A DNA stretch of 63,519 nt, the filler included, from Candidatus Desantisbacteria bacterium CG1_02_49_89 (GTDB taxonomy: Bacteria > Desantisbacteria > UBA1551), in NCBI GenBank assembly GCA_001871075.1. It is 3 parts of 3 records of this genome, joined end to end, with 100 filler letters (N's around TTAATTAATTAA, not from the genome) between each part and the next. Parts side by side here need not be neighbours in the genome. Positions count along the whole stretch, not along the records: positions 24,389 to 46,809 come from MNUP01000104.1; 2 more parts are not named here. One strand, given 5' to 3'. A program made the translations under genes and the position numbers. Of the stretch, positions 1 through 63,519 are shown piece by piece; the stretch's first letter is position 1, and the number at the start of each line of letters is the position of its first letter. The notes beneath the pieces were generated by a model. It saw only the letters and a list, made by a program, of their open reading frames with translations, did not search any database and was not told the origin of the DNA.

Positions 1-114
1 GATTTTCTGCTCATCTTTTAACACAATAATCTTTTTGTTGGGGATAAGACACACGGTTACTTCTTGCTCCGGAAATCGACCTACCTTCCAGATTCTGCCT
101 TCGAGAGTACCCAC

Positions 115-166
115 CCCCCTCACCCTACCCCTCTCCCTCGAGGGGAGAGGATAAAGGAGAGGGTGA
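115..166. repeat. GC-rich palindromic element CCCTCACCCTACCCCTCTCCC-TCGA-GGGGAGAGG...GAGAGGGTGA
   Basis: Nested inverted repeats in intergenic DNA (CCTCTCCC/GGGAGAGG; TCACCCT/AGGGTGA). Confidence 0.7.
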
Positions 167-326
167 TTATTACCTGATTTTTAAACCAGCCAGCCTAAAT
201 CAATTTCCCCCAGATAGGTATACTTCTGATTGTTCCCCAGGTATACTTTTGATTATTTCCGCACAGGAAAAAAGGAAAAAAAAAGGAAAAAAAAGGAAAA
301 AAGGAATTTTCACGTTTTTCCCTGTA

Positions 327-494
327 GTTCTGATCCCTGCAACCTTAATGATCCCCCCTACTTTCTTTCGAAAGTGACAGGGGGGACCTGCGAGCCAGAA
401 CGTGTTGCCCCCACAGGTTTCTACGAAACCAAAACGCGGGGGTCTACGAGTCAGAACCGAGTGAATGACTCTTCGATCGATGACCCTACGGTCA
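327..494 (-). ncRNA. Candidate structured RNA of unknown family downstream of mltG
   Basis: Four to five stems; several need G-U pairs that work only on the minus strand; GAAA tetraloop; followed by U-rich tract. Confidence 0.4.
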
Positions 495-1481
495 GGTACC
501 CTGGTACTTCAGCTTTGCCCTTTTGTGCGATTCGTAATCCCTGCTGAAATAGTGCGTTCCGTTATTCCTTGAGACGAAATACAGGTAATTTACGTCAGCC
601 GGCCTTATAGCCGCCTCTATCGAAGGGACACCCGGGCTGCATATCGGCCCGGGCGGCAAGCCCGTGCATATATAGGTATTGAACGGGGATTTTACCTTTA
701 GGTCCTCATTGCTCAGCTTACCCCTGAATTTACCAAGCGCGTACATGACCGTAGGGCAGCTTTGCAGCATCATGCCTTTTTTCAGGCGGTTGTAAAAGAC
801 CCTGGTTATGATCGGCCTTTCGGGATTTATAAGGGCCTCTCTTTCAACAAGTGACGCCATAATAAGCACTTTTTCAAGCGTGTAACCTTTTTGTTCTATC
901 TCAGCGGAATATACGTCCACTACCCTTTTCTTGAACTCCCTCAGCATTTCCATTATTATATATTCTTCCGCGTTGGGCACTTTGGCAAACTTGTATGTTT
1001 CCGGGAACAGGTAGCCTTCAAGCTTCGCCGGAAAGCTGAACGTATCCACGGTCAAATTCGCGTTGTTGGCAAGGGCGATGAACTTCCTGAAATCCACCAG
1101 TCCTTCCATGGAAAGCACCAGCGCTATCTCCTCCATGGTATAGCCTTCCGGGACCGTGACAACGTGGATCTTGATGTCGCCGCTTGCGAGTTTCTTCACG
1201 ACGTCAAGAGTGGACGCCCTTGAGCCGAAGCTGTATTCGCCCGCCTTTATGTTCTTAAAAAGCTTGTAGAATTCTCCGAGGAACCGGAAGAGCAGCCTGT
1301 TCCTGATTATGCCTTTTTCCTTCAGGATCAACGCTATCTCGCCGGATTTGGAGCCGGGCGGGACATAAACAGTGCCGACGCTTATCGGTACGGGGAAAAA
1401 AAGCAGGTAGGAATTTACCGCAAAAAAAGCGAGAAGGGCTAAAACCACGATTAATTTTTTTCTGTCCGTACGTTTTCCCAT
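492..1481 (-). CDS. mltG: Endolytic transglycosylase MltG (YceG)
   Basis: N-terminal TM helix; VTVPEG, LEGYLFPETY, ASLVERE, SPFNTY..GLPPGPI motifs. Confidence 0.95.
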   Translation of the reverse strand: MGKRTDRKKLIVVLALLAFFAVNSYLLFFPVPISVGTVYVPPGSKSGEIALILKEKGIIRNRLLFRFLGEFYKLFKNIKAGEYSFGSRASTLDVVKKLASGDIKIHVVTVPEGYTMEEIALVLSMEGLVDFRKFIALANNANLTVDTFSFPAKLEGYLFPETYKFAKVPNAEEYIIMEMLREFKKRVVDVYSAEIEQKGYTLEKVLIMASLVEREALINPERPIITRVFYNRLKKGMMLQSCPTVMYALGKFRGKLSNEDLKVKSPFNTYICTGLPPGPICSPGVPSIEAAIRPADVNYLYFVSRNNGTHYFSRDYESHKRAKLKYQGT

Positions 1482-1487
1482 AACCGC

Positions 1488-2477
1488 CTATTTTATCCTT
1501 ACAATGTCCCTGACGCTGAAATCGCTTCCCTGGACCGCGGATGCTATGGACAGTTTTTCCCTTACTTCCTCTATCCTTATCATCCCTATCCTGTTCTCTT
1601 CGGCGCCAAGCGACATGCCTGTTTCCGGGTCAATGATGTCCTCTCCCGGCCTGTATACCGTGAACTCGTCCCCGGCGCTTATGCCCGTGCTGAGCCCGAC
1701 GTTCAGGTAGATCTTTCCTTCTTTTATGAGCGCTATGCGCGCCTGCCAGGGCATGTTGGCGGATTTTGAAATAATATAATCCACCGCTTCCTGTATGCAT
1801 TCCCTTACCGCTTTTCCTATGGGTGTTTTCTGGAACCCGCCGCCGCCGAATTTGATGCCCCTGAGCCGCGCAGCCATGACAAGACCGCTTTCGGTGACTT
1901 CTTTTTCAAAATTCATGGCTTCTATTACGACCCCTGTTGCCGCGTCTATCAGTTTTATATCGATCGCGACCTTGGCGAATGATGACTGAACACCCATGGC
2001 AAAGGGGCCCAAGTCAAAACCGCCCATGCCGCCGCCTGTCTTTTCCTGAAATTCAGTGACCGCGCCTTTTATAAGGACCTGCGCGCCCACCAGCTCCCCT
2101 ATTTTCGTTGTAGTCTGGTCCGCCACCATGCCTGAAGCGCCCAGCTGCTGTTCCTGCATTACGTCCTGAAGGCTCTGCCTTTCCACCACTATGAATTTCC
2201 CGGACTTGAACAGCGCGGTTGTAAGCATGTCGCTCATCCCGGTCCCGATATTCGCCTGTTCTTCGCGCTGACCCCCAAAAAGCATTTCCAGGAGGCCTGC
2301 CCTTTCCTGGGTCCTGGGGACCTTATCCTCAAAATCCAGGACCGCGATCCTCTTCTTGGGTCCTGTAAGGACCGGGGCCTTTGCGATCTCAGGTTCTTCT
2401 TTCAGGGCCTGCTGCCCGGTTGTTGCGCACCCGCACGCAGCCAGCGCGATCAAAAATATCAGTAACATTTTTTTCAT
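1488..2477 (-). CDS. CsgG/HfaB-family lipoprotein with FlgT-like C-terminal domain
   Basis: Lipobox-like (LAACGC); RIAVLDF, FIVVER..L..V..EQ, GELVGAQ motifs. Confidence 0.8.
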   Translation of the reverse strand: MKKMLLIFLIALAACGCATTGQQALKEEPEIAKAPVLTGPKKRIAVLDFEDKVPRTQERAGLLEMLFGGQREEQANIGTGMSDMLTTALFKSGKFIVVERQSLQDVMQEQQLGASGMVADQTTTKIGELVGAQVLIKGAVTEFQEKTGGGMGGFDLGPFAMGVQSSFAKVAIDIKLIDAATGVVIEAMNFEKEVTESGLVMAARLRGIKFGGGGFQKTPIGKAVRECIQEAVDYIISKSANMPWQARIALIKEGKIYLNVGLSTGISAGDEFTVYRPGEDIIDPETGMSLGAEENRIGMIRIEEVREKLSIASAVQGSDFSVRDIVRIK

Positions 2478-2523
2478 TTCATTCCCCGTCATAACTAGCT
2501 CAATAGTCTAATTGTCCAATAGC

Positions 2524-3927
2524 TCAATAGTAAAGGAAGTTGTCGGTTATTATCTTAACCTTTAACTTTCTACGCGCAAGCCTGATCTGTTCCAGCACCC
2601 GCACCTTTGCCGTGCCGCCTGAGGATTTCCTGCTGCCCACGGCGTTTTCCGGTTTTAAATTGCGGTAAACATCTCCGGAAAATTTTTGGGAAAAAGCCTT
2701 AAGCTCTTTCAGGGTCAGCTCATCAAGCCTTTTGCCATTTTCAAGGCAGCTGTTTACTATTTTGCAGGCCACAGAATATGCCTCGCGGAAAGGCAGTCCT
2801 TCCCTGACAAGGTAATCTGCCAGGTCAGTAGCTGTGGAAAAGCCATCATCTGCGCTCTGCAGCATTTTTTTCCTGTTTATGGTTATGTTTTCCAGCAGGC
2901 AAGAGTAGATCCTGAGGCATTTTTTTACAGTCGTAACAGCGTCAAAAACCGCTTCCTTATCTTCCTGCATGTCGCTGTTATAAGAGAGCGGCAGGCCCTT
3001 CATTGTTACAAGCAGGGAATTCAGGCTGCCGATGACCCTGCCAGTCTTTCCCCTTACGAGCTCGGCAACATCCGGGTTTTTCTTCTGCGGCATTATGCTT
3101 GAACCTGTGCAGAAAGATTCGTCAATATCCACAAACCCGAATTCCGGACTGCTCCACAGCACGAGTTCTTCGCTGAACCTGCTCAGGTGCACCATTATAA
3201 TGGAAAGGCACCCCAGCGTTTCGATCGCGAAATCCCTGTCGCTTACGGCGTCTATGCTGTTCTGAGAGACCTCTGAGAAACCCAGGAGCTTTGCCGTGTA
3301 TTTCCTGTCTATGGGGAACGAAGTTCCTGCCAGAGGCCCTGAACCGAGCGGCATTACGTTTATCCTTTTAAGGCAGTCTGACAGCCTTCCGGCATCCCTG
3401 TCCAGCATCCAGAAATACGCCATAATGTGGTGCGAAAAAAGCACGGGCTGGGCGTGCTGGAGATGCGTGTATCCCGGCATCACCGCGCCGATGTTCTTTT
3501 GAGCTGTCTTTATGATGACTTCCTGAAGGACTTTCAACAGCAATTTAATATCAGCGGCTGCATCCCTCAGGAACATCCGGAGATCGAGGGCTACCTGGTC
3601 GTTCCTGCTCCTTGCGGTGTGCAGTTTCTTGCCTGTCTCCCCTATTTTCCGGATAAGCATCTGTTCCACAGCCATATGTATATCTTCCGAGGTTTCGCTG
3701 AACTTCAGCTTGCCTGTATCTATTTCCCTGCAGATCCGCGCCAGGCACTTTATTATCTTGCCGGATTCTTTCTTTGTGATTATCCCGCATTTGCCCAGCA
3801 TTTTGGCGTGCGCGATGCTTCCGGCTATGTCGTATTTGCACAGTTTTTTGTCGAATGCGAAGGACGAAGTGAAATCCAGCGCGTCCTTGTTCAATTTTTT
3901 CCTGAACCTGCTCCTTAATAAATTCAT
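2524..3927 (-). CDS. argH: Argininosuccinate lyase
   Basis: HTARSRNDQ, MPGYTHLQHAQP, GSSIMPQKKNPD. Confidence 0.98.
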   Translation of the reverse strand: MNLLRSRFRKKLNKDALDFTSSFAFDKKLCKYDIAGSIAHAKMLGKCGIITKKESGKIIKCLARICREIDTGKLKFSETSEDIHMAVEQMLIRKIGETGKKLHTARSRNDQVALDLRMFLRDAAADIKLLLKVLQEVIIKTAQKNIGAVMPGYTHLQHAQPVLFSHHIMAYFWMLDRDAGRLSDCLKRINVMPLGSGPLAGTSFPIDRKYTAKLLGFSEVSQNSIDAVSDRDFAIETLGCLSIIMVHLSRFSEELVLWSSPEFGFVDIDESFCTGSSIMPQKKNPDVAELVRGKTGRVIGSLNSLLVTMKGLPLSYNSDMQEDKEAVFDAVTTVKKCLRIYSCLLENITINRKKMLQSADDGFSTATDLADYLVREGLPFREAYSVACKIVNSCLENGKRLDELTLKELKAFSQKFSGDVYRNLKPENAVGSRKSSGGTAKVRVLEQIRLARRKLKVKIITDNFLYY

Positions 3928-3951
3928 TCCCTCTCCTTAAAAAACTTTGAG

Positions 3952-3983
3952 TTATTGAATTTCGCAAATGCGAAATTCAATAA
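3952..3983. repeat. AT-rich palindrome TTATTGAATTTCGCA-AA-TGCGAAATTCAATAA; relatives at 5808-5870 and about 16001-16040
   Basis: Perfect 15-bp inverted repeat; similar arms recur with longer spacers. Confidence 0.8.
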
Positions 3984-4010
3984 TAGATATCAATAGATTT
4001 TTATGAATTT

Positions 4011-4229
4011 CTATTTTGCTGCTTCAGACGTAACTTCATGTTTTACAGGCAATAGCTCATCTAGGTTTAAATGCTTAGAAGCATCGAGAATCTCGATGCC
4101 CACAATCCTGTTGTCGTCTCCGATATCCAAGACGATATCATCTGAAATGCGTTTATTAACCACCTGTTGTTTTCTGCTGTCTAACCGAAGATAAAGCAAA
4201 TCAGTGTTTGAATTATATTGAATCTGCAT
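4011..4229 (-). CDS. DUF2283 domain protein (putative antitoxin)
   Basis: MQIQYNSNTDLLYLRL...IVLDI...IVGIEILDAS; paired with upstream DUF4258. Confidence 0.85.
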   Translation of the reverse strand: MQIQYNSNTDLLYLRLDSRKQQVVNKRISDDIVLDIGDDNRIVGIEILDASKHLNLDELLPVKHEVTSEAAK

Positions 4230-4494
4230 GTTCCCCCTCCCATTTTCCATAATAAACATAAACTGTAACAGTTATAACAATACCCTTTTCAAAAGTGTAA
4301 AATACCTCTACTCTTTTCTGTTCATAATATTTACCGCATCGATTCTGTTTGAAATCATATATTTTAGCTTTTCCTTTTCTATCATATTTGGCAGAGACGG
4401 AAAATCCAGTGTTAATTACTTCTCTTATTTCTTTTTCGTTTGTTCCTCTTTCTTAGGCACGCTCCAACGTATGCAAATCAATTTGGATTTCCAT
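4213..4494 (-). pseudogene. DUF4258 domain protein (putative toxin) with in-frame TAA at codon 14
   Basis: MEIQIDLHTLERA*ERGTNEKEIREVI...ITVTVYVYYGKW; TAA at 4453-4455; paralogue of 14210-14461. Confidence 0.8.
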
Positions 4495-4570
4495 TCTATC
4501 CCAGCCTTATATTTTTTAGTTGCTTTTGCCTTTTGTCGCCACTTCGGCGACCCGCCGATGAGGCGGGACT

Positions 4571-5767
4571 CTATCGATTCCTTTTTAAAGCTTGAGCCCG
4601 TATCTTATACGGAAGCCCCCACAGTTCTATGAATCCCTTGGCGAGTTTCTGGTCAAACGTTGAGCCCTTGTCATACGTGGCAAGTTTGTAGTTGTAGAGC
4701 GAATACGGCGATTTCCTGCCGGCAACAGCGCAGGTCCCCTTGTAAAGTTTTACCCGCACATCGCCTGTCACGTATTTCTGGGTTTCGTTAACGAACGCGT
4801 CCAGCGCTTTTTTCAAAGGCGTATACCACAGCCCGTAATATACCAGCTCGGAATATTTCTGCGAAACCAGTTCCTTGTAATGCGCTGTTTCCCTGTCCAG
4901 CACAAGGCCTTCCAGCTCTTTATGCGCGGTATTAAGTATCGTTGCAGCGGGTAGTTCGTATATCTCGTGCGATTTTATGCCCACAAGCCTGTTCTCGACC
5001 ATATCAACCCTGCCGACCCCGTGCGCCCCGCCGATCTTCGCGACCTTGCATATCAGGGAAGACGGCTTCATCCGTTTTCCGTCCAGTTTTACCGGGACCC
5101 CCTTTTCAAACGAGATCACCAGGTATGCCGGTTTATTGGGCGCGGCCTGCGGGGATTTTGTTATCTGGTAGGCGTCTTCAGGCGGCTCTTTCCAAGGGTC
5201 TTCCAGAACACCCGCTTCTATGCTTATGCCCCAAAGGTTCCTGTCAATACTGTAAGGGCTTTTTTTAGTCACGTCGACAGGAATGCCGTGCTCTTTGGCG
5301 TATTCGATCTCCTCGTCCCTTGACCCGAGTTCCCACTCCCGTACCGGCGCTATGACTTCCAGGTGCGGGGCAAGCGTTGAAATACCCACCTCGAACCTTA
5401 CCTGGTCGTTGCCCTTGCCTGTGCAGCCGTGCGCAGCGGAGCCGCATTTTTCAATGACCGCCACCCGCGCGAGCTCCCATACTATCAACGGCCTTGAAAG
5501 GGCTGTCGCAAGAAGGTAACCTTTCTCGTAAACGGCGCCGGCTTTAAGGGCCGGGAAAACGAATTCGTTTATAAATTTCTCCTTCAGGTCGGAAACATAT
5601 ACCTTACTCGCGCCTGAGGCGATAGCCCTTTTGTCTATCTTGAGTATGTCCTCTCCCTGCCCGACATCCGCGTAGACGCATATTATACTGGCACCGTATT
5701 TCTCTTTCAGCCACTTTATCGCCACTGAGGTATCAAGCCCCCCGGAATAAGCCAGCGCAATTTTCAT
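4571..5767 (-). CDS. argG: Argininosuccinate synthase
   Basis: LAYSGGLDTS, AHGCTGKGNDQVRF, YSIDRNLWG. Confidence 0.98.
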   Translation of the reverse strand: MKIALAYSGGLDTSVAIKWLKEKYGASIICVYADVGQGEDILKIDKRAIASGASKVYVSDLKEKFINEFVFPALKAGAVYEKGYLLATALSRPLIVWELARVAVIEKCGSAAHGCTGKGNDQVRFEVGISTLAPHLEVIAPVREWELGSRDEEIEYAKEHGIPVDVTKKSPYSIDRNLWGISIEAGVLEDPWKEPPEDAYQITKSPQAAPNKPAYLVISFEKGVPVKLDGKRMKPSSLICKVAKIGGAHGVGRVDMVENRLVGIKSHEIYELPAATILNTAHKELEGLVLDRETAHYKELVSQKYSELVYYGLWYTPLKKALDAFVNETQKYVTGDVRVKLYKGTCAVAGRKSPYSLYNYKLATYDKGSTFDQKLAKGFIELWGLPYKIRAQALKRNR

Positions 5768-5910
5768 TTCGTCTCCTCAATTGATTACACAGATTCAAAC
5801 ATAATTATTATTGAACTTCGCAAAATAGATTTTCAGATGTTTTTGCGAGCGTTTATGCGAAATTCAACAATCGGTGTAATCATCTTTTCGAAAATCTGTG
5901 TAATCATTAT

Positions 5911-6831
5911 TTATTTGGAAAGCCACAGCATAAGGACCGCTTTCTGCGTATGCAGGCGGTTTTCCGCCTGATCCCATACAACCGACTGCTTCCCGTCCAG
6001 GACTTCGGAAGTTATTTCCTGGCCCCTGTGCGCCGGAAGGCAATGCATGATCATACAATCCTGTTTTGCTTTCTTAAGCAGTTTTGCGTTTACCTGGAAC
6101 AGCCTGAATGCCTTTACGCGTGCCGCCTCTTCTTTTTCCTGGCCCATGCTGACCCAGGTGTCGGTATATATGACGTCCGCTTCCCGGACCGCCTTTTCCG
6201 GATCATACTCGATCTTTATGCTTCCGCCGTTCTTTTTTGCTTCTGCAACAGTCTGTTTCAGTATTTTCCCGTCCGGTTCGTATCCTTCCGGCCCGGTAAA
6301 TACCATGTTCATCCCGAATTTTGCCGCCCCCTGCATAAGCGACTGGCAGACATTGTTCCCGTCTCCCACAAAAACCACTTTAAGGCCCTTCGGCTCCATG
6401 CCCCTTTCCTTTATAGTAAAAAGGTCGGAGAGTATCTGGCACGGATGGAATTTCTCTGTAAGCCCGTTTATCACCGGTATTGTCGAATTTTTCGCCAGCC
6501 CCGCAAGGAACCTATGCTCGCCCCTTATCACCATCCCGTCCATGTACCTGGAAAGGACCCTTGCGGTGTCTTCAATGCTTTCGCCCCTGCTGAGCTGCAG
6601 GTCCGCGAGGTTAAGTATTATCGCCTTGCCCCCGAGCTGGAACATGCCTGCGTCGAACGAAACCCTTGTGCGCGTGGAAGGTTTCTGGAATATAAGGCCC
6701 AGGGTTTTCTTCTTGAGAGGTTCGTAGAGCTCACCCCTTTTCTGCTTATCCTTAATATACTGGGTGATGTCAAGGATCTCCTGCATTTCCTCTTTTGTAA
6801 CGTCATCGAACGATATCAAATTTTTCCTCAT
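5911..6831 (-). CDS. argF: Ornithine carbamoyltransferase
   Basis: KPSTRTRVSF, HPCQ, HCLP, QAENR; in arg cluster. Confidence 0.97.
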   Translation of the reverse strand: MRKNLISFDDVTKEEMQEILDITQYIKDKQKRGELYEPLKKKTLGLIFQKPSTRTRVSFDAGMFQLGGKAIILNLADLQLSRGESIEDTARVLSRYMDGMVIRGEHRFLAGLAKNSTIPVINGLTEKFHPCQILSDLFTIKERGMEPKGLKVVFVGDGNNVCQSLMQGAAKFGMNMVFTGPEGYEPDGKILKQTVAEAKKNGGSIKIEYDPEKAVREADVIYTDTWVSMGQEKEEAARVKAFRLFQVNAKLLKKAKQDCMIMHCLPAHRGQEITSEVLDGKQSVVWDQAENRLHTQKAVLMLWLSK

Positions 6832-6967
6832 TGTTTTCTCCGTTAAATTCCGTTCTTCGTTCATCGTGCATCGTTCATCGCTAGAAAAAGTTGTGTGTTG
6901 TGAGTTGTCAGCAATCTAATATAAAAAGCTGTTTTCCTTCACTTGTATCTTGCCCCTGTGCTATATG

Positions 6968-8161
6968 CTATGAGCTATGAGCATTTTTAAGCACACTTTC
7001 AAAGATGCTGACCGCTTTGTCTATCTGTTTTTTGGTAACAATCAGCGGGGGCAGAAAGCGTATGACCTTTTCGGCTGTGCAGTTGGTAAGCAATCCTTTT
7101 TTAAGGCACGCCGCGGCGATCTCTTTTCCCTCTCTTTTCAGCTCCACGCCTATCATCATACCCATTCCCCTTACTTCGGATATGACCGCGTGCTTTTTCT
7201 TCAGCTCATTGAGCTTCTGCAAGAAATATTTTCCGTTTGACAGGGCTTTTGCAAGCAGGCCCTCACTTTTTATCGTGTCAAGGACCGCACAGGAAGCCGC
7301 GCAAACAACAGGGTTGCCGCCGAACGTGGACGCGTGCATGCCGGGCTTGAGAACCCCGGCGTGTTTATTCCTTACGATCATAGCGCCTATCGGAAGCCCC
7401 CCGCCCAGTGCTTTCGCGAGAGTTACCATGTCCGGGACCGCATCCGCGCCGTAGTGCTGGAAAGCGAACATTTTCCCTGTCCTGCCGATCCCGGTCTGGA
7501 CCTCATCGAATATCAGGAGCATTTTCTTTTTATCGCACAGTTCCCTCAGCCCTTTCAGGAATTTTTTCTCCGCGATGTTGACCCCACCTTCTCCCTGGAT
7601 CGGCTCAACCATTATCGCGACTGTCTTTCCGCCTGCCATTTTCTTAACGGCGTTAATGTCGTTGAATGGAACATATTTGAAACCCCGCGCGAGAGGCTGG
7701 AAACCTTTCTGGTATTTTGTCTGCCCGGTGGCGGTTATGGTTGTCACTGTCCTTCCGTGGAAGGATTCTTTCATTGTTATAATGCCGTTCCTTCCGGGAT
7801 TGCCGTATTTCCTCGCGAGTTTTATGGCAGCTTCGTTCGCTTCCGCCCCGCTGTTGCAGAAAAACACCTTTCCGGGGAAAGAGAGCTTTATCAGTTTTTG
7901 AGCGAGCTCTGCCTGCGGCTGCGTGTAATAAAGGTTCGACGTGTGCATAAGTTTCCGCGCCTGCGCGCAGACCGCCTTTACGATTGCGGGATGGCACTGC
8001 CCAAGGTTGTTGACCGCAAGGCCGGAGAAGAAATCAAGGTACTTTCGGCCTCCGGCGTCCCTTACCTCGGCGCCTTTGCCTGACACGAGCGCGACCGGGC
8101 TCCTGCCGTAGGTTTTTAAGATGTATTTATCCGTTAGTTTGATTATCTCTTTTTCATTCAT
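6968..8161 (-). CDS. argD: Acetylornithine aminotransferase
   Basis: NSGAEANEAAIK, FHGRT, DEVQTGIGRTG, AKALGGG, STFGGNP. Confidence 0.95.
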   Translation of the reverse strand: MNEKEIIKLTDKYILKTYGRSPVALVSGKGAEVRDAGGRKYLDFFSGLAVNNLGQCHPAIVKAVCAQARKLMHTSNLYYTQPQAELAQKLIKLSFPGKVFFCNSGAEANEAAIKLARKYGNPGRNGIITMKESFHGRTVTTITATGQTKYQKGFQPLARGFKYVPFNDINAVKKMAGGKTVAIMVEPIQGEGGVNIAEKKFLKGLRELCDKKKMLLIFDEVQTGIGRTGKMFAFQHYGADAVPDMVTLAKALGGGLPIGAMIVRNKHAGVLKPGMHASTFGGNPVVCAASCAVLDTIKSEGLLAKALSNGKYFLQKLNELKKKHAVISEVRGMGMMIGVELKREGKEIAAACLKKGLLTNCTAEKVIRFLPPLIVTKKQIDKAVSIFESVLKNAHSS

Positions 8162-8279
8162 GTTTTTTCCGATTACAGTGATTTAAACTGAGATTACAAT
8201 GATTATTTAAAATAACTGTTTAAGGAATTTATCTTAAGCTATGAGCCATCAGCCATGAGCCATGAGCCATGAGCGGTTT

Positions 8280-9119
8280 TTATGTTATTTGGGTTCCTAT
8301 TCCTTCATCCGTGAATATTTCAAGCAGCAGCGCGTGCGGTATCCTGCCGTCTATTATGTGCACTTTTTTTACGCCCCTGCTAACTGCTTCGAAACACCCC
8401 TTGAGCTTCGGTATCATTCCCTTCCCTGCCGCCGACATAGCTTTCTTCGCGTTCTTTTTGCTGATGCTTGACATCAGCTTCCCTTTTTTATCAAGCACGC
8501 CGCGCACGTCCGTAAGCATAATGAGCTTGTCCGCTTTCAGCGCCACTGCGATCTTTGAGGCGGCTTCGTCCGCGTTGACGTTATACACCTGCCCTTTTCC
8601 GTCAACCCCGACCGGAGCTATGACCGGTATAAAATCCTTGGCAAGCGCGCTGAGGAACCTGCTGTTAACCTTTACAACCTCGCCCACGAACCCTATGTCC
8701 AGCCCGCCGGGCATATATTTCTTCACAAGCAGGAATCCCGCGTCCCTGCCGTTAAGCCCCATCGCTTTGCCGCTGTGCTTGTTTATGTAATCGACGATGT
8801 TCCTGTTTATCTTTTTTACAAGCACCCGCTCCACCACTTCCATGGTCCGCCTGTCTGTCACCCTCAGGCCGTGGATGAAGTTTGTTCCCAGGTTCTGTTT
8901 TTTTAGCACGCGGGTTATTTCGGGCCCGCCCCCGTGCACGAGCACCGGGTTTATGCCCACATATTTCATTAGTATGACGTCCTGCGCCACCTTTTCGGCT
9001 AGGTCCGATTTGTCCATCGCCGCCCCGCCGTATTTGACAACGAACGTGTTTCCCCGGAATTTCCTTATGTAGGGAAGCGCTTCTATCAGTATATTCGCCC
9101 GCTCTATTACCTTCTTCAT
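8280..9119 (-). CDS. argB: Acetylglutamate kinase
   Basis: VVKYGGAAM, VHGGGPEI, YNVNAD, GMIPK. Confidence 0.97.
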   Translation of the reverse strand: MKKVIERANILIEALPYIRKFRGNTFVVKYGGAAMDKSDLAEKVAQDVILMKYVGINPVLVHGGGPEITRVLKKQNLGTNFIHGLRVTDRRTMEVVERVLVKKINRNIVDYINKHSGKAMGLNGRDAGFLLVKKYMPGGLDIGFVGEVVKVNSRFLSALAKDFIPVIAPVGVDGKGQVYNVNADEAASKIAVALKADKLIMLTDVRGVLDKKGKLMSSISKKNAKKAMSAAGKGMIPKLKGCFEAVSRGVKKVHIIDGRIPHALLLEIFTDEGIGTQIT

Positions 9120-9137
9120 TTTGACTCCGTCAAAATA

Positions 9138-9234
9138 AATTATGAATTATGAATGATAAGTTATGAGTCAAAAACAAGGTTTTTAATTTAAATATAATTC
9201 CATGCAGTTGATTCATAATTCATAACTCATAATT
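9138..9234. repeat. Inverted heptamer arrays (TTATGAA/G)n ... (TCATAAT/C)n
   Basis: Same family at 16402-16432, 20547-20577 and 40950-41000. Confidence 0.9.
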
Positions 9235-9238
9235 GGTT

Positions 9239-10444
9239 TTAATTGTAGGCCGCGTTGATCCTCACGTACCTTGTCGACAAGTCTGAAGTCCATATAACAC
9301 AGCCGGATTTCCCTGTCTGCATATCCACTTCGATCACAGCGTTTTTCCCGGTAAGCAGTTCCCTGGCTTTCTCCCTGGACCCGGGAACAGGAGCGTTGTT
9401 CTTCACTACCAGTATCCCGTTTATGTAAACCTTCAGTTTTTCAGGATCCATACTTACAGGCGCGTTGCCCACAGCCGAAACTATCCTTCCCCAGTTGGGG
9501 TCGGAGCCGTACATAGCGGTCTTGAAAAGGCAGGAATTGGCTATTGAAAAAGCCGTTTTTTTCGCGTCGCTTAAGCTTGCCGCGCCCTTTATTTTTATCT
9601 CGATAAATTTTGTGGCGCCCTCCCCGTCTTTCACGATGGCTTTCGCGAGGCGCAAACAAACGTATTCAAGGGCCTGGCAGAATGTTCCATATCCCGGAGA
9701 GCCTGAAGTTATTTTCTTGTTCCCTGCCCTTCCGTTCGCTAATACGAGCACCGTATCATTGGTGCTCCTGTCCCCGTCCACGGTTATCATGTTGAAAGAA
9801 CTGCCGACAGACTGTTTAAGGGCTGAAGACAGCGCCCTCCTTTCAATAACCGCGTCTGAAGTTATAAAACAGAGCATTGTCGCCATTCCGGGATGTATCA
9901 TTCCGGAACCTTTCACGATGCCGCCTATCCTTATTTTCTTTCCGCTGACCGTTGTCTCGACTGCAATTTCCTTCCTGGCAAGGTCAGTCGTCATTATCGC
10001 GGTTGCGGCGTCTGTCCCGGAAGCATAGGATTCGTTCATTATGGATGCAGCCAGCTTCACCCCGTATTTTATCCTGTCAAGAGGCAGAGGCATGCCTATC
10101 TTGCCCGTGGAAGCTACAAAAACGTTGTCCTGCGGGATACCGAGTAAAGCCGCGGTGAATTTCATTGTTTCCACAGCGTCCTTTATGCCCTGCCTGCCTG
10201 TGCAGGCATTCGCGCTGCCGCTGTTAGCTACAACTGCCTGGACCGGGCCGCCCTTCTTTATTATCTGCTTATCTACAAGCACCGGAGCTGCTTTTACCTT
10301 ATTAGTGGTGAAAACAGCGGCTGCGACAGCGGGGACCTTCGAGAAAATAAGGGCAAGGTCCTTCCTTTTCTTCTTGATACCGCTGTGGACTCCTGCTGCG
10401 GCAAAACTCTTCGGGGCAGTCACGCTCCCCTTAATAACTTTCAT
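9239..10444 (-). CDS. argJ: Bifunctional ornithine acetyltransferase/N-acetylglutamate synthase
   Basis: NSGSANACTG, KGSGMIHPGMATML, DGDRSTND, DGEGATK, DPNWGR. Confidence 0.97.
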   Translation of the reverse strand: MKVIKGSVTAPKSFAAAGVHSGIKKKRKDLALIFSKVPAVAAAVFTTNKVKAAPVLVDKQIIKKGGPVQAVVANSGSANACTGRQGIKDAVETMKFTAALLGIPQDNVFVASTGKIGMPLPLDRIKYGVKLAASIMNESYASGTDAATAIMTTDLARKEIAVETTVSGKKIRIGGIVKGSGMIHPGMATMLCFITSDAVIERRALSSALKQSVGSSFNMITVDGDRSTNDTVLVLANGRAGNKKITSGSPGYGTFCQALEYVCLRLAKAIVKDGEGATKFIEIKIKGAASLSDAKKTAFSIANSCLFKTAMYGSDPNWGRIVSAVGNAPVSMDPEKLKVYINGILVVKNNAPVPGSREKARELLTGKNAVIEVDMQTGKSGCVIWTSDLSTRYVRINAAYN

Positions 10445-10591
10445 TAAACCATCTCCCTTAAGTATAATGATTTAAGCCATTATATATGGCTTGCCATGAA
10501 CCCGAGCGTAGCGAGCGCAGCGAATTGAAAATTGAACAATAGACCGTCCCGATGTAAAATCGGGACTCTATTTTTCGCTGTGCGAAAAATC

Positions 10592-10666
10592 TGGAGCGGG
10601 CAATGGGATTCGAACCCACGATCTTCGGCTTGGGAAGCCAACATTCTACCGCTGAACTATGCCCGC
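10592..10666 (-). tRNA. tRNA-Gly(CCC)
   Basis: GCGGGCATAGTTCAGCGGTAGAA...TTCCCAA...GGTTCGAATCCCATTGCCCGCTCCA; cloverleaf with encoded CCA. Confidence 0.95.
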
Positions 10667-10792
10667 CCTCAATTACAGTTTACAAAGTTTACAAGTCTAT
10701 AAGTTTACAAGTATAAATACCGCTGCCTGCCCGCCTTTCAAACAACCCGCCATGAACCCGACCCGCCAACATTCGTGGCGGGGAGTGGTTTA

Positions 10793-10868
10793 TGGAGGCG
10801 ACGAGCGGACTCGAACCGCTGAATCGAGGTTTTGCAGACCTCTCCCTTAGCCACTTGGGTACGTCGCC
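10793..10868 (-). tRNA. tRNA-Cys(GCA)
   Basis: GGCGACGTACCCAAGTGGCTAAGGGAGAGGTCTGCAAAACCTC...GGTTCGAGTCCGCTCGTCGCCTCCA. Confidence 0.95.
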
Positions 10869-10874
10869 GAATCG

Positions 10875-11117
10875 CTAATTATCAATTAACTTTATAAACT
10901 CTCTTCCTTTGCCCGTCTTTAAAAATCTTTCTCTTTTTGTTGCGTCTTTTTTATCAGGATATGATTCATAATGAATAATTTTCAATGGTGTTCTGTTTTG
11001 TGTCGATTTTACACTACCGTTATTATGTTCTGCTAATCTGAGCTCAAGGTTTGATGTCATTCCAATATAGTGCTTGCCGTCTTTTTCGCTTTTTAAAATA
11101 TAGACATAATATATCAT
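10875..11117 (-). CDS. Small stand-alone GIY-YIG nuclease
   Basis: YYVYILKS...HYIGMTSNLELRLAEHN...ATKRERFLK; AT-rich relative to neighbours. Confidence 0.92.
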   Translation of the reverse strand: MIYYVYILKSEKDGKHYIGMTSNLELRLAEHNNGSVKSTQNRTPLKIIHYESYPDKKDATKRERFLKTGKGREFIKLIDN

Positions 11118-11165
11118 GTATACTCAATTTTACAAGCGGACTCGCCCGCCACGAATATTGGCGGG

Positions 11166-11229
11166 TTGCAGACCTCTCCCCTCCACTAAAGATTTGGCGG
11201 GCAAGCCTTAGCCACTTGGGTACGTCGCC
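11166..11229 (-). pseudogene. Displaced 5' half (nt 1-37) of tRNA-Cys, interrupted by a 27-nt hairpin insert
   Basis: Identical to 10832-10868 apart from the insert at 11181-11207. Confidence 0.9.
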
Positions 11230-11267
11230 AATAATAATCTATTATCTATTGCTCTATTTTCTGCTTT

Positions 11268-11543
11268 TTATTTATTGACTATTCTTTTAAGTATTTTCCC
11301 TGGTTTAAAATAAGGGACTTTCCGGGCAGGAATACGGATAGTGGTCTTCGTTTTCATTATCTGCGCCGGTTTGGACTTTCTCTGCCTGACCTCAAACGTG
11401 CCCAGGCCGCGCAGCTCTATGGTCTCGCCTTTTTTAAGCCCTTCCCGGATAGCGCCGATCATCCTGTCAAGGATCATCTTCGCTTCCTTAGGCTTAAGGT
11501 TCGCCGCTTTCCCGATAGCGTTTATCAGCGCTTTGCTTGTCAT
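11268..11543 (-). CDS. HU/IHF family DNA-binding protein
   Basis: GETIELRGLGTFEVRQR...IPARKVPYFKPGK. Confidence 0.9.
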   Translation of the reverse strand: MTSKALINAIGKAANLKPKEAKMILDRMIGAIREGLKKGETIELRGLGTFEVRQRKSKPAQIMKTKTTIRIPARKVPYFKPGKILKRIVNK

Positions 11544-11632
11544 TTTTTATCCCGTAACATCGTAACCTCGTAACATGGTAACATCGGCAGGATTTTGACG
11601 ACCAACGATGTTACGATGAACGACGCACGAGT

Positions 11633-12508
11633 TTAAGGTATTACTTTATTAAGCGGGTACTCGATAATTCCTTCCGCCCCCGCCCTTTTGAGCGCGGGTA
11701 TGATCTCCCGGACCTGCTTCTCGTCCACTATCACCTCAAGCGCCACCCAGTCACCCTTGGTAAGAGAAGAGACGGTCGGGTTTTTCATAGCCGGAAGTAT
11801 CTTCAGAACCATCGCAAGGTTCTCCCTGGATACGTTCATTTTTAACCCTACTTTTTCACCTGCGAGCAGCGCGCCTTTCAGGAGTATTGACAGGTTCTCT
11901 ATTTTCTTCTTTTTCCAGGCGTCTTTCCAGGACCCCGGGTTTGCTATCAGCCTTGTGGTGGATTCAAGCACGGTGTCCACTATCCTGAGGTTATTCGCGG
12001 CAAGCGAACTCCCGGTTTCTGTCAGCTCTACTATCGCGTCCGCGAGGTCAGGGACCTTTGCTTCTGTCGCGCCCCATGAAAATTCCACGTCCGCCCTTAC
12101 CCCTTTCCCTTTCAGGAACCTGTTGACCACGTTTACCACTTCCGTCGCGATCTTTTTGTTGTTTAAATCCTTTACTTTTCTTATCGGCGAGTTGATAGGC
12201 ACTGCCAGGACCCACCTGACAGCCGTGAACCCGCTTTTCGCGTAGGTAAGGTCTTCCACTTCCTTCACTTTCGCGCCGCATTCCATTATCCAGTCTTTGC
12301 CGGTCAATCCGGCGTCAAGCTTTCCCATCTCAACGTACCTTGGCATTTCCTGAGCCCTTATAAGCCTGCAGGACATTTCCGGGTCGTCGCAGTACGGCGT
12401 GTAGGATCTGGAAGAAGCCACAATGTTAAACCCGGCCTTTTTGAATAATTCAATGGTTGCCTGTTCAAGGCTCCCCTTCGGTATCCCCAGCTTTAATATC
12501 TTTTTCAT
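11633..12508 (-). CDS. hisG: ATP phosphoribosyltransferase (long form)
   Basis: [31 protein letters not shown]-terminal regulatory domain. Confidence 0.96.
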
Positions 12509-12583
12509 TTTGTACTCCTGATGACAGCGATTTTTTACTGCCGATTACAACGATAAAAAGACAAACGCCTTTTTCACAGGGAT

Positions 12584-13168
12584 TTAAAGAGATTTAAAAG
12601 GCTGAACCGGCTTAACCGGCTTAACTTTTATTATAAGAAGGACGGTGTCGCCGTATTTCCTTTCGTCCGCAAGCGCAAGCCCGCCCGGTATAATTACTTT
12701 TTCCTTTTTATGCCGCTGGACGAAGATCACCCCGCCTTCTCTGAGAACGTTCTTTTTTTCGAGAGAATCAAGGACCCTGTCCGCGTATCCCTTGTAATAA
12801 GGCGGGCCTATAAAAATTATGTCGAACTCATCCCCTTTTGCTTCGGCAATGTTCAGCCAGGAAAGAACGTCGTTCCTGAAAACGGATGACCTGCCCCCGA
12901 TGCCGAGTGTTTTAAGGTTGTATTCTATTACCCGGACCGCTTTTTCCGCGTTCTCCACAAAAACAGCGGACACGGCGTTCCTGCTGAGCGCCTCGATCCC
13001 AACGCTGCCAGTGCCCGCGAACAGGTCCAGGAAAGCGGAATCTATCACTCGCGGCCCTATAAGGTCAAAAAGGGCCTTCCTTGCCATTTCAGATATGGGG
13101 CGGGTGGAGATTCCTTCAAGGGTTTTGATCTTCCTGCCTCTGAACTCGCCCCCGGTTATTCTCATCAT
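12584..13168 (-). CDS. rsmD: 16S rRNA m2G966 methyltransferase RsmD
   Basis: MRITGGEFRGR, FLDLFAGTGSVGIEALSR, GPPY, KYGDT. Confidence 0.93.
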   Translation of the reverse strand: MMRITGGEFRGRKIKTLEGISTRPISEMARKALFDLIGPRVIDSAFLDLFAGTGSVGIEALSRNAVSAVFVENAEKAVRVIEYNLKTLGIGGRSSVFRNDVLSWLNIAEAKGDEFDIIFIGPPYYKGYADRVLDSLEKKNVLREGGVIFVQRHKKEKVIIPGGLALADERKYGDTVLLIIKVKPVKPVQPFKSL

Positions 13169-13387
13169 GTTTTCACTGATTACACAGATTTTTAAATAGA
13201 TTACACAGATTAAATAAATTCCTTTCCCGAAGGAATCCCCTTGGGACATCCAGGATCTAGCATCCAGGATCTGTATCCGGCTATGAGCTATGAGCTACAG
13301 TAGGCCCATTGCTTCAGCTCTGGGCCGTAGGTCCCTGCATTGCCCGCCAATATTCGTGGCGGGGCAGGGATGAGCCATATGCGTTAG

Positions 13388-13852
13388 TTAAAAGTAATAC
13401 GTCATTCCCGCGTTGAATATAAGTCCCCAGTCCGCATAACTGCCGATCGTACTGGTAAGGCTGACCCAGTATATGCCCGCGTCGCCGCCCATAGCTATAT
13501 TCTTGGCCGCAAAGAACTCTGCCCCCGCAAACCCGCCTGTGACTAAGCCGCCCGTAAGGACGTCGGAGAATATCCAGTCAAACTCGCCGCCTGTTTAGAT
13601 AGTTATGGGGATGCTTCCGGGTATCTCGAACAGGTTATAGTATCCCCTGCCCCCGACAGTGATGTTGTTAAGCGCGAACTGGGCCCTTCCTTCAACAAGA
13701 ATGTTATCCGTGATGCCGTACCTTACCTGTAAACCCGGGTAATTGGCGCCCACGCCCAGCTTGCCTTTGATATCAGCGCTGAAACAGTCCACTGTCCACA
13801 TTCCGCAGACCACGGCAAACGCTAAAACCACTAACAGCACTAACTTTTTCAT
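13388..13852 (-). pseudogene. Small outer-membrane beta-barrel protein with in-frame TAA (13595-13597)
   Basis: Signal peptide; frame continues after PITI* as TGGEFDW...GMTYYF* with a barrel-type C-terminal Phe. Confidence 0.75.
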
Positions 13853-13955
13853 TTGACCCTCCTGTGTAAAAACGATTAGAGCGATTTTAAAAATGTTTAT
13901 CCCAATGAGATCCCTTTGAGATTGTAGGGCGCCGGTGGAATTCGGGGAAATAGAA

Positions 13956-14198
13956 TTAGCCTGCACTAACAGATAATTGTGCGGTTTTACCTGTAAGTTT
14001 ATCAGTTAAAACAAATTTACCACCCTTTATAATCTGGAGTTGTTCGTTTGCATTCAGCAGTTCAATACCACAGATTTTTCCATCAGAGGAGATGTCAACA
14101 TTTAATTCATCACTTATTTTGATGGTATCAACTTCACCAGATTTCTCCCTAAACTTGATGTACGCGATATTATACTTGGAGTCATAACTTACTTCCAT
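13956..14198 (-). CDS. DUF2283 domain protein
   Basis: MEVSYDSKYNIAYIKF...LNVDI...GKICGIELLNA. Confidence 0.85.
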   Translation of the reverse strand: MEVSYDSKYNIAYIKFREKSGEVDTIKISDELNVDISSDGKICGIELLNANEQLQIIKGGKFVLTDKLTGKTAQLSVSAG

Positions 14199-14209
14199 AA
14201 TCTCACCCC

Positions 14210-14461
14210 CTAAAAGTATTTCACCAAAACCGTAATTGCAACCCAGTCTTTCCCTTCCTCAACGGCGAATACTTCTATCTGTTTTGTGTAGTATTTCTTC
14301 CCTCTCCACATTTCATCAAAAACAAAGTTGTGTCTAAATCCTGTCCGGCCAAATCTTGCTGGAAATTTCTCACCTACTTCTACTGTTTTTATTACTTCCT
14401 CTTCTTTTGCTCCACGTTCTTGCATTCGTTCTTTAGCATGAGGACGGATTTTTATAGTCAT
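14210..14461 (-). CDS. DUF4258 domain protein (putative toxin)
   Basis: HAKERMQERG..EEEV...VAITV; paired with DUF2283. Confidence 0.85.
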   Translation of the reverse strand: MTIKIRPHAKERMQERGAKEEEVIKTVEVGEKFPARFGRTGFRHNFVFDEMWRGKKYYTKQIEVFAVEEGKDWVAITVLVKYF

Positions 14462-14500
14462 TGGATTCACCTTCCAAAGTTTTAAACTGGACACTGTATT

Positions 14501-16071
<1,571 letters not shown>

Positions 16072-16084
16072 GTAAAAAAACTAA

Positions 16085-16440
16085 TTTAACCACACGATTA
16101 CACACGATTTACACGAGATTGCCCTTGTTCCTGCTTTGACACTCTGATTCTATGACTCTTTGACTCTAAATTTAACCACAGAGGCACGGAGGCATAGAGT
16201 AATCTTTGGTTTTTACAAATGACTAACAACTAATGACAAATGACTGCATTTTAACCACAGGTTAACACAGGTAAACACTGTTTGAGTAACTCAAACCTTC
16301 AGGTTTGATATCAGGGCTAAAGCCCTGAGTTATCCGCCCCGATGTTCATCGGGGCGAGACCTCGCCCCAAAGGGGCGGGCAATTAAATTCCTTGTTTTTG
16401 ATTCATAATTCATAACTCATAATTCATAATTGAATTTAAA
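16085..16440. repeat. Stack of about eight different repeat modules between purF-like and tgt
   Basis: (ACACGATT), (CTTTGAC), (CACAGAGG), (AATGACT), (ACACAGGT), TCAGGGCT-AA-AGCCCTGA, double hairpin 16333-16379, (TCATAAT). Confidence 0.9.
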
Positions 16441-16447
16441 CCAGCCG

Positions 16448-17788
16448 CTATTTTTTGATGTATTTTCTCGCCACCGGGTAGATCCCGTTAAGGCATGCCA
16501 TGCATAAGCCTTTGTGCCCTATTGCCTGCTCGAGCATCGGGACCGTGGGGTAGCACACGCCGTCAGCTCCCAGCTTTTTGGCGACTTTCCTGCCTATTTT
16601 TTCAACAGGCATCTTGTACATACCGAAAGCCGCGTAGTTTGTGCCGCCCGGGTCCTTGAAACAGGGGAAACATAGCGGCGGGCAGGAAATTATGCAGTAA
16701 ACCTTTTCCGCCTTGCAAATCCTGAGCTTTTTGATGGTGCCATCCCGCACAACCGTGCCCCTGACTATGCTGTCGTCCCCTATGCCGACTCGCTTTCCGC
16801 GAACAACTTCTTTGTTGATGAAGAATTTCGCCCTCGCGGCTTTTTTCCTCTCTTCCGGATCTTCAACCTGGAAAGTCCTTTTCGCACCCGGGTTCTTAAT
16901 AACAGCTTCTTCGAAAGGCACGCCTGACCTTTGCGCGAAGCCCAGAGCCACTCCCCTGCCTGAATCAGGGGATGCGACTATCACATCGGTGTCTATTTTA
17001 TACTTGTCCGCGAGCATTTCTCCCAGCTTCTTACGGACGAAATAAACGTTTTTGCCCTCAATTACAGAAGTCGGGTCGGCAAAATACACCCATTCGAAGC
17101 AGCAGTGCATATGCGGTTCCTTCTTCATAATTCTCGATCTCATGCCCTTCTTGGAAATAACTATAACTTCACCGGGTTCTATGTCCCTCACAAGCCTTGC
17201 TCCGGCTCCGTAAAGGCCTTTTGACTCGGATGAAACCAGGAGCTGGCTGTCTATCCTGCCAAAACAGAAAGGCTTTATGCCCATGGGATCCCTCATTGCC
17301 ACAAGTTTCACTTCTCTTTTGTCCTTGACCAGGGCTGTTATGCAGTATGAGCCCTTGCCCGCAAGCTTGTTCATCAGGGTCTTTGACGCTTTGAAAATAT
17401 CTTTTTGCCTTTCAAGCGCCTCAAGAAAGATCTTTTTGGCGTAAACGTCGTGCTTTCCTTCAACACCCAGGAGAACGCCGTCCATCGCGAAAGCGATCTT
17501 GTACCTTCGGCCGGACGCTTCAGTGGGTTGAAGGCCTTCGGTGCTTTCGTAAAGCACGTGCCCTATGCCCGCGTAAGGCTCAACCGCGTCAAGAAGGCTC
17601 AGTTCGTCCTTGAAAAGGTAGTAAACAAGTTCGGTGCCGTCTTTTGTCAGCAGGTCATCCCCGTCCTTGGCTATGGATATCCCCGCCCCTGCTTCTCCCC
17701 TGTGCTGCAGCGCTGTCAGCCCATAAAAAAGCGCGTCCGCGATATTCCCGTTCTTCGCCGTTGAAAAAACCCCGAGGACTCCCGACAT
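16448..17788 (-). CDS. Amidophosphoribosyltransferase-like paralogue lacking the N-terminal Cys
   Basis: LQHRG, RDPMGIKP, CCFEWVYFADP, PDSG, DDSIVRG, CMAC; begins MSGVLG. Confidence 0.85.
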   Translation of the reverse strand: MSGVLGVFSTAKNGNIADALFYGLTALQHRGEAGAGISIAKDGDDLLTKDGTELVYYLFKDELSLLDAVEPYAGIGHVLYESTEGLQPTEASGRRYKIAFAMDGVLLGVEGKHDVYAKKIFLEALERQKDIFKASKTLMNKLAGKGSYCITALVKDKREVKLVAMRDPMGIKPFCFGRIDSQLLVSSESKGLYGAGARLVRDIEPGEVIVISKKGMRSRIMKKEPHMHCCFEWVYFADPTSVIEGKNVYFVRKKLGEMLADKYKIDTDVIVASPDSGRGVALGFAQRSGVPFEEAVIKNPGAKRTFQVEDPEERKKAARAKFFINKEVVRGKRVGIGDDSIVRGTVVRDGTIKKLRICKAEKVYCIISCPPLCFPCFKDPGGTNYAAFGMYKMPVEKIGRKVAKKLGADGVCYPTVPMLEQAIGHKGLCMACLNGIYPVARKYIKK

Positions 17789-17956
17789 TGGTTGCTCCTT
17801 CCCTCTTCTTTGAAGGTAAATGTTTACCGACTTTTTTATCTGAACAATTTTTTATTTGAACGATATTCATCTTGAAACAGTTATTAATTGTCTAAAGTCT
17901 GTTTTTAATTCAAGTTTTTAACTAATGACCAATGACTAATGACAAATGACTGTTTT

Positions 17957-19306
17957 TCATTCATTGAACAGTTCAGTTGGTATTTCAATCCCCTTCGCCC
18001 GCCAGTCTTCAGCGAACTTCGGGATGTTGCCGGTCGCGGCAAAATCACCCTGAACTTTTCCATCCTTGCCAAACCCGGTCTGTTTGAAAACAAATATGTC
18101 CTGCAAGGTGATCCTGTCGCCTTCAAGCCCTGTGACTTCCGTGATATTCGTTATCTTCCTTGAGCCGTCAGAGAACCTGCTCTGCTGCACTATCAAATCT
18201 ACTGCTGAGGCTATCTGTTCCCTTATAGCCCTTACAGGAAGCTCCATTCCAGCCATAAGCACCATTGTTTCAAGCCTTGAGATCACATCTCTGGGTGAAT
18301 TGGCGTGGACCGTGGTAAGTGAGCCGTCATGGCCCGTATTCATCGCCTGGAGCATATCCAGGCATTCCCCGCCCCTTACTTCGCCCACCACGATCCTGTC
18401 AGGCCGCATCCTGAGGCTGTTCCGCACCAGGTCCCTGATCGTAACCTGCCCTTTCCCTTCTATATTGGAAGGCCGGGATTCAAGCGATATAACGTGTTCC
18501 TGGCAAAGTTTCAGTTCGGCTGAATCTTCTATTGTCACGATCCTTTCTTTTGGAGAAATGAAATTTGAAAGGATGTTAAGCAGCGTTGTCTTACCTGAGC
18601 CTGTGCCTCCTGAGATAACCACGTTGCACCGGTTAAGCACGCATAGCTCAAGGAACTGCGCCATCTTTTTGCCGATCGACCCTGAATTTATCAGCTGGTC
18701 TATGCCCAGGATATCCTTCGAGAACTTGCGTATCGTTATCACCGGCCCGTGCAGGGAAAGAGGCGGTATTACGGCATTCATCCTTGAGCCGTCAGGCAGC
18801 CTTGCGTCAACCATGGGGGAACTTTCGTCTATCCTTCTGCCTATGGGCGTTATGATCCTTTCTATAACATTCATTATCTGCCTGTCGCTTACGAATTTCT
18901 TGTGCGAAAGTTCCAGCTTCCCGCTCTTTTCAACGTATATCTTATCTTTGCTGTTGACCATTATCTCGGTAACCTGCGGGTCCTTGAGAAGGTCCTCAAG
19001 AGGCCCGAAACCGAGTATTTCATCCATTATTTCTTTCAGGAGCTTTCCGCGGTTCATCCTTGCGGGGATCGTCCCCGACATTTCATTTAATATGTCGTTT
19101 ATCGAAATGACCGCGGTTTCCTTTAATTTCTCTTCGTCTTTTTCGTTCAGCTCTATCTTTTTCTCGCCTATCCTGCTTATAAGCTCCTTATGCACCTTTG
19201 ATTTTATGCCGTCAAGGATCTCTGCTTCCTCCTCTTTCCTGTAAAAAACAACGGGATCGGAATTATTATTTTCCACGCCCGGCCCCCGTGTCGGATCGTG
19301 TCTCAT
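17957..19306 (-). CDS. cpaF: Tad pilus ATPase CpaF/TadA
   Basis: GGTGSGKTT, TIEDSAEL, LRMRPDRIVVGEVRG, AMNTGHDGS. Confidence 0.95.
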   Translation of the reverse strand: MRHDPTRGPGVENNNSDPVVFYRKEEEAEILDGIKSKVHKELISRIGEKKIELNEKDEEKLKETAVISINDILNEMSGTIPARMNRGKLLKEIMDEILGFGPLEDLLKDPQVTEIMVNSKDKIYVEKSGKLELSHKKFVSDRQIMNVIERIITPIGRRIDESSPMVDARLPDGSRMNAVIPPLSLHGPVITIRKFSKDILGIDQLINSGSIGKKMAQFLELCVLNRCNVVISGGTGSGKTTLLNILSNFISPKERIVTIEDSAELKLCQEHVISLESRPSNIEGKGQVTIRDLVRNSLRMRPDRIVVGEVRGGECLDMLQAMNTGHDGSLTTVHANSPRDVISRLETMVLMAGMELPVRAIREQIASAVDLIVQQSRFSDGSRKITNITEVTGLEGDRITLQDIFVFKQTGFGKDGKVQGDFAATGNIPKFAEDWRAKGIEIPTELFNE

Positions 19307-20453
19307 CCGCGCTGATCTTCCTGTAATCGGAAACAGAGATCGCCGCGGGAAGGTAAGGCGTAACGAAAATGAGAAGTTCCGTGTCTTTTATCTGGGTATA
19401 GCTGCCGCTGAAAAACCAGTTAATGACCGGGATGTAGCCCAGCACAGGCACTCTTCTCGTGCTGCGCGACACCGTCTTTTGCAGCAGGCCCGCTATTATC
19501 GCGGTTTCCCCTTTTTGCAGGAGAAGGTTTGTCTGCGCTGAACGGGTAAGCACACCCGGGACCCCGCCTGACGCGCTCGCCCAGTCAGGATTGCTGAATT
19601 CCGCTTTCAAAACAAGATTTATATTGCCGCTCTGGTCAATGCCCGGCTTGACGTTAAGGCTAACCCCGTATTTTTTCCACTCCGTGGTAACCCCGCCAAG
19701 ACTGCCCTGCGAGACCTGGAAAGGTATCTCCCCGCCCGCGAAGAAGCTCGCTTCCTCGCCGCTCGCGACCACAAGCCTTGGCTTGGCAAGCAGTTTGGCC
19801 TTCCCTTCCTTTATCCATATATTCAGCTGGGAAAAATCTATGCCTGTCGTAACCGAATAAAGCGAACCCGGGGGCGGACTCAGAAATTCGTAGCTTGCGC
19901 TCAGCGGTATCGGGTTGAGATCGTTTATAAGTTCCTCGTCAATTTCCACTATCTTGACGTCAATTTCAACCATCTGCCTGAGTTTAGGGTTGACCCTTAC
20001 AAGGTCTATCACGTTGGGATAAGTTTTTGTGATCTGGTTGTACCTGTAAAGATCGGGCTGCTTAAAAAGCTCGCCTTCTATAATGACGTTCGGGCCCGCA
20101 ACTTTTACCTGGATGCCGTCTATGTCTCCCAGAAGCTGCTTCAGTTCGTCAGCGGTGGATTTCGGGTCCTTTTCCCAGACCGTGATCCTCCTGGTTTCCT
20201 TGTTCCCGTCCTTGTCCCAGATCACGAGGTCGGTAGTGCCAATGCCCTTTCCGGTCACAAGCACCTGCTTGCGGTTGGACGTGAGGAAAACATCCGCCAC
20301 GCTTTCATTGCCTATGGCTATCCTCTGCGGCGAATCAACCTCTACAACTCTTTGCTGTCCTGTAACAAGCTCTATGGACTGGCGTTCCTGCGCCCGGATT
20401 GCAGTGCCTGATAAAATACAGATAACGGCCAAGCACAAATATTTCTTTTTCAT
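19266..20453 (-). CDS. Tad secretin RcpA/CpaC-like
   Basis: T2SS/T3SS pilin-N domain; LAKPRLVVASGEEASFFAGGEIP; VPVLGYIP; ELLIFVTP. Confidence 0.9.
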   Translation of the reverse strand: MKKKYLCLAVICILSGTAIRAQERQSIELVTGQQRVVEVDSPQRIAIGNESVADVFLTSNRKQVLVTGKGIGTTDLVIWDKDGNKETRRITVWEKDPKSTADELKQLLGDIDGIQVKVAGPNVIIEGELFKQPDLYRYNQITKTYPNVIDLVRVNPKLRQMVEIDVKIVEIDEELINDLNPIPLSASYEFLSPPPGSLYSVTTGIDFSQLNIWIKEGKAKLLAKPRLVVASGEEASFFAGGEIPFQVSQGSLGGVTTEWKKYGVSLNVKPGIDQSGNINLVLKAEFSNPDWASASGGVPGVLTRSAQTNLLLQKGETAIIAGLLQKTVSRSTRRVPVLGYIPVINWFFSGSYTQIKDTELLIFVTPYLPAAISVSDYRKISADETRSDTGAGRGK

Positions 20454-20587
20454 TCTGTCTCCCTTTTCCTTAAAGTAACAAGTAACAAGCGTCAAGTAAC
20501 AAGTTAAATAATTACTCATCATATTTTTAAAAATACCTTGTTGTTGACTCATAACTCATAATTCATAACTCATAATTTTATCGAAAA

Positions 20588-21397
20588 TTACTGGTTCTGT
20601 TCCGCCACTCCGCCTTTTATGATCTCGGTCCGTTCAACCTGCCTTTCTTTTCTCTGGGCATTCAGCCTTCTTTCGGTTTCAAGTATTGAGCCCAGGCTGA
20701 CCTCCGGCAGATTTTCTTTCACGTCCAGGTCCGCGGGATTCCTCAGGACAAGGGCAAGCTTGCCCCTTTCCTGCGCGAGAACAAGCATTTCCGCTTCTTC
20801 AGGCGTTACCGCGACTGTCACTGAAGAATAAGCGCCCTGCAGCATTGAACCTATCATGTTCATTTCCGCTTCATCCTTGTTTTCGCTGCTTGATACTTTG
20901 GTGCCAACGCCTATAACGGTCACGTTCTGCAGAATGACCTTTGTTATGGTCCTGCCGCCTGATTCAAACGTTCCAAGCACGTCCACCCTGTCATTCGGCT
21001 TAAGGCTTCCGGCGATACCGGTTATTTCATCAACTGCGATCGCCATTGCCCTTTCGCCCGGATTCAGGGCTGCCGAGAACCCGCCTTCCCCTTTGCCTAT
21101 GTCAGACCACAGTATCGGCTGGCCCTTTAAGAGTGTGTATCTTGCGGGCTGTCCGAGTATTACGTCCCTGCTGTCAGGATATATGGCGTGGGGATGGACG
21201 AACCCGGACGGCACCTTTCTTATCGCGAGATTGCCTGCCTGGATAGGCGTTTCCCTGGGGATGTCAGACGCGGCTACCAGGACTTCTACCCCGGAGCCTC
21301 CGAATACCTGCTTTTCCTTTTGCTGCATGTAAACAAACAGCAGCAGGACCGCTGCCGCGGCAATTATTACTGCGAACCATATTCTTTTTTTCTCCAT
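20588..21397 (-). CDS. cpaB: Flp pilus assembly protein CpaB
   Basis: SAF domain VLVAASDIP; GERAMAI; DRVDV; LALVLRNP. Confidence 0.93.
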   Translation of the reverse strand: MEKKRIWFAVIIAAAAVLLLFVYMQQKEKQVFGGSGVEVLVAASDIPRETPIQAGNLAIRKVPSGFVHPHAIYPDSRDVILGQPARYTLLKGQPILWSDIGKGEGGFSAALNPGERAMAIAVDEITGIAGSLKPNDRVDVLGTFESGGRTITKVILQNVTVIGVGTKVSSSENKDEAEMNMIGSMLQGAYSSVTVAVTPEEAEMLVLAQERGKLALVLRNPADLDVKENLPEVSLGSILETERRLNAQRKERQVERTEIIKGGVAEQNQ

Positions 21398-21430
21398 GTA
21401 AATTCCTTTGAGCGAGATTTTTTACTGGAT

Positions 21431-21949
21431 TTATTCTGTTTTGAAAAATCCCATTATGGTCTGTCCGATATTCGCCCAGGAGCCGCGCGCCATGCTGCAT
21501 TCGGCCTTTATGGGAACCGAGTAAGGTATAATGCCTGCGAAATACCGCGGTGTTTTTGTTCCGTATGTCATTGTAACCTTATAGGAACCATTCATTTTGT
21601 TTAGCATGTCTCCAAGCACCGGCAGATCAACCGGGATAAAAGAAGAGTTTTTGGTGTCCAATTCCACAAGCATTTCCTCGGTGCCTTTTTCGAAGGCAGT
21701 GAAAAACATTCCTGTTCTTTCTTTGATCTCATCGTGGCTCAGGTTAGTATGCGCTTTAAGCCATGCACCGTGGCGCACAGCCATTTCGCATCTTTGCTGG
21801 ACCAGGTTCAGCCTGCCAATTAGATATATTCCCATGAACATAAGCGTCAGCACAGGAATTACCAGCGCCAGCTCAATCAGGGCCTGCCCGGATTGTTTCA
21901 ATTGAAGATTGTAGGATTTAAGATTGAGAGATTTAAGGAATTTATTCAT
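21431..21949 (-). CDS. TadE-like pseudopilin
   Basis: GQALIELALVIP prepilin motif. Confidence 0.8.
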   Translation of the reverse strand: MNKFLKSLNLKSYNLQLKQSGQALIELALVIPVLTLMFMGIYLIGRLNLVQQRCEMAVRHGAWLKAHTNLSHDEIKERTGMFFTAFEKGTEEMLVELDTKNSSFIPVDLPVLGDMLNKMNGSYKVTMTYGTKTPRYFAGIIPYSVPIKAECSMARGSWANIGQTIMGFFKTE

Positions 21950-22011
21950 ATTTTCATTTTATTTTTCATTTGACGTTGACACGTTGATACGCTGACACGT
22001 TGACACGAATT

Positions 22012-22845
22012 TTAATGGTAAACCTGCTTGCCCATAAACTGCCCTCGTTCCCCGTTGAATACCCGCACAGGCATCAGGCAGGCACCCCAGCCTGCCACCA
22101 CCTTGTCTTTCTTAAGCTGCCCTTTTTCAAACCTGGGCCTTGCGCTGGCGACAACGAAGAAAGGCCTGTTTTTCAAACCGATAATATCCAGCCCGAAAAC
22201 TTCTTCTTTTTTCTTGAAGCCGAATATTGTAGCGAATGGGCCGTTTCTTTCCTGCGGCGACCAGTATTTCGGCGAGTCCAGTTTGTATATGGTAAAGGCA
22301 TTTTCCATAAATGCGATCTTCTTTGTTTTTTTCACCCCAAGGGACAGGGCTTTTCTGAAATCCTTGTCGTTGACCGGCCAGGCAGCGTCAAGGCCATTTT
22401 TCTTTGCAGCCATGAATGCGGAAGCCATCGCAATACCTGGGAACATATTTGCTATTTTTTCCTGCAGCATTGAAACCTTAATGGATGCCTGGCGTATTTT
22501 TTCGGCTGCCGGCGGATCAACAAGGGCGGGAAAATACGCCAGGAACAGGCTTTCCTGGATGAAATTCAGGTGACCTTCAAAGTTCAGGCCTCTTGCCTGC
22601 CAGAGCGCGGCTGTCTGCGCCGCGGAGTCAATCGCGTTCTGCATTTTTATGCGCTGCGCGACCATTCTCCCCGTGTTAAAAGTTACCAGGAAGAACATCG
22701 CAAGCACAAGCAGCATCAGCGCCGTAAATACCAGCACCTGCCCCTTCCGGCTCGATAGCAGATCTAAAACTTTTGACTTTTGTTCCAAAGGAACTCCTTC
22801 AGAGCATTTTATCTTTGACACGTTGACACGCTGATACGTTGACAC
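22012..22845 (-). CDS. Tad domain (TadG-like) protein; start uncertain
   Basis: KGQVLVF...MQNAIDSAA..AA. Confidence 0.75.
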   Translation of the reverse strand: MSTYQRVNVSKIKCSEGVPLEQKSKVLDLLSSRKGQVLVFTALMLLVLAMFFLVTFNTGRMVAQRIKMQNAIDSAAQTAALWQARGLNFEGHLNFIQESLFLAYFPALVDPPAAEKIRQASIKVSMLQEKIANMFPGIAMASAFMAAKKNGLDAAWPVNDKDFRKALSLGVKKTKKIAFMENAFTIYKLDSPKYWSPQERNGPFATIFGFKKKEEVFGLDIIGLKNRPFFVVASARPRFEKGQLKKDKVVAGWGACLMPVRVFNGERGQFMGKQVYH

Positions 22846-22850
22846 TGCAG

Positions 22851-23285
22851 TTAGTTCTCCATCCTCATAACGCAGCTTGCCCTTACAGGAATGCGCTGGA
22901 TACCCAATCCGCCCCAGAAGAAACTGAACAGCTTTCCCACGAGCGGAAACTGCAGTTTGTAGTAATGTGTTACTGTAACCTTAAGTTCTGTCAGCGGGAT
23001 CGTGCCCTGCCTGATCATCAGGTCCTTTTCAACTGAAGTTGATATTAAAGCTATGGCAAGATTTCCGGCAATCGGGGCGCAGGCAGTTGAAGCTGACAGC
23101 CTCATCTGGTTGTCATCCGCGTTGTGGACAATGCCGCTCCTGCACGCGCAGAACGCCGCGTAGTTCACAACCGAATACGCGTTAATAATAAGCCCGAACT
23201 GGGCTATACCCATTATAAAAAGCAGCAGCAAAGGAAAAGCTATCGCAGTTTCAACCAGCGCTTGTCCTTTTTGATATCGCGGCAT
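22851..23285 (-). CDS. TadE-like pseudopilin
   Basis: KGQALVETAIAFP. Confidence 0.85.
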   Translation of the reverse strand: MPRYQKGQALVETAIAFPLLLLFIMGIAQFGLIINAYSVVNYAAFCACRSGIVHNADDNQMRLSASTACAPIAGNLAIALISTSVEKDLMIRQGTIPLTELKVTVTHYYKLQFPLVGKLFSFFWGGLGIQRIPVRASCVMRMEN

Positions 23286-23347
23286 GATTAAATTACTCAC
23301 TTGTTTCTACCAGTGAACCGGCTGACCGGCAAACCGGCTAACTTTAT

Positions 23348-23566
23348 TTATTTTTTCCCGAAAGCGTCCTTCGTGGTGGACTCTATCTTCTCGCTTGACT
23401 TGGTGAACATCCCGGCGATCTGCTTGCCGAACTTTGAGACCACTACAAGCGCCGCCACTGCCACGAGCACGATGATGAGTATGTACTCTGTCATTCCCTG
23501 CCCTGAACTTGAGCGAAGCGAATAGTTTAGGGCCTGCCATCTTTTACCTTTACCGAATAACTTCAT
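23348..23566 (-). CDS. Flp family major pilin
   Basis: GQGMTEYILII Flp motif followed by hydrophobic helix. Confidence 0.88.
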   Translation of the reverse strand: MKLFGKGKRWQALNYSLRSSSGQGMTEYILIIVLVAVAALVVVSKFGKQIAGMFTKSSEKIESTTKDAFGKK

Positions 23567-23644
23567 CGTTCCCTCCCTATTTTTTTACTGTCTTCCATAC
23601 CTGTTTTTAACTTTCAGCTTCCGGCATTCAGCTTTCAGCTGAAA

Positions 23645-24288
23645 TCAGTACTGCCGGTATTTTATGGTGAAGTAATCCCATGTTGAAGCATTGTCAGAAT
23701 ATCCTGCCACATATACGTTGCCGGAAGAATCTACCGCGATGCCGCGGCCGCCGTCATAATCTCCCCCGTCATACCTTTTTTGCCAGATCTGGTTTCCGCC
23801 TGCATTATATTTAATAGTAAGAAAATCATAATCTCCGGGGAACGGGTCCGGGTTGAACGAATCTCCGGTTACGTAAACACAGCCTGAGCCGTCAACCGTA
23901 ACGCAATAACCATGGTCGTTGTCAAGATAATCGTATCTCTTAAGCCAGAGAGTTTCGCCGTTTGAATCGTATTTAATTGTGAGGTAATCCGATAAAATAC
24001 TTGGTGTTTTTGATGACGACCCGGTTACGTAGACATTGCCTGAACCGTCAACTGTAATGCTGCGTCCGTAATCGTTCTTCCCGTTATCGTATCTTTTCTG
24101 CCAGACTGTATTGCCGTTTGAATCGTATTTGATCGTCAATTAATCAAAGTCCGCGCCGCTGTGAGAATACCCGGTCACGTAAACGTTTCCCAAGGCATCT
24201 ACGGCGATTTTTTGGCCGGAATCAACGTTCCCGCTGTTGTATCTTCTCTCCCAGACGGTATTGCCGCCTGAATCGTATTTGATAGTTA
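23645..24288 (-). pseudogene. SBBP (beta-propeller) repeat protein, 5'-truncated by contig end, with in-frame TAA at 24140-24142
   Basis: Repeats TIKYD..G..VW.KRYD...I.VD..GNVYVTG; FD*LTIKY where other repeats read DYLTIKY/DYFTIKY. Confidence 0.75.
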
Positions 24289-24388
24289 NNNNNNNNNNNN
24301 NNNNNNNNNNNNNNNNNNNNNNNNNNNNNNNNTTAATTAATTAANNNNNNNNNNNNNNNNNNNNNNNNNNNNNNNNNNNNNNNNNNNN
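24289..24388. other. Artificial contig-joining spacer
   Basis: 44 N + TTAATTAATTAA (stops in all six frames) + 44 N; identical to 46810-46909. Confidence 0.95.
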
Positions 24389-25431
24389 AGATTCAGAGCG
24401 GTTATAATCTGCGTGAAGTCATCAACTATATTGAGGAGCTTCGTTTCCGTTCCCATACTGAAAAGCACGAGATGTCGCACCTATACGAAGCCAAGATCAA
24501 GAATATGGGAAATGCCGGAAGGAACGGCGGTGAATATTACACACCCCGGCCGCTCATAAAGACAATCGTGAAAGTGGTAGCGCCTGAAATTGGTAACAAA
24601 ATCTATGACGGAGCTGTAGGTTCAGCGGGATTCTTGTGCGAAGCCTTTGAATACCTGAAAGCCTGCAAGAATCTGACTACCAAAGGCGCGGAAACTCTGC
24701 AGAAAAAAACCTTCTATGGCAAGGAAAAAAAGTCACTTGCCTATATCATCGGCATAATGAATATGATTTTGCACGGCATTGAAGCGCCTAATATTGTGCA
24801 TACCAATACATTAGCTGAGAACCTTGCCGATATACAGGAAAAAGACCGTTATGATGTTATCCTTGCCAATCCTCCTTTTGGCGGCAAGGAACGCGCAGAG
24901 GTGCAGCAAAACTTTCCTATCAAAACCGGCGAAACCGCTTTTCTATTTCTTCAGCATTTCATTAAGATTCTGAAAGCGGGTGGCAGGGCAGGTGTTGTGA
25001 TTAAAAACACCTTTCTTTCTAATACCGATAATGCTTCCGTATCTTTGCGCAAACTGCTGCTGGAAAGCTGCAATCTTTATACGGTTCTGGATCTGCCCGG
25101 TGGTACCTTTACCGGTGCAGGTGTTAAAACAATTGTACTTTTTTTTGAAAAAGGAGTGCCTACACGCAAAGTCTGGTTTTATCAGCTTAATTTGGATAGA
25201 AATCTTGGCAAGACAAATCCGCTGAACGAAAGTGATTTGGCTGAGTTTGTGAAATTACAGAAAGCCAAGGCCGATTCAGAGAATTCCTGGTTAGTGAAGG
25301 CTGATGATGTGAATACCACCACTTATGACCTTTCAGTAAAGAACCCACATAAAAAAGATGAAACCGCTCTGCGTAAACCTAAAGAAATTCTGGATGAGAT
25401 GATAAAATTAGATAAGGAGACTAAAGGAATT
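24389..25431 (+). CDS. hsdM: Type I restriction-modification methyltransferase HsdM (partial, bounded by gaps)
   Basis: GEYYTPRPLI, YDGAVGSAGFL, ANPPFGG. Confidence 0.9.
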
Positions 25432-25504
25432 NNNNNNNNNNNNNNNNNNNNNNNNNNNNCTTAAATCCATAAAAATAAAAAACTTTAGCAAAAATATGAT
25501 TTAA

Positions 25505-25674
25505 CCCCCCGCGGCTTGCCGCGGGGATACAAATCATCCTTACCTGAAGGGGAGAAGAGGGGAAACGAGGCCGTTGCCCCTCATCCTTAAAGGATTGCCG
25601 TAAGCAATCCTGCGCAGCTTCGGCTCGATTTCAAGCCGAAGCGAGCATAAGACTCCCCGCGGCTTGCCGCGGGG
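25505..25674. mobile_element. Putative non-autonomous IS200/IS605-like element bounded by two CCCCGCGGCTTGCCGCGGGG hairpins
   Basis: Identical 20-nt hairpins at 25507-25526 and 25655-25674; no transposase ORF between them. Confidence 0.55.
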
Positions 25675-25762
25675 TAATTCAAAGAATTTGGGAGGATGCC
25701 CGCAAGGGCTCCTCTCAGGATTAATCAGGATCAGGATTTTAATAGGATGGCATAGATGACAG

Positions 25763-27744
25763 ATGATTTGTAAAAAAGCCCCAAATCTTGGGCTCAGGAT
25801 TATCCTGCAGGCGGCATGCTGCGGCCTGGCACTGTTATGCTTTGCCGGACCCGGATACGGGAACGTCTCAAATTACGTGGGCTGCTCATACTCCAACATC
25901 AACAAGCTTCCTGCTGGGTCGATCGGCAGCAATATGCTGAATGCCCAGCTTGTGCCTGATACAACCGTATCCAGACTCAAATTCATTACTCCTTCACGCA
26001 TTATTATCGTTGGTTCTCCCTCAGGCATAATGTTTGGCAACAGCATCACGGTTGAGGCGCAGAACGCGCTGGGCAACACGGACGCTTCCTTCAGCGGCAC
26101 GGTAACCCTCAGTTCAAGCTCGGGCACAGGGCGGTTCTCGCGCAACGGCGTCACCTGGAGCACGCTCAGCGATTCTGTGTTCACGATGCAGGCAGGATCA
26201 GTCAGCTTCTACTTCAAAGACTTTGTTGAGAACAGCCCCACGATCTCAGCGCTGCACGCGTCCCTGATACCGGCCTCGCAGATCGAAGGCGTCCTTATTG
26301 ACTCAACCGCCCCGCAGGGGGCTGTTTCAATTAACAGCGGCGCGTTGTTCGCGAACAGGAAAAACGTAACGCTGAACCTTTCCGCGGCTGACACGATGGT
26401 CAGCGTTGACCTGATAGTTATCAGCAACAGCCCGGCTTTCGAAACTTCAAACACGGTCGCTTACAGCGCTTCAGCTCCGTGGACGCTGTCAGGCGCGGAA
26501 GAAACTAACACCGTTCACGTTAAATTCATTGACAGGGTCGGAAACGTTTCAGCGGTGTTCAGCGACAGCATATACGTTGACCTCACAGCGCCCGTCACGG
26601 GCAGTGTCAGCATAATCACGGATACCTATTCGATCTATGCTTACTCAAGGAACGTAGTGCTTTCGCTCAGTGCTTCTGACACGCTTACATCAATAGACAC
26701 GATGGTCATAAGCAATTACGCTGACTTCAGCGCAAGCAGCACGGTTGCATACGCCAATACGGCTTCCTGGACACTGCTTACAGGCGACGGCACCAGGACA
26801 GTATACGTGAAGTTCATGGATAAAGCAGGCAACCTGTCTGCTGTGTATTCGGACAATATCATGCAGGTAATGGGCACCATAAGCGGCGCGGTTTTCAAGG
26901 ACACTGATCCATACGATACATACACTTATCTGCAGCCCATTGCCGCGGTTGTCATTGACATTATGAAAAATACGGAGATTATCGCTACTGCCGCAACCTA
27001 CAGTGACGGTACATTCGGTTCATGGATCTTAATAGCGGTACATACTCCGTTGTGGCAACGTGGATCGCTAATGACATAGTTTCCAGCGTGTCCAGCGACA
27101 TCCGCACCGGGACTTTGGGCCTGACTTACACCCTGTCGATCAAATACAAGCTGGGCGAGATCTCAGGGCTGGTCGCGGGAGTCAAAGCCAGGGTAACGCC
27201 GTTCAAGTTCGGGTGCAAAGTGTTCTCGGCGGAATCAGACGGCATTGTTGAGCTCTCCCAGAGGGGAAGAGTTGTTATCAGGGTTCCTGTTGACGCTATC
27301 GGAAGGTACTCGATCCCGAACCTGCTGCCCGGAACATTCACTGCAAGGGCGTTTAACGGTTATATCTGGAGCAACACGGTCAGGGTAACGCTCAGGGAAG
27401 GCCAGCTGCTTAACCTTAACTTCACGTTTGAAGCCCTGCCTGAAACGCTGGTGAAGAGTTATCCCAACCCGGTTAAGAACGGTTCAGCGACAATCGAATT
27501 CTACTGCGACTATACTGCCGCAGACCTTGAAATAAGGATATTCACGCTCGACGGAGAAGTTGTAAAAACATTCGTATGGTTATACGGTGGAGTGTCGGGA
27601 ACTATACATACTAAAGTATGGAACTGCGACAACGAGTTGACCGAAAAGGTCGCAAGCGGCGTATACCTGTACCAGGTTGTTGCCACGGATAAATTAACAA
27701 GTCAGCGCAAGTCGGTTGTGAAGAAACTGATGATCATCAGGTAG
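25763..27744 (+). pseudogene. Secreted Ig-repeat surface protein with carboxypeptidase-regulatory-like and FlgD-Ig/T9SS-CTD-like C-terminus; frameshift near 27015-27022
   Basis: ORFs 25763-27079 and 27022-27744 join as ...SDGTF|FMDLNSGTY; C-terminus SYPNP...VASGVYLY...KKLMIIR. Confidence 0.7.
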
Positions 27745-27837
27745 TCTCAAACCTCCCTCCTGAAAGATTTGCGGGTTTTCAAAAAGGTTTGAGTTACGTA
27801 ACTCAGGGCTTCAGCCCTGAGGGTTTTAAGGAAAAAT

Positions 27838-29391
27838 ATGAAAGATACTAAAAAAATGTTATTTTGGGTTCTGATGGCAATGCTGATCGCGTTAGGGACA
27901 GCAGGGCAATGCGCGATAACGCAGATGGCGGTGCAGACCATTGACGGGTTTGGTAAGCCGACTGCTTCGTTCTCAGAGGGCGGGCAGATAGGGTTGGGAA
28001 TATCCTTCTATAATAATAATGCAAATGTGGGGAGGGTTTATTTTGAATTTTATATTTATGAGCCCAGCGATACGCAAAAGCAGCACCCCGTTTTTACGCA
28101 CTTAGGTAATTCCGCTCCCGGGGGTGCGGGAAATAAATCTTCTTCCCTGAAGGTGCCGGTCAACTTATTTTATACAAAACCAGGATTTTATATTTTTCAA
28201 GGCGTAGCTAAGGCAGATACAGAGACAGTCACGGATTATAGAAGATTCAGGATACTGCCCGGGGTCATCGACCTTTTCTACCCGCCCAACGCGATGAAAG
28301 ACGTTGCTGATAACCCTCTTGTTTTCAGGTGGTATTCGTCCGGCGCGGACAAATACAGGATATTATTTGACGATAATTCGGGGTTCATGAACCCCATCTG
28401 GAGCACGGAAACAGACCAGGCAAGCGTTGAATACCCGGCTTTCCCTGCAGACCCCAGGCAGAAGCTTTCATCAGGAATAGTTTACTGGTGGAAGGTGGAA
28501 GGGCTGGACGCGTTCGGGAACAAGATACTTGACTCGCGCGCTCCTTTCAGTTTCACCCTGAAGGAAGCTATTGCTTCGGACGTGCTCGTGGAAAGGATCG
28601 GCATGCTGATAGACAGTGAGAAAGAGGAAATATTCATTTTCGCGGACGTGAAGAACGCGGGAGGCAAGGCCGAATACAACATACCGCTATCGGTCTATTT
28701 CAACGGAGAACAGGTAGGTTCGGCCAAAACCATAGACGTGATCCAGGTCAACGAAACAAAAAGGGTCACATTTGACTGCAGCAGTAAGGCAATGCAGCTT
28801 CTCGGTGCCAAGGAAGCCATAAATGTGGTTATTTCCGGAATGATAAATTTCGCCGACGACAGCCAGAAGAACAACCTGTTGACAGCGGCGCTGAAAATTG
28901 AACTTGAGAAAGCGAAAATAATAGGAAGGATCACTGACAGCGAAAGCCCGCCCATGGGGGTGGAAGGGGTTTCGGTGTTCTATTCAGGCCCTGTGAGCGG
29001 TGAAGTCAAGACAAACAATGGCGGGCATTACAAGATAGAAAACCTGCCGCTTGGGGAATACACGATAAGGACGGTAAAAGAAGGATTCGAAGTCCCGTCT
29101 TCTCTTTTGATAAGATTGGAAAAGAGAAAGGCCTGCACGGGCAATAACGTTGTCCTGGTAAAACTCGGAGAGGAAGCAGTTCTGCTCATCGCGGATCCTT
29201 CTTACAGCCCGGCTGATCCTTATTTAGGTGAAAGCATCACTGTTCAGGTCAGGATCAAGGATTCCAAAGGCATAGACAAAGTCGAAATACTCTACCAGCT
29301 CCCCGGAGAAGAAGGCGCCAGGACAATAGAAATGAACAGGGTGAGCGGGGACCAGAAGGAAGGAGTTTATGAAGCCACAATCAAACAATAA
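27838..29391 (+). CDS. Secreted multi-Ig-domain protein (CARDB and carboxypeptidase-regulatory-like domains)
   Basis: Signal peptide; VYWWKVEG; VKNAGG..E; TNNGGHYKIENLPLGEYTI. Confidence 0.7.
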   Translation: MKDTKKMLFWVLMAMLIALGTAGQCAITQMAVQTIDGFGKPTASFSEGGQIGLGISFYNNNANVGRVYFEFYIYEPSDTQKQHPVFTHLGNSAPGGAGNKSSSLKVPVNLFYTKPGFYIFQGVAKADTETVTDYRRFRILPGVIDLFYPPNAMKDVADNPLVFRWYSSGADKYRILFDDNSGFMNPIWSTETDQASVEYPAFPADPRQKLSSGIVYWWKVEGLDAFGNKILDSRAPFSFTLKEAIASDVLVERIGMLIDSEKEEIFIFADVKNAGGKAEYNIPLSVYFNGEQVGSAKTIDVIQVNETKRVTFDCSSKAMQLLGAKEAINVVISGMINFADDSQKNNLLTAALKIELEKAKIIGRITDSESPPMGVEGVSVFYSGPVSGEVKTNNGGHYKIENLPLGEYTIRTVKEGFEVPSSLLIRLEKRKACTGNNVVLVKLGEEAVLLIADPSYSPADPYLGESITVQVRIKDSKGIDKVEILYQLPGEEGARTIEMNRVSGDQKEGVYEATIKQ

Positions 29392-30193
29392 GTCAAATTG
29401 CAAATTGCAAATTGCAAATTGGTTAATCCTGATCAACCTATTGGCATTTTTGATAATGGTTGACACAGTTGCGCAAGCGGCGAGGATAGCCACGTTATCT
29501 TTGTTCTCGGGTAAAGTGGAGGTGCAGAGAAGCCAGAAAGACAGCTGGGAACCTGTAAAGATCAAAATGCCGCTTTACGTGAAGGACAAAGTGAGGACGG
29601 CAGCCAAATCTTCGGCGGAAATAGTGCTTGATGATAATAGTATATTGAGATTAAAGGAAAGGTCTGTTATGGAAATAAGGGACCTTAGCGAGGAAAGAGG
29701 GGCCAGAAATACTTCCTTCGGAGTACTTATCGGGAAGGTCTGGACCAGCGTGACACCCCAGCCCGCGGGTTCCAAGTTCCAGATACTCAGCACGTCCGCC
29801 ACTGTAGGCGTAAGGGGCACGGTAATGGCCGTCAGCGTTGACGTGGAGCAGAACATGAGGGTCCTGCTTTTTGAGGGCAGCGCTATGATCACCACCATAA
29901 GAGCCAGGATGGAAGAAGCGCAGTCCTTGATGCTTTCCGCTAACCAGGCTGTTAATATAACACCCGTTGTTTTATCACAGCCCGAACCTATCAAGCGGCA
30001 GGAGCGCGGGGAGTGGGATGATTTCATAAAGGAAATGGATAAAATAAAAGATGCGGCTGCGCCTGAGGCAGGTATAAAGCCGGGCGGCACTATAAAATAT
30101 TCCATAAAAGCAAAGAACGTTGAGGGCAAGGAAAAGGAATCCGCCAAATACTCAATTGAAACAAAGGGCGGGACAAGGCAGGAAACGCAATAA
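29369..30193 (+). CDS. FecR-domain protein
   Basis: GKVEV..W...DKVRT..AEI..S.LRL.E.S; ATVGVRGT. Confidence 0.8.
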   Translation: MKPQSNNKSNCKLQIANWLILINLLAFLIMVDTVAQAARIATLSLFSGKVEVQRSQKDSWEPVKIKMPLYVKDKVRTAAKSSAEIVLDDNSILRLKERSVMEIRDLSEERGARNTSFGVLIGKVWTSVTPQPAGSKFQILSTSATVGVRGTVMAVSVDVEQNMRVLLFEGSAMITTIRARMEEAQSLMLSANQAVNITPVVLSQPEPIKRQERGEWDDFIKEMDKIKDAAAPEAGIKPGGTIKYSIKAKNVEGKEKESAKYSIETKGGTRQETQ

Positions 30194-30254
30194 ATTAAAA
30201 CAGCTTATAAGCTTATAAGCTTGTAAGCTCACAAGTTATACAGTCAAAAAGCAA

Positions 30255-32147
30255 ATGAAACGGATAATGATTTTTATTATTTTGGGTGTTATGATGGCAC
30301 CGCCGGCGGCCATGGCCATTAAACAGGCAGAGCTTCAGCTGTCTGTTGCCTTCCCTGATCCCGTGAAAGCAGGGGATAAAATAACGTTCCAGGTGGTTAT
30401 TTTAAACACAGGCAGCGAGACATGGCTGGCAAACAGGTACTCGATCTACGCTGAAATATACGACGCGCGCGAGAAATACCTGGCCAAGACCGACCAGATA
30501 CTCGGTAATGTAGCGGTAGGCTCCGCGGGCATGGCTATAATATACCTGCCGTATGCAATTCCGCAGGATGAATATGAAGGCATGTATAAATACAGGATAA
30601 TAGTGAATTATGAAAATAAGAGGATACTGTACAGCGATTTCCTGAGTTACACCGTAAGTTCGATCGCGCGCAAGGAGGAAAAAGCGTTCCTCCTGCCCGT
30701 AAAACTGAACGGCAAGGGCATGGTTTCATACAGGAACAGCACTGAGGAAAACTGGGACAGCTACTTATGGAATTTCAACCTGGGCCTGATGGGCCAGGCT
30801 TTTGATAACCCCATGATGTTTAAGCTTGATTCCGGGATTGCGACAGACGGCTTCAGGCTGAACACAATACTGCTCAATTACCGCCTGCCCGCGCTAAGCG
30901 TTTCAGCCGGGGACGTTATGCCCGTATTTTCACAGCTTGCCTTTTATAATACAGGTGTCAGGGGTTTTATGGTTGAATACAAACCGGGGAAGATAGAGCT
31001 GGCAGGAGTACTTGCGTCTTCGGTATTTGCCCGGCAGGGCACTGATACAGCGTCCGGTTCGTACGCAAGGTATACGGGCGGAGCCAGGGCAGGATTGGAA
31101 GCGGTTAAAGACATGAAATTCGGGGTTTCATGCGTTTATACTGCCGATGCCCCGGGTTCTCTTACGGATCCCGCCGTTTCTATGGCGCCGGCGAAAAACC
31201 TGGTCCTTGCAGCAGATGTTTCCTGCCTTATGTTCGGGAACTTCCTGCTGGACGGGGAATACGCATACAGCAGTTATTCGGCAGACCTGGCAAGCGACAC
31301 GGCAGCGCTGGACGACGGCGCATACAGGATTTCTTTTTCAGCGATGCTGGGTGATATTACGGCTGGCATAACTTATAAGGAAGTAGGCACTTATTTTTCC
31401 TCGCTGAACAGCTCTTATTCAATAAGCGACAGGGCGGGGATAGAAGGGCTTCTTAATTACAGCCTCGATTTCCTGAAGATCTATTTCATGTACGGCAGAT
31501 TCAACGATAACCTTAGCAATGCCCCTGAAAAGGTTACTACCGCGATAGACAACCTGTCTTCATTTGTCACGGTCGCGTTCAGGGGATTTCCCGTATGCAC
31601 TCTGGGTTACACGTGGAACAGCCTGGTGGGTAATCCGGCGTCGCTCGTTAACAACGTTACCAGGAACGCGTCCATAGGGATAACGCATAAAATATGGGAA
31701 ACCAACATATCCGCCGGGTACCAGGTCGCTGAATTTTACGATATCACTGACCTGTCGTCCGATATCATAAGCTATTCAGGCAATCTCCGCTTCAACCGCA
31801 TGATAAACAATATTATTTCCCTGAACGCGGGAGTGAATTATTCCCGGCTCTACAGTATAGACCTTCCCAAGACCGATCAGACAGCGGGTGCAAGCGCGGG
31901 CGTGAATTACAGGCTGATACCAGAGAAATTCATCATTTCGGGATTTACAAGCGTTTCGCGCAGGATAGATGACGCCGGTACAACCGATAACCTTTATATT
32001 AACCTGAACGTGGACGGCACGTATAACATAAGCAGCGAGATGGCCCTTACGGTTGGGACAGGCTGGATTAATTCCGCGGACCAGATCAATTCCGCCAACA
32101 GCTGCCAGAGCTGGAGCCTGGGCACGCGCGCGAGCTACAGCTTCTAA
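30255..32147 (+). CDS. Outer-membrane beta-barrel protein with N-terminal Ig-like domain
   Basis: Signal peptide; NTGSETW; alternating amphipathic strands; C-terminal YSF. Confidence 0.7.
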   Translation: MKRIMIFIILGVMMAPPAAMAIKQAELQLSVAFPDPVKAGDKITFQVVILNTGSETWLANRYSIYAEIYDAREKYLAKTDQILGNVAVGSAGMAIIYLPYAIPQDEYEGMYKYRIIVNYENKRILYSDFLSYTVSSIARKEEKAFLLPVKLNGKGMVSYRNSTEENWDSYLWNFNLGLMGQAFDNPMMFKLDSGIATDGFRLNTILLNYRLPALSVSAGDVMPVFSQLAFYNTGVRGFMVEYKPGKIELAGVLASSVFARQGTDTASGSYARYTGGARAGLEAVKDMKFGVSCVYTADAPGSLTDPAVSMAPAKNLVLAADVSCLMFGNFLLDGEYAYSSYSADLASDTAALDDGAYRISFSAMLGDITAGITYKEVGTYFSSLNSSYSISDRAGIEGLLNYSLDFLKIYFMYGRFNDNLSNAPEKVTTAIDNLSSFVTVAFRGFPVCTLGYTWNSLVGNPASLVNNVTRNASIGITHKIWETNISAGYQVAEFYDITDLSSDIISYSGNLRFNRMINNIISLNAGVNYSRLYSIDLPKTDQTAGASAGVNYRLIPEKFIISGFTSVSRRIDDAGTTDNLYINLNVDGTYNISSEMALTVGTGWINSADQINSANSCQSWSLGTRASYSF

Positions 32148-32288
32148 ATGCAGTCATGGGTCATGTGTCATGAGTCATGAGCAAAATTGGAATAAAAATA
32201 GTTCGAAGGAGGGAATATGTTACAAATTCAAAATGCAAAATGCAAAATGCAAAATGCCCCAAAGGGATCCATTCGGACAAAGGTCAAA

Positions 32289-33203
32289 ATGATTATTTTT
32301 ATTCTTGCCTTACACCTTACACTTTACACGTTACACGGTATTTGCGGGGGGCCAGGCACGACAGGAGCCGCATTCCTGAAACTGGGCGCAGGTTCTCGCC
32401 CGGTTGCCATGGGTGAGGCGTTCGTGGCAGCGGCAGACGATATAAACGCGCTTTACTGGAACCCGGCTGGCCTGGCGCTTGCAGACGGAAAACAGGTGAG
32501 CTTCGTCCATACAGAATGGTTCCAGTCGATCAGGTACGAGTACCTTGCTTATTGCCAGCAGGCTTTAGGCGGCACGATAGGGGCGGGGATTACCTACCTG
32601 TATATTGACGGCATAGAGAGGAGGGATGCGGCAGGAGTTCTGCTAAGTTCCGTGTCTATTCCGGCAAACGACCTTGCTGTTGCTGCCGCGTATTCAAAGT
32701 CCCTTTCAGAGAAGCTTGCTGTCGGGGCGTCGGTAAAATTCATAAACCAGCAGCTTGATGACCAATCCGCGATGGGTGTCGCGGCTGATATCGGCGTGCT
32801 TTTCAGGCCTTCTCCCGAAGGCCTGGCAGTAGGTGTTGCTTTGCAGAACCTGGGTTACCAGGCGGCTTTCGAGACAGTGGCAAGCCCGCTTCCCACAAAC
32901 CTTAAGGCAGGAATATCCCAGAAATCCGCTGACGGCAACTTTACTTTCGCGGCCGATTTCAATTATTCCCTTCTTGACAGTATCTGGGCTGCCGGCGCAG
33001 GCATAGAATATTGGTTCCATCCGGTGTTTTCAGTCAGGGCAGGTTACAAATACAACAGCGCGATAAACAGCACTTTGGGGGCACTCTCAGGCCTTACCTG
33101 CGGTGTCGGATTTAAGGTAAGCATGATGAATATTGACTACGCGCTTGTTCCTTACGGTGATTTAGGTTATACGCACAGAATAACCGTGGGGGCTAAGTTT
33201 TAA
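32289..33203 (+). CDS. PorV/PorQ-family outer-membrane barrel
   Basis: AFLKLGAGSRPVAMGEAFVA.ADD..ALYWNPAGL; DYALVPYGDLGYTHR. Confidence 0.88.
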   Translation: MIIFILALHLTLYTLHGICGGPGTTGAAFLKLGAGSRPVAMGEAFVAAADDINALYWNPAGLALADGKQVSFVHTEWFQSIRYEYLAYCQQALGGTIGAGITYLYIDGIERRDAAGVLLSSVSIPANDLAVAAAYSKSLSEKLAVGASVKFINQQLDDQSAMGVAADIGVLFRPSPEGLAVGVALQNLGYQAAFETVASPLPTNLKAGISQKSADGNFTFAADFNYSLLDSIWAAGAGIEYWFHPVFSVRAGYKYNSAINSTLGALSGLTCGVGFKVSMMNIDYALVPYGDLGYTHRITVGAKF

Positions 33204-33294
33204 CGTGGGATGGAGAATGCCCGGTGGAATCCGGCCTGCTCACCATCTCGCAGGCGTCGCTAAACCGTCCCGATTTATTCATCGGGACAGCGAC

Positions 33295-33348
33295 CCTTAT
33301 GGCGATCTGGGTTATACCCACCGGATAACAGTAGGCGCTAAGTTCTAA
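33295..33348 (+). pseudogene. Displaced synonymous copy of the last 18 codons of the PorV-like gene
   Basis: Encodes PYGDLGYTHRITVGAKF* like 33150-33203; 11 of 54 nt differ, all silent. Confidence 0.9.
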
Positions 33349-33482
33349 TTAGTGTCCAGTATCCAGTAACAGCAGTTTACAGAGTTTATAAAGTTTACAC
33401 AGTTTACAAGTGAAAGATAAATTTCGTGTAAATCGTGTGCAATCGTGTGGTTAAATTTTGTGGTTTTGCGGTGGTTTTTAAC

Positions 33483-33514
33483 AAGGGTCCTCTGAAAAGG
33501 GGACCCTTTTTATT
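33483..33514 (+). terminator. Rho-independent terminator
   Basis: AAGGGTCCTCT-GAAA-AGGGGACCCTT followed by T-run. Confidence 0.75.
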
Positions 33515-33584
33515 TCCTTATATTTATACACTCTTTCAGCAGATTTTCAACGGAGGGGAAAGGGGTAAAAAAGGGGATTTTCTC

Positions 33585-33613
33585 TTGACTTTCAACGTAA
33601 AATATGGTATAAT
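33585..33613 (+). promoter_or_regulatory. sigma70 promoter for the ppiC-surA-pdxA-rsmA operon
   Basis: TTGACT-17nt-TATAAT with extended -10 TG. Confidence 0.75.
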
Positions 33614-33679
33614 ATATGAATTATATATATAATGAATAACGATGTATATATAATAGTATTTATGCTATAAGGAGGCAAA

Positions 33680-34555
33680 GTGAAAAGGTTTATTGCGGTA
33701 GGATTGGTGTGGGTTTTTATGCTGGGCGCGGTTGTTGTAAATGCCGCAGAAAAGAAAAGCACCAAGACAGGCACTGCTAAAAAGGCGGCGCCGGAAAAGT
33801 GGGTGGCTAAGATAAATGACAAGTACATAACCCTGGAGGAATTTGAATCAAGGTGGAACGCGATACCTTTCCAGTATAAATACCAGTACGGCCTTTTCGG
33901 CCCTGAAGGCAAAATAAGGGTTCTGGATACACTTGTTAAAAATGAGCTGCTTTACCAGGAAGGCATAAAGAAGGGTATATTGAATTCGGAGACAATAACC
34001 CAGAGGATCGAGGACCTGAAGAAACAGGTTGTTGCAGAGGAACTGCTGACAAGGCAGATGAAAGGCCTGGAAGCAAACGACTCCGAGGCTATGAGCTATT
34101 ATAACGCGAACAAGCAGGAGTTCGGAGAGCCTGAACAGGTAAGGGTAAGGCATATACTTGTAAAAGCCGAGACCGAAGCCAATGAAGTCCTTGCTAAGCT
34201 GAAAAAAGGAGAGGATTTAGCGAAACTCGCCCCGGAGTACTCGATTGACCCGGGCACCAAGGACAAAGGCGGCGAGCTGGGTTTCTTTTCCAGGGGCCAG
34301 ATGGTGCCTGAATTCGAGGAAGCGGCTTTCGGCTTAAAGGTCGGAGAGCGCAGCGGCGCCATAAAAACCGCATACGGCTACCACATTATAGAATCCGAGG
34401 AGAAAAAAGAAGGCTCCCAAAAAAGTTTTGATGAAGTAAAGGAAGAGGCAAAGAACGCCGCGTTCCAGGAGAAGCAGAGGAAGCTGTTTGAGGCTTACCT
34501 CGAGGAACTTGGCAAGAAGGCTGATGTTCAGCTTAAACAAGAGCTTCTTCAGTAA
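33680..34555 (+). CDS. PpiC/PrsA-type peptidyl-prolyl isomerase
   Basis: VRHILV, YSIDPGTKDKGGELG, MVPEFEEAAF, YGYHII. Confidence 0.92.
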   Translation: MKRFIAVGLVWVFMLGAVVVNAAEKKSTKTGTAKKAAPEKWVAKINDKYITLEEFESRWNAIPFQYKYQYGLFGPEGKIRVLDTLVKNELLYQEGIKKGILNSETITQRIEDLKKQVVAEELLTRQMKGLEANDSEAMSYYNANKQEFGEPEQVRVRHILVKAETEANEVLAKLKKGEDLAKLAPEYSIDPGTKDKGGELGFFSRGQMVPEFEEAAFGLKVGERSGAIKTAYGYHIIESEEKKEGSQKSFDEVKEEAKNAAFQEKQRKLFEAYLEELGKKADVQLKQELLQ

Positions 34556-34564
34556 GGAAAACAC

Positions 34565-35215
34565 ATGCGTAAACTTATTTCTCTGATAGTTTTTAGTATA
34601 GTTTGTTTCTTTTTTATCTTACACGTAACACGTGACACGTTACACGTTTGTTACGCCGCCCAGGTCGTTGAGCGCATTGTCGCAAAGGTTAACGATGAGG
34701 TTATATTCAAGTCCGAGCTTGATGAATATGTCAGGAACGCGCGCGCCCAGATGGGAGACAGGATAACCGGCAGTGAGAGCGAGCTTGCCAGGAAAGCACT
34801 CGACCAGATGATAGAGGAAAAAATATTGCTGCAGGAGGCGAAAAAGGAAGATATAGAAGCCACGGAAGACGATCTGAAAACAGCGCTTCAGAACATAAGG
34901 GATAAGTTTCCCTCTAAGGATGAATTTGACAGAGAGATGAAAAAGCAGGGCATGACCCTTGCGGATCTGCAGGAAACGCTGAAGAAGCAGGTCAAAATAT
35001 TGCGCCTTATAGAGAAAAACGTGAAAAGAAAGATACAGGTGACAAGCGGGGAGGGGAGGGAGTATTACAGGCAGCACAAGGATGAGATAGGGAAGCCGCT
35101 GGACAGCGCAAAAGAAGAGATCAACAACATTATTTTCGAGCAGAAGTTCAACGAAGCGTTCGGAAAATGGGTTGAAAAACTGAAAAAAAGAGCCATCATC
35201 GAGATCAAATTATAA
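34565..35215 (+). CDS. SurA N-terminal domain chaperone
   Basis: VERIVAKVNDEVI, LDQMIEEKILLQEA; precedes pdxA-rsmA. Confidence 0.85.
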   Translation: MRKLISLIVFSIVCFFFILHVTRDTLHVCYAAQVVERIVAKVNDEVIFKSELDEYVRNARAQMGDRITGSESELARKALDQMIEEKILLQEAKKEDIEATEDDLKTALQNIRDKFPSKDEFDREMKKQGMTLADLQETLKKQVKILRLIEKNVKRKIQVTSGEGREYYRQHKDEIGKPLDSAKEEINNIIFEQKFNEAFGKWVEKLKKRAIIEIKL

Positions 35216-35220
35216 TTACA

Positions 35221-35420
35221 GTGTCGCCCCTGCGGCGACCCGCCATGCCTCGTCGGCAGGTCGCCGAAGTGGTGACCGAAGTGGCGGGATTCTGAAAGAG
35301 ATTACCCCTGCAGCCCCGACATAAGAATCGGGACAAAACGCAGGGGTCCTTTAGGGACAGTGATTATTTAAATTTAGATAATCACCGTAATCAGCAGTTA
35401 AAAATCACCGTAATCGTTTT
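35221..35420. repeat. Nested hairpin modules inside inverted 9-mer (GATTACAGT/AATCACCGT) arms
   Basis: GTCGCC..GGCGAC plus CCCGCC..GGCGGG at 35223-35289; three-level nest at 35305-35358. Confidence 0.85.
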
Positions 35421-35441
35421 TACAAGGAAGGTGAGAAAGGT

Positions 35442-36458
35442 ATGAAGAAACAGGTGGTCGGTATCACAATGGGCGACAGCACGGGCATAGGGCCTGAAGT
35501 TATAGCCAAGTCCCTCCTGGAGAAATCCATATACAAAGTTTGTTCTCCCCTGGTTATAGGGGACCCCGAGGTGATGAAGGATGCTTTCCGCATAATCAAA
35601 AAGAGAGCGTCTATAAATACCGTTAAAAAACCCGAGCAGGCTGAATTCAATTACGGCTGCATAGATATTCTTTTTTTCCCTGAATGGAGGATGGAGACCA
35701 TCGTTAAAGGCCAGATAAATCTTTCTTCAGCCAGGGCATCAGTGGGATACATAAAAGAGGCGACAAACCTGGTTATGAAAAGGCAGATCGATGCTATCGT
35801 GACAGGCCCCATTAACAAAGAGGCGGTCAGGAAAGCCGGTTTTTATTTCGACGGGCACACGGAACTGCTTGCGCAGCTGACCAATACAAGGAAATACGCG
35901 ATGATGTTTGTGGGGGGAGGCTTATATGTGGTTCTCCTTACAACGCACCTTCCCATCAAAAGGATCAGCAATTTCGTGATCAGGGAAAAGGTGTTAAAGG
36001 TGATTAACCTGACCAGGGAAGTGATGGAAGCCTATTTCGGCATCAGGAATCCCAGGATAGGCGTCAGCGGCCTGAACCCGCATGCCGGCGAGTCCGGCGT
36101 ATTCGGGCAGGAGGAAATAAAGGAAATAATACCCGCAATAAAAGAAGCAAAGGAAAACGGGATAAACGTGACGGGCCCGATCTCGCCCGACATCATTTTC
36201 GTCAAGGCGAAGAAGAAGGATTTTGATGTTGTTGTTGCCATGTACCATGACCAGGCGCTGATCCCGATCAAGATGCTGGATTTCAGGAGGGCCGTGAACC
36301 TGACTATAGGGCTTCCTTTCATACGTACGTCTGTGGACCACGGCGTGGCATACGACATAGCCGGCAAGGGGACCGCGGATTACCATAGCATGGTCGAAGC
36401 GATAAAGCTTGCAGCCAGGCTTTCTTCCAGAAGCACCCTCACCAAAAAAACAGAATAA
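35442..36458 (+). CDS. pdxA: 4-hydroxythreonine-4-phosphate dehydrogenase
   Basis: TMGDSTGIGPE, GHTE, LNPHAGE, MYHDQ, RTSVDHG. Confidence 0.96.
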   Translation: MKKQVVGITMGDSTGIGPEVIAKSLLEKSIYKVCSPLVIGDPEVMKDAFRIIKKRASINTVKKPEQAEFNYGCIDILFFPEWRMETIVKGQINLSSARASVGYIKEATNLVMKRQIDAIVTGPINKEAVRKAGFYFDGHTELLAQLTNTRKYAMMFVGGGLYVVLLTTHLPIKRISNFVIREKVLKVINLTREVMEAYFGIRNPRIGVSGLNPHAGESGVFGQEEIKEIIPAIKEAKENGINVTGPISPDIIFVKAKKKDFDVVVAMYHDQALIPIKMLDFRRAVNLTIGLPFIRTSVDHGVAYDIAGKGTADYHSMVEAIKLAARLSSRSTLTKKTE

Positions 36459-36494
36459 AAACAGCCTGCTGGTCCTACGGCAGCAGCAACCAAT

Positions 36495-37376
36495 ATGGAA
36501 ACATTTGAGCAGGAGATAAGGCGGTTATTAGCGGAATACCATTTAAACGCAAGGAAACGCCTCGGCCAGAACTTCCTGGTTGACAGCGCGGTCGTTTCAA
36601 GGATAATACAGGCGGCAGACCTTTCCGGCGACGACACTGTTCTTGAGATCGGTTCCGGCCCCGGGATCCTGACCGGGCTCATAGCGGAAAAAGCCGGAAA
36701 AGTATTTGCCATTGAGCTTGACAGGGGATTTATAAAAATCCTTGAGGACAGGTTCGGCGGGAACAGCAAGGTCGGGATAGTAAGGGGGGATATCCTGAAG
36801 ATCGACCTGCTTCCCCTTTTTTCAGCGGAACGGGAAAAACCGGTTAAGATCATAGCCAACCTCCCTTATTACATAACAACACCTATTCTGATGCGCCTGC
36901 TCAGCCTGAAACTGCCGCCGTTAAGCACCATGTTTGTAATGGTGCAGAAAGAAGTGGGCATGCGCCTGGCAGCAAAGCCCTGCTCAAAGGATTACGGCAT
37001 ACTCACGCTCGTTACCAGGTATTATGCGGAACCCGAAATGCTGTTGCTGGTGCCCAGGAATTCGTTCATGCCGTCACCCGCGGTCGATTCAGCGCTGCTG
37101 AAGCTTACCGTGCTTGAAAGGCCGCCGGTAAACGTGAAAGACGAGAAACTATTCTTCTCCGTTATTAAAACCGCGTTCGGGCACAGGAGAAAAATGCTCG
37201 TTAATTCATTTGTCAAAAGCCCGCTGGGATCTTCGACAAAAAAGCAGGTTCTCGGTTTTTTTTCTGCCGCAGGGATAGATCCCCGCAGAAGGGCAGAGGA
37301 ACTGGGCATGGGAGATTTCGCCCGCCTTTCCGACGTTATACATGATAACAAACAGATGCTGGATCCTGGATCCTAG
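36495..37376 (+). CDS. rsmA: 16S rRNA dimethyladenosine transferase
   Basis: LGQNFL, EIGSGPG, ANLPYYIT, MVQKEV. Confidence 0.96.
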   Translation: METFEQEIRRLLAEYHLNARKRLGQNFLVDSAVVSRIIQAADLSGDDTVLEIGSGPGILTGLIAEKAGKVFAIELDRGFIKILEDRFGGNSKVGIVRGDILKIDLLPLFSAEREKPVKIIANLPYYITTPILMRLLSLKLPPLSTMFVMVQKEVGMRLAAKPCSKDYGILTLVTRYYAEPEMLLLVPRNSFMPSPAVDSALLKLTVLERPPVNVKDEKLFFSVIKTAFGHRRKMLVNSFVKSPLGSSTKKQVLGFFSAAGIDPRRRAEELGMGDFARLSDVIHDNKQMLDPGS

Positions 37377-37505
37377 TTAAAGGAGTTTTATTTAAATAAA
37401 TCCTTAATCCAGGATCTAACATCCCCGCCCTGAAACCTTAGGGCGAGGCTCGCCCAGGCATAGGCCATGGGCGGCAGCATCCAGGATCTGTTTAATGGAG
37501 ATTGC

Positions 37506-40013
37506 ATGAAAGCGATGGTTCTTGCCGGTGGTTTCGGAACAAGGCTCAGGCCGCTGACCTCCACCATACCAAAACCTTTGGTCCCTGTTCTGAACAAGCC
37601 CATAATGGCCCACACGGTGGAGCTTCTGCGCAGGTATGGTTTTAAAGACATTATTATGCTGCTTTTTTACCAGGGCGAGCTGATAAGGGATTATTTCAGG
37701 GACGGCAAAGACTGGGGCGTCAAGATCTCCTACATAGAAGAGGAGGAGGACCTGGGCACGGCGGGCTGCATAAAACTTGCCCGGGAATTACTGAATGAAC
37801 CGTTCCTTGTGATAAGCGGCGACATACTCACGGATTTCGATCTCTCCGAAATAATGGATTTTCATAAAAGCAAGAAGTCTTTTCTTACCATAACGCTGAC
37901 CAGGGTGAAGAATCCCCTCGAATACGGGATCGTCATTACAAAAGATGACGGCAGGATAGACAGGTTACTCGAAAAGCCCGGCTGGGGCGAAGTGTTCAGC
38001 GACACGATAAACACCGGGATATACGTCCTGCAGCCCGGGGTGCTGAACCACATACCCGACAAGAAAGAATTTGATTTCAGCAAGGACCTTTTTCCGCTCC
38101 TGATGGAAAATAAGCTGCCGCTTTACGGCTTCATATCCAGCGGTTACTGGAGGGATATTGGCAGTATTTCCGAATACAGCCTTGCGCATTACGAGGCGCT
38201 TAGAAAAGAGGTAAGGCTGGACCTTCCCGGGGAAAAAATGCGCGAGGGTAACGTCTGGATAGGAAGCGAAACTACCGTGGAGGCGGGAGCCATATTCAAG
38301 GGGACCGTTGTAGCCGGTGACAACTGCGTGATAAAAAGCGGGGTTGAAATCAGGGATTCGGTTGTGGGCGATAACTGCGTGATAGAGGAAGGCGCGGTCG
38401 TCAACAGGTGCATAATCTGGAACGGCACGATACTGGGGAAGAACTCGCATTTTAAAGAGAATATTATCGGAAAAAACTGCAAGATAGGCAGCAAGGTTTT
38501 TATGGAGGAGGGCGCGGTCGTTGCCGATGACTGCAGGATAGGGGACCAGAGCCTTATAAGGCAGTCTGTCAAGATATGGCCGCACAAGATCGTTGAGAAA
38601 GAGGCGATAGTCTCGACCAGCCTTGTCTGGGGCGAGAAATGGTCCAAGTCGCTTTTCGGCATCTACGGCGTGACAGGCCTGTCCAACATAGAGATAACGC
38701 CTGAATTCTCGGCAAAGCTCGGAGCCTCATACGGCGCTTCCCTTAAGAAAGGCTCGGCGGTCATTACCAGCCGGGACAGCCACCGTTCATCCAGGATGAT
38801 AAAGCGCTCTTTTATTTCCGGCCTCCTTTCCACGGGCGTGAACGTGGATGATATCAGGGATATGCCGGTGCCGGTCGTAAGGTACATAATGCGCACTTCC
38901 GGCGAATACGCGGGGGGGATACACGTGCGCATGTCTCCCTATGACCCCAAGCTGATGGATGTCAAGTTCCTGGAGCCTTCCGGCATGGATATTTCCTCGG
39001 GAAAGGAAAAAGCGATCGAAAGGCTTTTTTTCCGCGAGGATTTCCGAAGGGCAAGCAGCGAGGAAACCGGAAGCCTTGAGGTCCCTTCACGCGTCATAGA
39101 GTATTACAGGGAAGGTTTCCTTTCGAAGCTGGACACAGGCCTGATAAAAAAGAGGAAATTCAAGATAGTGGTGGATTACGCTTTTTCCAGCGCGGGAAGC
39201 GTTTTTTCTTCGATGCTCGGTGAGCTCGGATGCGAGGTTATCGCGCTGAACGCCTACGTGGATGACAGGAAGACGGCGAAAACCGCCGAGGAATTCGAAA
39301 ATTCCCTGAACCAGCTTTCTAATATCGTGGTCACGCTCAAGGCGGATATAGGTTTCATGTTCGACGCGGGCGCCGAGAAGGTCTTCCTGGTGGATGAGGG
39401 GGGGAAGGTCCTGTCAGGCGATCTTTCGCTCGCGCTGGTCAGCAGGCTCGTGATGGAGACCTATACGAAACCCGCGATAGCCGTGCCTGTCACAGCGTCG
39501 CATATCATTGAAGAAATGGGCAGGGAATACGGCGCTACCGTGGTGCGCACGAAAACCAATTCACACTCCATGATGGCGGCAGGGAGCACGAAGGAAATAA
39601 GTTTTATCGGCGAGATAAAGGGCGGGTATATATTTCCCGAATTCCAGCCGGCTTTCGACACCATGTTTTCGCTGGGCAAGATACTTGAAATGCTTGCCAG
39701 GACCGGGGGAATGCCCGGCAGGTTTGTTTCCGAGATCCCCAGGATCTCGATGGTCAGGGAGCATGTGTTCTGCCCCTGGGAGCTCAAGGGCAGGATAATG
39801 CGCCTGCTCATAGAGGAAACAAAGAACAGGAAAAGGGACCTTATAGAAGGCATCAAGATATACGAGGGTGAAAGCCTTGGTATACCATGGGTCATAATCC
39901 TGCCTGATGAGGACAGAGCCCTTTTTCACGTTAACGCGGAAGCCAAGACGACCGAGGAAGCAAAAGAGCTGACGCAGAAATATATAGCCAAGATAAAAGA
40001 ATGGCAGAGGTAG
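37506..40013 (+). CDS. Mannose-1-phosphate guanylyltransferase / phosphomannomutase fusion
   Basis: LAGGFGTRLRPLT, LbH hexapeptide region, PGM/PMM-like C-terminal half. Confidence 0.9.
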   Translation: MKAMVLAGGFGTRLRPLTSTIPKPLVPVLNKPIMAHTVELLRRYGFKDIIMLLFYQGELIRDYFRDGKDWGVKISYIEEEEDLGTAGCIKLARELLNEPFLVISGDILTDFDLSEIMDFHKSKKSFLTITLTRVKNPLEYGIVITKDDGRIDRLLEKPGWGEVFSDTINTGIYVLQPGVLNHIPDKKEFDFSKDLFPLLMENKLPLYGFISSGYWRDIGSISEYSLAHYEALRKEVRLDLPGEKMREGNVWIGSETTVEAGAIFKGTVVAGDNCVIKSGVEIRDSVVGDNCVIEEGAVVNRCIIWNGTILGKNSHFKENIIGKNCKIGSKVFMEEGAVVADDCRIGDQSLIRQSVKIWPHKIVEKEAIVSTSLVWGEKWSKSLFGIYGVTGLSNIEITPEFSAKLGASYGASLKKGSAVITSRDSHRSSRMIKRSFISGLLSTGVNVDDIRDMPVPVVRYIMRTSGEYAGGIHVRMSPYDPKLMDVKFLEPSGMDISSGKEKAIERLFFREDFRRASSEETGSLEVPSRVIEYYREGFLSKLDTGLIKKRKFKIVVDYAFSSAGSVFSSMLGELGCEVIALNAYVDDRKTAKTAEEFENSLNQLSNIVVTLKADIGFMFDAGAEKVFLVDEGGKVLSGDLSLALVSRLVMETYTKPAIAVPVTASHIIEEMGREYGATVVRTKTNSHSMMAAGSTKEISFIGEIKGGYIFPEFQPAFDTMFSLGKILEMLARTGGMPGRFVSEIPRISMVREHVFCPWELKGRIMRLLIEETKNRKRDLIEGIKIYEGESLGIPWVIILPDEDRALFHVNAEAKTTEEAKELTQKYIAKIKEWQR

Positions 40014-40018
40014 GCACG

Positions 40019-40930
40019 ATGGAGGATCTGAGGTACGCAAGCGCTGTTGCAAGGATAAGGGTCCTGGAAAAATCCCTTCTGTCCGGGGAAAAGATCCGGA
40101 GGATGGAGGACGCGCCCGATGTTCCGGGGGCCTGGCAGGAAACAAAGGGCTGGGGCCTGAAGGAGACAGGGGATATAAACGCCGGCGATGCCGGGGAAAT
40201 AAACGCGTTCCTTTTAAGCGAGCTCAGGTATACCAGGGACCTTGTTCTTTCCTTGGCGCTGGAAAAGAACATTGCGGAGCTGTTTTTTATCAAATATGAC
40301 CTGCAGAACATCAGGGCGGCGCTTAAAGGCATGGGTGACGAAGGTATTTCTGATATCGGGACGGTTCCCGCGCGGAAAATAAAATCAGCCATGGAAAGCA
40401 GCGATTTTACCGGCCTGCGCCCGATGCTGAGAAAAATAATGAGCGCGAGGATAGAAGAGCTGCGAGCGGAGCCCGAAAATGCGGGCGCGGTGCTCGATGC
40501 CGATGCATACAGGCTGAGCATGGAAGAGATAAACGGAACCGAGTTCCCGTCCAGGGAATTTGTCAGGGAGGTTTTCCGCACCGAGATCGATATCCACAAT
40601 CTCAGGAGCCTTGCCAGGAGCAGGAGGCTTTCGAGGAAAGCCGATTTTTTTTCCAGGATAGCCCTGGATGGCGGCACGCTGGAAAAGAAATTTCTGGTTG
40701 ACAGGTATGAGTCGGAAACGGGCGGCCTGGATAGCATGGTGAGTTCCAGGCTGCAGGAATCCAGCGCGAGGCTGAAGAAATTATATGAGTCCAGCATGTA
40801 CACGGCTTTCGGTTTTGAACCGGTAATAACATATTTAAAAATGAGGGAAAGGGACGCCAGGCTTATCAGGGGAATAATGCTGTCAAAAATTTACGGAGAA
40901 CAGCTGGATACGGCAGACTATATGGTTTAG
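40019..40930 (+). CDS. V/A-type ATPase subunit C-like
   Basis: YASAVARIRVLEKSLL, KYDLQNIR, EIDIHNL, FGFEPVITYL. Confidence 0.75.
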   Translation: MEDLRYASAVARIRVLEKSLLSGEKIRRMEDAPDVPGAWQETKGWGLKETGDINAGDAGEINAFLLSELRYTRDLVLSLALEKNIAELFFIKYDLQNIRAALKGMGDEGISDIGTVPARKIKSAMESSDFTGLRPMLRKIMSARIEELRAEPENAGAVLDADAYRLSMEEINGTEFPSREFVREVFRTEIDIHNLRSLARSRRLSRKADFFSRIALDGGTLEKKFLVDRYESETGGLDSMVSSRLQESSARLKKLYESSMYTAFGFEPVITYLKMRERDARLIRGIMLSKIYGEQLDTADYMV

Positions 40931-41193
40931 GCCATAGCAGGCCAAGCCAATTATGAGTTATGAATTATGCCCCAAAGGGATCCCTTCGGGAAATTATGAA
41001 TCAACAACAAGGAATTTTATTTAAACAAGGAGTGTTCCCGCCCAAAAGATTGGCGGGTCCGCCAATTAGTGTGGCGGAAACCTGTGGTTAAAAGAGAAGT
41101 TTACATGGTTTGCATAGTTTAAAGAGTTTCCAGGTCAAGATAATTAGTGGAAATTAGTGGAAATTCGTGGTTAGGTGGTTAGGGGGATTTACG

Positions 41194-41505
41194 ATGGAGG
41201 AGATAGCAGCGGTTGGGCCTGATGCCGGAGTTCTCGGTTTTGCCGCGTGCGGGATAAAGGTCTTCCCGGTAAAAAACGCGGAAGAGGCCGCAGGCATAAT
41301 AAAAAAAATTATTGGAAAGTATGCCATTATACTTGTGAGCGAAACATTTATCGATGAGTTGAAAAAAAACATAAGGGATGTCGAAACAGGCGGATCGTCC
41401 ATGATACTGCCCTTGCCAATGCTCGGTAGGTCTTCGGGAAAGGCAAAGGAAAGGATCGAAAGGTTCATCAGGGGGGCGATAGGCATCCCGGGGCAATCAG
41501 TCTAA
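41194..41505 (+). CDS. V/A-type ATPase subunit F-like
   Basis: IAAVG...VLGF...GI; YAIILVSE; IRGAIG. Confidence 0.8.
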   Translation: MEEIAAVGPDAGVLGFAACGIKVFPVKNAEEAAGIIKKIIGKYAIILVSETFIDELKKNIRDVETGGSSMILPLPMLGRSSGKAKERIERFIRGAIGIPGQSV

Positions 41506-41529
41506 AATGAATATTTTCTTGCTTTTTAC

Positions 41530-41557
41530 TTGCATTTTAATAAAAAGATGGTATAAT
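41530..41557 (+). promoter_or_regulatory. sigma70 promoter for the small ORF
   Basis: TTGCAT-16nt-TATAAT with extended -10 TG. Confidence 0.6.
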
Positions 41558-41609
41558 ACAATGAGTGGAAAGGAAACTTTCCAAGTCTTAAAATACGGGG
41601 GTAATGGAA

Positions 41610-41732
41610 ATGGGCAAGGTTATTTTAAAGAATGCCGTAAAAAGAGAAAAGGGATGCATGTATTATGTGGATGGCAAGGGAAATCTTTGCGAAGCAAAGA
41701 TGGCAAAAGGCGGGAAGAGGAAAAAGAAATAA
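41610..41732 (+). CDS. Small basic protein (40 aa), absent from the ORF track
   Basis: MGKVILKNAVKREKGCMYYVDGKGNLCEAKMAKGGKRKKK; GGGGG SD-like site, own promoter and terminator. Confidence 0.7.
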   Translation: MGKVILKNAVKREKGCMYYVDGKGNLCEAKMAKGGKRKKK

Positions 41733-41761
41733 CCGTTAGTTCTGTTTTATTAACTTTCCTG

Positions 41762-41801
41762 AATAGGGTTGGCGCGTCCTGTGCCAACCCTATTTTTGTT
41801 T
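41762..41801 (+). terminator. Rho-independent terminator
   Basis: AATAGGGTTGGC...GCCAACCCTATT followed by T-run. Confidence 0.8.
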
Positions 41802-41876
41802 AAATATGATTACACGGATTTTAAAAATGATTCCTCAGATTAAAAATATCCTGGAATCTGTGTAATCGGTGGAAAC

Positions 41877-42359
41877 ATGGGATGGCTTGATTTTGCGGTT
41901 TTGGGCGTTTTGATAGCAAGTATTGTCCTGGGGCTTAAAAGAGGCCTTGTAAGGGAAATAATTTCGCTTGCCGGCATAATAACGGGGCTTGTTATCGCGA
42001 GCCGTTTTTATAAAAACTTTACGTTCTTTGGAAATACCTTTAAAAACCCGGTCCTGGGAAGGACAATTTCATTCCTGCTGATCTTTGCCGGGATCGCGGC
42101 TGTATTCGGCATAATAGGCATGCTGGTGCATAAATTCGTAAAAGCAGGCGGCCTGGGTATGCTTGACCACCTGGGAGGGTTTATATTCGGATTTTTAAAG
42201 GGTGTATCGGTTACGGGGATCATCCTGTTCCTGCTCTCAAAATTTGTGTTTTTCCAGAAATTAATGGATAAATCACCTGTAGCATCAGCCATCCTGAGGG
42301 TTTTTAGAAATATACTTTACCTTATATGGAGCAAACCGGAGACAACGGAATACATATAG
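41877..42359 (+). CDS. cvpA: CvpA family membrane protein
   Basis: WLD...GLKRGLVREIISL; LDHLGGFIFG. Confidence 0.88.
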   Translation: MGWLDFAVLGVLIASIVLGLKRGLVREIISLAGIITGLVIASRFYKNFTFFGNTFKNPVLGRTISFLLIFAGIAAVFGIIGMLVHKFVKAGGLGMLDHLGGFIFGFLKGVSVTGIILFLLSKFVFFQKLMDKSPVASAILRVFRNILYLIWSKPETTEYI

Positions 42360-42404
42360 CAGGATGACATTTCAAATTTCAAAATGCAAATTGCAAAATT
42401 TAAA

Positions 42405-43763
42405 ATGAAAAGAAATATACTTTTGGTGCTCCTTTTTGTTATGGTATGCGGTGCTTCCGGCGCGGCAGACGTGAAATATCTCAGGCTGGACAACGGAATG
42501 ACCGTGATACTGAAGGAAGACCACAAGATACCGGCTCTGGCGATCCAGCTGTGGGTAAGGTGCGGTTCGAAAGACGAAGAAGAAACGATGGGCGGCATTT
42601 CGCATTTCCTGGAGCATATGGCATTCAAGGGGACCGAGAAGTACGCCGTAAATGAAATTCACAGAGAGGTTGAGAAGAGGGGCGGGGACATAAACGCCGG
42701 CACTTCCAGGGATTTTACCTATTATTACATTATCCTGCCCGGCAGCTTGTTATCCTATATGGGCGAAACTCAGGCGCAGGGCCGGGAGAAGGCCGGGAAT
42801 TCAAGCCTGCGCACCGGGCTCGATATCATATACCAGGTTTCTATGAAGTCTGTTTTCGCGGATGAAGAGATCGAGAAGGAAAAGCTTGTGGTCCTCGAGG
42901 AGATAAAACGCAAGTACGATGACCCGCAGGGTTACCTGTGGGACCTTTTCAATCAGGCGGTTTACGCCGGTTCTCCGTACGCGCACCCGGTACTCGGGAC
43001 CGAAGTATCCGTTGGGAATTTCACTTCCGGGAACGTTGCGGATTATTTCAGGGAGCATTATACCCCGCGGAATTTCATTCTTGTGCTCGCAGGTGATTTT
43101 AAGACCGGTGAAGCCGCGGGTATTATCAGGGAGCTTTTCGGAAAAGAGAAGGGCGGCCCGGTCTTTCCGGCGGCCCATGTTTCTCTTCCCCGGCAGCGGG
43201 AAAACCCGGAAGAAGTAAAGGCCGAAAGGAACATGATGCAGGCTTACCTGATAACAGGGATGCTCGGTCCCGCCGGCGCTGACCAGGATGCTTACGCCAT
43301 GGACGTTCTGGTCTACATACTCGGAAAAGGCAGGGCTTCAAGGCTTCACAGGATACTGAGGGAACGCAGGGAACTTGTCTGGGATATCGACTGTTCTTTT
43401 ATAACGCAGGCGGGAATGGGGCCGTTCTACGTGTATGTGGAATGCGATCCGCAGAAGATCCCCGAAGCGCGCGAAGAAATAAAGAACCAGCTGGACAGGT
43501 TTTCAGTGGAACAGGTGACTGAAGAGGAGATACGCAGGTCAAAAGCCCTTATAGAAAGCGAATACCTGCTGGGAACCGAATCAAACCAGGGTTTTGCTTT
43601 TAACCTGGGATACTACGAGCTCATAGGTTCCTACAGGTGGGGGCTTGACTATCTGAAGAATATCATGAAGGTGACAAGCGGAGACATATTGCGGGTAGCC
43701 CGGAAATACATTGCAACGGAACGGTCCTTATGCGTAATGGTTGTTCCTTCTTCTGCGCAGTAG
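42405..43763 (+). CDS. M16B zinc peptidase, catalytic subunit
   Basis: LDNGM, HFLEHMAFKGT (HxxEH), SRLHRILRE. Confidence 0.92.
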   Translation: MKRNILLVLLFVMVCGASGAADVKYLRLDNGMTVILKEDHKIPALAIQLWVRCGSKDEEETMGGISHFLEHMAFKGTEKYAVNEIHREVEKRGGDINAGTSRDFTYYYIILPGSLLSYMGETQAQGREKAGNSSLRTGLDIIYQVSMKSVFADEEIEKEKLVVLEEIKRKYDDPQGYLWDLFNQAVYAGSPYAHPVLGTEVSVGNFTSGNVADYFREHYTPRNFILVLAGDFKTGEAAGIIRELFGKEKGGPVFPAAHVSLPRQRENPEEVKAERNMMQAYLITGMLGPAGADQDAYAMDVLVYILGKGRASRLHRILRERRELVWDIDCSFITQAGMGPFYVYVECDPQKIPEAREEIKNQLDRFSVEQVTEEEIRRSKALIESEYLLGTESNQGFAFNLGYYELIGSYRWGLDYLKNIMKVTSGDILRVARKYIATERSLCVMVVPSSAQ

Positions 43764-45025
43764 TAGTAATATTGCTTGGTTTTTCCGCACCTGTTCTTTC
43801 TGCCGACAAGTATATAACGAATAACGGCATTACGGTTATATACCAGCAGGATAAATCAAGCCTTATGACGCATGCCGTGGCTTTCATAAAAGGCGGCAAC
43901 TGCGAAGAGAAAAAAGGGCAGGTGGGCATAACGACCTTCCTCCAGAGGATGCTTCTCAAGGGGACGGACGGCCGCAGCGCCGATCAGATAGCCGAGGGAA
44001 TAGAATCGCTGGGCGGCTCGCTGGGGGCCGATCTTTCAAATGATTTCCTGCAGATCTCGCTTACGGTGCCGACAAGGTATTTCAGGGAAGGGTTCGGCAT
44101 CTTCGCGGACGTGATAAGAAACCCGGCCTTCCCCGAGAACGAGGTTGAAAAGGAGAGGAAGGTATTGCTTGCGGATATCAAGGCGCGCTACGACGAGATA
44201 TTCCCTTACACCTACGACTATTTTCTTATGACGATGTACGAAACCCTCCCGTACGGCAACCTGATCCTTGGCGACAGGGAAGATGTCCGCGCGCTTACCA
44301 GGCAGGATATAATACAGTATTATTCCGGGTTCTGCGCCCCCAACAATATCGTGCTGGTTGTCCTGACGGGAATACCCGTTACGGATATCAAAAAAAGGAT
44401 TGACGCGGAATTCGGGGATATGCTGCCGCGCGACAGGAACTGGGCGGGCAGCTGGGAAGTGCCGGAACGCGGCGAACCTGCCAGGATCACCGCGGGCAGG
44501 GGTTTCAAGCAGGCATTCCTTATGGTCGGTTTCGCGGCGCCGGAGGTCAGCTCAGATGATTACCCGGTGATGAAACTGGTCAATAATATCATAGGTGAAG
44601 GCGGCAGCTCCAGGGCATTTGTCCGGCTCAGGGAAAAAGAGGGCCTGGCGTATGAGGTCGGCTCTTTTTATCCTTCAAGGAAGAATACAAGCCATTTTGT
44701 TGTCTATATGGGCCTTGCCCCGGAAAATATCTCTAAGTCCAGGGAAGAGATCCTTGATATCCTGGATTCGGTTTCAACGCTCTCGGATGACGAGCTCAGT
44801 GACGCTAAATCATACCTTATCGGCAAATTCATACTGGACCACGAGAGCCCGCAAAGGCGCGCGTGGTACCTGGGCTGGTACGAGATAATGGGGAAAGGGT
44901 ACGGGTATGACGAAAAATACCCGCAGGAGATAGCCGGCGTGAAAAAAGAGGATATAGAAAAGGCAGCCGCGGCATATTTCGGGAAAGACAACTGGGTATG
45001 CGTTGAGGTAGTGCCGCAGAAATAA
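43730..45025 (+). CDS. M16B peptidase, non-catalytic partner
   Basis: M16 fold without HxxEH (TFLQRM); SSRAFVRLREKEGLAY. Confidence 0.88.
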   Translation: MRNGCSFFCAVVVILLGFSAPVLSADKYITNNGITVIYQQDKSSLMTHAVAFIKGGNCEEKKGQVGITTFLQRMLLKGTDGRSADQIAEGIESLGGSLGADLSNDFLQISLTVPTRYFREGFGIFADVIRNPAFPENEVEKERKVLLADIKARYDEIFPYTYDYFLMTMYETLPYGNLILGDREDVRALTRQDIIQYYSGFCAPNNIVLVVLTGIPVTDIKKRIDAEFGDMLPRDRNWAGSWEVPERGEPARITAGRGFKQAFLMVGFAAPEVSSDDYPVMKLVNNIIGEGGSSRAFVRLREKEGLAYEVGSFYPSRKNTSHFVVYMGLAPENISKSREEILDILDSVSTLSDDELSDAKSYLIGKFILDHESPQRRAWYLGWYEIMGKGYGYDEKYPQEIAGVKKEDIEKAAAAYFGKDNWVCVEVVPQK

Positions 45026-45175
45026 AAAATGAACCACAGTTCAATAGCTCAATTGCTTCCCTGCAGGCCCTTATGGCCTAACGCAGGGATTTCACTCCCA
45101 GTTCAACAATAGTTCAATAGTTCAAGGAATCCTCTGTGTCCTCTGTGGTTAGAAGTATGTTGGATAGGGATCTCA

Positions 45176-45913
45176 ATGGATAAAATAGAAAGACTGCTGA
45201 AAAAAATAAGGGCGAAAAAACTGGGCGTAAAAAAAGCGATGGAGGAACTGAAGCTGCTTCCTTACGAGGATATCGGTTTTGCGAAGATCGACCATCACAG
45301 GAAGCTGAGGAAGGGCGTGCCGGAGGTTGTTTTCTGCCCCGGGAAAAAACCGGAGCATATAGCGCTAATTATGTCGAAGATCCTCAGGTATACCGATACC
45401 GTGCTTGCCACCAGGGCTTCTCCGGATATTTTCAAGCTCGTCCAAGGCAGTATACCTGACGCGATCTACTTTGAGGACGCCGGGATAGTGGCAGTATGCA
45501 GGGGCAAAAAAGCGCGGAAACGCGGCAGGGTCCTTGTAGTGAGCGCCGGTTCAGGCGATTTCCGCGCTGCCGAGGAGGCAGCGGTTGTCCTTGAGCTTCT
45601 GGGGAACAGGGTTGATCGCCTCTACGACGTGGGGGTCGCGGGCCTGCACAGGCTGATATCAAACAAGGACAAGCTCAGTAAAGCGAATGTTATTATTGTC
45701 CTGGCAGGTATGGAGGGAGCGCTGGCAAGCGTTGTGGGCGGGCTTACAGACAAACCGGTCATAGCGGTTCCCACAAGCATAGGGTACGGGGCAAGCTTCA
45801 GGGGCATCGCGCCCCTGCTCACAATGCTTAACTGCTGCGCGCCCGGGGTTACGGTTGTGAACATTGACAACGGGTTCGGCGCGGGCTATTTCGCGCACCT
45901 TATAAATAAATAA
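45176..45913 (+). CDS. larB: Nickel pincer cofactor biosynthesis protein LarB
   Basis: AKIDHHR, DVGVAGLHRL, AGMEGAL, VPTSIGYG, VNIDNGFGA. Confidence 0.93.
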   Translation: MDKIERLLKKIRAKKLGVKKAMEELKLLPYEDIGFAKIDHHRKLRKGVPEVVFCPGKKPEHIALIMSKILRYTDTVLATRASPDIFKLVQGSIPDAIYFEDAGIVAVCRGKKARKRGRVLVVSAGSGDFRAAEEAAVVLELLGNRVDRLYDVGVAGLHRLISNKDKLSKANVIIVLAGMEGALASVVGGLTDKPVIAVPTSIGYGASFRGIAPLLTMLNCCAPGVTVVNIDNGFGAGYFAHLINK

Positions 45914-46030
45914 AAGCGTGTCAGAGTGTCAACGTATCAACGTGTCAAAGTAAATACATTTTCAGTAATTCTTTGTTGTTACGCTGATACGCTGATACAT
46001 TGATACGTTGATACGCAGTAAGGAAAAAGA

Positions 46031-46240
46031 ATGCGGGCCGTGGTCCAGAGGGTCAAGTGGGCGAAGGTATCCAGGATATCAGGCGAAAAAAGTGAACCGC
46101 TGGGTGAGATAGGCAAAGGCATGCTTATTTTCCTCGGGATAGGGAAGGGCGATAGCGCGTCCGATGCCCAGTACCTTGCGGACAAACTTTTAAACCTCAA
46201 CGACGGCCCCGTTACCTTTGTAATAGACTCTAAGCAATGA
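46031..46240 (+). pseudogene. dtd: D-aminoacyl-tRNA deacylase with large in-frame internal deletion
   Basis: MRAVVQRV...LADKLLNL fused directly to NDGPVT; SQFTL core absent. Confidence 0.85.
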
Positions 46241-46373
46241 AAGTTTTTGACACTGATCTGCACAGATATACACTGTTAAATCAGCGAAAATCAGTGTCTA
46301 ATACAAACGCATAAAATAACCTGATAGTGTCATTGCGAACGAACGAAATGAGTGTGGCAATCTCGTCGTTAAA

Positions 46374-46809
46374 ATGGGGGAGAGAGTGAAATCAATTAAA
46401 TATGCGGTATTTTTTCTACTCAGCGTGCTGATATTATCGCCTTGTTCCTCGCGCACCGCGCGCGCCGATACGCTCGCGCGGGACATATACAGAGAGGGCA
46501 TAACCGGTGCCAGCATAAGGGCAATGGGGATGGGCGGGGCTTTCATCCATATCGGGGACGAGAACCCCGCGTATTTCAATCCGGCCGCTCTTCTTGGTTC
46601 CAAGGACTGCAAAATGACCAATAATTCCGTTTTCCTTTTCAGTGACAAATTCAGCTTCGGTAATTCCTCGCTTGTCAGGGTAAATGAGAATATTTATTTT
46701 TCACTTTCCGTGGGCAATGACGTTGATATGCTGGAAGGGACCAGATACACGGTCCTGGGAGGATACGCGGTGCCTTTCGGAGAATCCACAACTTTCGGTT
46801 TCAATGTGA
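46374..46809 (+). CDS. PorV/FadL-like outer-membrane protein (3'-truncated by contig end)
   Basis: RAMGMGGAF...YFNPAAL. Confidence 0.65.
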
Positions 46810-46909
46810 NNNNNNNNNNNNNNNNNNNNNNNNNNNNNNNNNNNNNNNNNNNNTTAATTAATTAANNNNNNNNNNNNNNNNNNNNNNNNNNNNNNNNNNN
46901 NNNNNNNNN
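46810..46909. other. Artificial contig-joining spacer
   Basis: 44 N + TTAATTAATTAA + 44 N. Confidence 0.95.
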
Positions 46910-49166
46910 AAAACACCCGGATGTTTTTGAGGATATTAAAAAATACGTAAAGAACGGGCAGTGGGAGATAACAGGCGGCACCTGGGTTGAAGGCGATATG
47001 AACATGGCATCGGGTGAAGCCATTGTGCGCCAGATACTTTACGCGAAAAGATACTTTAAGGAAAAATTCAATACGGACGTGGAGATCTGCTGGTCGCCTG
47101 ACACGTTCGGCCACGCATGGACAGTGCCCCAGATACTCGCGAAGAGCGGGATAAAATATTATTATTTCTGCAGGTGCGGCAAAGGGATACCCGCGTTCTG
47201 GTGGGGGTCGCCTGACGGGTCAAGGGTGCTTGCGTTCAACTGGGACTGGTACAACCTTGAAGTGAAGCCCGGGACTGTAAGGAACGCGGTTAGCGCGGCA
47301 AGGAAGGCCGGGCTGAAAGACTGGATGTATGTTTACGGGGTGGGTGACCACGGCGGCGGGCCGAGGAAAGAGGACATAGATAAAGCAATAAGCTTTAACA
47401 GGCTGGACGGTTATCCCAGGATGAAGTTCTCCACTGCCAGGGATTTTTACAAAACACTGGAGAAACAGGAGGGCCTGCCCGCGATAAACACAGAGCTTAA
47501 CTTTGTGTTCGAGGGATGCTACACAACGCACGCTGATATCAAGAAGTATAACCGTGTGCTTGAGAACGCGCTTCCGCAAGCGGAGATGCTTTCCGCCGCT
47601 GCCGCGCTTTACGGGCGGAATTACCCGCAGGATGCTTTCACCGACGCCTGGAGAAAAACCTGCTTCAACCAGTTCCATGACATCTTTGACGGCTCAGCCA
47701 TACACGGTTCCTATGCATACTCAAAAAAATTGTTCAACATAGCTTATGAAACAGCGGTTCTCGAGCTTGACGGTTCTTTAAAAACAATGGGTTCTAAAAT
47801 AAAGTTCCAGGAGAAAACAGGGACACCGGTCCTTGTGTTCAACACTCTGTCCTGGCAAAGGGATGATATCTGCGAGATAAAGATCCCGGTAGGATCAGCG
47901 AAGGAAAAATTCAGGATATTCGAGGGAAAAAATGAGGTGCCCTCCCAGTTCACAGGCATTGAAGAAGACGAGAACGGAAAGCTTTTCCTTAAAATCGTTT
48001 TTATCGCAAGGGACGTGCCGGCTGCGGGCTATAAAACTTATTACGCCTTGCAGGGATCCGGTCCTCAAATCGGCGGCGGAGAATCGTTAAGAGCGGGTGT
48101 GACCTCATCCACTATCAAGGCTGAGAACAAGTTCTATAAAATTACCATTGACCCGCTTACAGGCTGCATATCAGGCATCTTCGACAAAGAGAACAGTTAC
48201 GAGATCCTGCCAACGCTGGAAAGCGCGAACATGCTGCAGCTGCTTTTTGAAAAACCGCACGATATGTCCGCCTGGAACATAGGCAAGATATCCAGGACCG
48301 AGGACCTCAGTTTGGACTGCACTGTCACGCTTGTGGAAGACGGGCCTGCAAGGATAAGGGTCCGCGTGTGCCGCGTTTTCGGCAGTTCTTCGTTCTGCCA
48401 GGACATTGTGCTTTACGACGGGATGCGGCGGATCGATTTCCCCTGCCGCGTAGACTGGCAGGAACAGGGAACAAAATTAATAGATAGCCCGATGTTGAAA
48501 GTCGCGTTCCCTTTTTCGCTGAAAGAAAGCTCAGCGCGGTTCGAGATACCGTTCGGCAGCATAACAAGGCCTGCGAACGGGCACGAATACCCGTCGCAGA
48601 AATGGATGGACGTCAGCGGAATCACAGAATCCGGAATTGCATACGGGCTGAGCCTGCTGAACGACAGCAAATACGGATGCGACGTAAAAGAAGGCGTGAT
48701 GCGCCTGACCCTGTTGAGGTCCTCTTATGATCCGGACCCCAGGCCGGACAAAGGCATCCAGGAATTCACGTATTCTCTCTTTCCTCACAAAGGCAGGTGG
48801 GACGCGCGCACTGTCCGCGCAGGTTACGAGCTCAATAACCCATTAGTTTGCATTCCCGTCGAACGTCGAACGTCGAACGTCGTACGTCAGGATCTGCCCG
48901 AGATACATTCATTTCTATCCCTGGAACCGCAGAATCTGATACTTACCGCTTTCAAAAAAGCTGAGGATTCGGACGATATCATAATAAGATTTTACGAAAG
49001 CGAAGGCAGGGAAACCAGTGCGGAGATAAAATTCGGGTTTCAGGTGAAGGAAGCGGGGGAAACCGACCTTATGGAAAAGGAAATACGCGGCATACCCTTG
49101 CAGGACGGCAAAATAACGCTGAAAACCGGGAAATACGAGATCAAAACACTCAGATTAAAGATGTAA
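46910..49166 (+). CDS. GH38 alpha-mannosidase (5'-truncated)
   Basis: GGTWVE, WSPDTFGH, GVGDHGGG, NQFHDI, LLNDSKYG, LTLLRS. Confidence 0.92.
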
Positions 49167-49210
49167 TATTTATCTATTGATGTTCGCTTAATTGATTGAC
49201 TTCTTTTGAT

Positions 49211-49318
49211 GTCATTGCAACCCGCCCTTGTCCGCCAATTCTTATGGTGGAAGTATTCGTGGCGGGGAAGCAATCCCGTCGTTAAAAACGAGATTGCTTC
49301 GCTATTGCTCGCAAAGAC
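49211..49318. repeat. GTCATTGC...GCAATC...GATTGCTTCG...CTCGCAAAGAC palindromic element carrying nested CCCGCC..GGCGGG hairpins
   Basis: Same family at 46329-46373 (partial) and 60031-60120. Confidence 0.85.
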
Positions 49319-49360
49319 AACTGTCAAGATATTACGCAATACTCAGTAACTATATTATAT

Positions 49361-49388
49361 TTGACAATTTTTATTTTTATGCTATAAT
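49361..49388 (+). promoter_or_regulatory. sigma70 promoter upstream of hisH
   Basis: TTGACA-16nt-TATAAT with extended -10 TG. Confidence 0.7.
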
Positions 49389-49582
49389 TATATTATAAAG
49401 CAACGGCGCTTTTTCAATGGAGAAGAAGCGTCTTTTTTGTTTAAAAGACGATTACGGTGATTATTAAAAGATGATTACAGTGATTGTCTAAAGAAGATGC
49501 TTGATAAAGTAATTTTAATATTTTTAACTAGGATCCAGGATCTAGCATCCAGGATCTGAGCGAACAGTCTTCGGGAGACGGC

Positions 49583-50197
49583 ATGATAGCGGTAATAAAC
49601 TACGGGGCGGGAAACCTATACAGCATAAGCAAGGCACTCGAAGGGCTGGGCGCGAGCGTAAAAATAACCGACTCCCCTTCTGTTCTTAGTTCTGCTTCCG
49701 CGGTCGTGCTTCCGGGTGTCGGCGCTTTTGACGAAGCTATGGCTATTCTGCGGAAAACCGGGCTGGCGGATGCCATAAAAAGATCTGCCGAAGGCGGCAA
49801 GCCGTTTTTGGGCATATGCCTGGGCATGCAGCTCCTGTTCAGCGGAAGCGAAGAAGGCAAAAGCAAGGGCCTTGGTATTTTTAAAGGCACGGTCAGGCAG
49901 TTCAGCCGCAAACTGAAGGTACCGCACATGGGATGGAATGTTGTCAGGCAAAGAAATCAGTCACCGTTATGGAAAGGCTTGCCTGGCCGAAGGTGCTGGA
50001 TGTATTTCGCGCACTCTTTCTACCCAATACCAGCGGATAAGGAAGTTATCGCCGCAACAACCGATTACGGCGTTAAATTCGCCTCGATGGTCCGCAGGGA
50101 TAACGTGTTAGGGACCCAGTTCCACCCGGAAAAGAGCGGCACTTACGGGCTTATATTCCTTAAGAACTTCCTTGAACTAATTCATACGAAAGAATAA
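49583..50197 (+). CDS. hisH: Imidazole glycerol phosphate synthase glutaminase subunit
   Basis: PGVGAF, GICLGMQ, VPHMGWN, QFHPEKS. Confidence 0.97.
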   Translation: MIAVINYGAGNLYSISKALEGLGASVKITDSPSVLSSASAVVLPGVGAFDEAMAILRKTGLADAIKRSAEGGKPFLGICLGMQLLFSGSEEGKSKGLGIFKGTVRQFSRKLKVPHMGWNVVRQRNQSPLWKGLPGRRCWMYFAHSFYPIPADKEVIAATTDYGVKFASMVRRDNVLGTQFHPEKSGTYGLIFLKNFLELIHTKE

Positions 50198-50289
50198 CCA
50201 CGGAGACACAGAGGCACAGAGAAATTCTTGGTTTTAAACTTGACCCTTGATACTTGACCCTTGATACTTTATTTAAAAAAGGAGAGGAT

Positions 50290-51231
50290 ATGCTGGCAAA
50301 AAGGATAATACCGTGCCTGGACGTGAAGAATGGCAGGGTTGTCAAGGGCATACACTTCAGGAACCTGCGGGATGCCGGTGACCCTGTGCAGAACGCGGCT
50401 TTCTACAGCAAAGAAAGCGCTGATGAGCTTGTATTCCTGGATATCACGGCTACGATTGAAAACCGCAAAACTGTCGTTAATATGGTCAGGAAAACAGCTG
50501 CCAGGGTATTTATCCCTTTCGCGGTCGGCGGTGGGATCAGGAACATCAAAGACATCGGGGTCCTGCTCAGATCAGGCGCGGACAAGATCTCCATAAACAC
50601 CGCGGCTATAAAAGACCCCCTGCTGATAAAAAGGGCTTCCCGCAAATTCGGGAGCCAGTGCGTGGTGGTGGCGATAGACGCCAAAAGAATCACCAAAGTC
50701 AAAAGTCAAATTGCAAAATGTAAAATGTCCCCCCTTGCCCTTAATGGGCAGGCAGAGGGGATTTCGCTGCCAGCTCAACAAAAGTTTAAAACCCTTACAC
50801 GTAACACGTTATCCGCCCCGATGAATATCGGGGCGAGACCTCGCCCCAGTGCTTACTGGGGCGGGCACCTTACACCGTCTTCAAGGTGGGAAGTTTACGT
50901 CAACGGCGGGAATACACCGACCGGCATAGACGCGGTGAAGTGGGCGAAGAAAGCGGAAAAACTGGGGGCCGGCGAGATACTTCTGACAAGCATGGACAGG
51001 GACGGAACTTTAGACGGGTACGACATCCCCCTTACGCGCGCTGTCAGCGAAGCCGTGAATATCCCGGTGATAGCGTCCGGCGGAGTGGGAAACCTGAAAC
51101 ACCTGTATGACGGCATAGCGAAGGGAAAGGCGGACGCTGTGCTTGCCGCTTCCATATTCCACTATAGAAAATATTCGATACGCCAGGCAAAGCAATACCT
51201 TAGAAAACGGGGCATACCCGTGAGAATATAG
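50290..51231 (+). CDS. hisF: Imidazole glycerol phosphate synthase cyclase subunit with about 60-aa repeat-derived insertion
   Basis: [34 protein letters not shown]; insertion between AIDAKR and WEV. Confidence 0.96.
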
Positions 51232-51439
51232 GAAAAGCGTGTCAACGTGTCAACGTGTCAGCGTGTCAGAGTTTAAAAATAATCCTGGATTAAGGAATTT
51301 TACCTTTGACTTTGTCCCCGCAGATTTCTTATGAAATCTAGACGCTGGGATCCCTTAGGGACGATTTGACTTTTGACCTTTGAGTTCTCCGTGCCTCCGT
51401 GGTAATTTTGTAAATCCGTATGCATCCGCAAAAACAAAA

Positions 51440-52975
51440 ATGCAAGAGACAATATTAATACTAAATTTCGGCTCGCAGTATGACCAGCTCATAGCCCGCA
51501 GAGTGCGGGAAAACAACGTATTCTGCCGTGTTGTCCCATACAATATCAATCCCCGCAAGATAAGGGAGATCTCACCCAAGGGCATCATTTTTACAGGCAG
51601 CCCTGCCAGCACCTACAAAAGCAACATCAAACCCAAATCTGAAATCTTTGATCTTGGGATCCCGATTTTGGGCATATGCTACGGAATGCAGGTCATCGCG
51701 CACATGCTCAAAGGGAAGGTCAGCAAAGCAAAAAAAAGGGAATACGGGAACACGCCCGTCTCAATCCTGCGCAACGAAAAATTATTCGCCGGGATCCCGA
51801 AAAAATTTATCTGCTGGATGAGCCACGGGGACTATGTGGCAAAAATGCCCTGCGGTTTTGAAAGGATCGCATCCACAGGCAACACGGACATTGCCGCGAT
51901 GGCGGATAAAAAAAGGAATATCTGGGCTGTCCAGTTCCACCCTGAAGTGATCCACACCCGGCACGGCAAACAGCTTTTCCGAAACTTCCTTTATAAAATA
52001 TGCGGGTGCAGCGGCGACTGGACAATGGGATCATTAATCAAAGAGTCGATCGCTGATATCAGGGCAAGCGCAAAGGGCGGTAGGGTCCTTCTCGGCTTAA
52101 GCGGGGGCGTTGATTCGTCCGTGTGCGCGGTCCTTATTCATAAAGCGATAGGCAAGAAACTTACCTGTATATTCGTGGACAACGGCCTGCTGAGGAAAAA
52201 CGAGGGAAAACGGGTGCAAGACGTTTTCCGCAGGAATTTCAGGCTTAACCTGCGGTATGTCAATGCCTCCCGCAGGTTCCTGAAGAAACTCAAAGGCGTG
52301 CTTGACCCTGAACGCAAACGCAAGATCATAGGAATAGAATTCATCCGCGTTTTTGAGGCAGAGGCAAAAAAGCTGGGAAAGGCCGAATACCTCGCTCAGG
52401 GAACCCTGTACCCGGACGTGATCGAATCCCGCTCAGCTCTTGGCGGGCCAAGCGCCCGCATCAAAACCCACCACAACGTGGGAGGCCTGCCGGAAAAAAT
52501 GAAACTGAAACTCATAGAACCGCTTAAATATCTTTTCAAGGATGAGGTAAGAAAGCTGGGCCTGGAACTCGGGATGCCCGAAGAGATCATATGGCGCCAG
52601 CCTTTCCCCGGGCCCGGGCTTGCGGTGCGGGTCATAGGTGAAGTCACAAAGGAACGCCTGGATATACTGCGGGAAGTTGACAGGCTGGTTGTGATCGCGA
52701 TGAAAAAAGCAGGGCTTTACAGAAAATTATGGCAGTCATTCGCAGTCCTGCTGCCGGTAAAAAGCGTGGGAGTGATGGGCGATGAGCGGACCTATGAGAA
52801 CGCGGCCGCCCTGCGCATGGTAACAAGCGAGGACGCGATGACAGCTGACTGGGCGCGCGTCCCCTACACCATCCTCGCTGAGCTTTCAAACCAGATAATA
52901 AACGAGGTTAAGGGCGTGAACCGGGTTGTATACGACATCTCTTCCAAACCGCCTTCCACGATCGAGTGGGAATGA
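51440..52975 (+). CDS. guaA: GMP synthase
   Basis: [43 protein letters not shown]. Confidence 0.98.
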
Positions 52976-53125
52976 TTAATACAGTCGTGCGTCGGACGTC
53001 TTGCGTCGAACGTTTCACTACGTCATGCATATAAATCTTTAAAACATACAACCCGCTAGGGCGATGTATGACGGTATTTTCGTACGACGCACGACTTACG
53101 ACGTTCGACGAATACAGGAGAAAGA

Positions 53126-54709
53126 ATGGCAAAATACATATTCGTAACAGGCGGGGTTGTTTCTTCACTTGGCAAAGGGATCACTGCGGCATCCATAGGA
53201 TGCCTGTTAAAGAACTGCGGGCTTAAGGTCAACATCCTCAAGATAGACCCTTATATCAACGTGGACCCGGGGACAATGAGCCCTTTCCAGCACGGCGAGG
53301 TTTATGTGACTGATGACGGAGCTGAGACAGACCTGGACTTGGGCTATTACGAACGGTTTATGGACGTAAGCCTTACTCAGGATAACAATTTCACTACCGG
53401 AAGGATATACGACACGATCATATCACGGGAAAGGCGGGGAGATTTCCTGGGCGGGACTGTCCAGGTGATCCCCCATGTTACCAATGAAATTATATCCAGG
53501 ATCAGGAAACTCGGGTCTAACTGCGACGTGGTCATCACAGAGATCGGAGGGACCACCGGAGATATAGAAGGCCTGCCTTTCCTGGAAGCTATAAGGCAGT
53601 TCAGGCTGGACCTGGGAAGGGAAAACGCCTGCTACGTGCACGTGACACTTGTCCCCTACATACGCGCGGCTGATGAGATGAAAACAAAACCCACCCAGCA
53701 GAGCGTTGCGAAACTGAGGGAGATAGGCATCGAACCCCAGATCCTTATATGCAGGACCGAAAAAACCCTTCCGGAAAGCATGAAGAAAAAGATCGCTCTG
53801 TTCTGCAATGTCCAGGAAAAAGCCGTTATAGAGGAAAAGGACGTATCTTTCAGCATTTACGAAGTCCCTGTGATGCTCAAGAAACAGGGAATGGACAGGC
53901 TCATACTTGAAATGCTGAATCTAAAAACCAGGCCCAGCAAGATGTCCGGCTGGGAAAAGATGCTTGACAAGATGAAACGGAGTAGAAAAAAGGTCACTAT
54001 CGCCGTTGCGGGCAAATACACGAACCTGCGGGACGCCTATAAAAGCATATGGGAAGCGCTCTTGCACGCGGGAACCGCGAATTCCGCCAGCATCCAGGTA
54101 AAATACGTTGACGTTGAGACCAGGAACCTGAAAAAAGAGCTGAAGGGAGCGGACGGCATACTTGTTCCCGGAGGATTCGGGGACAGGGGCATAGAGGGAA
54201 AGATCGAGGTGGTCAGGTTCGCGAGGGAAAACAAGATACCGTTCCTGGGCCTGTGCCTGGGGATGCAGTGCGCTGTCATTGAGTTCGCCAGGAACGTATG
54301 CGGGTTGAAAGGCGCGAACAGCACGGAATTCAATCCCAAAACGCCCTTTCCTGTGATCGACATGATGCTCGAACAGAAAAAGCTGGCACAGAAAGGCGGG
54401 ACAATGCGGCTGGGTGAATACCCCTGCGAGATAAAGAAAAATTCCCTGGCGCTGCGCGCGTATAAAAAGAACCTTGTTTTCGAACGCCACCGCCACAGGT
54501 ACGAGCTGAATAACGAATTCAGGGAATTGCTGGAATTAAAGGGGCTGAAAATAACCGGGGAATGCAGGGGCAGGAAACTTGTCGAGATCGTGGAGATCGA
54601 AAAGCACCCCTGGTTTGTCGCGGTGCAGTTCCACCCGGAATTTAAATCCAGGCCCAACCGCCCCCATCCCCTGTTCACGGATTTCATAAAGTCTGCAGTT
54701 AAGCGTTAA
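53126..54709 (+). CDS. pyrG: CTP synthase
   Basis: [37 protein letters not shown]. Confidence 0.98.
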
Positions 54710-54824
54710 ATGATAACCACGGAGACACGGAGGCACAGAGGAATACATTCAGCCACGGATAATACCTACTTGTCAACTTTGTAAACTTCTGTAAACTATG
54801 TAAACTGTATTTTGTTAAGGAAAA

Positions 54825-56219
54825 ATGATTAAGCATTCGTGCGGGATTTTTGGGGTATTCGGGCACAGGAACGCGGCTGAGCTGACGTACCTGGGGCTTT
54901 ATGCTCTTCAGCACCGGGGACAGGAAAGCGCCGGCATCGTTGTTTCGGACGGCCGAAGTATGAGGCACTGGCGCGGCATGGGCCTTGTCAGCGAGGTCTT
55001 TACCCCTGAGGTCCTCTCAGGCCTTCAGGGAAAAACAGCCATCGGCCATGTCCGCTATTCAACAACAGGCTCTTCAACAGCCAAAAACGTCCAGCCCTTC
55101 GTTGTCGAGTATTTCGGGACATCCCTGGCTGTGGCGCACAACGGCAATATAGTGAATGCCGCCGCTTTGCGCGAAAAACTTGAATCCTCCGGTTCCATAT
55201 TCCAGTCCACGATGGACAGCGAACTGCTCCTGCACCTGATAGCTAAATCCAGGGAATCTGATTTCAGAGATAAGGTCTCAGCATCGCTTGGAAAGCTCAA
55301 AGGAGCGTTCTCTATACTCCTGCTGACCGAGAACCAGTTCATTGCCGCAAGAGACCCGCACGGGTTCAGGCCGCTTTGCCTGGGCAGGATAGATGGGGCA
55401 TGGGTGGTCTCTTCAGAAACCTGCGCGCTTGACCTTATCCATGCCGGTTACGTGAGGGACGTGGAACCGGGCGAGATCATTTTCTTTGATGAAAACGGCC
55501 TGCATTCCTTCAAACCCCCGACGGAAACAAAACACTCATTCTGCATTTTTGAAATGATATATTTCGCAAGGCCTGACAGTAATATTTTCGGGGGCAATGT
55601 TTCCACGGCAAGAGAATGCCTGGGCATGCGGCTCGCAAAGGAGCACCCGGCAAAAACGGACCTGGTGATGCCGGTCCCTGATTCAGGGACGTACGCGGCG
55701 CTTGGGTACGCGCAGGAATCAGGCATCCCTTTTGATATGGGTTTTGTAAGGAACCACTACGTGGGCAGGACGTTCATCCAGCCGTCCCAGGAAATAAGGG
55801 ACCTCGGTGTCAGGATAAAACTGAACCCCGTGCAGGAAACAGTCAGGGGCAAACGCATAGCCGTAATTGAAGACTCGATAGTCAGGGGTACAACCAGCAG
55901 CATAAGGATGAAGGCTCTGCGGGAAGCAGGCGCGAAGGAGATACACATGAGGGTATCCTGCCCTCCCCTGCGCCACCCCTGTTTTTACGGGATAGATTTC
56001 CCGACACGCGCCGAACTCACCGCGGCATCGCACAGCGTTGAGGAGATACGCAGGCGCATTGGGGTTGACACCCTGGGTTACCTCAGCCTTGAAGGCATGC
56101 TTGGATCGATGCCGGTGTCCGGAAAAAACTTCTGCACTGCCTGCTTTACCGGCAGGTATCCGGTGCAGGTGAAGAAAGAGCTCTCAAAATACGCATTCGA
56201 GAAAAAATGCAAAGATTAA
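54825..56219 (+). CDS. purF: Amidophosphoribosyltransferase (canonical, short propeptide)
   Basis: CGIFG, LQHRGQE, GHVRYST, AHNGN, EDSIVRGTT, CTACF. Confidence 0.97.
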   Translation: MIKHSCGIFGVFGHRNAAELTYLGLYALQHRGQESAGIVVSDGRSMRHWRGMGLVSEVFTPEVLSGLQGKTAIGHVRYSTTGSSTAKNVQPFVVEYFGTSLAVAHNGNIVNAAALREKLESSGSIFQSTMDSELLLHLIAKSRESDFRDKVSASLGKLKGAFSILLLTENQFIAARDPHGFRPLCLGRIDGAWVVSSETCALDLIHAGYVRDVEPGEIIFFDENGLHSFKPPTETKHSFCIFEMIYFARPDSNIFGGNVSTARECLGMRLAKEHPAKTDLVMPVPDSGTYAALGYAQESGIPFDMGFVRNHYVGRTFIQPSQEIRDLGVRIKLNPVQETVRGKRIAVIEDSIVRGTTSSIRMKALREAGAKEIHMRVSCPPLRHPCFYGIDFPTRAELTAASHSVEEIRRRIGVDTLGYLSLEGMLGSMPVSGKNFCTACFTGRYPVQVKKELSKYAFEKKCKD

Positions 56220-56547
56220 GATTTCCACCCCCGCAGCCCGTTATCGGGCTAACGCGGGGATTTCGCTTCCCGCTCAACGAAAGCACTCCGCCCGTCTTTC
56301 AGCGGGCGAGACTTCGCCCACCTGAAAGGATGGGCGAGGAAAGCACGAAAAATTCAGCCACGGATATCCACGGATAAATAATTTTTTAGCTTTTACAAAT
56401 GGCTAAAAACTAATGACAAATAACTGCCTTTTAACCACGGATGCACACGGATTTGCACGGATTAATCTTCTATCTGATACTTGACACTAAAAATAATCAC
56501 CGTAATCGCAGTTAAAAATCACCGTAATCATGATTTTAGGGGGAACA

Positions 56548-57249
56548 ATGGCTGAGAAAAAAGTATCGTCGCAAATGAAGCAGATCGAAGCGCTGTCAAA
56601 AATAAGCCAGGCGATATCGTCGGATCTGTACCTTGAGGATATCCTGCGCCTGATAGTGACCGTTACAGCCGAGGTGATGAACTCCAAAATATGCTCCCTG
56701 ATGCTCCTGAACGAGAGGGGCGAACTGGAGCTTAAAGCCACCCAGGCTGTAAGCGAGGCGTATAGGAAAAAACCTTCCCTGAAGCTGGGCGAAGGCATAG
56801 CCGGAAAAGCGGCGCGGGAGAACAAGCCGGTGATCGTCCCTGACGTGAAAGAAGAATCCAGCTATATGAGCCAGGATATTGCGGTGCGGGAAGGCCTTTG
56901 CTCGCTCTTAAGCCTTCCGCTTGCCGCGAAAGGAAAGGTCATAGGCGTCCTGAATCTTTATACCTCATCGCCGCACAAGTTCACGAAGAGCGAAATAGCA
57001 ACACTCACTGCCGTTGCCAACCAGTCAGCTGTCGTCATAGAGAATTCCAGGCTCCTGGTGCAGACAAAAGTGGTGCAGGAAGAACTTGAAACAAGGAAAC
57101 TCGTTGAGCGCGCGAAGGGAATACTCATGAAACAGGGACTCTCGGAGCAGGAGGCGTTCCGGAAGATCCAGAAGAAGAGCATGGACCTGCGCAAACCGAT
57201 GAAGGATATCGCCGAGGCAATAATCCTTACAAGCGAGATAGAAAAATAA
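56548..57249 (+). CDS. GAF and ANTAR domain RNA-binding regulator
   Basis: GEGIAG GAF domain; RKLVERAKGILM...AF..IQKKSMD ANTAR domain. Confidence 0.9.
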   Translation: MAEKKVSSQMKQIEALSKISQAISSDLYLEDILRLIVTVTAEVMNSKICSLMLLNERGELELKATQAVSEAYRKKPSLKLGEGIAGKAARENKPVIVPDVKEESSYMSQDIAVREGLCSLLSLPLAAKGKVIGVLNLYTSSPHKFTKSEIATLTAVANQSAVVIENSRLLVQTKVVQEELETRKLVERAKGILMKQGLSEQEAFRKIQKKSMDLRKPMKDIAEAIILTSEIEK

Positions 57250-57336
57250 GAACCTGAAGCTGCGCTTCAGAACCTTGTTGCTTGCCGACTAAAAGTCGAA
57301 GGTATGACGCAATGAAATCGCAGCAGAAACGGTAAA

Positions 57337-58149
57337 ATGATGGAAAAAGGTATCTTTAAATTAACAATTTGCTCCCTCGCTGTAATTTGCGCCTGCGGGT
57401 GCGCCAGAAGGCATTCCATAACCATGGCCGGGTCCACGGCATTCCTCCCCTTCGCCGAACAACTGGCTGAGGATTACATGAAAAAGTTCCCCGGGACAAA
57501 CATAAACGTCCAGGGCGGAGGTTCTGCCGTAGGTATACAGTCCGCCCTGAACGGAACAGCGCAGATAGGAATGGCTGACTTGATAACACTCCCGGAATCG
57601 GCAAAGGACCTGAAGAAATTCGTTGCCGCAAATGACGGAATATGCCTGATAGTGCACCCGTCCAATAAAGTGGAAAACCTGACAACCAAGCAGATAAGGG
57701 GAATTTATTCAGGCGAGATCAAAAACTGGAAGGAAGTCGGCGGGATCGACAAGCCCATAACGGTCGTGTCCAGGGAGGCAGGATCAGGCACGAGGTCCTC
57801 GTTTGAAGACCTTATGTTCAAGGGCATAAAACTGGCGGGCAGCGCGATAATCGGTGATTCGAACGGCACTGTCCGCGAAATGGTCATCAACGATCCATAC
57901 GCCATCGGATATATTTCGCACGGCGTCGTTAATGAGAAGGTTAAAGCGTTGAAAGTTGACGGAGTTCCTCCGGAATACGACAACTTCGTATGCGGCAGGT
58001 ACAAGCTGCTGCGCCCCATTTACCTGCTGATAAGGGCTGAATACGAAACCCAGACAAAAGAAATCCTTGAATATATATTAGGCCCGGAAGGACAGGACAC
58101 TATTAAGGAACAGGGACTAATTCCGGCCGGTGCCTGCGGCAAATACTGA
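57337..58149 (+). CDS. pstS: Phosphate ABC transporter substrate-binding protein
   Basis: AGST, GGGSAVG, REAGSGTR. Confidence 0.92.
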   Translation: MMEKGIFKLTICSLAVICACGCARRHSITMAGSTAFLPFAEQLAEDYMKKFPGTNINVQGGGSAVGIQSALNGTAQIGMADLITLPESAKDLKKFVAANDGICLIVHPSNKVENLTTKQIRGIYSGEIKNWKEVGGIDKPITVVSREAGSGTRSSFEDLMFKGIKLAGSAIIGDSNGTVREMVINDPYAIGYISHGVVNEKVKALKVDGVPPEYDNFVCGRYKLLRPIYLLIRAEYETQTKEILEYILGPEGQDTIKEQGLIPAGACGKY

Positions 58150-58162
58150 CAGGAATAGGAAC

Positions 58163-59011
58163 ATGAAAAACGCAAAGGAAGTCGTGGTTGAAAAAAGCCT
58201 GATGCTGATCGCGTTCTCCGCGATCTTCATGCTTTTCTTGATAGCCGTGTTTATTTTTAAAGAAGGCAGCCCCCTGATATTCAAGATCGGCTTGAAGAAT
58301 TTCATATTAAGCGCAAAATGGTCGCCTCTGGAAGGGCAATTCGGCATTCTCGCGATGATCATTGGTTCGCTGTGGATCACAGCAGGAGCTCTTGTTATCG
58401 GCGTTCCCCTGGGCCTGGGGTGCGCGATACTCCTTTCTGAATTTTTGCCCCGCGGGATAACAGCATTCTTAAAACCTACCATCGAGCTGCTTGCCGGAAT
58501 ACCTTCTGTTGTTTACGGATTCATAGGCGTGGTCGTGCTTGTTCCATTCATAAGGGAACGCTTCGGCGGTCCCGGGCTATCTGTTCTTGCGGGATCGATC
58601 ATTCTGGGGATCATGATCCTGCCGACAATAATAAGTATTTCCATCGACGCGCTGCAGGCAGTGCCTCGCTCCTACAGGGAAGGTTCCCTCGCGCTCGGAG
58701 CGACACAGTGGCAGACGATCAGCATGGTTACGCTGAAGGCGGCGCGCTCAGGGATCCTGGCAAGCATCATACTCGGTATGGGAAGGGCTGTGGGCGAAAC
58801 TATGGCGGTAATTATGGTGGCAGGTAACGCCGTGAAAATACCCAATTCCATTTTTAATCCCGCGCGCACGCTGACAACCAACATAGCGCTGGAAATGGGT
58901 TTCGCGACCGGTGACCACAGGGCTGCGCTTTTCGCCACAGGGGTAGTGCTTTTCGTCATAATAATGATCCTGAACATCCTGGCAAATTATGCATTCGGCA
59001 AACGCAAGTAA
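58163..59011 (+). CDS. pstC: Phosphate ABC transporter permease
   Basis: ELLAGIPSVVYG, RAVGETMAVIMVAGN. Confidence 0.95.
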   Translation: MKNAKEVVVEKSLMLIAFSAIFMLFLIAVFIFKEGSPLIFKIGLKNFILSAKWSPLEGQFGILAMIIGSLWITAGALVIGVPLGLGCAILLSEFLPRGITAFLKPTIELLAGIPSVVYGFIGVVVLVPFIRERFGGPGLSVLAGSIILGIMILPTIISISIDALQAVPRSYREGSLALGATQWQTISMVTLKAARSGILASIILGMGRAVGETMAVIMVAGNAVKIPNSIFNPARTLTTNIALEMGFATGDHRAALFATGVVLFVIIMILNILANYAFGKRK

Positions 59012-59145
59012 ATATGATTACACCGATTGTTAACACAGATTACACCGATTACAAACTATACAACTAATTTCGTTATTTAATTGAATATTTTTAAATCTGT
59101 GTAATCGTTTTACAGAATCTGTGTAATCAAATCCGAAGGATTCTA

Positions 59146-59982
59146 ATGAGGATAGATCCGAAGGTCTCCCAGAGAATTATGGTAACGGTCCTGAGCCTTG
59201 CCACGGGTTTAGCCCTGGTTATATTATTTTTTATTATCATTTTTATACTGAGCAAGGGGATTCCGGTGCTTAACTGGAAATTCCTTTCAACCTTTCCTTC
59301 AAAAATGGGCAAGGCCGGGGGGATCCTGCCCACCATAGCCGGGACGTTCATCCTGACCCTTGTCGCGTTAGTGTTCGCGGTCCCGCTGGGCGTGGGAGCC
59401 GCAATATATCTTGCGGAATACATCCGGGAAGGGAAAACCACAAAAATCGTCAGGTTCGGAGCGGATTGCCTTGCCGGGATACCGTCTATCATTTTTGGGC
59501 TGTTCGGGTTCATATTGTTTGTTGTTATCCTCAAAATGGGATGGTCGATCCTGTCAGGCGGGCTGACCCTTGCTTTTATGGTCCTTCCGACGATCATCAG
59601 GACAAGCGAGGAGGCGGTCAAATCCGTTCCTTATTCCTGGCGGGAGGTAAGCCTGTCACTGGGAGCGACGAAGTGGGAGACCATAAGGAAGGTTGTGCTG
59701 CCGAATGCCGTTCCCGGGATCCTGACCGGCATCATACTCAGCGTGGGCAGGAGCATCGGGGAGACCGCGGCCATAATTTTCACCGCGGGCTCATCCCTGA
59801 GACTGCCAACTTCTCTGTTCGATTCCGTGCGCACGATGTCCGTGCATTTCTATATACTCTCCCGCGAAGGCATTTCGATGAAAAACGCGTACGGCACAGC
59901 CGCGGTGCTCGTGATCCTTATACTCGCGATAAACCTTGCCGCTTACTGGATATTGCACAGGTTTACAAAGAGAAACACATAA
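59146..59982 (+). CDS. pstA: Phosphate ABC transporter permease
   Basis: AIYLAEY, AGIPSIIFGLFG, GRSIGETAA. Confidence 0.95.
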   Translation: MRIDPKVSQRIMVTVLSLATGLALVILFFIIIFILSKGIPVLNWKFLSTFPSKMGKAGGILPTIAGTFILTLVALVFAVPLGVGAAIYLAEYIREGKTTKIVRFGADCLAGIPSIIFGLFGFILFVVILKMGWSILSGGLTLAFMVLPTIIRTSEEAVKSVPYSWREVSLSLGATKWETIRKVVLPNAVPGILTGIILSVGRSIGETAAIIFTAGSSLRLPTSLFDSVRTMSVHFYILSREGISMKNAYGTAAVLVILILAINLAAYWILHRFTKRNT

Positions 59983-60030
59983 ATAGGACCACAAGATTCC
60001 ACGAGATTCGCACGCGATACAGCCCTTGTT

Positions 60031-60120
60031 GTCATTGCGAACGATAGTGAAGCTCCGAAGGAGTCCCTTTGGGACAATCCGGCTTTTAGATTGCTTCGTC
60101 GTTCCACTCCTCGCAAAGAC
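60031..60120. repeat. GTCATTGCGA palindromic element with a 22-nt double-hairpin insert (60054-60075)
   Basis: GAAGC|TCCGAAGGAGTCCCTTTGGGAC|AATC splits the GAAGCAATC motif, which is intact at 49267-49275. Confidence 0.85.
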
Positions 60121-60167
60121 AAAAGAACAACCTTCTGGTGAAAATCTGTGTAATCTATGCGAATGAA

Positions 60168-60920
60168 ATGAGCAAAATCAGCGTGAAAAAACTTGACATA
60201 TTCTTCGGCAAGACACACGCGCTCAAGAACGTCACCCTGGACGTAAGCGCAAACAAAGTTCTTGCGGCCATAGGCCCGGCCGGAAGCGGAAAAACGACAT
60301 TCCTCAGGAGCCTTAACCGCCTCAACGACCTGAACCCGGATATGCGCTATACGGGAAAGATACTTCTTGATGGGAAAAATATATACGATGAAGATGTTAA
60401 TCCCGTTGAACTGCGAAGGAAGGTGGGGATGATCTTCGCTCTGCCTATTCCCCTGCCTATGAGCATCTGTGAGAATATCACTTACGGCCCGAAACTTGCG
60501 GGCACAAAAAACAGAGCGGAGCTCCGGGAACTTGTGGAAAAAAGCCTTGAAGATTCCTTCCTCTGGGATGAAGTGAAAGACAGGCTTGACGACCCCGCGA
60601 TGAAACTGTCAGGAGGGCAGCAGCAGCGGCTGTGCATAGCCCGGACCCTTGCGCTTAAACCTGATGTGATACTTATGGACGAGCCCTGCTCCGGGCTTGA
60701 TCCGATCTCCACAGCCAAAATTGAAGAGGCAATGACTGCGTTAAAAAAGGAATACACGATAATAATCGTCACAAATAACACCAAGCAGGCCGCAAGGGTC
60801 GGCGACAACACGGCGTTTTTCCTTATGGGCGAGCTCATCGAATACGGTGAAACTGGGAAGATGTTCACCGCGCCAAATGATAAAAGGACCGAGGAATATA
60901 TATCAGGCCGCTTCGGATAA
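60168..60920 (+). CDS. pstB: Phosphate ABC ATPase, copy 1 (degenerate Q-loop and H-switch)
   Basis: GPAGSGKTT, LSGGQQQRLC, MDEP; FALP instead of FQ; VTNN instead of VTHN. Confidence 0.92.
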   Translation: MSKISVKKLDIFFGKTHALKNVTLDVSANKVLAAIGPAGSGKTTFLRSLNRLNDLNPDMRYTGKILLDGKNIYDEDVNPVELRRKVGMIFALPIPLPMSICENITYGPKLAGTKNRAELRELVEKSLEDSFLWDEVKDRLDDPAMKLSGGQQQRLCIARTLALKPDVILMDEPCSGLDPISTAKIEEAMTALKKEYTIIIVTNNTKQAARVGDNTAFFLMGELIEYGETGKMFTAPNDKRTEEYISGRFG

Positions 60921-61010
60921 AATAAGATTACGGTGATTTTATACTGATGATTACGGTGATTAAAAAATAATCACTGTAATCTCTTTTAAAATCACTGGAA
61001 TCAGGAAGTA

Positions 61011-61766
61011 ATGATGAATGCGATAGAAGTTAAAAATCTATCTTTGCACTACGGCAGCTTCCAGGCGCTGAAAAACGTAAACGTCCAGTTCCAGGAAAAG
61101 ATGATTACCGCTCTCATCGGCCCTTCGGGATGCGGGAAGTCCACCCTTTTGCGCTGCCTGAACAGGATGAACGACCTTATAGAGGGCGTAAAAATAACCG
61201 GCGTGGTGAACTTCCGGGACATAAACATATATGCCCCCGGCACTGATGTAGTAGAGCTGCGCAGGCATGTCGGGATGGTGTTCCAGCGCCCCAACCCCTT
61301 TCCCCTATCCGTGTTTGATAACGTGGCTTACGGGTTGCGCGTCCACCAGGAGATGAAGAAAATACAGCTTTCCGCGATTGTGGAACGCAGCCTTCAGGCA
61401 ACCGGACTGTGGGACGACCTGAAAGACAAACTTAGCGAAACAGCCACAGAGCTGCCGCTCTACCAGCAGCAGCTACTCTGCATTACAAGGCTGATCGCGA
61501 TCGAACCTAAGGTGATCCTCATGGACGAGCCCTGCTCTGCCCTTGACCCCATAGCCACCGCGAAGATAGAGGAACTGATGCTTGAACTTAAGAAGAAGTA
61601 TACCATAGTGATTGTCACGCACAACATGCAGCAGGCCGCAAGGGTGTCGGACTACTCCGGCTTTATGCTGATGGGCGAGCTCATAGAATTCAACAAGACA
61701 GGCAGGATATTCACAAATCCTGACGATAAAAGGACCCAGGACTACATAACAGGCCGTTTCGGCTAG
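61011..61766 (+). CDS. pstB: Phosphate ABC ATPase, copy 2 (degenerate signature motif)
   Basis: [29 protein letters not shown] instead of LSGGQ. Confidence 0.92.
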
Positions 61767-61814
61767 GGGACTGTCCCATTTACGGGCCGAAGGCCGTAGA
61801 ATGGGACTGTCCCC
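61766..61814. repeat. REP-like element with two GGGACTGTCCC motifs
   Basis: GGGGACTGTCCC ATTTACGG GCCGAAGGC CGTAGAAT GGGACTGTCCCC. Confidence 0.75.
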
Positions 61815-61832
61815 ACTAAACTGGAGGTTAAT

Positions 61833-62504
61833 ATGGAACGCCACTTTGACGAGGAACTAAAGGAACTTAAGAACAGGCTCCTGTACGCGGCAGGACTCGC
61901 TGAAACGATGATCTCGGACTCTGTAAAAGCTCTTACCGAGCGCAGGGGTGTGATCATTGACGAGGTTAATAAGAAAGAAGATGAGCTGAACCTGCTTGAG
62001 ATAGAGATAGACGACAGGGCGATAAAAATGATGGCCCTGCACCAGCCGGCAGCGGTTGACCTGAGGTTCCTTGTTTCAGCGCTCAAGATCAACACCGAGA
62101 TCGAGCGCATGGGAGACATGGCAATAAATATCTGCGACGCTGCCAGAGAACTTTTAAAACAGCCACCGCTTAAGCCCCTGATAGACATACCCAGGATGGC
62201 GCAGATTACCGGTCAGATGATCAAAGACAGCCTTGATGCGTTCGTCAGGCAGGACGCGGAACTCGCCAAATCAGTCTGCAAAAGGGATGATGAAGTGGAT
62301 GACCTGAAAGACCAGATCTTCAGGGAGCTCCTGACATATATGATGTCTGACCCCAACACGATAGAAAGAGCCATGGACCTGATCCTGGTCTCCCGCCATC
62401 TTGAGCGCATAGCGGACCACACCACGAACATAGGCGAGGAAGTCATCTTCATGGTCCAGGGCAAGGACATCAGGCACCACATAGAAGAGAAGAAACAGAA
62501 TTAA
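61833..62504 (+). CDS. phoU: Phosphate signalling protein PhoU
   Basis: QPAAVDLR, IERMGD, DDEVD, LERIADH. Confidence 0.96.
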   Translation: MERHFDEELKELKNRLLYAAGLAETMISDSVKALTERRGVIIDEVNKKEDELNLLEIEIDDRAIKMMALHQPAAVDLRFLVSALKINTEIERMGDMAINICDAARELLKQPPLKPLIDIPRMAQITGQMIKDSLDAFVRQDAELAKSVCKRDDEVDDLKDQIFRELLTYMMSDPNTIERAMDLILVSRHLERIADHTTNIGEEVIFMVQGKDIRHHIEEKKQN

Positions 62505-62517
62505 AGCGAGGTGTAAA

Positions 62518-63360
62518 ATGAAAGAGGAAAAAATAAAGAAAGTGATAAGAGAGGGCTATGGCAGGATAGCGAAGGGAAAAAGCACCTGCTGCGGGCCGAA
62601 AAAATCCTGCTGCGAAGGCGGTTCCATAGCCGAGATTGTCAGTAAAAACATAGGGTACACCGACGAGGAACTCGGTTCGGTCCCTGAAGGCGCAAACCTG
62701 GGCCTGGGCTGCGGAAACCCCACAGCGCTTGCGTCCTTAAAGGAAGGTGAAACCGTCGTTGACCTCGGCTCAGGCGCCGGGCTTGACTGTTTCCTCGCAG
62801 CGGACAAGGTCGGCGCGAAAGACCGGGTCATAGGCATAGATATGACGCCTGAAATGGTCAAGAAAGCCAGGGAAAACGCAGGAAAAGGCAGATACGCGAA
62901 CGTGGAATTCAGGCTGGGCGAGATAGAGAAACTGCCGGTTGACAGCAATTCCGTTGACGTTATCATTTCCAACTGCGTGATCAACCTTTCTCCGGACAAG
63001 CTAAAAGTCTTCGCAGAAGCGTTCAGGGTCTTAAAGCCCGGCGGAAGGCTGATGGTCTCGGACATCGTTTTATTAAAAGAACTTCCGGACCTGATCAAAA
63101 AGTCTGTGGCGGCATACGTCGGCTGCCTCGCGGGCGCGATGATGAAGGAAGACTACATTGAAGCGGTAAGGGGCGCGGGCTTTAAGGAAGTAAAAATATC
63201 GGGCGAGGCGGCTTTCCCGGTTGAGGACATAATCAGCGACCCGGTGGCGCAGGCGATCATCAAGACGATCAGGATGCCAGAGGAAAAAATAAAGGAATTC
63301 GCGAGCTCTGTCGTGAGCATAAAGATTTCGGCAATAAAGGGGACGGGTTCATTTAAATAA
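62518..63360 (+). CDS. arsM: Arsenite methyltransferase
   Basis: CC pairs, LGLGCGNP, DLGSGAGLD, ISNCVINL, GCLAGA. Confidence 0.92.
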   Translation: MKEEKIKKVIREGYGRIAKGKSTCCGPKKSCCEGGSIAEIVSKNIGYTDEELGSVPEGANLGLGCGNPTALASLKEGETVVDLGSGAGLDCFLAADKVGAKDRVIGIDMTPEMVKKARENAGKGRYANVEFRLGEIEKLPVDSNSVDVIISNCVINLSPDKLKVFAEAFRVLKPGGRLMVSDIVLLKELPDLIKKSVAAYVGCLAGAMMKEDYIEAVRGAGFKEVKISGEAAFPVEDIISDPVAQAIIKTIRMPEEKIKEFASSVVSIKISAIKGTGSFK

Positions 63361-63377
63361 ATGAACCCGTCCCCTTT
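63336..63377. repeat. Perfect 20-bp inverted repeat overlapping the arsM stop (REP-like, possible terminator)
   Basis: AAAGGGGACGGGTTCATTTA-AA-TAAATGAACCCGTCCCCTTT. Confidence 0.8.
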
Positions 63378-63519
63378 TAACAAAAGGCGCTTATCCCCTA
63401 TAGTCCTAATATTAAACCGGGACTAACATGGGGGACTTTACTTTTTGCGCATGAAAAACATGTCCGAAACATGCACATAAAAAATGCATATAAAAAACTT
63501 GACAAAAAGAGATTATTAT

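Follow-up and report, generated by a model that had tools for sequence, protein, structure and literature searches.

A GIY-YIG nuclease gene between a hairpin-bearing dead tRNA-Cys copy and an intact tRNA-Cys in Candidatus Desantisbacteria, and its counterparts at bacterial tRNA genes

A gene for an 80-aa single-domain GIY-YIG nuclease lies between a dead copy of tRNA-Cys and an intact tRNA-Cys in the genome of Candidatus Desantisbacteria bacterium CG1_02_49_89, and homologous genes show the same arrangement at many tRNA genes across bacterial phyla. The arrangement is present in several copies in some genomes and occurs in full, relic and empty states among relatives. The locus probably belongs to a widespread family of very small, selfish, nuclease-only cassettes, which would spread by break-stimulated recombination on tRNA homology and use hairpins as cognate sites.

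The stretch of DNA analysed here (63,519 nt, hereafter the window) is made of contigs joined through N linkers (24286-24388 and 46810-46912). On the minus strand, the order of the locus is the dead tRNA-Cys copy (11229-11135), the intact nuclease gene (11117-10875, stop included) and the intact tRNA-Cys(GCA) (10868-10793), whose nt 1 follows the nuclease stop codon by 6 nt. The intact tRNA is called by ARAGORN and its cloverleaf folds at -16.1 kcal/mol (z -2.8), while the dead copy yields no ARAGORN call and was delimited from blastn-short blocks and the sequence itself. The tRNA-Gly(CCC) at 10592-10666 was called by ARAGORN on the same strand. All features listed in the first-pass annotation were recovered in place by ARAGORN, ORF calling and blastn-short. 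The unit spans ~270-400 bp, with ~270 bp between the repeats, and contains a nuclease as its only enzyme: no integrase or transposase was found among the 56 window ORFs scanned, in agreement with the earlier view of an integrase-free unit. A promoter scan gave a single promoter-like site at 11135-11106, overlapping the nuclease start codon, which is left out of the interpretation.

The dead copy was reconstructed from three colinear matches of tRNA-Cys against the window. The tRNA nt 1-24 correspond to 11229-11206 (24/24, E 1.4e-8), nt 23-37 to 11180-11166 (15/15, E 0.003), and a T-arm remnant, nt 56-65, to 11144-11135 (10/10). Since the T-arm remnant comes after the hairpin at 11165-11145, this hairpin replaces nt 38-55 of the tRNA. 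Only the 3' acceptor strand is missing from the dead copy. The duplication had been described as confined to the 5' half (nt 1-37), which the T-arm remnant contradicts. Entry of the unit at position 37/38 is likewise not borne out, as that position is occupied by the hairpin and the leader of the nuclease gene begins after nt 65 of the dead copy. The orphan half had also been said to carry a 27-nt hairpin resembling the main one; an insert of 25-27 nt is indeed present at nt 24/25 (11205-11181), but the hairpin is imperfect (-4.2 kcal/mol, z -0.35) and folds no better than shuffled versions. Two candidate explanations of the interrupted copy were rejected. An archaeal-type tRNA intron or split tRNA does not apply, as nt 38-55 are not interrupted but replaced and a complete tRNA-Cys is found 270 nt away; a group I intron carrying a homing endonuclease gene does not apply either, as it would not fit in so small a unit and the tRNA has no interruption.

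The hairpin in the dead copy, CCCGCCAATATTCGTGGCGGG (minus strand, 11145-11165; module A), has a 7-bp stem and a 7-nt loop, and its predicted fold as single-stranded DNA is -8.6 kcal/mol (z -2.45). A second module-A hairpin with one mismatch and an inverted loop is located on the minus strand at 10762-10782, 10 nt beyond the CCA end of the intact tRNA-Cys; the hairpins therefore bracket the gene together with its tRNA. Two further sites, both intergenic and given without strand, are a third module-A copy at 13343-13363, identical to 11165-11145 as read on the nuclease-gene strand and without an adjoining tRNA or nuclease, and a related tandem double hairpin at 41037-41078 (CCCGCC-N9-GGCGGG followed by TCCGCC-N9-GGCGGA). 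In total, the pattern CCCGCC-N9-GGCGGG occurs four times in the window against 0.27 expected, and a count of four was reached in none of 100 shuffles. Module A may be mobilised by the GIY-YIG enzyme encoded in the window. The nuclease-hairpin link had been proposed as the best in-window lead, and this proposal holds up; the available text on the Ssn nucleases and their SRM hairpins (PMC11893778) provides a published precedent.

By Pfam score, motif residues and predicted fold, the window protein is a member of the GIY-YIG nuclease superfamily. It matches PF01541 over residues 3-69 at E 1.3e-16, scoring 61.1 bits where the gathering cut-off is 22.6, and retains Y6, Y17, G19, R27, H31 and E63, the invariant columns of 22 aligned relatives. 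The conserved Tyr/Tyr/Arg/His/Glu motif residues presumably have the catalytic roles established in work on I-TevI. The AF2 model (mean pLDDT 95.7) has the GIY-YIG alpha/beta fold, and Foldseek searches with it retrieved UPF0213 (1zg2, E 5e-5), the Slx1 nuclease domain (6seh, TM 0.71, rmsd 2.1) and the catalytic domain of I-TevI. Profile comparisons matched BH0048 (1zg2, E 9.6e-15), EF2693 (1ywl, 2e-13) and SLX1 (8e-6). The UPF0213 match covers profile positions 2-70, so that, as judged by sequence, the window protein is similar over the whole domain to solved UPF0213 proteins. With one Pfam domain in 80 aa there is no room for a second, and a C-terminal DNA-binding domain of the Seg type is absent. 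Among NCBIfam models nothing scored above cut-off; the best was a group I intron endonuclease (24 bits against 56, profile positions 4-40 of 215).

Using a 7-row nuclease alignment, we collected 80 homologue loci. A tRNA gene is located within 300 nt of the nuclease gene in 62 of them, and 26 anticodons are represented; the background tRNA density is 25 in 251,174 nt. The adjoining tRNA is always on the strand of the nuclease gene (62/62), downstream of it in 41 loci and upstream in 21. The 18 loci without a tRNA include nine at contig ends and two that are tandem nuclease copies. An exact copy of at least 12 nt of the adjoining tRNA is present on the opposite flank of the gene in 37 of the 60 loci tested, compared with 0 of 600 control segments. 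These copies begin at nt 1 where the tRNA is downstream and finish at the tRNA 3' end where it is upstream. The mirror order of tRNA, gene and 3' pseudo-copy is common as well, at 21 of the 62 loci. In the 13 tRNA-downstream loci read in detail, the dead copy stops at points between about nt 34 and nt 71 and in every case lacks the 3' acceptor strand. Among further, more distant paralogues in five genomes only 8 of 25 are next to a tRNA; the tRNA habit is therefore confined to a part of the family.

Hairpins accompany the gene at these loci too. In dead tRNA copies, the consensus (T/C)CCGCC-loop-GGCGG(A/G) replaces tRNA arms or half-arms, and GC hairpins make up 43 of the 50 internal replacements. 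At least one strict hairpin is found in 31 of the 80 loci, and the density of the strict motif is 0.68/kb within 300 nt of the nuclease gene against 0.03/kb elsewhere, an enrichment of ~20-fold. Logos of the sequences around the hairpins revealed no conserved flank. The hairpin occupies the same tRNA positions in distant genomes: nt 25-32 of tRNA-His in three loci (L003, L052 and L058) and nt 38-55 of tRNA-Cys in four genomes. An identical Cys module, GGTCTGCAA-CCCGCC..GGCGGG-CGA(A/G)TCCG, is shared by the window, one locus of Calditrichia (L001) and two of Ignavibacteria (L002 and L007). A comparison of homologues for tRNA adjacency, half-tRNA duplicates and CCCGCC..GGCGGG hairpins had been suggested by the first-pass annotation, and all three are enriched. 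Taken as a whole, its interpretation stands with respect to the homologues, the nuclease-only unit and the hairpin link, and falls with respect to the point of entry and the duplication of the 5' half alone.

Several observations point to mobility of the cassette. Five genomes of 0.9-4.0 Mb contain 10, 4, 9, 1 and 6 nuclease matches, with up to nine in a genome of 1.1 Mb. Tandem arrays with the order tRNA, gene, dead tRNA, gene were found in four loci (L070, L005, L048 and L022). At one tRNA-Ser locus (L012), the full cassette includes a 71-nt exact duplicate, and related loci contain either gene-less relics (L186 and L192) or clean tRNA pairs (L189 and L190). The identity of the tRNA clusters on the protein tree, with 38 changes against 50.7 +/- 1.7 after shuffling and a value as low in 0 of 300 shuffles, a clustering that can also come from vertical descent. 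For the window locus itself, a search for relatives with an uninterrupted order of HU, tRNA-Cys and tRNA-Gly had been suggested, and no such filled/empty pair was obtained: an ArgJ-anchored scan of metagenome contigs gave 80 loci of only 45-53% identity, none with the order HU / tRNA-Cys / tRNA-Gly / argJ and none with a nuclease match. One contig without the cassette block, seen in runs X3 and X13, belongs to a divergent relative in which tRNA-Cys is missing too. HisG relatives of 74-85% identity are present in the protein collection.

From these patterns we infer the cleavage specificity, homing, mobility and hairpin roles of the cassette as follows. The cassette itself is a stand-alone GIY-YIG gene of ~80-100 aa that adjoins or lies within a tRNA gene and has the orientation of the tRNA; each cassette carries or creates one complete tRNA, and its other side is marked by a dead copy of that tRNA. 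The nuclease, like the characterised Ssn enzymes, may recognise these hairpins in single-stranded DNA, perhaps including those that the arms of tRNA genes can form, and nick beside them. Since enzymes of the GIY-YIG type break DNA by hydrolysis and are unable to join strands, any mobility requires host recombination. The break would be repaired by homologous recombination, with the dead tRNA piece as one homology arm and the intact tRNA as the other. Such arms are present in every bacterium, and the cassette could therefore be copied into a cassette-free tRNA allele (homing) or amplified in tandem. The intact tRNA would maintain the viability of the host and at the same time ensure that the nuclease gene is transcribed along with it from the tRNA promoter. 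The hairpin substitutions, in turn, would kill the extra tRNA and break up a direct repeat that could otherwise delete the cassette. Unless the enzyme requires the hairpin, it would also target the intact tRNA beside its gene.

We speculate further, and only tentatively, as we doubt that it holds in full, that the nuclease and its hairpins form a complete autonomous mobile element of ~300-400 bp, among the smallest known. Such an element would cut hairpins in single-stranded tRNA-gene DNA, home across phyla on shared tRNA sequence, and write its recognition hairpin into the disabled tRNA as both an immunity mark and a launch site, with the scattered module-A hairpins as its non-autonomous offspring. 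A profile search returned 9,152 cluster representatives at E <= 1e-10. If the proposal is true, thousands of small genes annotated as "GIY-YIG nuclease family" would be selfish elements living in tRNA genes, and many hairpin-bearing pseudo-tRNAs and tRNA fragments now taken as integrase scars or mis-called tRNAs would be explained. It would also imply a route for DNA transfer between phyla on universal tRNA homology, and a supply of very small nucleases that are directed to hairpins and have novel specificities, comparable to the Ssn family in its use as single-stranded DNA tools. In the literature searched, no account was found of small GIY-YIG genes lying within duplicated tRNA genes of bacteria.

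Among known systems, the Ssn/SRM nucleases and phage SegB come closest. According to the available text of Chenal et al. (Nat Commun 2025, PMC11893778), the Ssn family comprises site-specific single-stranded DNA nucleases with NTS/SRM hairpin repeats; these enzymes are of the same size as the window protein (SsnA has 94 aa) and cut single-stranded DNA beside hairpins flanking their own genes. The likeness extends to the single GIY-YIG domain of ~80-94 aa, the wide distribution across phyla, and the GC-rich hairpins on both sides of the gene in an IS-like hairpin-gene-hairpin layout, with others scattered in the genome (PMC11893778). In contrast, the published SRM search pattern (PMC11893778) has 0 sites in the window (mean of shuffles 0.3) and matches in only 2 of the 80 loci, another hairpin consensus flanks the window gene, and the oriented conserved NTS flanks of that system have no equivalent around the hairpins described here. 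Nesting in duplicated tRNA genes appears to be outside the described Ssn system, because the word tRNA is absent from the main text as available (PMC11893778).

SegB is described, in the accessible parts of two reports, as a free-standing GIY-YIG homing endonuclease encoded in the tRNA gene cluster of phages T4/T6 (PMC2330249, PMC13096335). It resembles the window locus in being a GIY-YIG gene among tRNA genes whose product cleaves tRNA-containing DNA (PMC2330249, PMC13096335), and its nuclease activity causes a unit of tRNA plus segB to be amplified in tandem (PMC13096335), comparable to the tandem arrays noted above. Unlike SegB, the window protein is an 80-aa catalytic domain alone and belongs to cellular genomes, and the hairpin-substituted dead tRNA copies are unreported for SegB in those parts of the reports. 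SegB is a phage-carried two-domain protein of roughly 200 aa that includes a DNA-binding part. In fungal mitochondria (Allomyces atp6), mobile GIY-YIG ORFs carry a duplicate of the end of the target gene, together with GC-rich hairpin elements. There, too, an ORF is inserted in a gene and provides a replacement copy, the displaced native fragment persists as a pseudo-piece, and hairpins are nearby, whereas the ORFs are larger, the targets are organellar protein-coding genes, and neither tRNA nesting nor hairpin-substituted RNA arms are known there. In sequence and fold, the window protein is best matched by stand-alone UPF0213 (YhbQ-type) GIY-YIG proteins and the nuclease domain of SLX1, none of which has an assigned tRNA-gene link. 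The accessible part of a 2006 survey of the GIY-YIG superfamily does not mention tRNA-gene adjacency (PMC1564403).

We consider it unlikely that the nuclease instead serves its host, either by restricting hairpin-bearing incoming single-stranded DNA, as SsnA does in Neisseria, or by amplifying tRNA loci, as SegB does, with the gene sited in tRNA operons so as to be strongly expressed and the dead tRNAs left as by-products of cutting. In the text available, SsnA modulates transformation (PMC11893778) and phage T6 benefits from SegB-dependent amplification (PMC13096335); the invariable strand agreement with the tRNA fits co-transcription, and the gene is intact with all its invariant residues. 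A housekeeping role, however, predicts a single stable orthologous locus, and the distribution is patchy and multi-copy, the anticodons used are diverse, and relatives of the tRNA-Ser locus lack the cassette or keep only its relics. It is still less likely that the hairpins are an independent REP-like family, moved by an enzyme encoded outside the window and piling up in dispensable DNA such as dead tRNAs, with the GIY-YIG gene unrelated. Further hairpin families do occur in the window, the copies at 13343-13363 and 41037-41078 are far from any tRNA or nuclease, and a RAYT-type gene is possible elsewhere in the genome, the ORF scan having covered the window. Against such independence, the consensus accompanies the nuclease gene across many phyla at the enrichment given above and recurs at the same His and Cys positions in distant genomes, and the scan of the 56 window ORFs detected no Y1 HUH transposase.

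As tRNA genes have long been known as sites of integration, which usually leaves partial tRNA repeats behind, the partial tRNA could also be an att-type remnant of an integrase island, or a decayed simple tandem tRNA duplication, with the nuclease as a chance passenger. We regard this as highly improbable: no tyrosine or serine integrase is found among the 56 window ORFs scanned, the unit between the repeats spans ~270 bp, the 5' rather than the 3' part of the tRNA is duplicated, and the layout recurs at 62 of 80 homologue loci. Scarcely credible, finally, is an assembly artefact in which the repeated first 24 nt of the tRNA led to a false join in a metagenome bin. The window is indeed concatenated from contigs, the contigs compared break at the repeated segment, and in the runs compared none spans the whole locus, with some bins uncovered in X13, X22 and X24. 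The same layout is nonetheless seen in dozens of unrelated assemblies, and 69-97% of the locus words are present in each of the 24 listed runs. A contig of 385 nt that matches 10845-11229 with 0 differences was obtained in three of the four runs compared (X3, X13 and X24). Two joints with 21-25-nt sides, 10546->11242 and 10594->11228, were also observed.

The minus strand carries, in order, hisG (12508-11633), the HU gene (11543-11268), a dead copy of tRNA-Cys (11229-11135), an 80-aa open reading frame with a Pfam GIY-YIG domain (11117-10875), an intact tRNA-Cys(GCA) (10868-10793, ARAGORN), a hairpin past it (10782-10762) and tRNA-Gly(CCC) (10666-10592, ARAGORN); argJ comes last. Only 6 nt lie between the nuclease stop codon and nt 1 of the intact tRNA-Cys. 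The tRNA pieces, hairpin, GIY-YIG gene and complete tRNA-Cys listed in the first-pass annotation are all real and in place. Within the window, blastn-short resolves the dead copy into three exact colinear blocks of the intact tRNA-Cys: nt 1-24 (11229-11206, E 1.4e-8), nt 23-37 (11180-11166, E 0.003) and nt 56-65 (11144-11135). The first two are separated by a 25-27-nt insert that is merely an imperfect hairpin (fold z -0.35), and the last two by the perfect hairpin CCCGCCAATATTCGTGGCGGG (ssDNA fold -8.6 kcal/mol, z -2.45). The orphan is a near-complete tRNA-Cys copy: a hairpin stands in for nt 38-55, and the sole part lost is the 3' acceptor strand. The first-pass annotation had described a duplicated 5' half and an entry point at 37/38. 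The duplication stands, but the copy does not stop neatly at nt 37 as a 5' half, since nt 56-65 follow the hairpin, and entry at 37/38 is unsupported.

The encoded protein matches the Pfam GIY-YIG family at E 1.3e-16 (61.1 bits, cut-off 22.6) and retains every column invariant in 22 relatives, including Y6, Y17, G19, R27, H31 and E63. Its AlphaFold model is confident (pLDDT 95.7). Profile matches include the UPF0213 structures 1zg2 (E 9.6e-15) and 1ywl, followed by SLX1; Foldseek returns the same proteins and the I-TevI catalytic domain. The 80 residues contain no second domain. When 1.84 billion representatives were searched with the profile, 30,298 proteins passed E <= 0.001 and 9,152 passed E <= 1e-10, and nearly all of the best 150 have 78-141 aa. 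A few top relatives (P0146-P0150 and P0152) are longer, at 157-214 aa with a single one of 655 aa, and match the profile in two stretches; these are possibly true fusions, or else tandem cassettes taken for a single gene.

A word-indexed protein search listed 27 candidates, 25 of them relatives at E <= 0.001. Scanning one genome per species by pattern gave 599 stretches, 529 of them encoding a relative, from which the best 80 loci were analysed. Their labelled sources are Patescibacteria groups, Bacteroidota, Ignavibacteria, Calditrichia, Planctomycetota, Acidobacteriota, Chloroflexi and Gammaproteobacteria. In 62 of the 80 loci, ARAGORN places a tRNA no more than 300 nt from the best nuclease match, with 26 anticodons represented, compared to a background of 25 tRNAs in 251,174 nt (0.10/kb) more than 1 kb from any nuclease match in the same loci. 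All 62 tRNAs are on the strand of the nuclease gene, 41 downstream as in the window and 21 upstream. Among the 18 loci with no near tRNA, nine have the match no more than 300 nt from a contig end, and two loci (L004, L022) have a second nuclease copy between gene and tRNA. Two tRNA-adjacent loci with less than 150 nt of opposite flank were dropped from the duplicate test. In 37 of the remaining 60, the gene's opposite flank carries an exact copy of at least 12 nt of the adjacent tRNA (at least 15 nt in 25 loci, at least 20 nt in 15), while none was found in 600 control segments of the same loci. The copy starts at tRNA nt 1 if the tRNA is downstream and stops at the tRNA 3' end if it is upstream. 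The tRNA habit is confined to part of the nuclease family: of 25 more distant paralogues in five genomes, only eight have a tRNA no farther than 300 nt away, in all eight cases on the same strand.

Hairpins complete this recurrent architecture. Zones reaching 300 nt from a nuclease match total 71,564 nt and contain 49 copies of the strict motif (T/C)CCGCC-N3-9-GGCGG(A/G), compared to 12 in the other 354,466 nt of the loci (0.68/kb vs 0.03/kb), with at least one in 31 of the 80 loci. The first-pass interpretation finds partial support: the link of the family to tRNAs, tRNA duplicates and hairpins, which that annotation proposed as a check, is real and strong. Of 50 internal replacements in the dead copies (segments between two colinear tRNA blocks, a few of which come from cross-matching of paralogous tRNAs), 43 form hairpins whose stem has at least 5 pairs; the tRNA part replaced is the D arm, the T arm, or the anticodon arm in whole or on one strand. 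The 7-9-nt hairpin loop of the window is unusual, because 43 of the 50 hairpins whose flanks are complete have a 3-nt loop. No conserved flanks were found around the hairpins of the homologue loci. Hairpin positions are reproducible within one tRNA type; the tRNA-His dead copies of L003, L052 and L058 all run from nt 1 to 24, then the hairpin, then nt 33 onward. The Cys module of the window, GGTCTGCAA-CCCGCC..GGCGGG-CGA(A/G)TCCG, is also present in L001 (Calditrichia) and in L002 and L007 (Ignavibacteria). The L001 nuclease is the closest protein to that of the window (59% identity), and the T-arm remnant by its hairpin is unlike the local tRNA T arm and one mismatch from the window remnant, a similarity hinting that dead-copy pieces travel with the cassette.

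The ARAGORN tRNA-Pro at 5-81 of locus L027 has the hairpin CCCCGCC-ATC-GGCGGGG as its D arm and is followed by near-copies at 89-137 and 434-463; what was called there is therefore probably not a gene but a dead copy with a hairpin substitution. Tandem hairpin pairs with mutually reverse-complementary loops occur upstream of the nuclease gene in L014, L017, L028, L032 and L075, and likewise at 41037-41078 in the window. Such pairs, e.g. TCCGCC-CAA-GGCGGA then TCCGCC-TTG-GGCGGA, consist of a hairpin and its own inverted copy.

The cassette is multi-copy: five source genomes of 0.9-4.0 Mb contain 10, 4, 9, 1 and 6 nuclease-profile matches, and tandem arrays (tRNA, gene, dead tRNA, gene) are found in L070, L005, L048 and L022. 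In a 92-protein tree built from 78 columns, tRNA identity switches 38 times, vs 50.7 +/- 1.7 for shuffled labels (as few in 0 of 300 shuffles), although the tree is weakly resolved and the clustering is explicable by kinship alone. A clade of 12 proteins occupies tRNA-Ser sites in several Patescibacteria groups. Full, relic and empty states all occur among relatives sharing an upstream flank (about 69-71% identity). The L012 tRNA-Ser cassette has a 71-nt exact duplicate, with the displaced nt 72-88 farther downstream; L189 and L190 have clean tRNA-Ser pairs; L186 and L192 have no nuclease and retain orphan 3' fragments, exactly what direct-repeat recombination of a cassette would leave. In L186, the acceptor stems GGAGAGG/GGAAGGG of tRNA-Ser(TGA)/(CGA) are exchanged relative to L012, L189 and L190, which suggests recombination between neighbouring tRNA-Ser genes.

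We lean towards a selfish cassette with putative mobility and DNA cleavage. Mis-assembly of the locus seems extremely improbable. Sampled words of 10500-11700 are 69-97% present in all 24 groundwater/aquifer runs, and a 385-nt contig identical to 10845-11229, spanning the start of the intact tRNA-Cys, the gene and the entire dead copy, was recovered in three of the four runs compared (X3, X13, X24); the full locus was on no single contig of these four runs. X3 and X13 also contain a contig in which 10667 and 11278 are separated by just 5 nt of other sequence and from which 610 bp (dead copy, gene, tRNA-Cys and hairpin) are missing. This contig represents a divergent co-occurring relative, not a clean empty site, and hints that the block is dispensable here. 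The mean word depth of the 385-nt contig is 89.9 vs 48-62 for flanking contigs in X3, 19 vs 5.7-8.4 in X13 and 9.6 vs 3.5-4.4 in X24; the cassette might be present in more than one genome or place, but contig depth is a poor measure and this is only a hint. The N runs around TTAATTAATTAA at 24286-24388 and 46810-46912 are artificial linkers joining three contigs, so distances across them are meaningless. An integrase scar or plain duplication would account for a partial tRNA repeat and is very hard to credit beside the recurrent layout at homologue loci; the scan of 56 window ORFs found no integrase, as first annotated, and no transposase.

That the hairpins are moved by some other enzyme, unrelated to the nuclease gene, we hold to be improbable. 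CCCGCC-N9-GGCGGG occurs 4 times in the window vs 0.27 expected (4 reached in 0 of 100 shuffles), and two of these module-A copies, 13343-13363 and 41037-41078, are intergenic with no tRNA near; a further copy, its loop inverted and overlooked in the first-pass annotation, lies 10 nt beyond the intact tRNA-Cys, and the nuclease gene and tRNA are therefore bracketed by hairpins, which across the loci concentrate near the gene. A host-serving nuclease housed in tRNA operons is a somewhat less remote prospect, still unlikely; same-strand adjacency would suit it, and copy number, tandem arrays and relic loci would suit a selfish cassette.

Among known kinds, the closest are hairpin-associated stand-alone GIY-YIG nucleases and free-standing homing nucleases at tRNA genes. 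The DNA-binding domain of Seg-type enzymes is absent from the 80-aa protein. Fungal mitochondria offer a parallel in which a nuclease ORF is combined with a duplicated gene end and hairpin elements. Ssn enzymes are described as GIY-YIG proteins of 94 aa with a single domain, whose cleavage is restricted to ssDNA, next to hairpin repeats (SRMs) that flank their own genes (PMC11893778). The SRM search pattern of that paper is absent from the window and occurs in 2 of the 80 loci, and the main text of the paper never mentions tRNA. For SegB, a phage GIY-YIG nuclease among tRNA genes, nuclease activity and phage recombination proteins are reported to generate tandem tRNA-Tyr-plus-segB units (PMC13096335), a possible model for recombination-based copying of the cassette. 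No mention of tRNA-gene adjacency was found in the available text of a 2006 GIY-YIG superfamily survey (PMC1564403), and our literature search turned up no account of small GIY-YIG genes lodged within duplicated tRNA genes of bacteria. By analogy, the cassette would work most like Ssn/SRM and SegB; we claim membership of neither.

GIY-YIG enzymes only hydrolyse DNA, so the cassette cannot transpose alone. We propose the following steps, each with less confidence than the selfish reading as a whole. Like Ssn enzymes, the nuclease would recognise its own hairpins, and perhaps tRNA-gene arms, in ssDNA and nick there. Repair by homologous recombination, with the dead tRNA piece and the intact tRNA as homology arms, could copy or amplify the cassette. 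The intact tRNA would keep the host alive and tie nuclease expression to the tRNA promoter, which would explain the same-strand placement in 62 of 62 cases. The hairpins would inactivate the extra tRNA copy and interrupt the direct repeat, through which the cassette would otherwise be lost.

Other repeats are also present in the window. In the hairpin beside tRNA-Gly, GAATGTTGGC (10764-10773) is a 10-nt exact match to nt 21-30 of that tRNA (about 10637-10646), its D/anticodon-stem junction; this may reflect chance or local conversion. The single differing loop position of module A is A in the other two copies. Two further intergenic hairpin families are GTCCCGAT..ATCGGGAC (10546-10566, 33267-33288) and the paired CGCCCCGAT..ATCGGGGCG-agacct-CGCCCC..GGGGCG (16335-16377, 50814-50863); one of all these hairpins sits directly after tRNA-Gly. 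Many intergenic spacers (e.g. 21961-22014, 22808-22853, 45904-46022, 51225-51280, 9132-9234, 16381-16437 and 10674-10712) are packed with short tandem motifs of 7-9-nt period resembling TGACACGT, ATTCATAAC and GTTTACAA, which recur across the window in both orientations.

Follow-up and report, generated by a model that had tools for sequence, protein, structure and literature searches.

Duplication of a gene end with silent differences is a classic mark of site-specific integration, in which an element enters the 3′ end of a protein gene and brings a replacement end, as e14 and phage 21 do in icd and as ICEs do in fda, guaA, rplL, and others. CIMEs are the integrase-less, att-flanked derivatives of such integrated elements. 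Small palindromic repeats are likewise found at gene ends, as REP/BIME and as 3′-end-overlapping MITEs such as the Coxiella QMITE. Our literature search returned no paper on integrase-type 3′-end regeneration with silent differences. Fungal mitochondria provide another precedent, the closest known one: mORFs carry a foreign gene C-terminus in atp6 of Allomyces macrogynus and in atp6, atp9, cox2, and nad3 of Glomus sp., with a LAGLIDADG or GIY-YIG ORF of ~0.4–1 kb between the two copies and with mobility shown biochemically (PMC3630166). These cases are read there as transfer from a diverged donor, recurrent at several genes (PMC3630166). For T4-like phages, SegB is described as a free-standing GIY-YIG homing endonuclease in the tRNA cluster (PMC2330249) and mobE as mobilizing the defunct I-TevIII in trans (PMC2790892).

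Our analysis of a 63.5-kb stretch of DNA from an uncultured groundwater bacterium, the whole of which is called the window here, reveals two versions of one gene end lying one behind the other at a PorV/PorQ-family gene (Table 1). The window was compared with 97 loci; close loci reaching the PorV gene end number 14 (69–100% identity), and L052 and L053 are contigs from two other metagenome assemblies. Many relatives co-occur in the source metagenome. The host gene matches PorV_fam with an E-value of 1.6e-58 and 198.8 bits (cut-off 90) and falls below the equivalog cut-offs for PorV (107.7 vs 250) and PorQ (132.5 vs 220), so it is treated as a family member and not as a named orthologue; the Pfam PorV and UPF0164 matches are both weak. 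Its start may lie at 32217, where a strong AAGGAGG stands 5 nt upstream, or at 32289, where the homologues start. In six related loci, an NHL-repeat protein with a CHU_C type IX secretion signal directly precedes the PorV gene.

Table 1. Positions of the PorV-family gene, its two ends, and the elements around them in the window
Feature	Position	Strand	Remarks
PorV/PorQ-family outer-membrane beta-barrel gene	32217..33203	+	NCBIfam NF033709 PorV_fam
Copy A, working last 17 codons and stop	33150..33203	+	In frame and contiguous with the gene; spacer module directly after
Hairpin 1, left spacer part	33204..33241	+	Begins directly after the stop (TAA CG..)
Conserved 3′ hairpin module	33242..33297	+	Nested stems GTCGCT/AGCGAC and GTCCCGAT/ATCGGGAC
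Copy B, displaced untranslated gene end	33295..33348	+	+1 frame relative to the gene
Remaining 3′ untranslated region	33349..33482	+	Short tandem word arrays
Predicted intrinsic terminator	33483..33518	+	11-pair stem and T run

Copies A and B form a 54-nt direct repeat, their starts lying 145 nt apart, and each encodes PYGDLGYTHRITVGAKF followed by a stop codon. They differ at 11 of 54 nt (offsets 5, 8, 12, 14, 23, 27, 29, 35, 38, 41, and 50), every difference being silent; 8 of the 17 codons are identical, and the longest identical run is 8 nt (GGTTATAC). Silent outcomes make up 36 of the 153 single changes possible in copy A, and when 11 substitutions were drawn at random 200,000 times, none of the sets was silent throughout. 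Over the 30 nt encoding the family-invariant PYGDLGYTHR, the copies agree at 23 positions, inside the range of 19–27 observed between different family members, so their silent-site distance is like that of separate genes. Silent-only differences of this size suggest that both ends evolved as working ends in different lineages. The sequence-only reading had proposed the all-silent duplication, protein-level selection on both copies, and an origin other than a recent tandem duplication, and each of these claims is borne out, the last by the distance between the copies and by the 14 close loci, none of which has a full second paralogue.

Beyond the copies themselves, the flanks bear on which end is native, their similarity favoring copy B. 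The nearest family member of copy B is L059 (46/54 nt), which copy A matches at 43/54, and copy A matches L064 at 44/54. The flank directly after copy B (TTAGTGTCCAGT..) resembles the flank after the working stop in the undisturbed relatives L054 and L057 at 20 of 22 nt, a match that takes in a word repeat frequent in these genomes. Among the loci compared, none was found to carry an undisturbed orthologue of the PorV gene of the window. An empty allele or 145-nt skip was likewise absent from the contigs of four runs, a result that weighs little because contigs drop rare variants. Farther downstream, the 3′ untranslated region contains a 9-mer array (33369–33408) and a 10-mer array (33424–33449). 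The terminator in Table 1 is the sole canonical one downstream of the PorV gene, so copy A, the spacer, and copy B are predicted to lie on one transcript; the next promoter-like site (33585–33613, TTGACT-17-TATAAT, 11/12) stands ahead of a SurA-like gene.

The spacer between the copies (33204–33294, 91 nt) folds as two hairpins at −62.3 kcal/mol (z = −3.4), and none of 200 shuffles folded equally well. The fold confirms the earlier description of a hairpin followed by a module nested within GTCGCT..AGCGAC and abutting copy B; the closing stem AGG/CCT of this second hairpin (GTCCCGAT..ATCGGGAC) takes in the first codon of copy B. The 53 nt at 33242–33294 match L060 at 100% and L062/L063 at 94% identity, while the genes are ~69% identical at the protein level, which indicates a short, recent, and localized transfer. 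Pairing in the module is kept in 51 of 51 cells, the three stem changes in L062 all giving G-U; only three nucleotide versions occur, and none is changed on both sides of a pair. In hairpin 1, the inner 30 nt match L060 at 90% identity, and the outer stem letters differ yet pair in each version; L060 and L062 have ~62 extra nt at this position.

The module is present once in the window and, within the 97 loci, only behind PorV genes. Separate contigs carry 33239–33297 with 5 differences in another context. A similar terminator-like hairpin lies at 10546–10566. What had been called module B is therefore present as described, but it belongs to a general class of terminator-like hairpins. Searching the window with Rfam 15 at gathering thresholds returned two tRNAs and nothing on the spacer, and the spacers of L060 and L062 had no Rfam 15 match at E up to 1. 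The module pattern had 0 matches in viral_contigs, and no copy was found in five genomes behind distant loci, none of the five being a close relative.

Comparison across loci reveals that the arrangement recurs. The spacer takes a 91-nt form in the window, L052, and L053 and a ~153-nt form in L060 and L062/L063; all forms start directly after the PorV stop (TAA CG) and end in ..AGCGA(C/T) directly before CCTTATGGCGAT. A module before a displaced end starting CCTTATGGCGAT was found in four different loci (the window, L060, L062, and P0001), with an identical right junction. The fourth, P0001, is a called ORF seen at the protein level only, in which a spacer-encoded peptide precedes PYGDLGYTHRISLTAKF; it was the single further instance in protein searches with two spacer-plus-end ORFs. 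After the first 12–15 nt, each locus has a displaced end of its own (ITVGAKF, ISKLAKF, ISLSAKF, and ISLTAKF), with the displaced end and flank of L062 looking like those of the working copy in L061 (44/54 nt). The displaced ends of L060, L062, and P0001 are pseudogene-like, with non-conservative changes or a 133-nt insertion. The short and long forms do not agree in the left spacer half or in the gene end joined to it, so the mobile unit is not one fixed cassette.

The L060 and L062 loci have three nested ends, in the order working end, 52-nt hairpin, 27-nt L055-like stump, module, and full displaced end, which suggests that replacement happened repeatedly. Other nested ends break elsewhere, after CAC in the stump and after GATTTA in L060. 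The search for duplicated C-termini that the sequence-only reading had suggested, run on 1,960 ORF ends of the window and the 97 loci against their own downstream DNA, found displaced ends in the PorV family but nowhere else; other matches were dismissed as tandem repeats or spurious ORFs, and within the window, the PorV-family gene alone has a duplicated C-terminus. The family is also strongly mosaic, with 100%-identical blocks changing abruptly to 60–90%; L053, for example, equals L064 over its first ~300 nt and the window over the remainder. A tandem pair of full-length PorV genes is present in a distant relative (41% identity; L007 and L069).

A second scar in the window provides a point of comparison. 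An 80-aa GIY-YIG ORF (10878–11117; Pfam E 1.3e-16), whose product has no recognizable DNA-binding domain, lies exactly between an intact tRNA-Cys and a displaced tRNA-Cys copy that is cut off in the T arm. The parallel previously drawn between this scar and the PorV locus is correct, with a displaced copy beyond the insert in the tRNA case too, but the nuclease encoded in the insert had been missed. Its presence points to break-driven homing over hairpin-driven transposition, and nothing shows that the hairpins, to which the earlier reading linked the insertion, bring it about. When the GIY-YIG protein was used as a tblastn query, none of the 97 loci yielded a copy. The spacer and its immediate surroundings contain no nuclease gene, nor was one found among 25 neighboring ORFs from 9 close loci; a GIY-YIG match at L062 6184–6513 was rejected as the start of UvrC. 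The scan for recombinase and nuclease families covered 62 of the 65 window ORFs of at least 80 aa (three were left out). These 62 contain no nuclease besides the tRNA-Cys GIY-YIG, and neither they nor the 25 flanking ORFs contain a tyrosine or serine recombinase; neither a transposase nor a reverse transcriptase was found in the window. Between the copies, the 91-nt spacer holds no ORF, and the ~153-nt spacers of L060 and L062 are without a nuclease ORF.

We give an even chance to a gene-end replacement in which break-induced, homology-templated repair, of the kind seen in homing, copied in the end of a diverged allele along with a hairpin module, copy B being the resident end. The donor would be an allele of the same PorV-family gene, silently saturated and encoding the same last beta-strand, and it would supply both the new 3′ end (copy A) and the small double-hairpin module behind its stop. 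Homology-templated repair would place this piece in front of copy B, keeping the gene intact and stranding the old end 145 nt downstream, in the 3′ UTR. The layout of end, module, and old end, having homology on both sides, could then be copied into other members of this highly recombining family, always at the same nucleotide. The tail of copy A is the lineage-specific tail of copy B (ITVGAKF), so the donor must be a close orthologue and not a ~70% family member; no donor orthologue for copy A was found.

The most likely trigger of the process is a site-specific DNA break, with the nuclease acting in trans or since lost. The tRNA-Cys cassette would be a complete example of the same logic, with its minimal GIY-YIG gene, intact tRNA, and displaced copy. 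We infer that A came in and B was resident, that a break took place, and that a nuclease made it; the direction rests on the 20/22-nt flank similarity and the 46-versus-43-nt difference. Taken as a whole, the interpretation in the sequence-only reading is partly supported: an incoming end that displaced an old one fits both the recurrence of a shared module at one junction across four loci and the native-like flank after copy B. Counting against gene-end replacement are the nuclease-less locus, the lack of an empty allele, the missing donor, the variable left half of the spacer, the small number of module versions, the slender basis for the direction, and the fact that ordinary recombination without a dedicated break could give the same picture.

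A more specific proposal, which we consider unlikely, sees in the module a homing cassette of bacterial chromosomes that lacks a gene of its own. The cutting would be done by ~80-aa GIY-YIG nucleases whose genes lie elsewhere in the genome; their targets would be conserved stretches of essential or useful genes (the codons of the last PorV beta-strand; tRNA arms), and the cassette would bring a spare, silently recoded end that leaves the host gene functional. If so, gene ends would be shuffled between paralogues and species, which would explain the extreme mosaicism of these surface proteins.

Among the alternatives, a passive scar is possible though doubtful. In that case, a conversion tract that overran homology into the 3′ flank of the donor would have made a single illegitimate join, ordinary homologous recombination would have spread the product with neither a nuclease nor an element, and the hairpins would be the 3′ UTR of the donor. 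The strong mosaicism of the PorV family suits such an origin, as do the lack of an ORF at the locus, the lack of a nuclease or recombinase in the scanned window ORFs apart from the tRNA-Cys GIY-YIG, and the varying breakpoints of the other nested ends. It is harder to reconcile with module junctions that are the same to the nucleotide on both sides in four loci with different displaced tails, or with 53 nt of 100% identity within ~70%-identical genes; moreover, unassisted recombination over short, diverged arms should be rare. Should it nevertheless be a passive recombination scar only, the locus would be an ordinary though tidy case of mosaic evolution.

We regard as improbable an origin from a prophage, ICE, or IME that integrated site-specifically into the 3′ end of the gene with a replacement end of its own, in the manner of e14 and icd, and was then deleted to an integrase-less, CIME-like piece of 91–153 nt. 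A silently different duplicated end is the hallmark of such elements, and the right junction shared by four loci, with common CCTTATGGCGAT heads, is what an element-derived attR half would be expected to leave. However, integrase is absent from the 62 of 65 window ORFs scanned and from the 25 neighboring ORFs of 9 close loci, and the inter-copy piece measures 91–153 nt in all three arrangements readable as DNA. The supposed element tails differ completely (ITVGAKF vs ISLIAKF), the window tail being that of its own host, the other nested ends have different breakpoints, and viral_contigs gave 0 matches to the module pattern. A check for an att core found the 8-nt run as the longest identity between A and B, CCTTATGGCGAT heads common across loci, and other nested ends that break elsewhere.

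It is very improbable that copy B is the last piece of a nearly wholly deleted tandem PorV paralogue whose end diverged under selection. The tandem full pair in the 41%-identity relative provides a model for such a start, but a tandem full copy occurs in 0 of the 14 close loci, and the L007 pair share 9 of 14 terminal residues, as against 17 of 17 for A and B, lineage-specific tail included. The same deletion junction would also be needed in four loci, with two deleted paralogues each in L060 and L062.

Translation of both ends, by a +1 slip on TTT_TAA_C at the copy A stop with reading through the spacer into copy B, is hardly credible; it would hold the two ends under protein selection in a single genome. 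The frame from 33205 to 33348 is open, the stop context has four T's then AA with GGGGG 5 nt upstream, and at another locus P0001 has this frame open as well. Against this, 30 open codons are estimated to arise by chance in about a quarter of cases ((61/64)^30), the long spacer form puts its left part in another frame behind a 27-nt stump, the displaced ends of L060, L062, and P0001 are pseudogene-like, and the stem changes keep pairing and not coding.

A two-strain assembly chimera, for which the many co-occurring relatives in the metagenome and the two-lineage look of L053 might speak, is almost certainly wrong: a 386-nt Logan contig (run X23) spans 33018–33403 with both copies and 0 differences, the sequence on either side of the join is present in contigs of X9, X12, and X18, the copy A–spacer–copy B arrangement reappears in two further assemblies (L052 and L053), and the longest word common to A and B (8 nt) is too short to mislead an assembler.

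Two mobile-element types were also considered and rejected, as was a target-site duplication. A diversity-generating retroelement does not fit 11 differences that involve all four bases and are all silent, in a window with no reverse transcriptase. Nor does an REP/RAYT or IS200/IS605-derived element fit a spacer that occurs once in 63.5 kb and only behind PorV genes in the 97 loci, with no transposase in the window.

If gene-end replacement holds, homing-type elements with a spare gene end would not be limited to organelles and phages but would also act on chromosomal genes of uncultivated bacteria, where they could persist as tiny gene-less hairpin modules invisible to annotation pipelines. 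Short coding stretches would then pass between diverged lineages, giving mosaic surface-protein genes, and the secretion-related PorV paralogues would have a concrete route for exchanging the barrel-closing strand. For annotation, stranded untranslated gene ends can be misread as ORFs, as in P0001, which is called as a protein.

Compared with known systems, the locus shares individual features with several. As in integrated elements and CIMEs, a duplicated end flanks an insert that supplies the working copy, with mostly silent differences; the PorV locus differs in having no integrase, a tiny insert, variable nested breakpoints, and non-constant tails. REP/BIME and MITEs resemble it in their GC-rich hairpin modules directly behind stop codons and in their mosaic module combinations, but they bring no gene-end copy, whereas the PorV module occurs once in 63.5 kb and only behind PorV-family genes.

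In the T4-like phages (PMC2330249; PMC2790892), GIY-YIG homing offers a break followed by one-way copying of the element and its flanks, as well as a nuclease-less element mobilized by another nuclease, and the tRNA-Cys cassette, with a GIY-YIG gene beside a tRNA, resembles the SegB setting. In the phage cases a displaced gene end is not left as a rule, and the 80-aa protein of the window, without a recognizable DNA-binding domain, is far smaller than SegB-type enzymes. Compared with the mORF cases (PMC3630166), the differences are that the PorV locus has a 91–153-nt non-coding double hairpin and no endonuclease ORF between its copies, a feature that the tRNA-Cys cassette does have, and that it lies on a bacterial chromosome, with a multi-copy outer-membrane protein family as the target. 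That source describes, as proposed for the PorV locus, an inserted C-terminus that works and a native one displaced downstream, with DNA that differs strongly and protein that differs little or not at all. The PorV locus has the displaced end, the DNA-diverged and protein-conserved copies, and the recurrent insertion point of the mORF type, and the homing-cassette proposal, if true, would make it a free-living bacterial counterpart of the mitochondrial mORFs.

The analysis of the 3' end of the PorV-family gene confirmed that its last 17 codons and stop (copy A) are repeated downstream (copy B), in the +1 frame and outside the gene. Both copies encode the identical peptide PYGDLGYTHRITVGAKF followed by a stop, with 11 of 54 nucleotides different, all of them silent, and exact codon matches at just 8 of 17 positions; when 11 substitutions were drawn at random 200,000 times, not one draw was silent throughout. 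Over the 30 nt encoding the family-invariant PYGDLGYTHR, the copies have 23 nt in common, inside the range of 19 to 27 found between different family members. The silent-only differences and this distance indicate that both ends long evolved as working gene ends in separate lineages, in agreement with the sequence-only reading, which had placed both copies under protein selection.

Coordinates of the features discussed, counted along the window
Feature	Position	Strand	Remark
PorV/PorQ-family outer-membrane barrel gene	32217 (or 32289) to 33203		NCBIfam NF033709 at 198.8 bits (cut-off 90)
Copy A (working gene end)	33150-33203		
Spacer	33204-33294		
Conserved 3' hairpin part of the spacer module	33242-33297		
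Copy B (displaced end)	33295-33348		
Only canonical terminator downstream of the PorV gene	33483-33518		
Tandem word arrays	32152-32181, 32224-32257, 32308-32336, 33369-33449		7- to 10-base words
Intergenic module	49179-49346	minus	between GH38 gene and hisH
Intact tRNA-Cys	10793-10868	minus	
GIY-YIG ORF, 80 aa	10878-11117	minus	Pfam E 1.3e-16
Displaced tRNA-Cys copy, anticodon arm	11166-11180	minus	
Displaced tRNA-Cys copy, positions 1-24	11206-11229	minus	

The 91-nt spacer between the copies is predicted to fold into two hairpins and matches no Rfam family; it occurs once in the window and, across 97 loci, solely behind PorV genes. Metagenome loci with a gene at 69-100% identity numbered 15; five of them show displaced ends, nine show none, and the sequence of L066 stops short of the gene end. 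A version of about 153 nt is carried by L060 and L062/L063, and a fourth locus was reached through a called 43-aa protein, P0001, in which the peptide encoded by the spacer runs into PYGDLGYTHRISLTAKF. In the window, L052, L053, L060, and L062/L063 alike, the spacer starts immediately after a PorV stop codon (TAA CG..) and ends in ..AGCGA(C/T), followed by CCTTATGGCGAT, the head of the displaced end. The last 53 nt of the window spacer are 100% identical to those of L060 and 94% to those of L062, while protein identity between the genes is about 69%. All three stem substitutions of L062 are C-to-T and leave G-U pairs on the sense strand (51/51 cells paired), no more than a hint of structure at the RNA level given that three sequences were compared and none has a double change. 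The short and long forms have different outer stems in hairpin 1, each pairing with its own partner.

Beyond the head that they have in common, the displaced ends continue in locus-specific tails (ITVGAKF in the window, ISKLAKF in L062, ISLSAKF in L060, and ISLTAKF in P0001). The displaced end of L062 and its following flank are similar to the working end of the undisturbed L061 and its flank (44/54 nt), and copy B is followed by TTAGTGTCCAGT.., a flank similar to those behind the working stops of L054 and L057. Against the closest family member, copy B scores slightly higher than copy A as well (46/54 against 43/54). The displaced ends of L060, L062, and P0001 contain non-conservative changes, which is how a pseudogene behaves. 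From these tails, flank likenesses, family distances, and decayed ends elsewhere, we infer that copy B is the resident end and that copy A and the spacer came in. The earlier proposal that an incoming segment probably displaced the old 3' end fits the flank and family comparisons. No undisturbed orthologue of the window's own PorV gene was found. As copy B is still undecayed, the event in the window looks recent.

In L060 and L062, three ends stand in a row (working end, 52-nt C6/G6 hairpin, 27-nt L055-type stump, module, and full displaced end), which suggests that end replacement happened more than once with varying breakpoints. The displaced end of L060 is further split by a 133-nt module (L060 2478-2610) that is 90-92% identical to the intergenic module of the window, a 133-170-nt element containing TTGACAG.. 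and GCAATGAC-type hairpin arms; this recurrence marks it as a mobile or recombining module common to different organisms or loci. PorV-family genes are themselves mosaic, with blocks of 100% identity bordering sharply on 60-90% (L053, L054, L057, L058, L059, L060, and L064): L053 equals L064 over about 300 nt and the window after that, L059 equals L060 over 360 nt, and L054 and L058 are equal in their middle part. These mosaics imply either recombination between paralogues or strains at very high frequency or chimerism of short contigs, and assembly chimerism could account for part of them.

The PorV gene lies between a 630-aa barrel protein and a FecR-like protein on its 5' side and two SurA-like genes on its 3' side. 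Since the only canonical terminator lies beyond copy B, copy A, the spacer, copy B, and the short word arrays should all fall in the 3' UTR. Such arrays flank and enter the gene, and one (AAATGCA x 4.9) sits between the two candidate start codons, within what may be an N-terminal extension. Neighborhoods of family members are unrelated to each other, and an NHL-repeat protein with a type IX secretion signal domain lies directly 5' in six loci. In two distant loci (about 28% identity; L048 4001-4480 and L092 2110-2350), it is the 5' end that is repeated, a stretch that includes the signal peptide and the first conserved motif (LKLGVG.RPVAMGEA). In L092, two alternative starts lie 130 nt apart and share the motif DNA exactly but differ in their signal peptides, and L048 has at least four tandem units, partly masked by N.

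The parallel drawn with a tRNA-Cys scar holds. A displaced copy, made up of positions 1-24, the anticodon arm, and a piece of the T arm, in which it is truncated, lies upstream of the intact gene and is interrupted by two small hairpin modules. The roughly 300 nt between the displaced copy and the intact gene encode a protein of 80 aa whose catalytic domain is of the GIY-YIG type, with weak similarity to group I intron endonucleases. The whole stretch (10793-11229) is a small complete cassette, nuclease-bearing and target-regenerating. Two small DUF2283 ORFs on the minus strand (4014-4259 in the arg operon and 13959-14198 near tgt) stand in otherwise housekeeping gene rows.

The simplest account would be homology-templated copying, in which a diverged allele donates a new end and module ahead of the resident end. 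The layout once formed would have flanking homology and could be copied, to the exact nucleotide, into the same place in other family members, giving identical junctions, shared 12-15-nt heads, and locus-specific tails. Separate-lineage ends and displacement, as the sequence-only reading had them, are retained here, but in place of its hairpin-linked insertion we prefer a break-initiated, homing-type process with the nuclease acting in trans or lost, to which we give an even chance. It is favored over unassisted recombination, a possible but clearly less probable explanation, because the tract that moved is very short, with perfect conservation in genes of about 70% identity, the insertion point recurs, and a GIY-YIG cassette sits at tRNA-Cys in the same window. 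An integrase remnant fits less well and is improbable: no nuclease, integrase, or transposase was found in 62 of the 65 window ORFs besides the tRNA-Cys GIY-YIG ORF, nor in 25 ORFs adjoining the PorV gene in nine close loci (two ORFs interrupted by N runs at 24289-24388, 25432-25459, and 46810-46909 were excluded from family scans). A GIY-YIG match in L062 was rejected as a nuclease lead, being the start of UvrC. A deleted tandem paralogue is more doubtful still, as a full tandem pair (about 290 nt apart; L007 1661-3657 and L069 867-2863) exists only in a distant relative (41% identity) among 87 loci scanned. A frameshift isoform fits less well again and is scarcely credible.

A strain chimera, which had been named as a refuting condition, is the least probable reading, given that contigs of other metagenome assemblies (L052 and L053) have the identical arrangement (L052 with 2 mismatches in 7,057 nt) and that, among Logan contigs of four further sequencing runs (X9, X12, X18, and X23), a 386-nt contig of X23 spans 33018-33403 with zero differences. 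In X9, X12, and X18, contig coverage runs through the gene to 33263 and resumes from 33270 or 33277 to 33403. These breaks fall within the conserved spacer part, where summed depth rises several-fold (X9: 37 and 30 against about 8 in adjoining bins) because further contigs from these samples also contain this piece; an exact 145-nt skip was found in no contig of the four runs.

Elements of the e14 type integrate into gene 3' ends and offer a second analogue of the PorV case. The closest described system is the mobile endonuclease ORF of fungal mitochondria, with the Allomyces atp6 case as prototype, which inserts near a gene 3' end with a foreign C-terminal piece and displaces the native one (PMC3630166). 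DNA identity between inserted and native end is 63.5% in Glomus sp. atp6 against 91% for the protein, and it is the native end that agrees with the sister species (PMC3630166). The PorV case has this anatomy and divergence pattern in common with the fungal ORFs, but differs in having no nuclease ORF between the copies, their defining feature, so that it may work like this class without being a member. A nuclease-less element that is mobilized in trans is known in phage T4 (PMC2790892).

Follow-up and report, generated by a model that had tools for sequence, protein, structure and literature searches.

REP/SDR-like palindromic micro-elements likely insert into tandem arrays, and probably into hairpin loops, in Candidatus Desantisbacteria

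We find it likely that the genome of Candidatus Desantisbacteria carries several families of non-autonomous, REP/SDR-like palindromic micro-elements, which insert precisely into tandem arrays and probably also into hairpin loops. The modules are noncoding and nested in their anatomy; both orientations occur, and copies lie inside coding sequence.

We analyzed a window (that is, the whole stretch of DNA under study) of 63,519 bases, made up of three contigs joined by N spacers at 24289-24388 and 46810-46909 and including one short masked stretch. The host is an uncultured groundwater bacterium, and a protein that falls in one 90% cluster with the window's HisF bears the NCBI name Candidatus Desantisbacteria. 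Contig 1 carries housekeeping operons for arginine synthesis and the Tad pilus, contig 2 carries surA-pdxA-ksgA and V-ATPase genes, and contig 3 carries hisH/hisF, guaA, pyrG, purF and pst. None of the window's 59 ORFs scanned against Pfam (63.5 kb) encodes a transposase, and no RAYT (Y1 transposase) gene with flanking repeats was found among them; three further small ORFs were scanned against NCBIfam only, and hisF was compared with solved structures only. Non-coding DNA contains 3.9 GC-rich perfect hairpins per kb versus 0.89 per kb in coding DNA, with ORFs as called, and tandem words of 7-10 nt occur in nearly every spacer (94 TRF rows).

A sequence-only reading of this DNA had proposed that five small modules, A to E, recur on all three contigs. 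A placement check confirmed the recurrence and found the expected module at each listed position, except that the copy assigned to E at 13225 proved to be a loose match only. The same reading would have been refuted by counts no higher than in shuffled intergenic DNA, but modules A to D outnumber those in shuffles: their real counts were reached by 0 of 300 dinucleotide shuffles. Module A gave 9 regex matches at 7 places (shuffle mean, 0.31), B gave 5 matches (0.76), C gave 4 (0.01) and D gave 4 (0), while the regex for E, with 44 matches versus 22.4, is too loose to inform; the test is post hoc for all five modules, because the patterns were written from the same data. Modules A, B and E are hairpins of 21-22 nt, C measures 30-40 nt and D 47-54 nt. 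The copies, other than those in two loci treated separately below, are the following, with the strand given where one was assigned.

4535-4567: hairpin F and a short A hairpin, a pairing that recurs at 35223
10546-10566: module B (GTCCCGAT-loop-ATCGGGAC), lying in a loop closed by AATAGA/TCTATT
10762-10782, plus strand: module A, 21 nt, just 3' of tRNA-Cys
11145-11165, minus strand: module A, inverted, replacing part of a tRNA-Cys pseudo-copy (about 11132-11229)
13336-13372: a C-like outer stem, TCCCTGC/GCAGGGA, whose loop holds module A (13343-13363)
16333-16379: module D, a pair of hairpins that share the basal stem CGCCC/GGGCG, with AGACCT between them and TTA and CA as flanks
32257-32277: module E, made of two mini-hairpins, placed between units of a CAAAATG array
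33267-33288: module B in the loop of GTCGCT/AGCGAC
37423-37474: module D variant in a CATCCAGGATCT-word array, overlapping the first ATG of the next ORF
40970-40991: module E between AATTATG units
41037-41078: two tandem A-type hairpins
45059-45107, plus strand: module C with an inner hairpin and the conserved tail ATTTCRCT..TCAAC
49221-49266, plus strand: module A, whose loop contains a further A-type hairpin (49231-49251)
51316-51362, plus strand: module C and second E hairpin, within a TTTGAC-word array
56228-56278, plus strand: module C and tail
56287-56339: module D between two GAAAGCAC words
60054-60075: module E, splitting the 5' arm GAAGC/AATC of a different hairpin that retains an intact 3' arm, GATTGCTTC

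The modules form repeat families, with near-identical copies in unrelated contexts. No common target word is apparent in the module flanks. When the five copies of C are aligned, the common part is confined to a stem of 6-7 bp, and the inner stems of C, like the loops of D, are wholly different between copies. The C family could instead be one element with a freely varying tip.

The spacer at 35216-35441 shows the layering most fully. Its host structure is a 13-mer, with GATTACAGTGATT on the left and the reverse complement twice on the right, and the same 13-mer pairs in at least six spacers. The spacer contains the following features.

35223-35239: hairpin F (GTCGCC-loop-GGCGAC), first part of a composite that splits a 13-mer arm
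35239-35288: module A (CCCGCCA...TGGCGGG), whose loop holds two small hairpins
35306-35345, plus strand: module C (CCCTGCAG...AACGCAGGG), with a B-like hairpin at 35315-35332 in its loop
35346-35358: second E hairpin (GTCC-TTTA-GGGAC), which together with C makes a 53-nt composite splitting GATTAC/AGTGATT
35380-35415, minus strand: the spacer's host repeat, namely the 13-mer arm (AATCACCGTAATC) in two reverse-complement copies

The anatomy proposed earlier for 35306-35358 stands in most respects: the loop of C does contain a B-like hairpin, the second E hairpin comes next after C, and GATTAC/AGTGATT is split exactly, although the interrupted word is a 13-mer and not a 9-mer. Deleting 35306-35358 in silico rejoins GATTAC/AGTGATT exactly, and the resulting junction 12-mer occurs at 3 other sites. 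Deleting 35224-35288, which removes F and A with its two small hairpins, restores 12 of the 13 bases of the next 13-mer. Thus two composites hit different positions in two adjacent copies of one word. Folded as single-stranded DNA, 35216-35441 also gives the nested hairpin structure that had been proposed (z = -4.6), and 0 of 200 shuffles fold as well.

Folding of this kind raises the alternative that the hairpins are functional RNA or transcription signals, namely terminators, mRNA stabilizers or small structured RNAs kept for their fold. Beyond the fold of this spacer, the conservation of stems alongside variable loops would agree with such a role, as would the orientation of module C, of which all 5 copies run in the same direction as the neighboring genes. 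Module A, however, is found in both orientations, and a terminator-like T run on the gene strand accompanies only 1 of 31 module copies. Copies also lie within the hisF reading frame and are missing from close relatives, and a search of the window with Rfam 15 families found none besides two tRNAs, whether the gathering score or a limit of E up to 1 was applied. We consider an RNA function extremely improbable as an explanation of these repeats.

The modules had further been said to split otherwise intact motifs cleanly. This is true of some copies, namely those at 35306-35358, 35224-35288 and 60054 and the D copies at 16333 and 50812, which both lie between TTA and CA, but it does not amount to a general excess. 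At 60054, the original stem is proven because the complementary 3' arm persists, and the E copies at 40970 and 32257 lie on unit boundaries of heptamer arrays. A strict test, in which the 12-mer at the junction had to recur exactly at another non-coding site and boundaries were free by 2 nt, was passed by 2 of 23 composites versus 159 of 2300 random intergenic intervals (6.9%), which is no enrichment; a permissive excision test, with 19 of 23 composites versus 660 of 920 controls, is uninformative. Nesting was more frequent than in controls, with 8 of 36 small hairpins enclosed versus 126 of 2160 random intergenic intervals (5.8%; binomial P about 9e-4), where enclosure meant that an outer stem, perfect over 6 bp or more, lay within 8 nt, the hairpin list was hand-made, and members of a family are not independent. 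Judged by this enrichment and by the anatomy, hairpins have probably inserted into other hairpins (B into C, A into A); no empty allele of these hairpin-in-hairpin cases was found among the relatives compared.

The most informative locus lies within a gene. Three module sites fall within ORFs as called, and one of them, at 50729-50865, is truly inside hisF (ORF 50290-51231). In alignments with solved HisF structures, residues 1-134 and 199-313 of its product are matched, and the stretch at 135-198 is an in-frame insert of 62 residues. Within this insert, module D sits in a CGTTACA-type array.

50692-50883, plus strand: hisF composite insert, in frame, comprising heptamer arrays, a C-type variant with tail (50728-50778) and module D (50812-50865)

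A search of a large protein collection returned a series of HisF alleles, which we compared as proteins.

P0027: 313 aa, 21 contigs; the window's own HisF, with arrays, C-type piece and D
P0028: 295 aa, 5 contigs from three sources, 99% identical in aligned columns; lacks the 18-residue D peptide only
P0029: 278 aa, 93%; also lacks the 17-residue C-type piece and keeps the array-encoded residues
P0030: 299 aa, 85%; different inserts in the same stretch
P0031: 259 aa, 84%; a short remnant
P0032, P0038 and P0039: 251-252 aa, 75-84%; no insert (P0038 and P0039 carry the NCBI name Desantisbacteria)

The 18 residues absent from P0028 correspond exactly to the 54 nt of module D (50812-50865). At the protein level there is no duplicated flank at the D site, and the six residues that follow it also differ between P0027 and P0028. 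By back-translation, the peptides inserted in P0030 would fit a C-type module and the second E hairpin. The sequence-only reading had suggested that hairpins of 20-55 nt are written stepwise into existing repeats, and the hisF alleles support such an order, which would run from no insert to arrays, then to the C-type piece, and then to the 54-nt D. As the alleles were compared as proteins only, the shorter forms may instead have arisen by precise deletion. Alleles without the repeats, which had been named as a check on this idea, do exist, both in the hisF series and in a syntenic relative described below.

These alleles also bear on a local, non-mobile origin, in which slippage and template switching (fold-back synthesis) in AT-rich arrays would leave hairpins as mutational debris. 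The window is rich in the substrate for such events, with 8.2 short-period arrays per 10 kb versus 0-3.2 in seven control loci from other bacteria, and both the divergence of C inner stems and D loops between copies and the altered sequence beside the hisF D site are what such a process might produce. It would not, however, readily yield near-identical modules of 21-54 nt in unrelated contexts on three contigs, or a D that is present or absent as one exact 54-nt unit, or the recurrence of D in another phylum with the same four arms and central loop (1 of 301 genomes, 2 copies). We therefore regard a purely local origin as very unlikely and favor precise insertion of mobile micro-elements.

Related strains differ by precise presence or absence of modules, and different modules occupy the same array in different strains. 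At the DNA level, in a syntenic relative that is about 70% identical (L007), spacers measure 0-57 nt, versus up to 236 nt in the window, and contain no arrays, hairpins or modules. A closer relative (L012), about 88% identical in the flanks, retains 13-mer arms in which changes on one side are compensated on the other; it has no counterpart of any GC hairpin in 35223-35358, and its mid-spacer is not alignable. Another assembly (L006) is 99.9% identical over 20.9 kb, with few substitutions and two single-base indels, and it carries one 48-nt insertion in a 10-mer array at about 41160, flanked by repeated AATTCGT; no second copy of this 48-nt insert occurs within the window. Logan contigs from runs X15, X19, X22 and X24, mapped on 26801-46800, break at repeats, and the joints listed are long-range joins between repeat copies, with no hairpin-sized skip among the rows listed for that interval.

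Outside the window, the simple A pattern occurs 0-3 times per genome of 2-2.7 Mb in five genomes (G001-G005), which is the level of a reversed control, and A is therefore not common to them. The A 21-mer had no match in viral contigs. The core of D had 82 matches there, about the level expected by chance, and 0 of the 82 had the D architecture. Among 301 genomes of the phylum Omnitrophota, the full D architecture was found in one, versus 0 for a reversed-pattern control on the same genomes. That genome contains two D copies, which have the same four arms and central loop and different self-pairing loops, and it encodes six GIY-YIG homologues. The presence of the architecture in an Omnitrophota genome indicates that D is a real family that crosses phyla.

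The window's only nuclease gene is itself associated with module A.

10875-11117, minus strand: GIY-YIG nuclease gene, 80 aa, single domain, bracketed by inverted A copies

The encoded protein has PF01541 as its only domain and, among solved structures, is closest to UPF0213 proteins (E about 3e-7). The gene lies between tRNA-Cys and a tRNA-Cys pseudo-copy, in which module A takes the place of the stretch after the anticodon loop and a decayed half-A lies in the D-loop; the second A, in the opposite orientation, lies just beyond the intact tRNA-Cys. In 8 of 12 further loci, the distance between the GIY-YIG homologue and a tRNA gene is at most about 135 nt, including 6 of 6 in four Omnitrophota-phylum genomes (G002-G005) and 2 of 6 in a fifth genome (G210). 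At three loci (L099, L112 and L115), a pseudo-tRNA beside a GIY-YIG homologue carries GC hairpins at loop positions, including CCCCGCC-GAA-GGCGGGG in place of the anticodon arm. Hairpins at the loops of pseudo-tRNAs fit loop-directed insertion, and the GIY-YIG protein is a candidate for the inserting enzyme. They do not prove it to be the inserter, because pseudo-tRNAs may simply be tolerant DNA with loops, and the link to the modules, drawn from one locus in the window and anecdotal loci elsewhere, may be indirect.

The same locus allows the repeats to be read as motifs kept by the host. On that account, the hairpins would be sites for Ssn-like, single-strand-specific GIY-YIG nucleases, nuclease and motif together would control recombination or DNA uptake, and nesting would be a by-product of cutting and repair at these sites, so that the repeats would not be selfish mobile DNA. 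The order hairpin, GIY-YIG gene, hairpin matches the NTS-ssnA-NTS layout, in which repeats lie on both sides of the nuclease gene, and Ssn is a single-domain GIY-YIG protein of about 90 aa in the available part of its description (PMC11893778), close to the single-domain, 80-aa protein found here. CGTC or TGTC words also stand at 11 of 31 module ends. Against this, the published SRM search pattern had 0 matches on both strands of the window, and family A alone is tied to the GIY-YIG gene and at one locus. Moreover, the translated hisF copy and the presence or absence of modules in near-identical strains look neutral and not maintained. Host-kept sites are, in our judgment, an unlikely account.

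Under the preferred reading of mobile micro-elements, noncoding, GC-rich elements of 21-54 nt would be copied to new genome sites in the Candidatus Desantisbacteria population. They would land precisely, without visible target duplication, in short arrays of AT-rich tandem words, and probably also in the loops of pre-existing hairpins; repeated precise landings in arrays and loops would then produce nested composites, and those that remain in frame could survive inside genes. We infer that insertion takes place on single-stranded DNA, where slipped arrays and hairpin loops lie exposed, and that an enzyme acting in trans recognizes the stem at its base, which is conserved. Within the window, the sole candidate is the 80-aa GIY-YIG nuclease by tRNA-Cys, with its Ssn-like layout, and a Y1 transposase (of RAYT or IS200/IS605 type) encoded elsewhere in the genome would be equally possible.

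A bolder version, which we hold to be rather doubtful, is that hairpins of at most 55 nt form a self-targeting ecosystem. It would be driven by miniature, tRNA-associated GIY-YIG single-strand nucleases, and its elements would recognize loops and slipped repeats on single-stranded DNA, stack to multiple levels, cross phyla (D in Desantisbacteria and an Omnitrophota genome) and routinely lengthen essential proteins. If true, mobile DNA would have a mode not yet described and common among uncultivated bacteria. To our knowledge, the means by which repeats with no coding capacity spread have been an open question since the cyanobacterial SDRs were described, and we know of no mobilizing enzyme for CGTC-type REPs. 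The hairpin-flanked GIY-YIG gene offers a concrete, small candidate enzyme with a defined hairpin substrate. In addition, the hisF loop is a rare natural series at one site (empty, arrays, one module, two modules, alternative modules), which makes junctions, event order and target choice testable on existing metagenomes. That micro-elements can lengthen an essential enzyme by 62 residues matters for annotating the genomes of uncultivated bacteria and for interpreting variation in protein length.

The literature searched contains no account of such repeats from Desantisbacteria or candidate phyla. Full matches to described families, which the sequence-only reading had named as refuting, are not seen for the modules (no SRM pattern, no GTAG tag, no Rfam family). 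IS200/IS605 elements recognize hairpins on single-stranded DNA and insert without target duplication. The D site of hisF is similar in having no target duplication at the protein level, but here no transposase gene was found in the window, there is no fixed target word, and the elements are 10-20 times smaller. Such 'peel and paste' elements are named in the Discussion of PMC11893778.

Nesting of small palindromes, for which the sequence-only reading knew no description, has precedent in print (Di Nocera 2013; Elhai 2008 and 2015; PMC3733652 and PMC4390886), and the modules are therefore not a new category; they are REP/SDR-like micro-palindromes. Like the elements of REP/REPIN-RAYT systems, they are multi-copy, short extragenic palindromes that occur as singles, dimers and clusters (PMC3116915; PMC3733652). 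The excerpted text of PMC3733652 also describes REPs inserted within palindromes and REP loops with self-complementary extensions, both of which have counterparts here. In contrast to REPs, the window's modules carry neither GTAG nor GTGG as a tag (0 of 31 ends), no Y1 transposase was found among the window ORFs, and the module stems are shorter and their loops more varied.

With CGTC REPs (dRS3/NTS and some RPEs) and Ssn, the window shares a small, single-domain GIY-YIG gene with hairpin repeats on both sides, to judge from the sections available of PMC3733652 and PMC11893778. The window's stems differ from CGTC REPs in being without the A/T first positions described for these in the same portion of PMC3733652, and the GIY-YIG gene differs from ssn in being tied to a tRNA and a pseudo-tRNA, tRNA being unmentioned in what was available of PMC11893778. 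The CGTC or TGTC words at module ends are a further likeness, as are copies within genes, which are known for the CGTC class.

The modules are also similar to the SDR/STRR repeats in being noncoding, hairpin-forming elements of about 21-27 nt that insert precisely, in heptamer arrays and in one another. SDRs nested in heptamer STRR arrays of Nostoc-type cyanobacteria were reportedly described by Elhai et al. (2008, Genome Res 18:1484). PMC4390886 describes SDR5 as inserting precisely between bases 3 and 4 of HIP1. The host here is Candidatus Desantisbacteria and not a cyanobacterium. The modules also differ from SDRs in the greater number of families, in the presence of larger modules that have two hairpins and measure up to 54 nt, in reaching about four levels of nesting, and in including one composite that is translated inside hisF.

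In the window, hisF carries an in-frame insert of 62 residues, made up of heptamer words and two hairpin modules. Among natural homologues the same HisF loop holds at least five different fillings, with protein lengths of 251-313 aa.

50290-51231, hisF; insert at 50692-50883

Heptamer arrays also occur in other reading frames of the window, at 34619-34648, 48857-48888, 29394-29421 and 32308-32336; the sites concerned are a SurA-like protein's N-terminus, a GH38 mannosidase linker, a junction between genes and a probable signal peptide.

Between two assemblies that are 99.9% alike, one 10-mer array (window ~41160 versus 15605-15653 in L006, the other assembly) differs by an insert of 48 nt. This insert has repeated AATTCGT on its flanks and contains a CGTCG-TTTAT-CGACG hairpin, and we found no second copy of it in the window. 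At a single base, contigs from all four runs that we compared with window 26801-46800 (X15, X19, X22 and X24) have T instead of C at 35320. The change converts the imperfect CCCGAC stem of a B-like hairpin (35315-35332, in the loop of module C at 35306-35345) to the canonical CCCGAT, and a base pair is regained.

We found that the inverted arms of many spacers are 13-mer pairs (GATTACNNNGATT) spaced 22-23 nt apart.

8171, 35380/35403, 49450/49473, 56495/56517, 59016/59038 and 60926/60949/60969, 13-mer sites; also in the spacer of L012, a relative ~88% identical in its flanks

In this 88%-identical strain, GTG/CAC is replaced by GCG/CGC, such that both 13-mer arms are altered jointly and their complementarity is kept.

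Several other repeats were observed in the window. Tandem AATTATG words form the arms of a MITE-like element with a common core, AATCAAMAACAAGGAATTT.. (9120-9238, 16391-16447 and 40949-41030). The hairpin CCCCGCGG-CTTG-CCGCGGGG is present in two identical copies 148 nt apart (25507-25526 and 25655-25674), which enclose further hairpins and lie 3' of an incomplete type I methylase gene. Immediately upstream of phoU, two copies of the palindrome GGGACTGTCCC surround a small hairpin (61767-61815); these may represent an operator rather than a mobile module. Outside the window, a 16-nt direct repeat (AkTTACGAATGCGCTG) flanks the second D-type copy in an Omnitrophota-phylum genome (L109, G210:C21, ~1440-1620).

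Small GIY-YIG genes (~80 aa) directly adjoin tRNA genes, both at window 10793-11229 and at Omnitrophota-phylum loci L095-L100, L112 and L115, and on their opposite side the same tRNA recurs as partial or pseudo copies. A tRNA is within ~135 nt of the GIY-YIG gene in 9 of 13 loci, window included. These genes look like tRNA-targeting homing elements.

At 13396-13408, CGTCATTCCCGCG equals bases 1-13 of the Neisseria NTS consensus given in PMC11893778 but stands without a corresponding 3' arm, and the match may be due to chance.

Follow-up and report, generated by a model that had tools for sequence, protein, structure and literature searches.

A repeat-derived and population-variable loop in the HisF enzyme of a Desantisbacteria genome

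How can a biosynthetic enzyme carry repeat DNA in its reading frame, and how did that DNA get there? The question is raised by hisF, a histidine-synthesis gene of Candidatus Desantisbacteria bacterium CG1_02_49_89 (G000 in the coordinates below), which comes from groundwater and is uncultured. The gene lies in a 63,519-nt stretch of DNA, called the window here, that joins three contigs (C74, C75, and C76) and contains runs of N at 24289–24388, 25432–25459, and 46810–46909. An earlier note, made from the sequence alone, proposed that this gene holds an in-frame insertion of about 60 residues, assembled from the repeat modules of the intergenic regions and filtered by selection for frame. The features concerned, numbered along the window, are the following:

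49583..50197, plus strand: hisH, the glutaminase partner, intact (TIGR01855, 227 bits; cut-off 105.4)
50290..51231, plus strand: hisF, 313 aa (TIGR00735, 371 bits; cut-off 294.55)
50677..50679, plus strand: codon of the catalytic Asp130, followed by three more residues and then the loop
50689..50886, plus strand: 66-codon loop at a predicted β-hairpin tip, between strands 125–133 and 200–204
50695..50727, plus strand: segment of the left (A-rich) heptamer array that precedes module C
50728..50778, plus strand: module C, 51 nt, no target duplication
50779..50794, plus strand: remainder of the left array and A-rich spacer
50795..50811, plus strand: segment of the right (TTACACG-type) heptamer array that precedes module D
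50812..50865, plus strand: module D, a 54-nt double hairpin of strain-variable presence
50866..50886, plus strand: remainder of the right array and hypervariable 21-nt tract
51238..51410, plus strand: intergenic repeat hub, comprising an octamer array, a spacer, and a heptamer array with inserted hairpins
51440..52975, plus strand: guaA, intact, downstream of hisF (profile match)

The genes follow one another in the order hisH, hisF, guaA, pyrG, and purF, and hisF is present as a single copy in the assembly. HisF and HisH form a textbook complex, in which HisH binds the face of HisF opposite the catalytic one. The protein is a HisF by its score above the curated TIGR00735 cut-off, its catalytic Asp11 and Asp130, and its TIM barrel; Arg5, Lys19, Glu46, and Lys99 are present as well. 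Asp11 and Asp130 are described as the catalytic pair on the C-terminal face of HisF, with Asp130, on strand β5, acting as the general base (PMC11350729). No hisA was found in the assembly, which has a completeness of 93.5%. Because contig C93 breaks off within hisD, and because hisA lies directly downstream of hisD in the only genome of the same order (G001), the simpler reading is a gap in the assembly; that hisF might be a pseudogene in a dead pathway is unlikely, the absence of hisA being better read as such a contig gap.

Between the motifs AIDAKR and WEVY of the 313-aa reading frame lie 66 residues, encoded by the 198 nt (66 codons) at 50689–50886, just as had been noticed. The HisF of G001 (251 aa, 81% identical outside the loop) has five residues at this position, so the net insertion is 61 residues and the estimate of about 60 was sound. 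Among the loops of other genomes, 14 of 21 have at most 8 residues and seven have 10–33 (29 loci were considered, eight of which were not parsed). The insert is crossed without a single difference by single contigs of two runs, X9 (50239–50912) and X24 (50567–50997); these are contigs rather than raw reads, and neither run is flagged as a possible source. Misassembly is ruled out by independent contigs that span the whole insert without mismatch. Three metagenome contigs carry the insert as well, and the protein is present on 21 contigs.

In an AlphaFold2 model of HisF based on a 64-sequence alignment, the mean pLDDT is 81.7, but residues 139–189 remain below 50; Foldseek superimposes the model on HisF-LUCA with a target-normalised TM-score of 0.93. 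Since the low-pLDDT segment falls between strands 125–133 and 200–204, the insert is predicted to hang from the tip of a β-hairpin just past the catalytic Asp130. In the model the barrel is intact despite the insert, and the extra loop residues are predicted to be disordered. The new protein sequence that the repeats had been proposed to generate would amount to a reading frame free of stops and a loop predicted to be disordered. Inteins begin with Cys, Ser, or Thr, end in HN or HQ, and are well over 100 residues long; no such ends are found at the insert, which is not an intein, and an Rfam search of the insert returned a single match, at noise level only. Nor is the insert conserved at the protein level in distant orthologues; conservation of that kind would have spoken against its origin from repeats.

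The related HisF proteins form a series of alleles, with loops of 5 (G001), 12 (P0006), 31 (P0003), 48 (P0002), 52 (P0004), and 66 residues (P0001, the window) in proteins of 251, 259, 278, 295, 299, and 313 aa, respectively. Successive insertion is supported by this series: the 31-residue loop contains no module, the 48-residue loop, which is encoded by contig L054, contains C only, and the 66-residue loop contains both C and D. The flanks are 94.7–96% identical among P0001, P0003, and P0004 and 100% identical between P0001 and P0002. The P0003 loop has exactly the module-free length with different words in its left array, and the P0004 loop combines the same 31 codons with two other modules (14 and 7 aa) and a different right-hand word; P0003 and P0004 are known as proteins only, their repeat words and the P0004 modules having been read by eye from the peptides. 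L054 lacks precisely 50812–50865, with no duplication, which is the presence/absence behaviour of REPs and REPINs. Alleles with and without D coexist in one sample: in run X11, the joint that skips the 54 nt has a depth of 27.1, the contig with D has 42.5, and the flanks have 66–84, while the ends of the contig with D fit a bubble from 50812 to 50886. As D segregates on a background that already carries C, insertion of C before D is the simplest order for this unrooted series.

The anatomy of the insert agrees largely with the initial description. The heptamers, the 54-nt module D at 50812–50865, and the resumption of the heptamer after D are all as described, and module C is indeed 51 nt long; its ends, however, are better placed at 50728–50778 than at 50729–50779, because a copy on contig C17 that lacks the final C fixes them. 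Both modules had been taken for hairpins, a term that suits D well (fold z-score of −7.8 relative to shuffled sequences) and C weakly (−1.1, no better than the shuffled sequences). The match of C to 56228–56278 lies mainly in a 22-nt tail, and its closest copies (91–98% over 53–56 nt) are on other contigs; the resemblance of D to 16333–16379 extends over the first hairpin and the core, whereas the second hairpin differs. Twelve members of the C family occur in the genome, two of them within genes, namely hisF and a gene of the ROK family.

Of the 132 D cores in the genome, 89 could be delimited, and the statistics given here omit the other 43. The delimited copies are 47–79 nt long, include 58 and 57 distinct hairpin sequences, have stems that look paired by eye, and are found on both strands of genes. 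D ends in imperfect 7-bp terminal inverted repeats of the MITE type; unlike a MITE, it has no target duplication at its hisF site, and across all delimited sites there is none at 65, one of 1 nt at 14, of 2 nt at seven, and of 7 nt at three. The base to the right of D is C at 55 of the 89 sites, and 37 of the 89 regain a 7–10-nt periodicity once D is excised, compared with 4.5% of random sites. That D truly inserts is indicated by one near-identical 53–54-nt variant, since it is found in at least five different array words. Other subtypes are bound to one host repeat, among them one with about 38 copies, and a 47-nt subtype has two REP-like hosts. A search pattern for D with 68 matches in this genome had none in 200 sampled other genomes, including G001; a species collection yielded 27 loci, mostly in records of Elusimicrobia, Omnitrophota, and Planctomycetes, with 23 apparently complete elements. 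D was also found in tRNA-like fragments of other phyla, and in Omnitrophota (L099, L102, L105, ~1385–1535) it appears, by eye, to have entered duplicated 3′ fragments of tRNAs at the T-loop.

When C and D are removed in silico, 93 nt, or 31 codons, remain in an unbroken 7-nt register, in which a spacer separates six A-rich units from four TTACAC-type units followed by a tail, with the two arrays in opposite polarity. This scaffold has the length of the P0003 loop, and its left array has the polarity of the arrays upstream of four-helix-bundle genes. Because opposed arrays in the same layout also enclose four-helix-bundle and GxxExxY genes of this genome, the scaffold, whose layout can be read directly, probably originated as an empty cassette shell. 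The intergenic hub at 51238–51410 has the same build as the hisF insert. Arrays of this kind are not confined to spacers: 188 of 2,289 short-repeat segments lie well inside the coding sequence of predicted genes, among the matches listed, some of the 188 being paralogous coding repeats rather than arrays.

Selection for frame, as proposed in the earlier note, is borne out by the D copies inside genes, all ten of which have lengths divisible by three, versus 23 of 71 between genes (Fisher p = 4.9e-5), although the test is partly circular in that gene calls themselves require open frames, and one gene among the ten is questionable. Both modules in hisF are multiples of three and free of stops, as claimed; the absence of stops carries little weight as evidence, 79 of the 89 D copies having 4–6 open frames. 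No gene broken by a D copy of another length was found among the 18 of 89 sites that have an open empty form. The ROK-family gene (G000 C96:9473–10543; P0057 cluster, P0125–P0134; P0011) has its module C inside a heptamer array. Its population records, 11 cluster members, include alleles truncated at the C-bearing array (three short N-terminal and three C-terminal pieces), which further backs frame selection; out-of-frame variants thus seem to arise, and assembly errors could mimic them. One of the six HisF cluster members, P0124, is a 98-aa C-terminal HisF fragment in the cluster without D; it could be a split hisF allele, and as such it would count against the view of the insert as a tolerated passenger.

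Besides gaining modules, the loop changes without altering its length. Over about 3.2 kb, nine positions distinguish L054 from the window, all within repeat tracts, and six of these fall inside the 21 nt after D (p ~ 1e-9 after correction). The same tract, 50866–50886, has two substitutions in L053 and one amino-acid change in P0121. Because P0003 agrees with the allele that carries D downstream of D, the tract of the D-less allele is derived and this allele is not a clean ancestor; loss of D combined with local rewriting therefore fits as well as a gain of D. A donor for the tract was found nowhere in this assembly within two mismatches. Equal-length exchange is also seen in repeat-domain proteins, where a 9-residue strand segment is a heptamer array in 17 of 30 anchored domains and a non-repetitive sequence of equal length in the other 13 (chance 0.2%); the 30 come from 93 domains, 63 being left out as unanchored, the words fall by eye into four families, and the change from non-repeat to array is unrooted in direction. 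Giant repeat-domain proteins are encoded at G000 C58:4196–20011, C91:2–7384, C21:5563–18369, C138:1–7527, C116:1936–8388, and C49:1–2694. As far as can be judged from sequence, the length of the scaffold is constant while its repeat words change, and since a slip of one unit breaks the frame, conversion-like or template-switch events would be needed. In 87 orthologue pairs with G001, drawn from 23 loci and 169,840 bases or about a tenth of that genome, two insertions overlap repeats, 20 do not, and another 21 have the opposite direction. The G001 orthologue of G000 C24:406–1311 (in L113–L132) has a 67-aa insertion of a 7-residue repeat.

The position within HisF is not peculiar to this species. 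A genome of another lineage, G008, has the same A-rich word in its HisF loop; a different array that includes a hairpin occupies the loop in L056, and an inverted-repeat pair occupies it in L057. Among HisF loops of at least 14 residues, 10 of 66 show a 7-residue periodicity, where 1.3 would be expected, in a set biased to long loops (114 parsed from 120 hits). Repeats have landed at this one point of HisF in many lineages. A literature search, its coverage excluding subscription journals, found no paper on inserts in this loop. In P0069, P0022, P0038, P0028, P0071, and L057, which belong to other lineages, the loop is filled by apparently REP-like repeats instead of heptamers, reaching 87 aa.

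Which genes might write or move such repeats? Seven of ten four-helix-bundle loci lie between inverted arrays, each with its own word, and all five GxxExxY genes lie between inverted arrays of 8–10-nt units (both by eye). Of 77 genomes that have a four-helix-bundle gene, 28 contain the A-rich array, compared with seven of 123 that lack the gene, an odds ratio of 9.5 based on raw counts that ignore kinship and GC content across the 200 genomes; a reversed control pattern matches many of the same array-rich genomes. G001 has no four-helix-bundle gene, no match to the A-rich array, and no D, and its loop is the 5-aa one. No paper tying four-helix-bundle genes to heptamer arrays was found in the literature covered, from which subscription journals were absent. 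One four-helix-bundle gene (G000 C125:7111–7343) is in two pieces with both arrays kept, and another (C34:5977–6285) has arrays upstream only. The proteins presumably resemble the Avd protein of diversity-generating retroelements (DGRs), and a partial reverse transcriptase gene, cut by a contig end at G000 C119:37000–37624 (L107:1300–1923), has motifs that we take to be DGR-like.

Around the ten Y1-transposase genes of this 93.5% complete assembly, the nearest D core is 3,916 nt away, and two of the genes have no D on their contig; those with flanking palindromes carry families other than D, which is not the arrangement of a cognate RAYT. The Y1 transposases of L037, L038, and L039 (G000 C23, C111) have clusters of palindromic repeats of their own on their flanks, and an IS200-like Y1 gene at L031:1400–1960 (G000 C83) has the same palindrome on either side. 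Elsewhere in the genome, D and other hairpins insert into repeats of the C23 type. Of seven small GIY-YIG genes, two lie beside a tRNA-Ser gene and are each accompanied, at a distance of no more than about 450 nt, by a pair of long D-type copies; at these two loci, G000 C81:19388–20018 and C142:772–1323, the D-type ends overlap either the 5′ end of the tRNA or a duplicate of that end. The majority of the remaining genes of this kind also lie among duplicated tRNA fragments or hairpin repeats. A crude motif scan of the 27 foreign loci detected no GIY-YIG- or HUH-like reading frame within 1.5 kb of D.

We regard the insert as probably a passenger, tolerated selfish repeat DNA that built up in two tiers in an accepting HisF loop. 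Its host would be a surface β-hairpin tip, where the barrel and the catalytic residues stay intact in the model and the extra residues are predicted to be disordered. The first tier would be the 31-codon scaffold, opposed heptamer arrays around an A-rich spacer, with its length locked by the frame shift that any gain or loss of 7 nt would cause; its words would still be exchanged jointly and without loss of register, short conversion or template-switch events being the likeliest cause. The second tier would consist of short GC-rich modules, which enter arrays base-precisely, mostly just before C and without target duplication; within genes they are seen only in stop-free versions of 3n length, and D is still segregating. 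Weakest is the step that moves them: an HUH- or RAYT-like enzyme that nicks and joins single-stranded hairpins in trans may insert the modules, precise and duplication-free insertion of a hairpin being best matched by an HUH-type reaction. The mRNA would be translated unaltered, and the insert would be neutral or slightly costly.

That no dedicated enzyme was involved is unlikely, though it merits serious thought; arrays would then arise by polymerase slippage biased to 7 nt, a mechanism proposed, at the polymerase contact length, for heptamer excess (PMC4692102), and modules would spread by gene conversion through flanking repeats. The absence of a cognate transposase from what was found and the ties of several D subtypes to one host repeat suit this explanation, yet one D variant in at least five array words goes beyond flank homology, D also occurs in tRNA-like fragments of other phyla, and single-unit slips break the frame, whereas whole arrays switch word at constant length. 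A cassette-linked templated system, in which a four-helix-bundle protein with a reverse transcriptase, or the small GIY-YIG genes at tRNAs, writes both words and modules and the hisF loop is a product, is in our opinion doubtful. It would account for the inverted arrays that bracket four-helix-bundle and GxxExxY genes, the co-occurrence odds ratio of 9.5, the short loop of G001 in a genome without gene, array, and D, the D-type pairs near tRNA-Ser at two of seven small GIY-YIG genes, the one partial reverse transcriptase gene, and the clustered replacement at unchanged length. The genes may, however, merely land in arrays as the modules do; the scan of the 27 foreign loci is negative; and the reverse transcriptase is truncated by a contig end and unlinked, while the likeness to Avd is presumed. 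Somewhat speculatively, such a process might insert opposed arrays at tolerant sites and overwrite coding sequence in register at constant length, with the four-helix-bundle, GxxExxY, or small GIY-YIG genes as enzymes or cofactors and the modules as hitch-hikers; the six changes between the hisF alleles with and without D, within exactly three heptamer lengths, would then be one event, a version that we find questionable as well.

For the rewriting step alone, the D-less allele and its clustered changes could be a very short recombination tract from a diverged relative. Mixed populations exist and the changes are clustered, but L054 equals the window across the remainder of hisF and guaA, where the mismatches outside the tract likewise fall in arrays, and we hold such an import to be decidedly improbable; that the assembly contains no donor within two mismatches speaks neither for it nor against it. 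It is highly unlikely that the insert is removed or skipped, by RNA processing, ribosome bypassing, or protein splicing, to leave a mature HisF of normal length. D does form a stable hairpin, and GC-rich inserts are bypassed in yeast mitochondria; against this, copies in genes are all of 3n length and open, which would be needless if they were skipped, and the hisF insert has neither duplicated take-off and landing ends nor intein ends nor an Rfam match above noise. An adaptive role as a regulatory or binding loop or a switch could be argued from the position of the loop on the catalytic face beside Asp130 and from the intermediate depth share of D in one sample. With a loop sequence that is not conserved among 95%-identical relatives, and the same repeats in many unrelated genes, we give this role hardly any credence.

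Several known systems resemble this one in part. The Rickettsia palindromic elements (RPEs) with which the insert was first compared provide a fair analogy for the outcome, palindromic repeats that occur both between genes and in frame within them, but not for family membership. According to PMC10969869 and PMC3733652, RPEs are palindromic repeats of about 150 bp that occupy spacers and unrelated housekeeping genes, in frame, and encode a conserved peptide; the modules here are 51–54 nt, nested in heptamer arrays, encode no conserved peptide, and are polymorphic at the hisF site within a population. REPs and REPINs share with D the form of small hairpin doublets and presence or absence in populations, and REPs within genes occasionally form in-frame clusters of 20–82 aa (PMC3733652, PMC3116915); Additional file 3 of PMC3733652, a table of REP-carrying ORFs, might include hisF. 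D and C, in contrast, begin with TCC and have no GTAG or CGTC tag, no Y1 gene is flanked by D, and D enters other repeats, including the REP-like units of this genome. The SDRs of Nostoc, attributed to Elhai et al. 2008, are reportedly cyanobacterial elements of 21–27 nt in STRR heptamer arrays that keep their structure by compensatory changes. They are likewise very small and structured, and they nest both within heptamer arrays and within one another; C and D, by contrast, have twice their length, and records of Elusimicrobia, Omnitrophota, and Planctomycetes also contain D-type elements. The heptameric simple-sequence repeats of Xanthomonas and Nostoc also have 7-nt units and opposed arrays, a minority of them inside genes, but use one or two G-rich words (PMC4692102); here there are many words, more than 100 in-gene repeat tracts, and word changes at fixed length. 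Borg tandem repeats likewise evolve fast and add disordered protein segments, but as perfect amino-acid repeats on archaeal extrachromosomal elements (PMC9879509), whereas the repeats here have a 7-nt unit, are locked in frame, and lie on the chromosome. Mitochondrial GC clusters are palindromic elements of about 40–50 nt that merge, shuffle, and segregate in populations; they are organellar and have putative target duplications (PMC4478555), of which there is none at hisF. In-frame repeats in enzymes are thus known from Rickettsia and REP-rich bacteria; the present analysis adds a fixed-length scaffold with changing words, a D-less allele with six substitutions in 21 nt, and paralogous domains that hold an array at unchanged length.

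The hisF locus offers a natural allele series of one assayable enzyme, with two alleles in one sample, so that the cost of the loop can be measured by complementation. A locked length with changing words constrains the mechanism, as single-unit slippage could not produce it inside a gene, and the orphan genes that arrays flank suggest candidate enzymes. These observations bear on why bacteria favour 7-nt repeats and on what moves 50-nt hairpins, and repeat-derived loops call for caution in the annotation and marker phylogenies of such genomes. Two further observations concern the window. At 49980–49995, L053 has three substitutions within 5 nt of hisH, which create a perfect 12-nt palindrome and alter two residues. 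A sequence of about 270 nt at 1–280 is found again at the termini of seven or more further contigs and is probably a collapsed repeat or the end of an insertion sequence.
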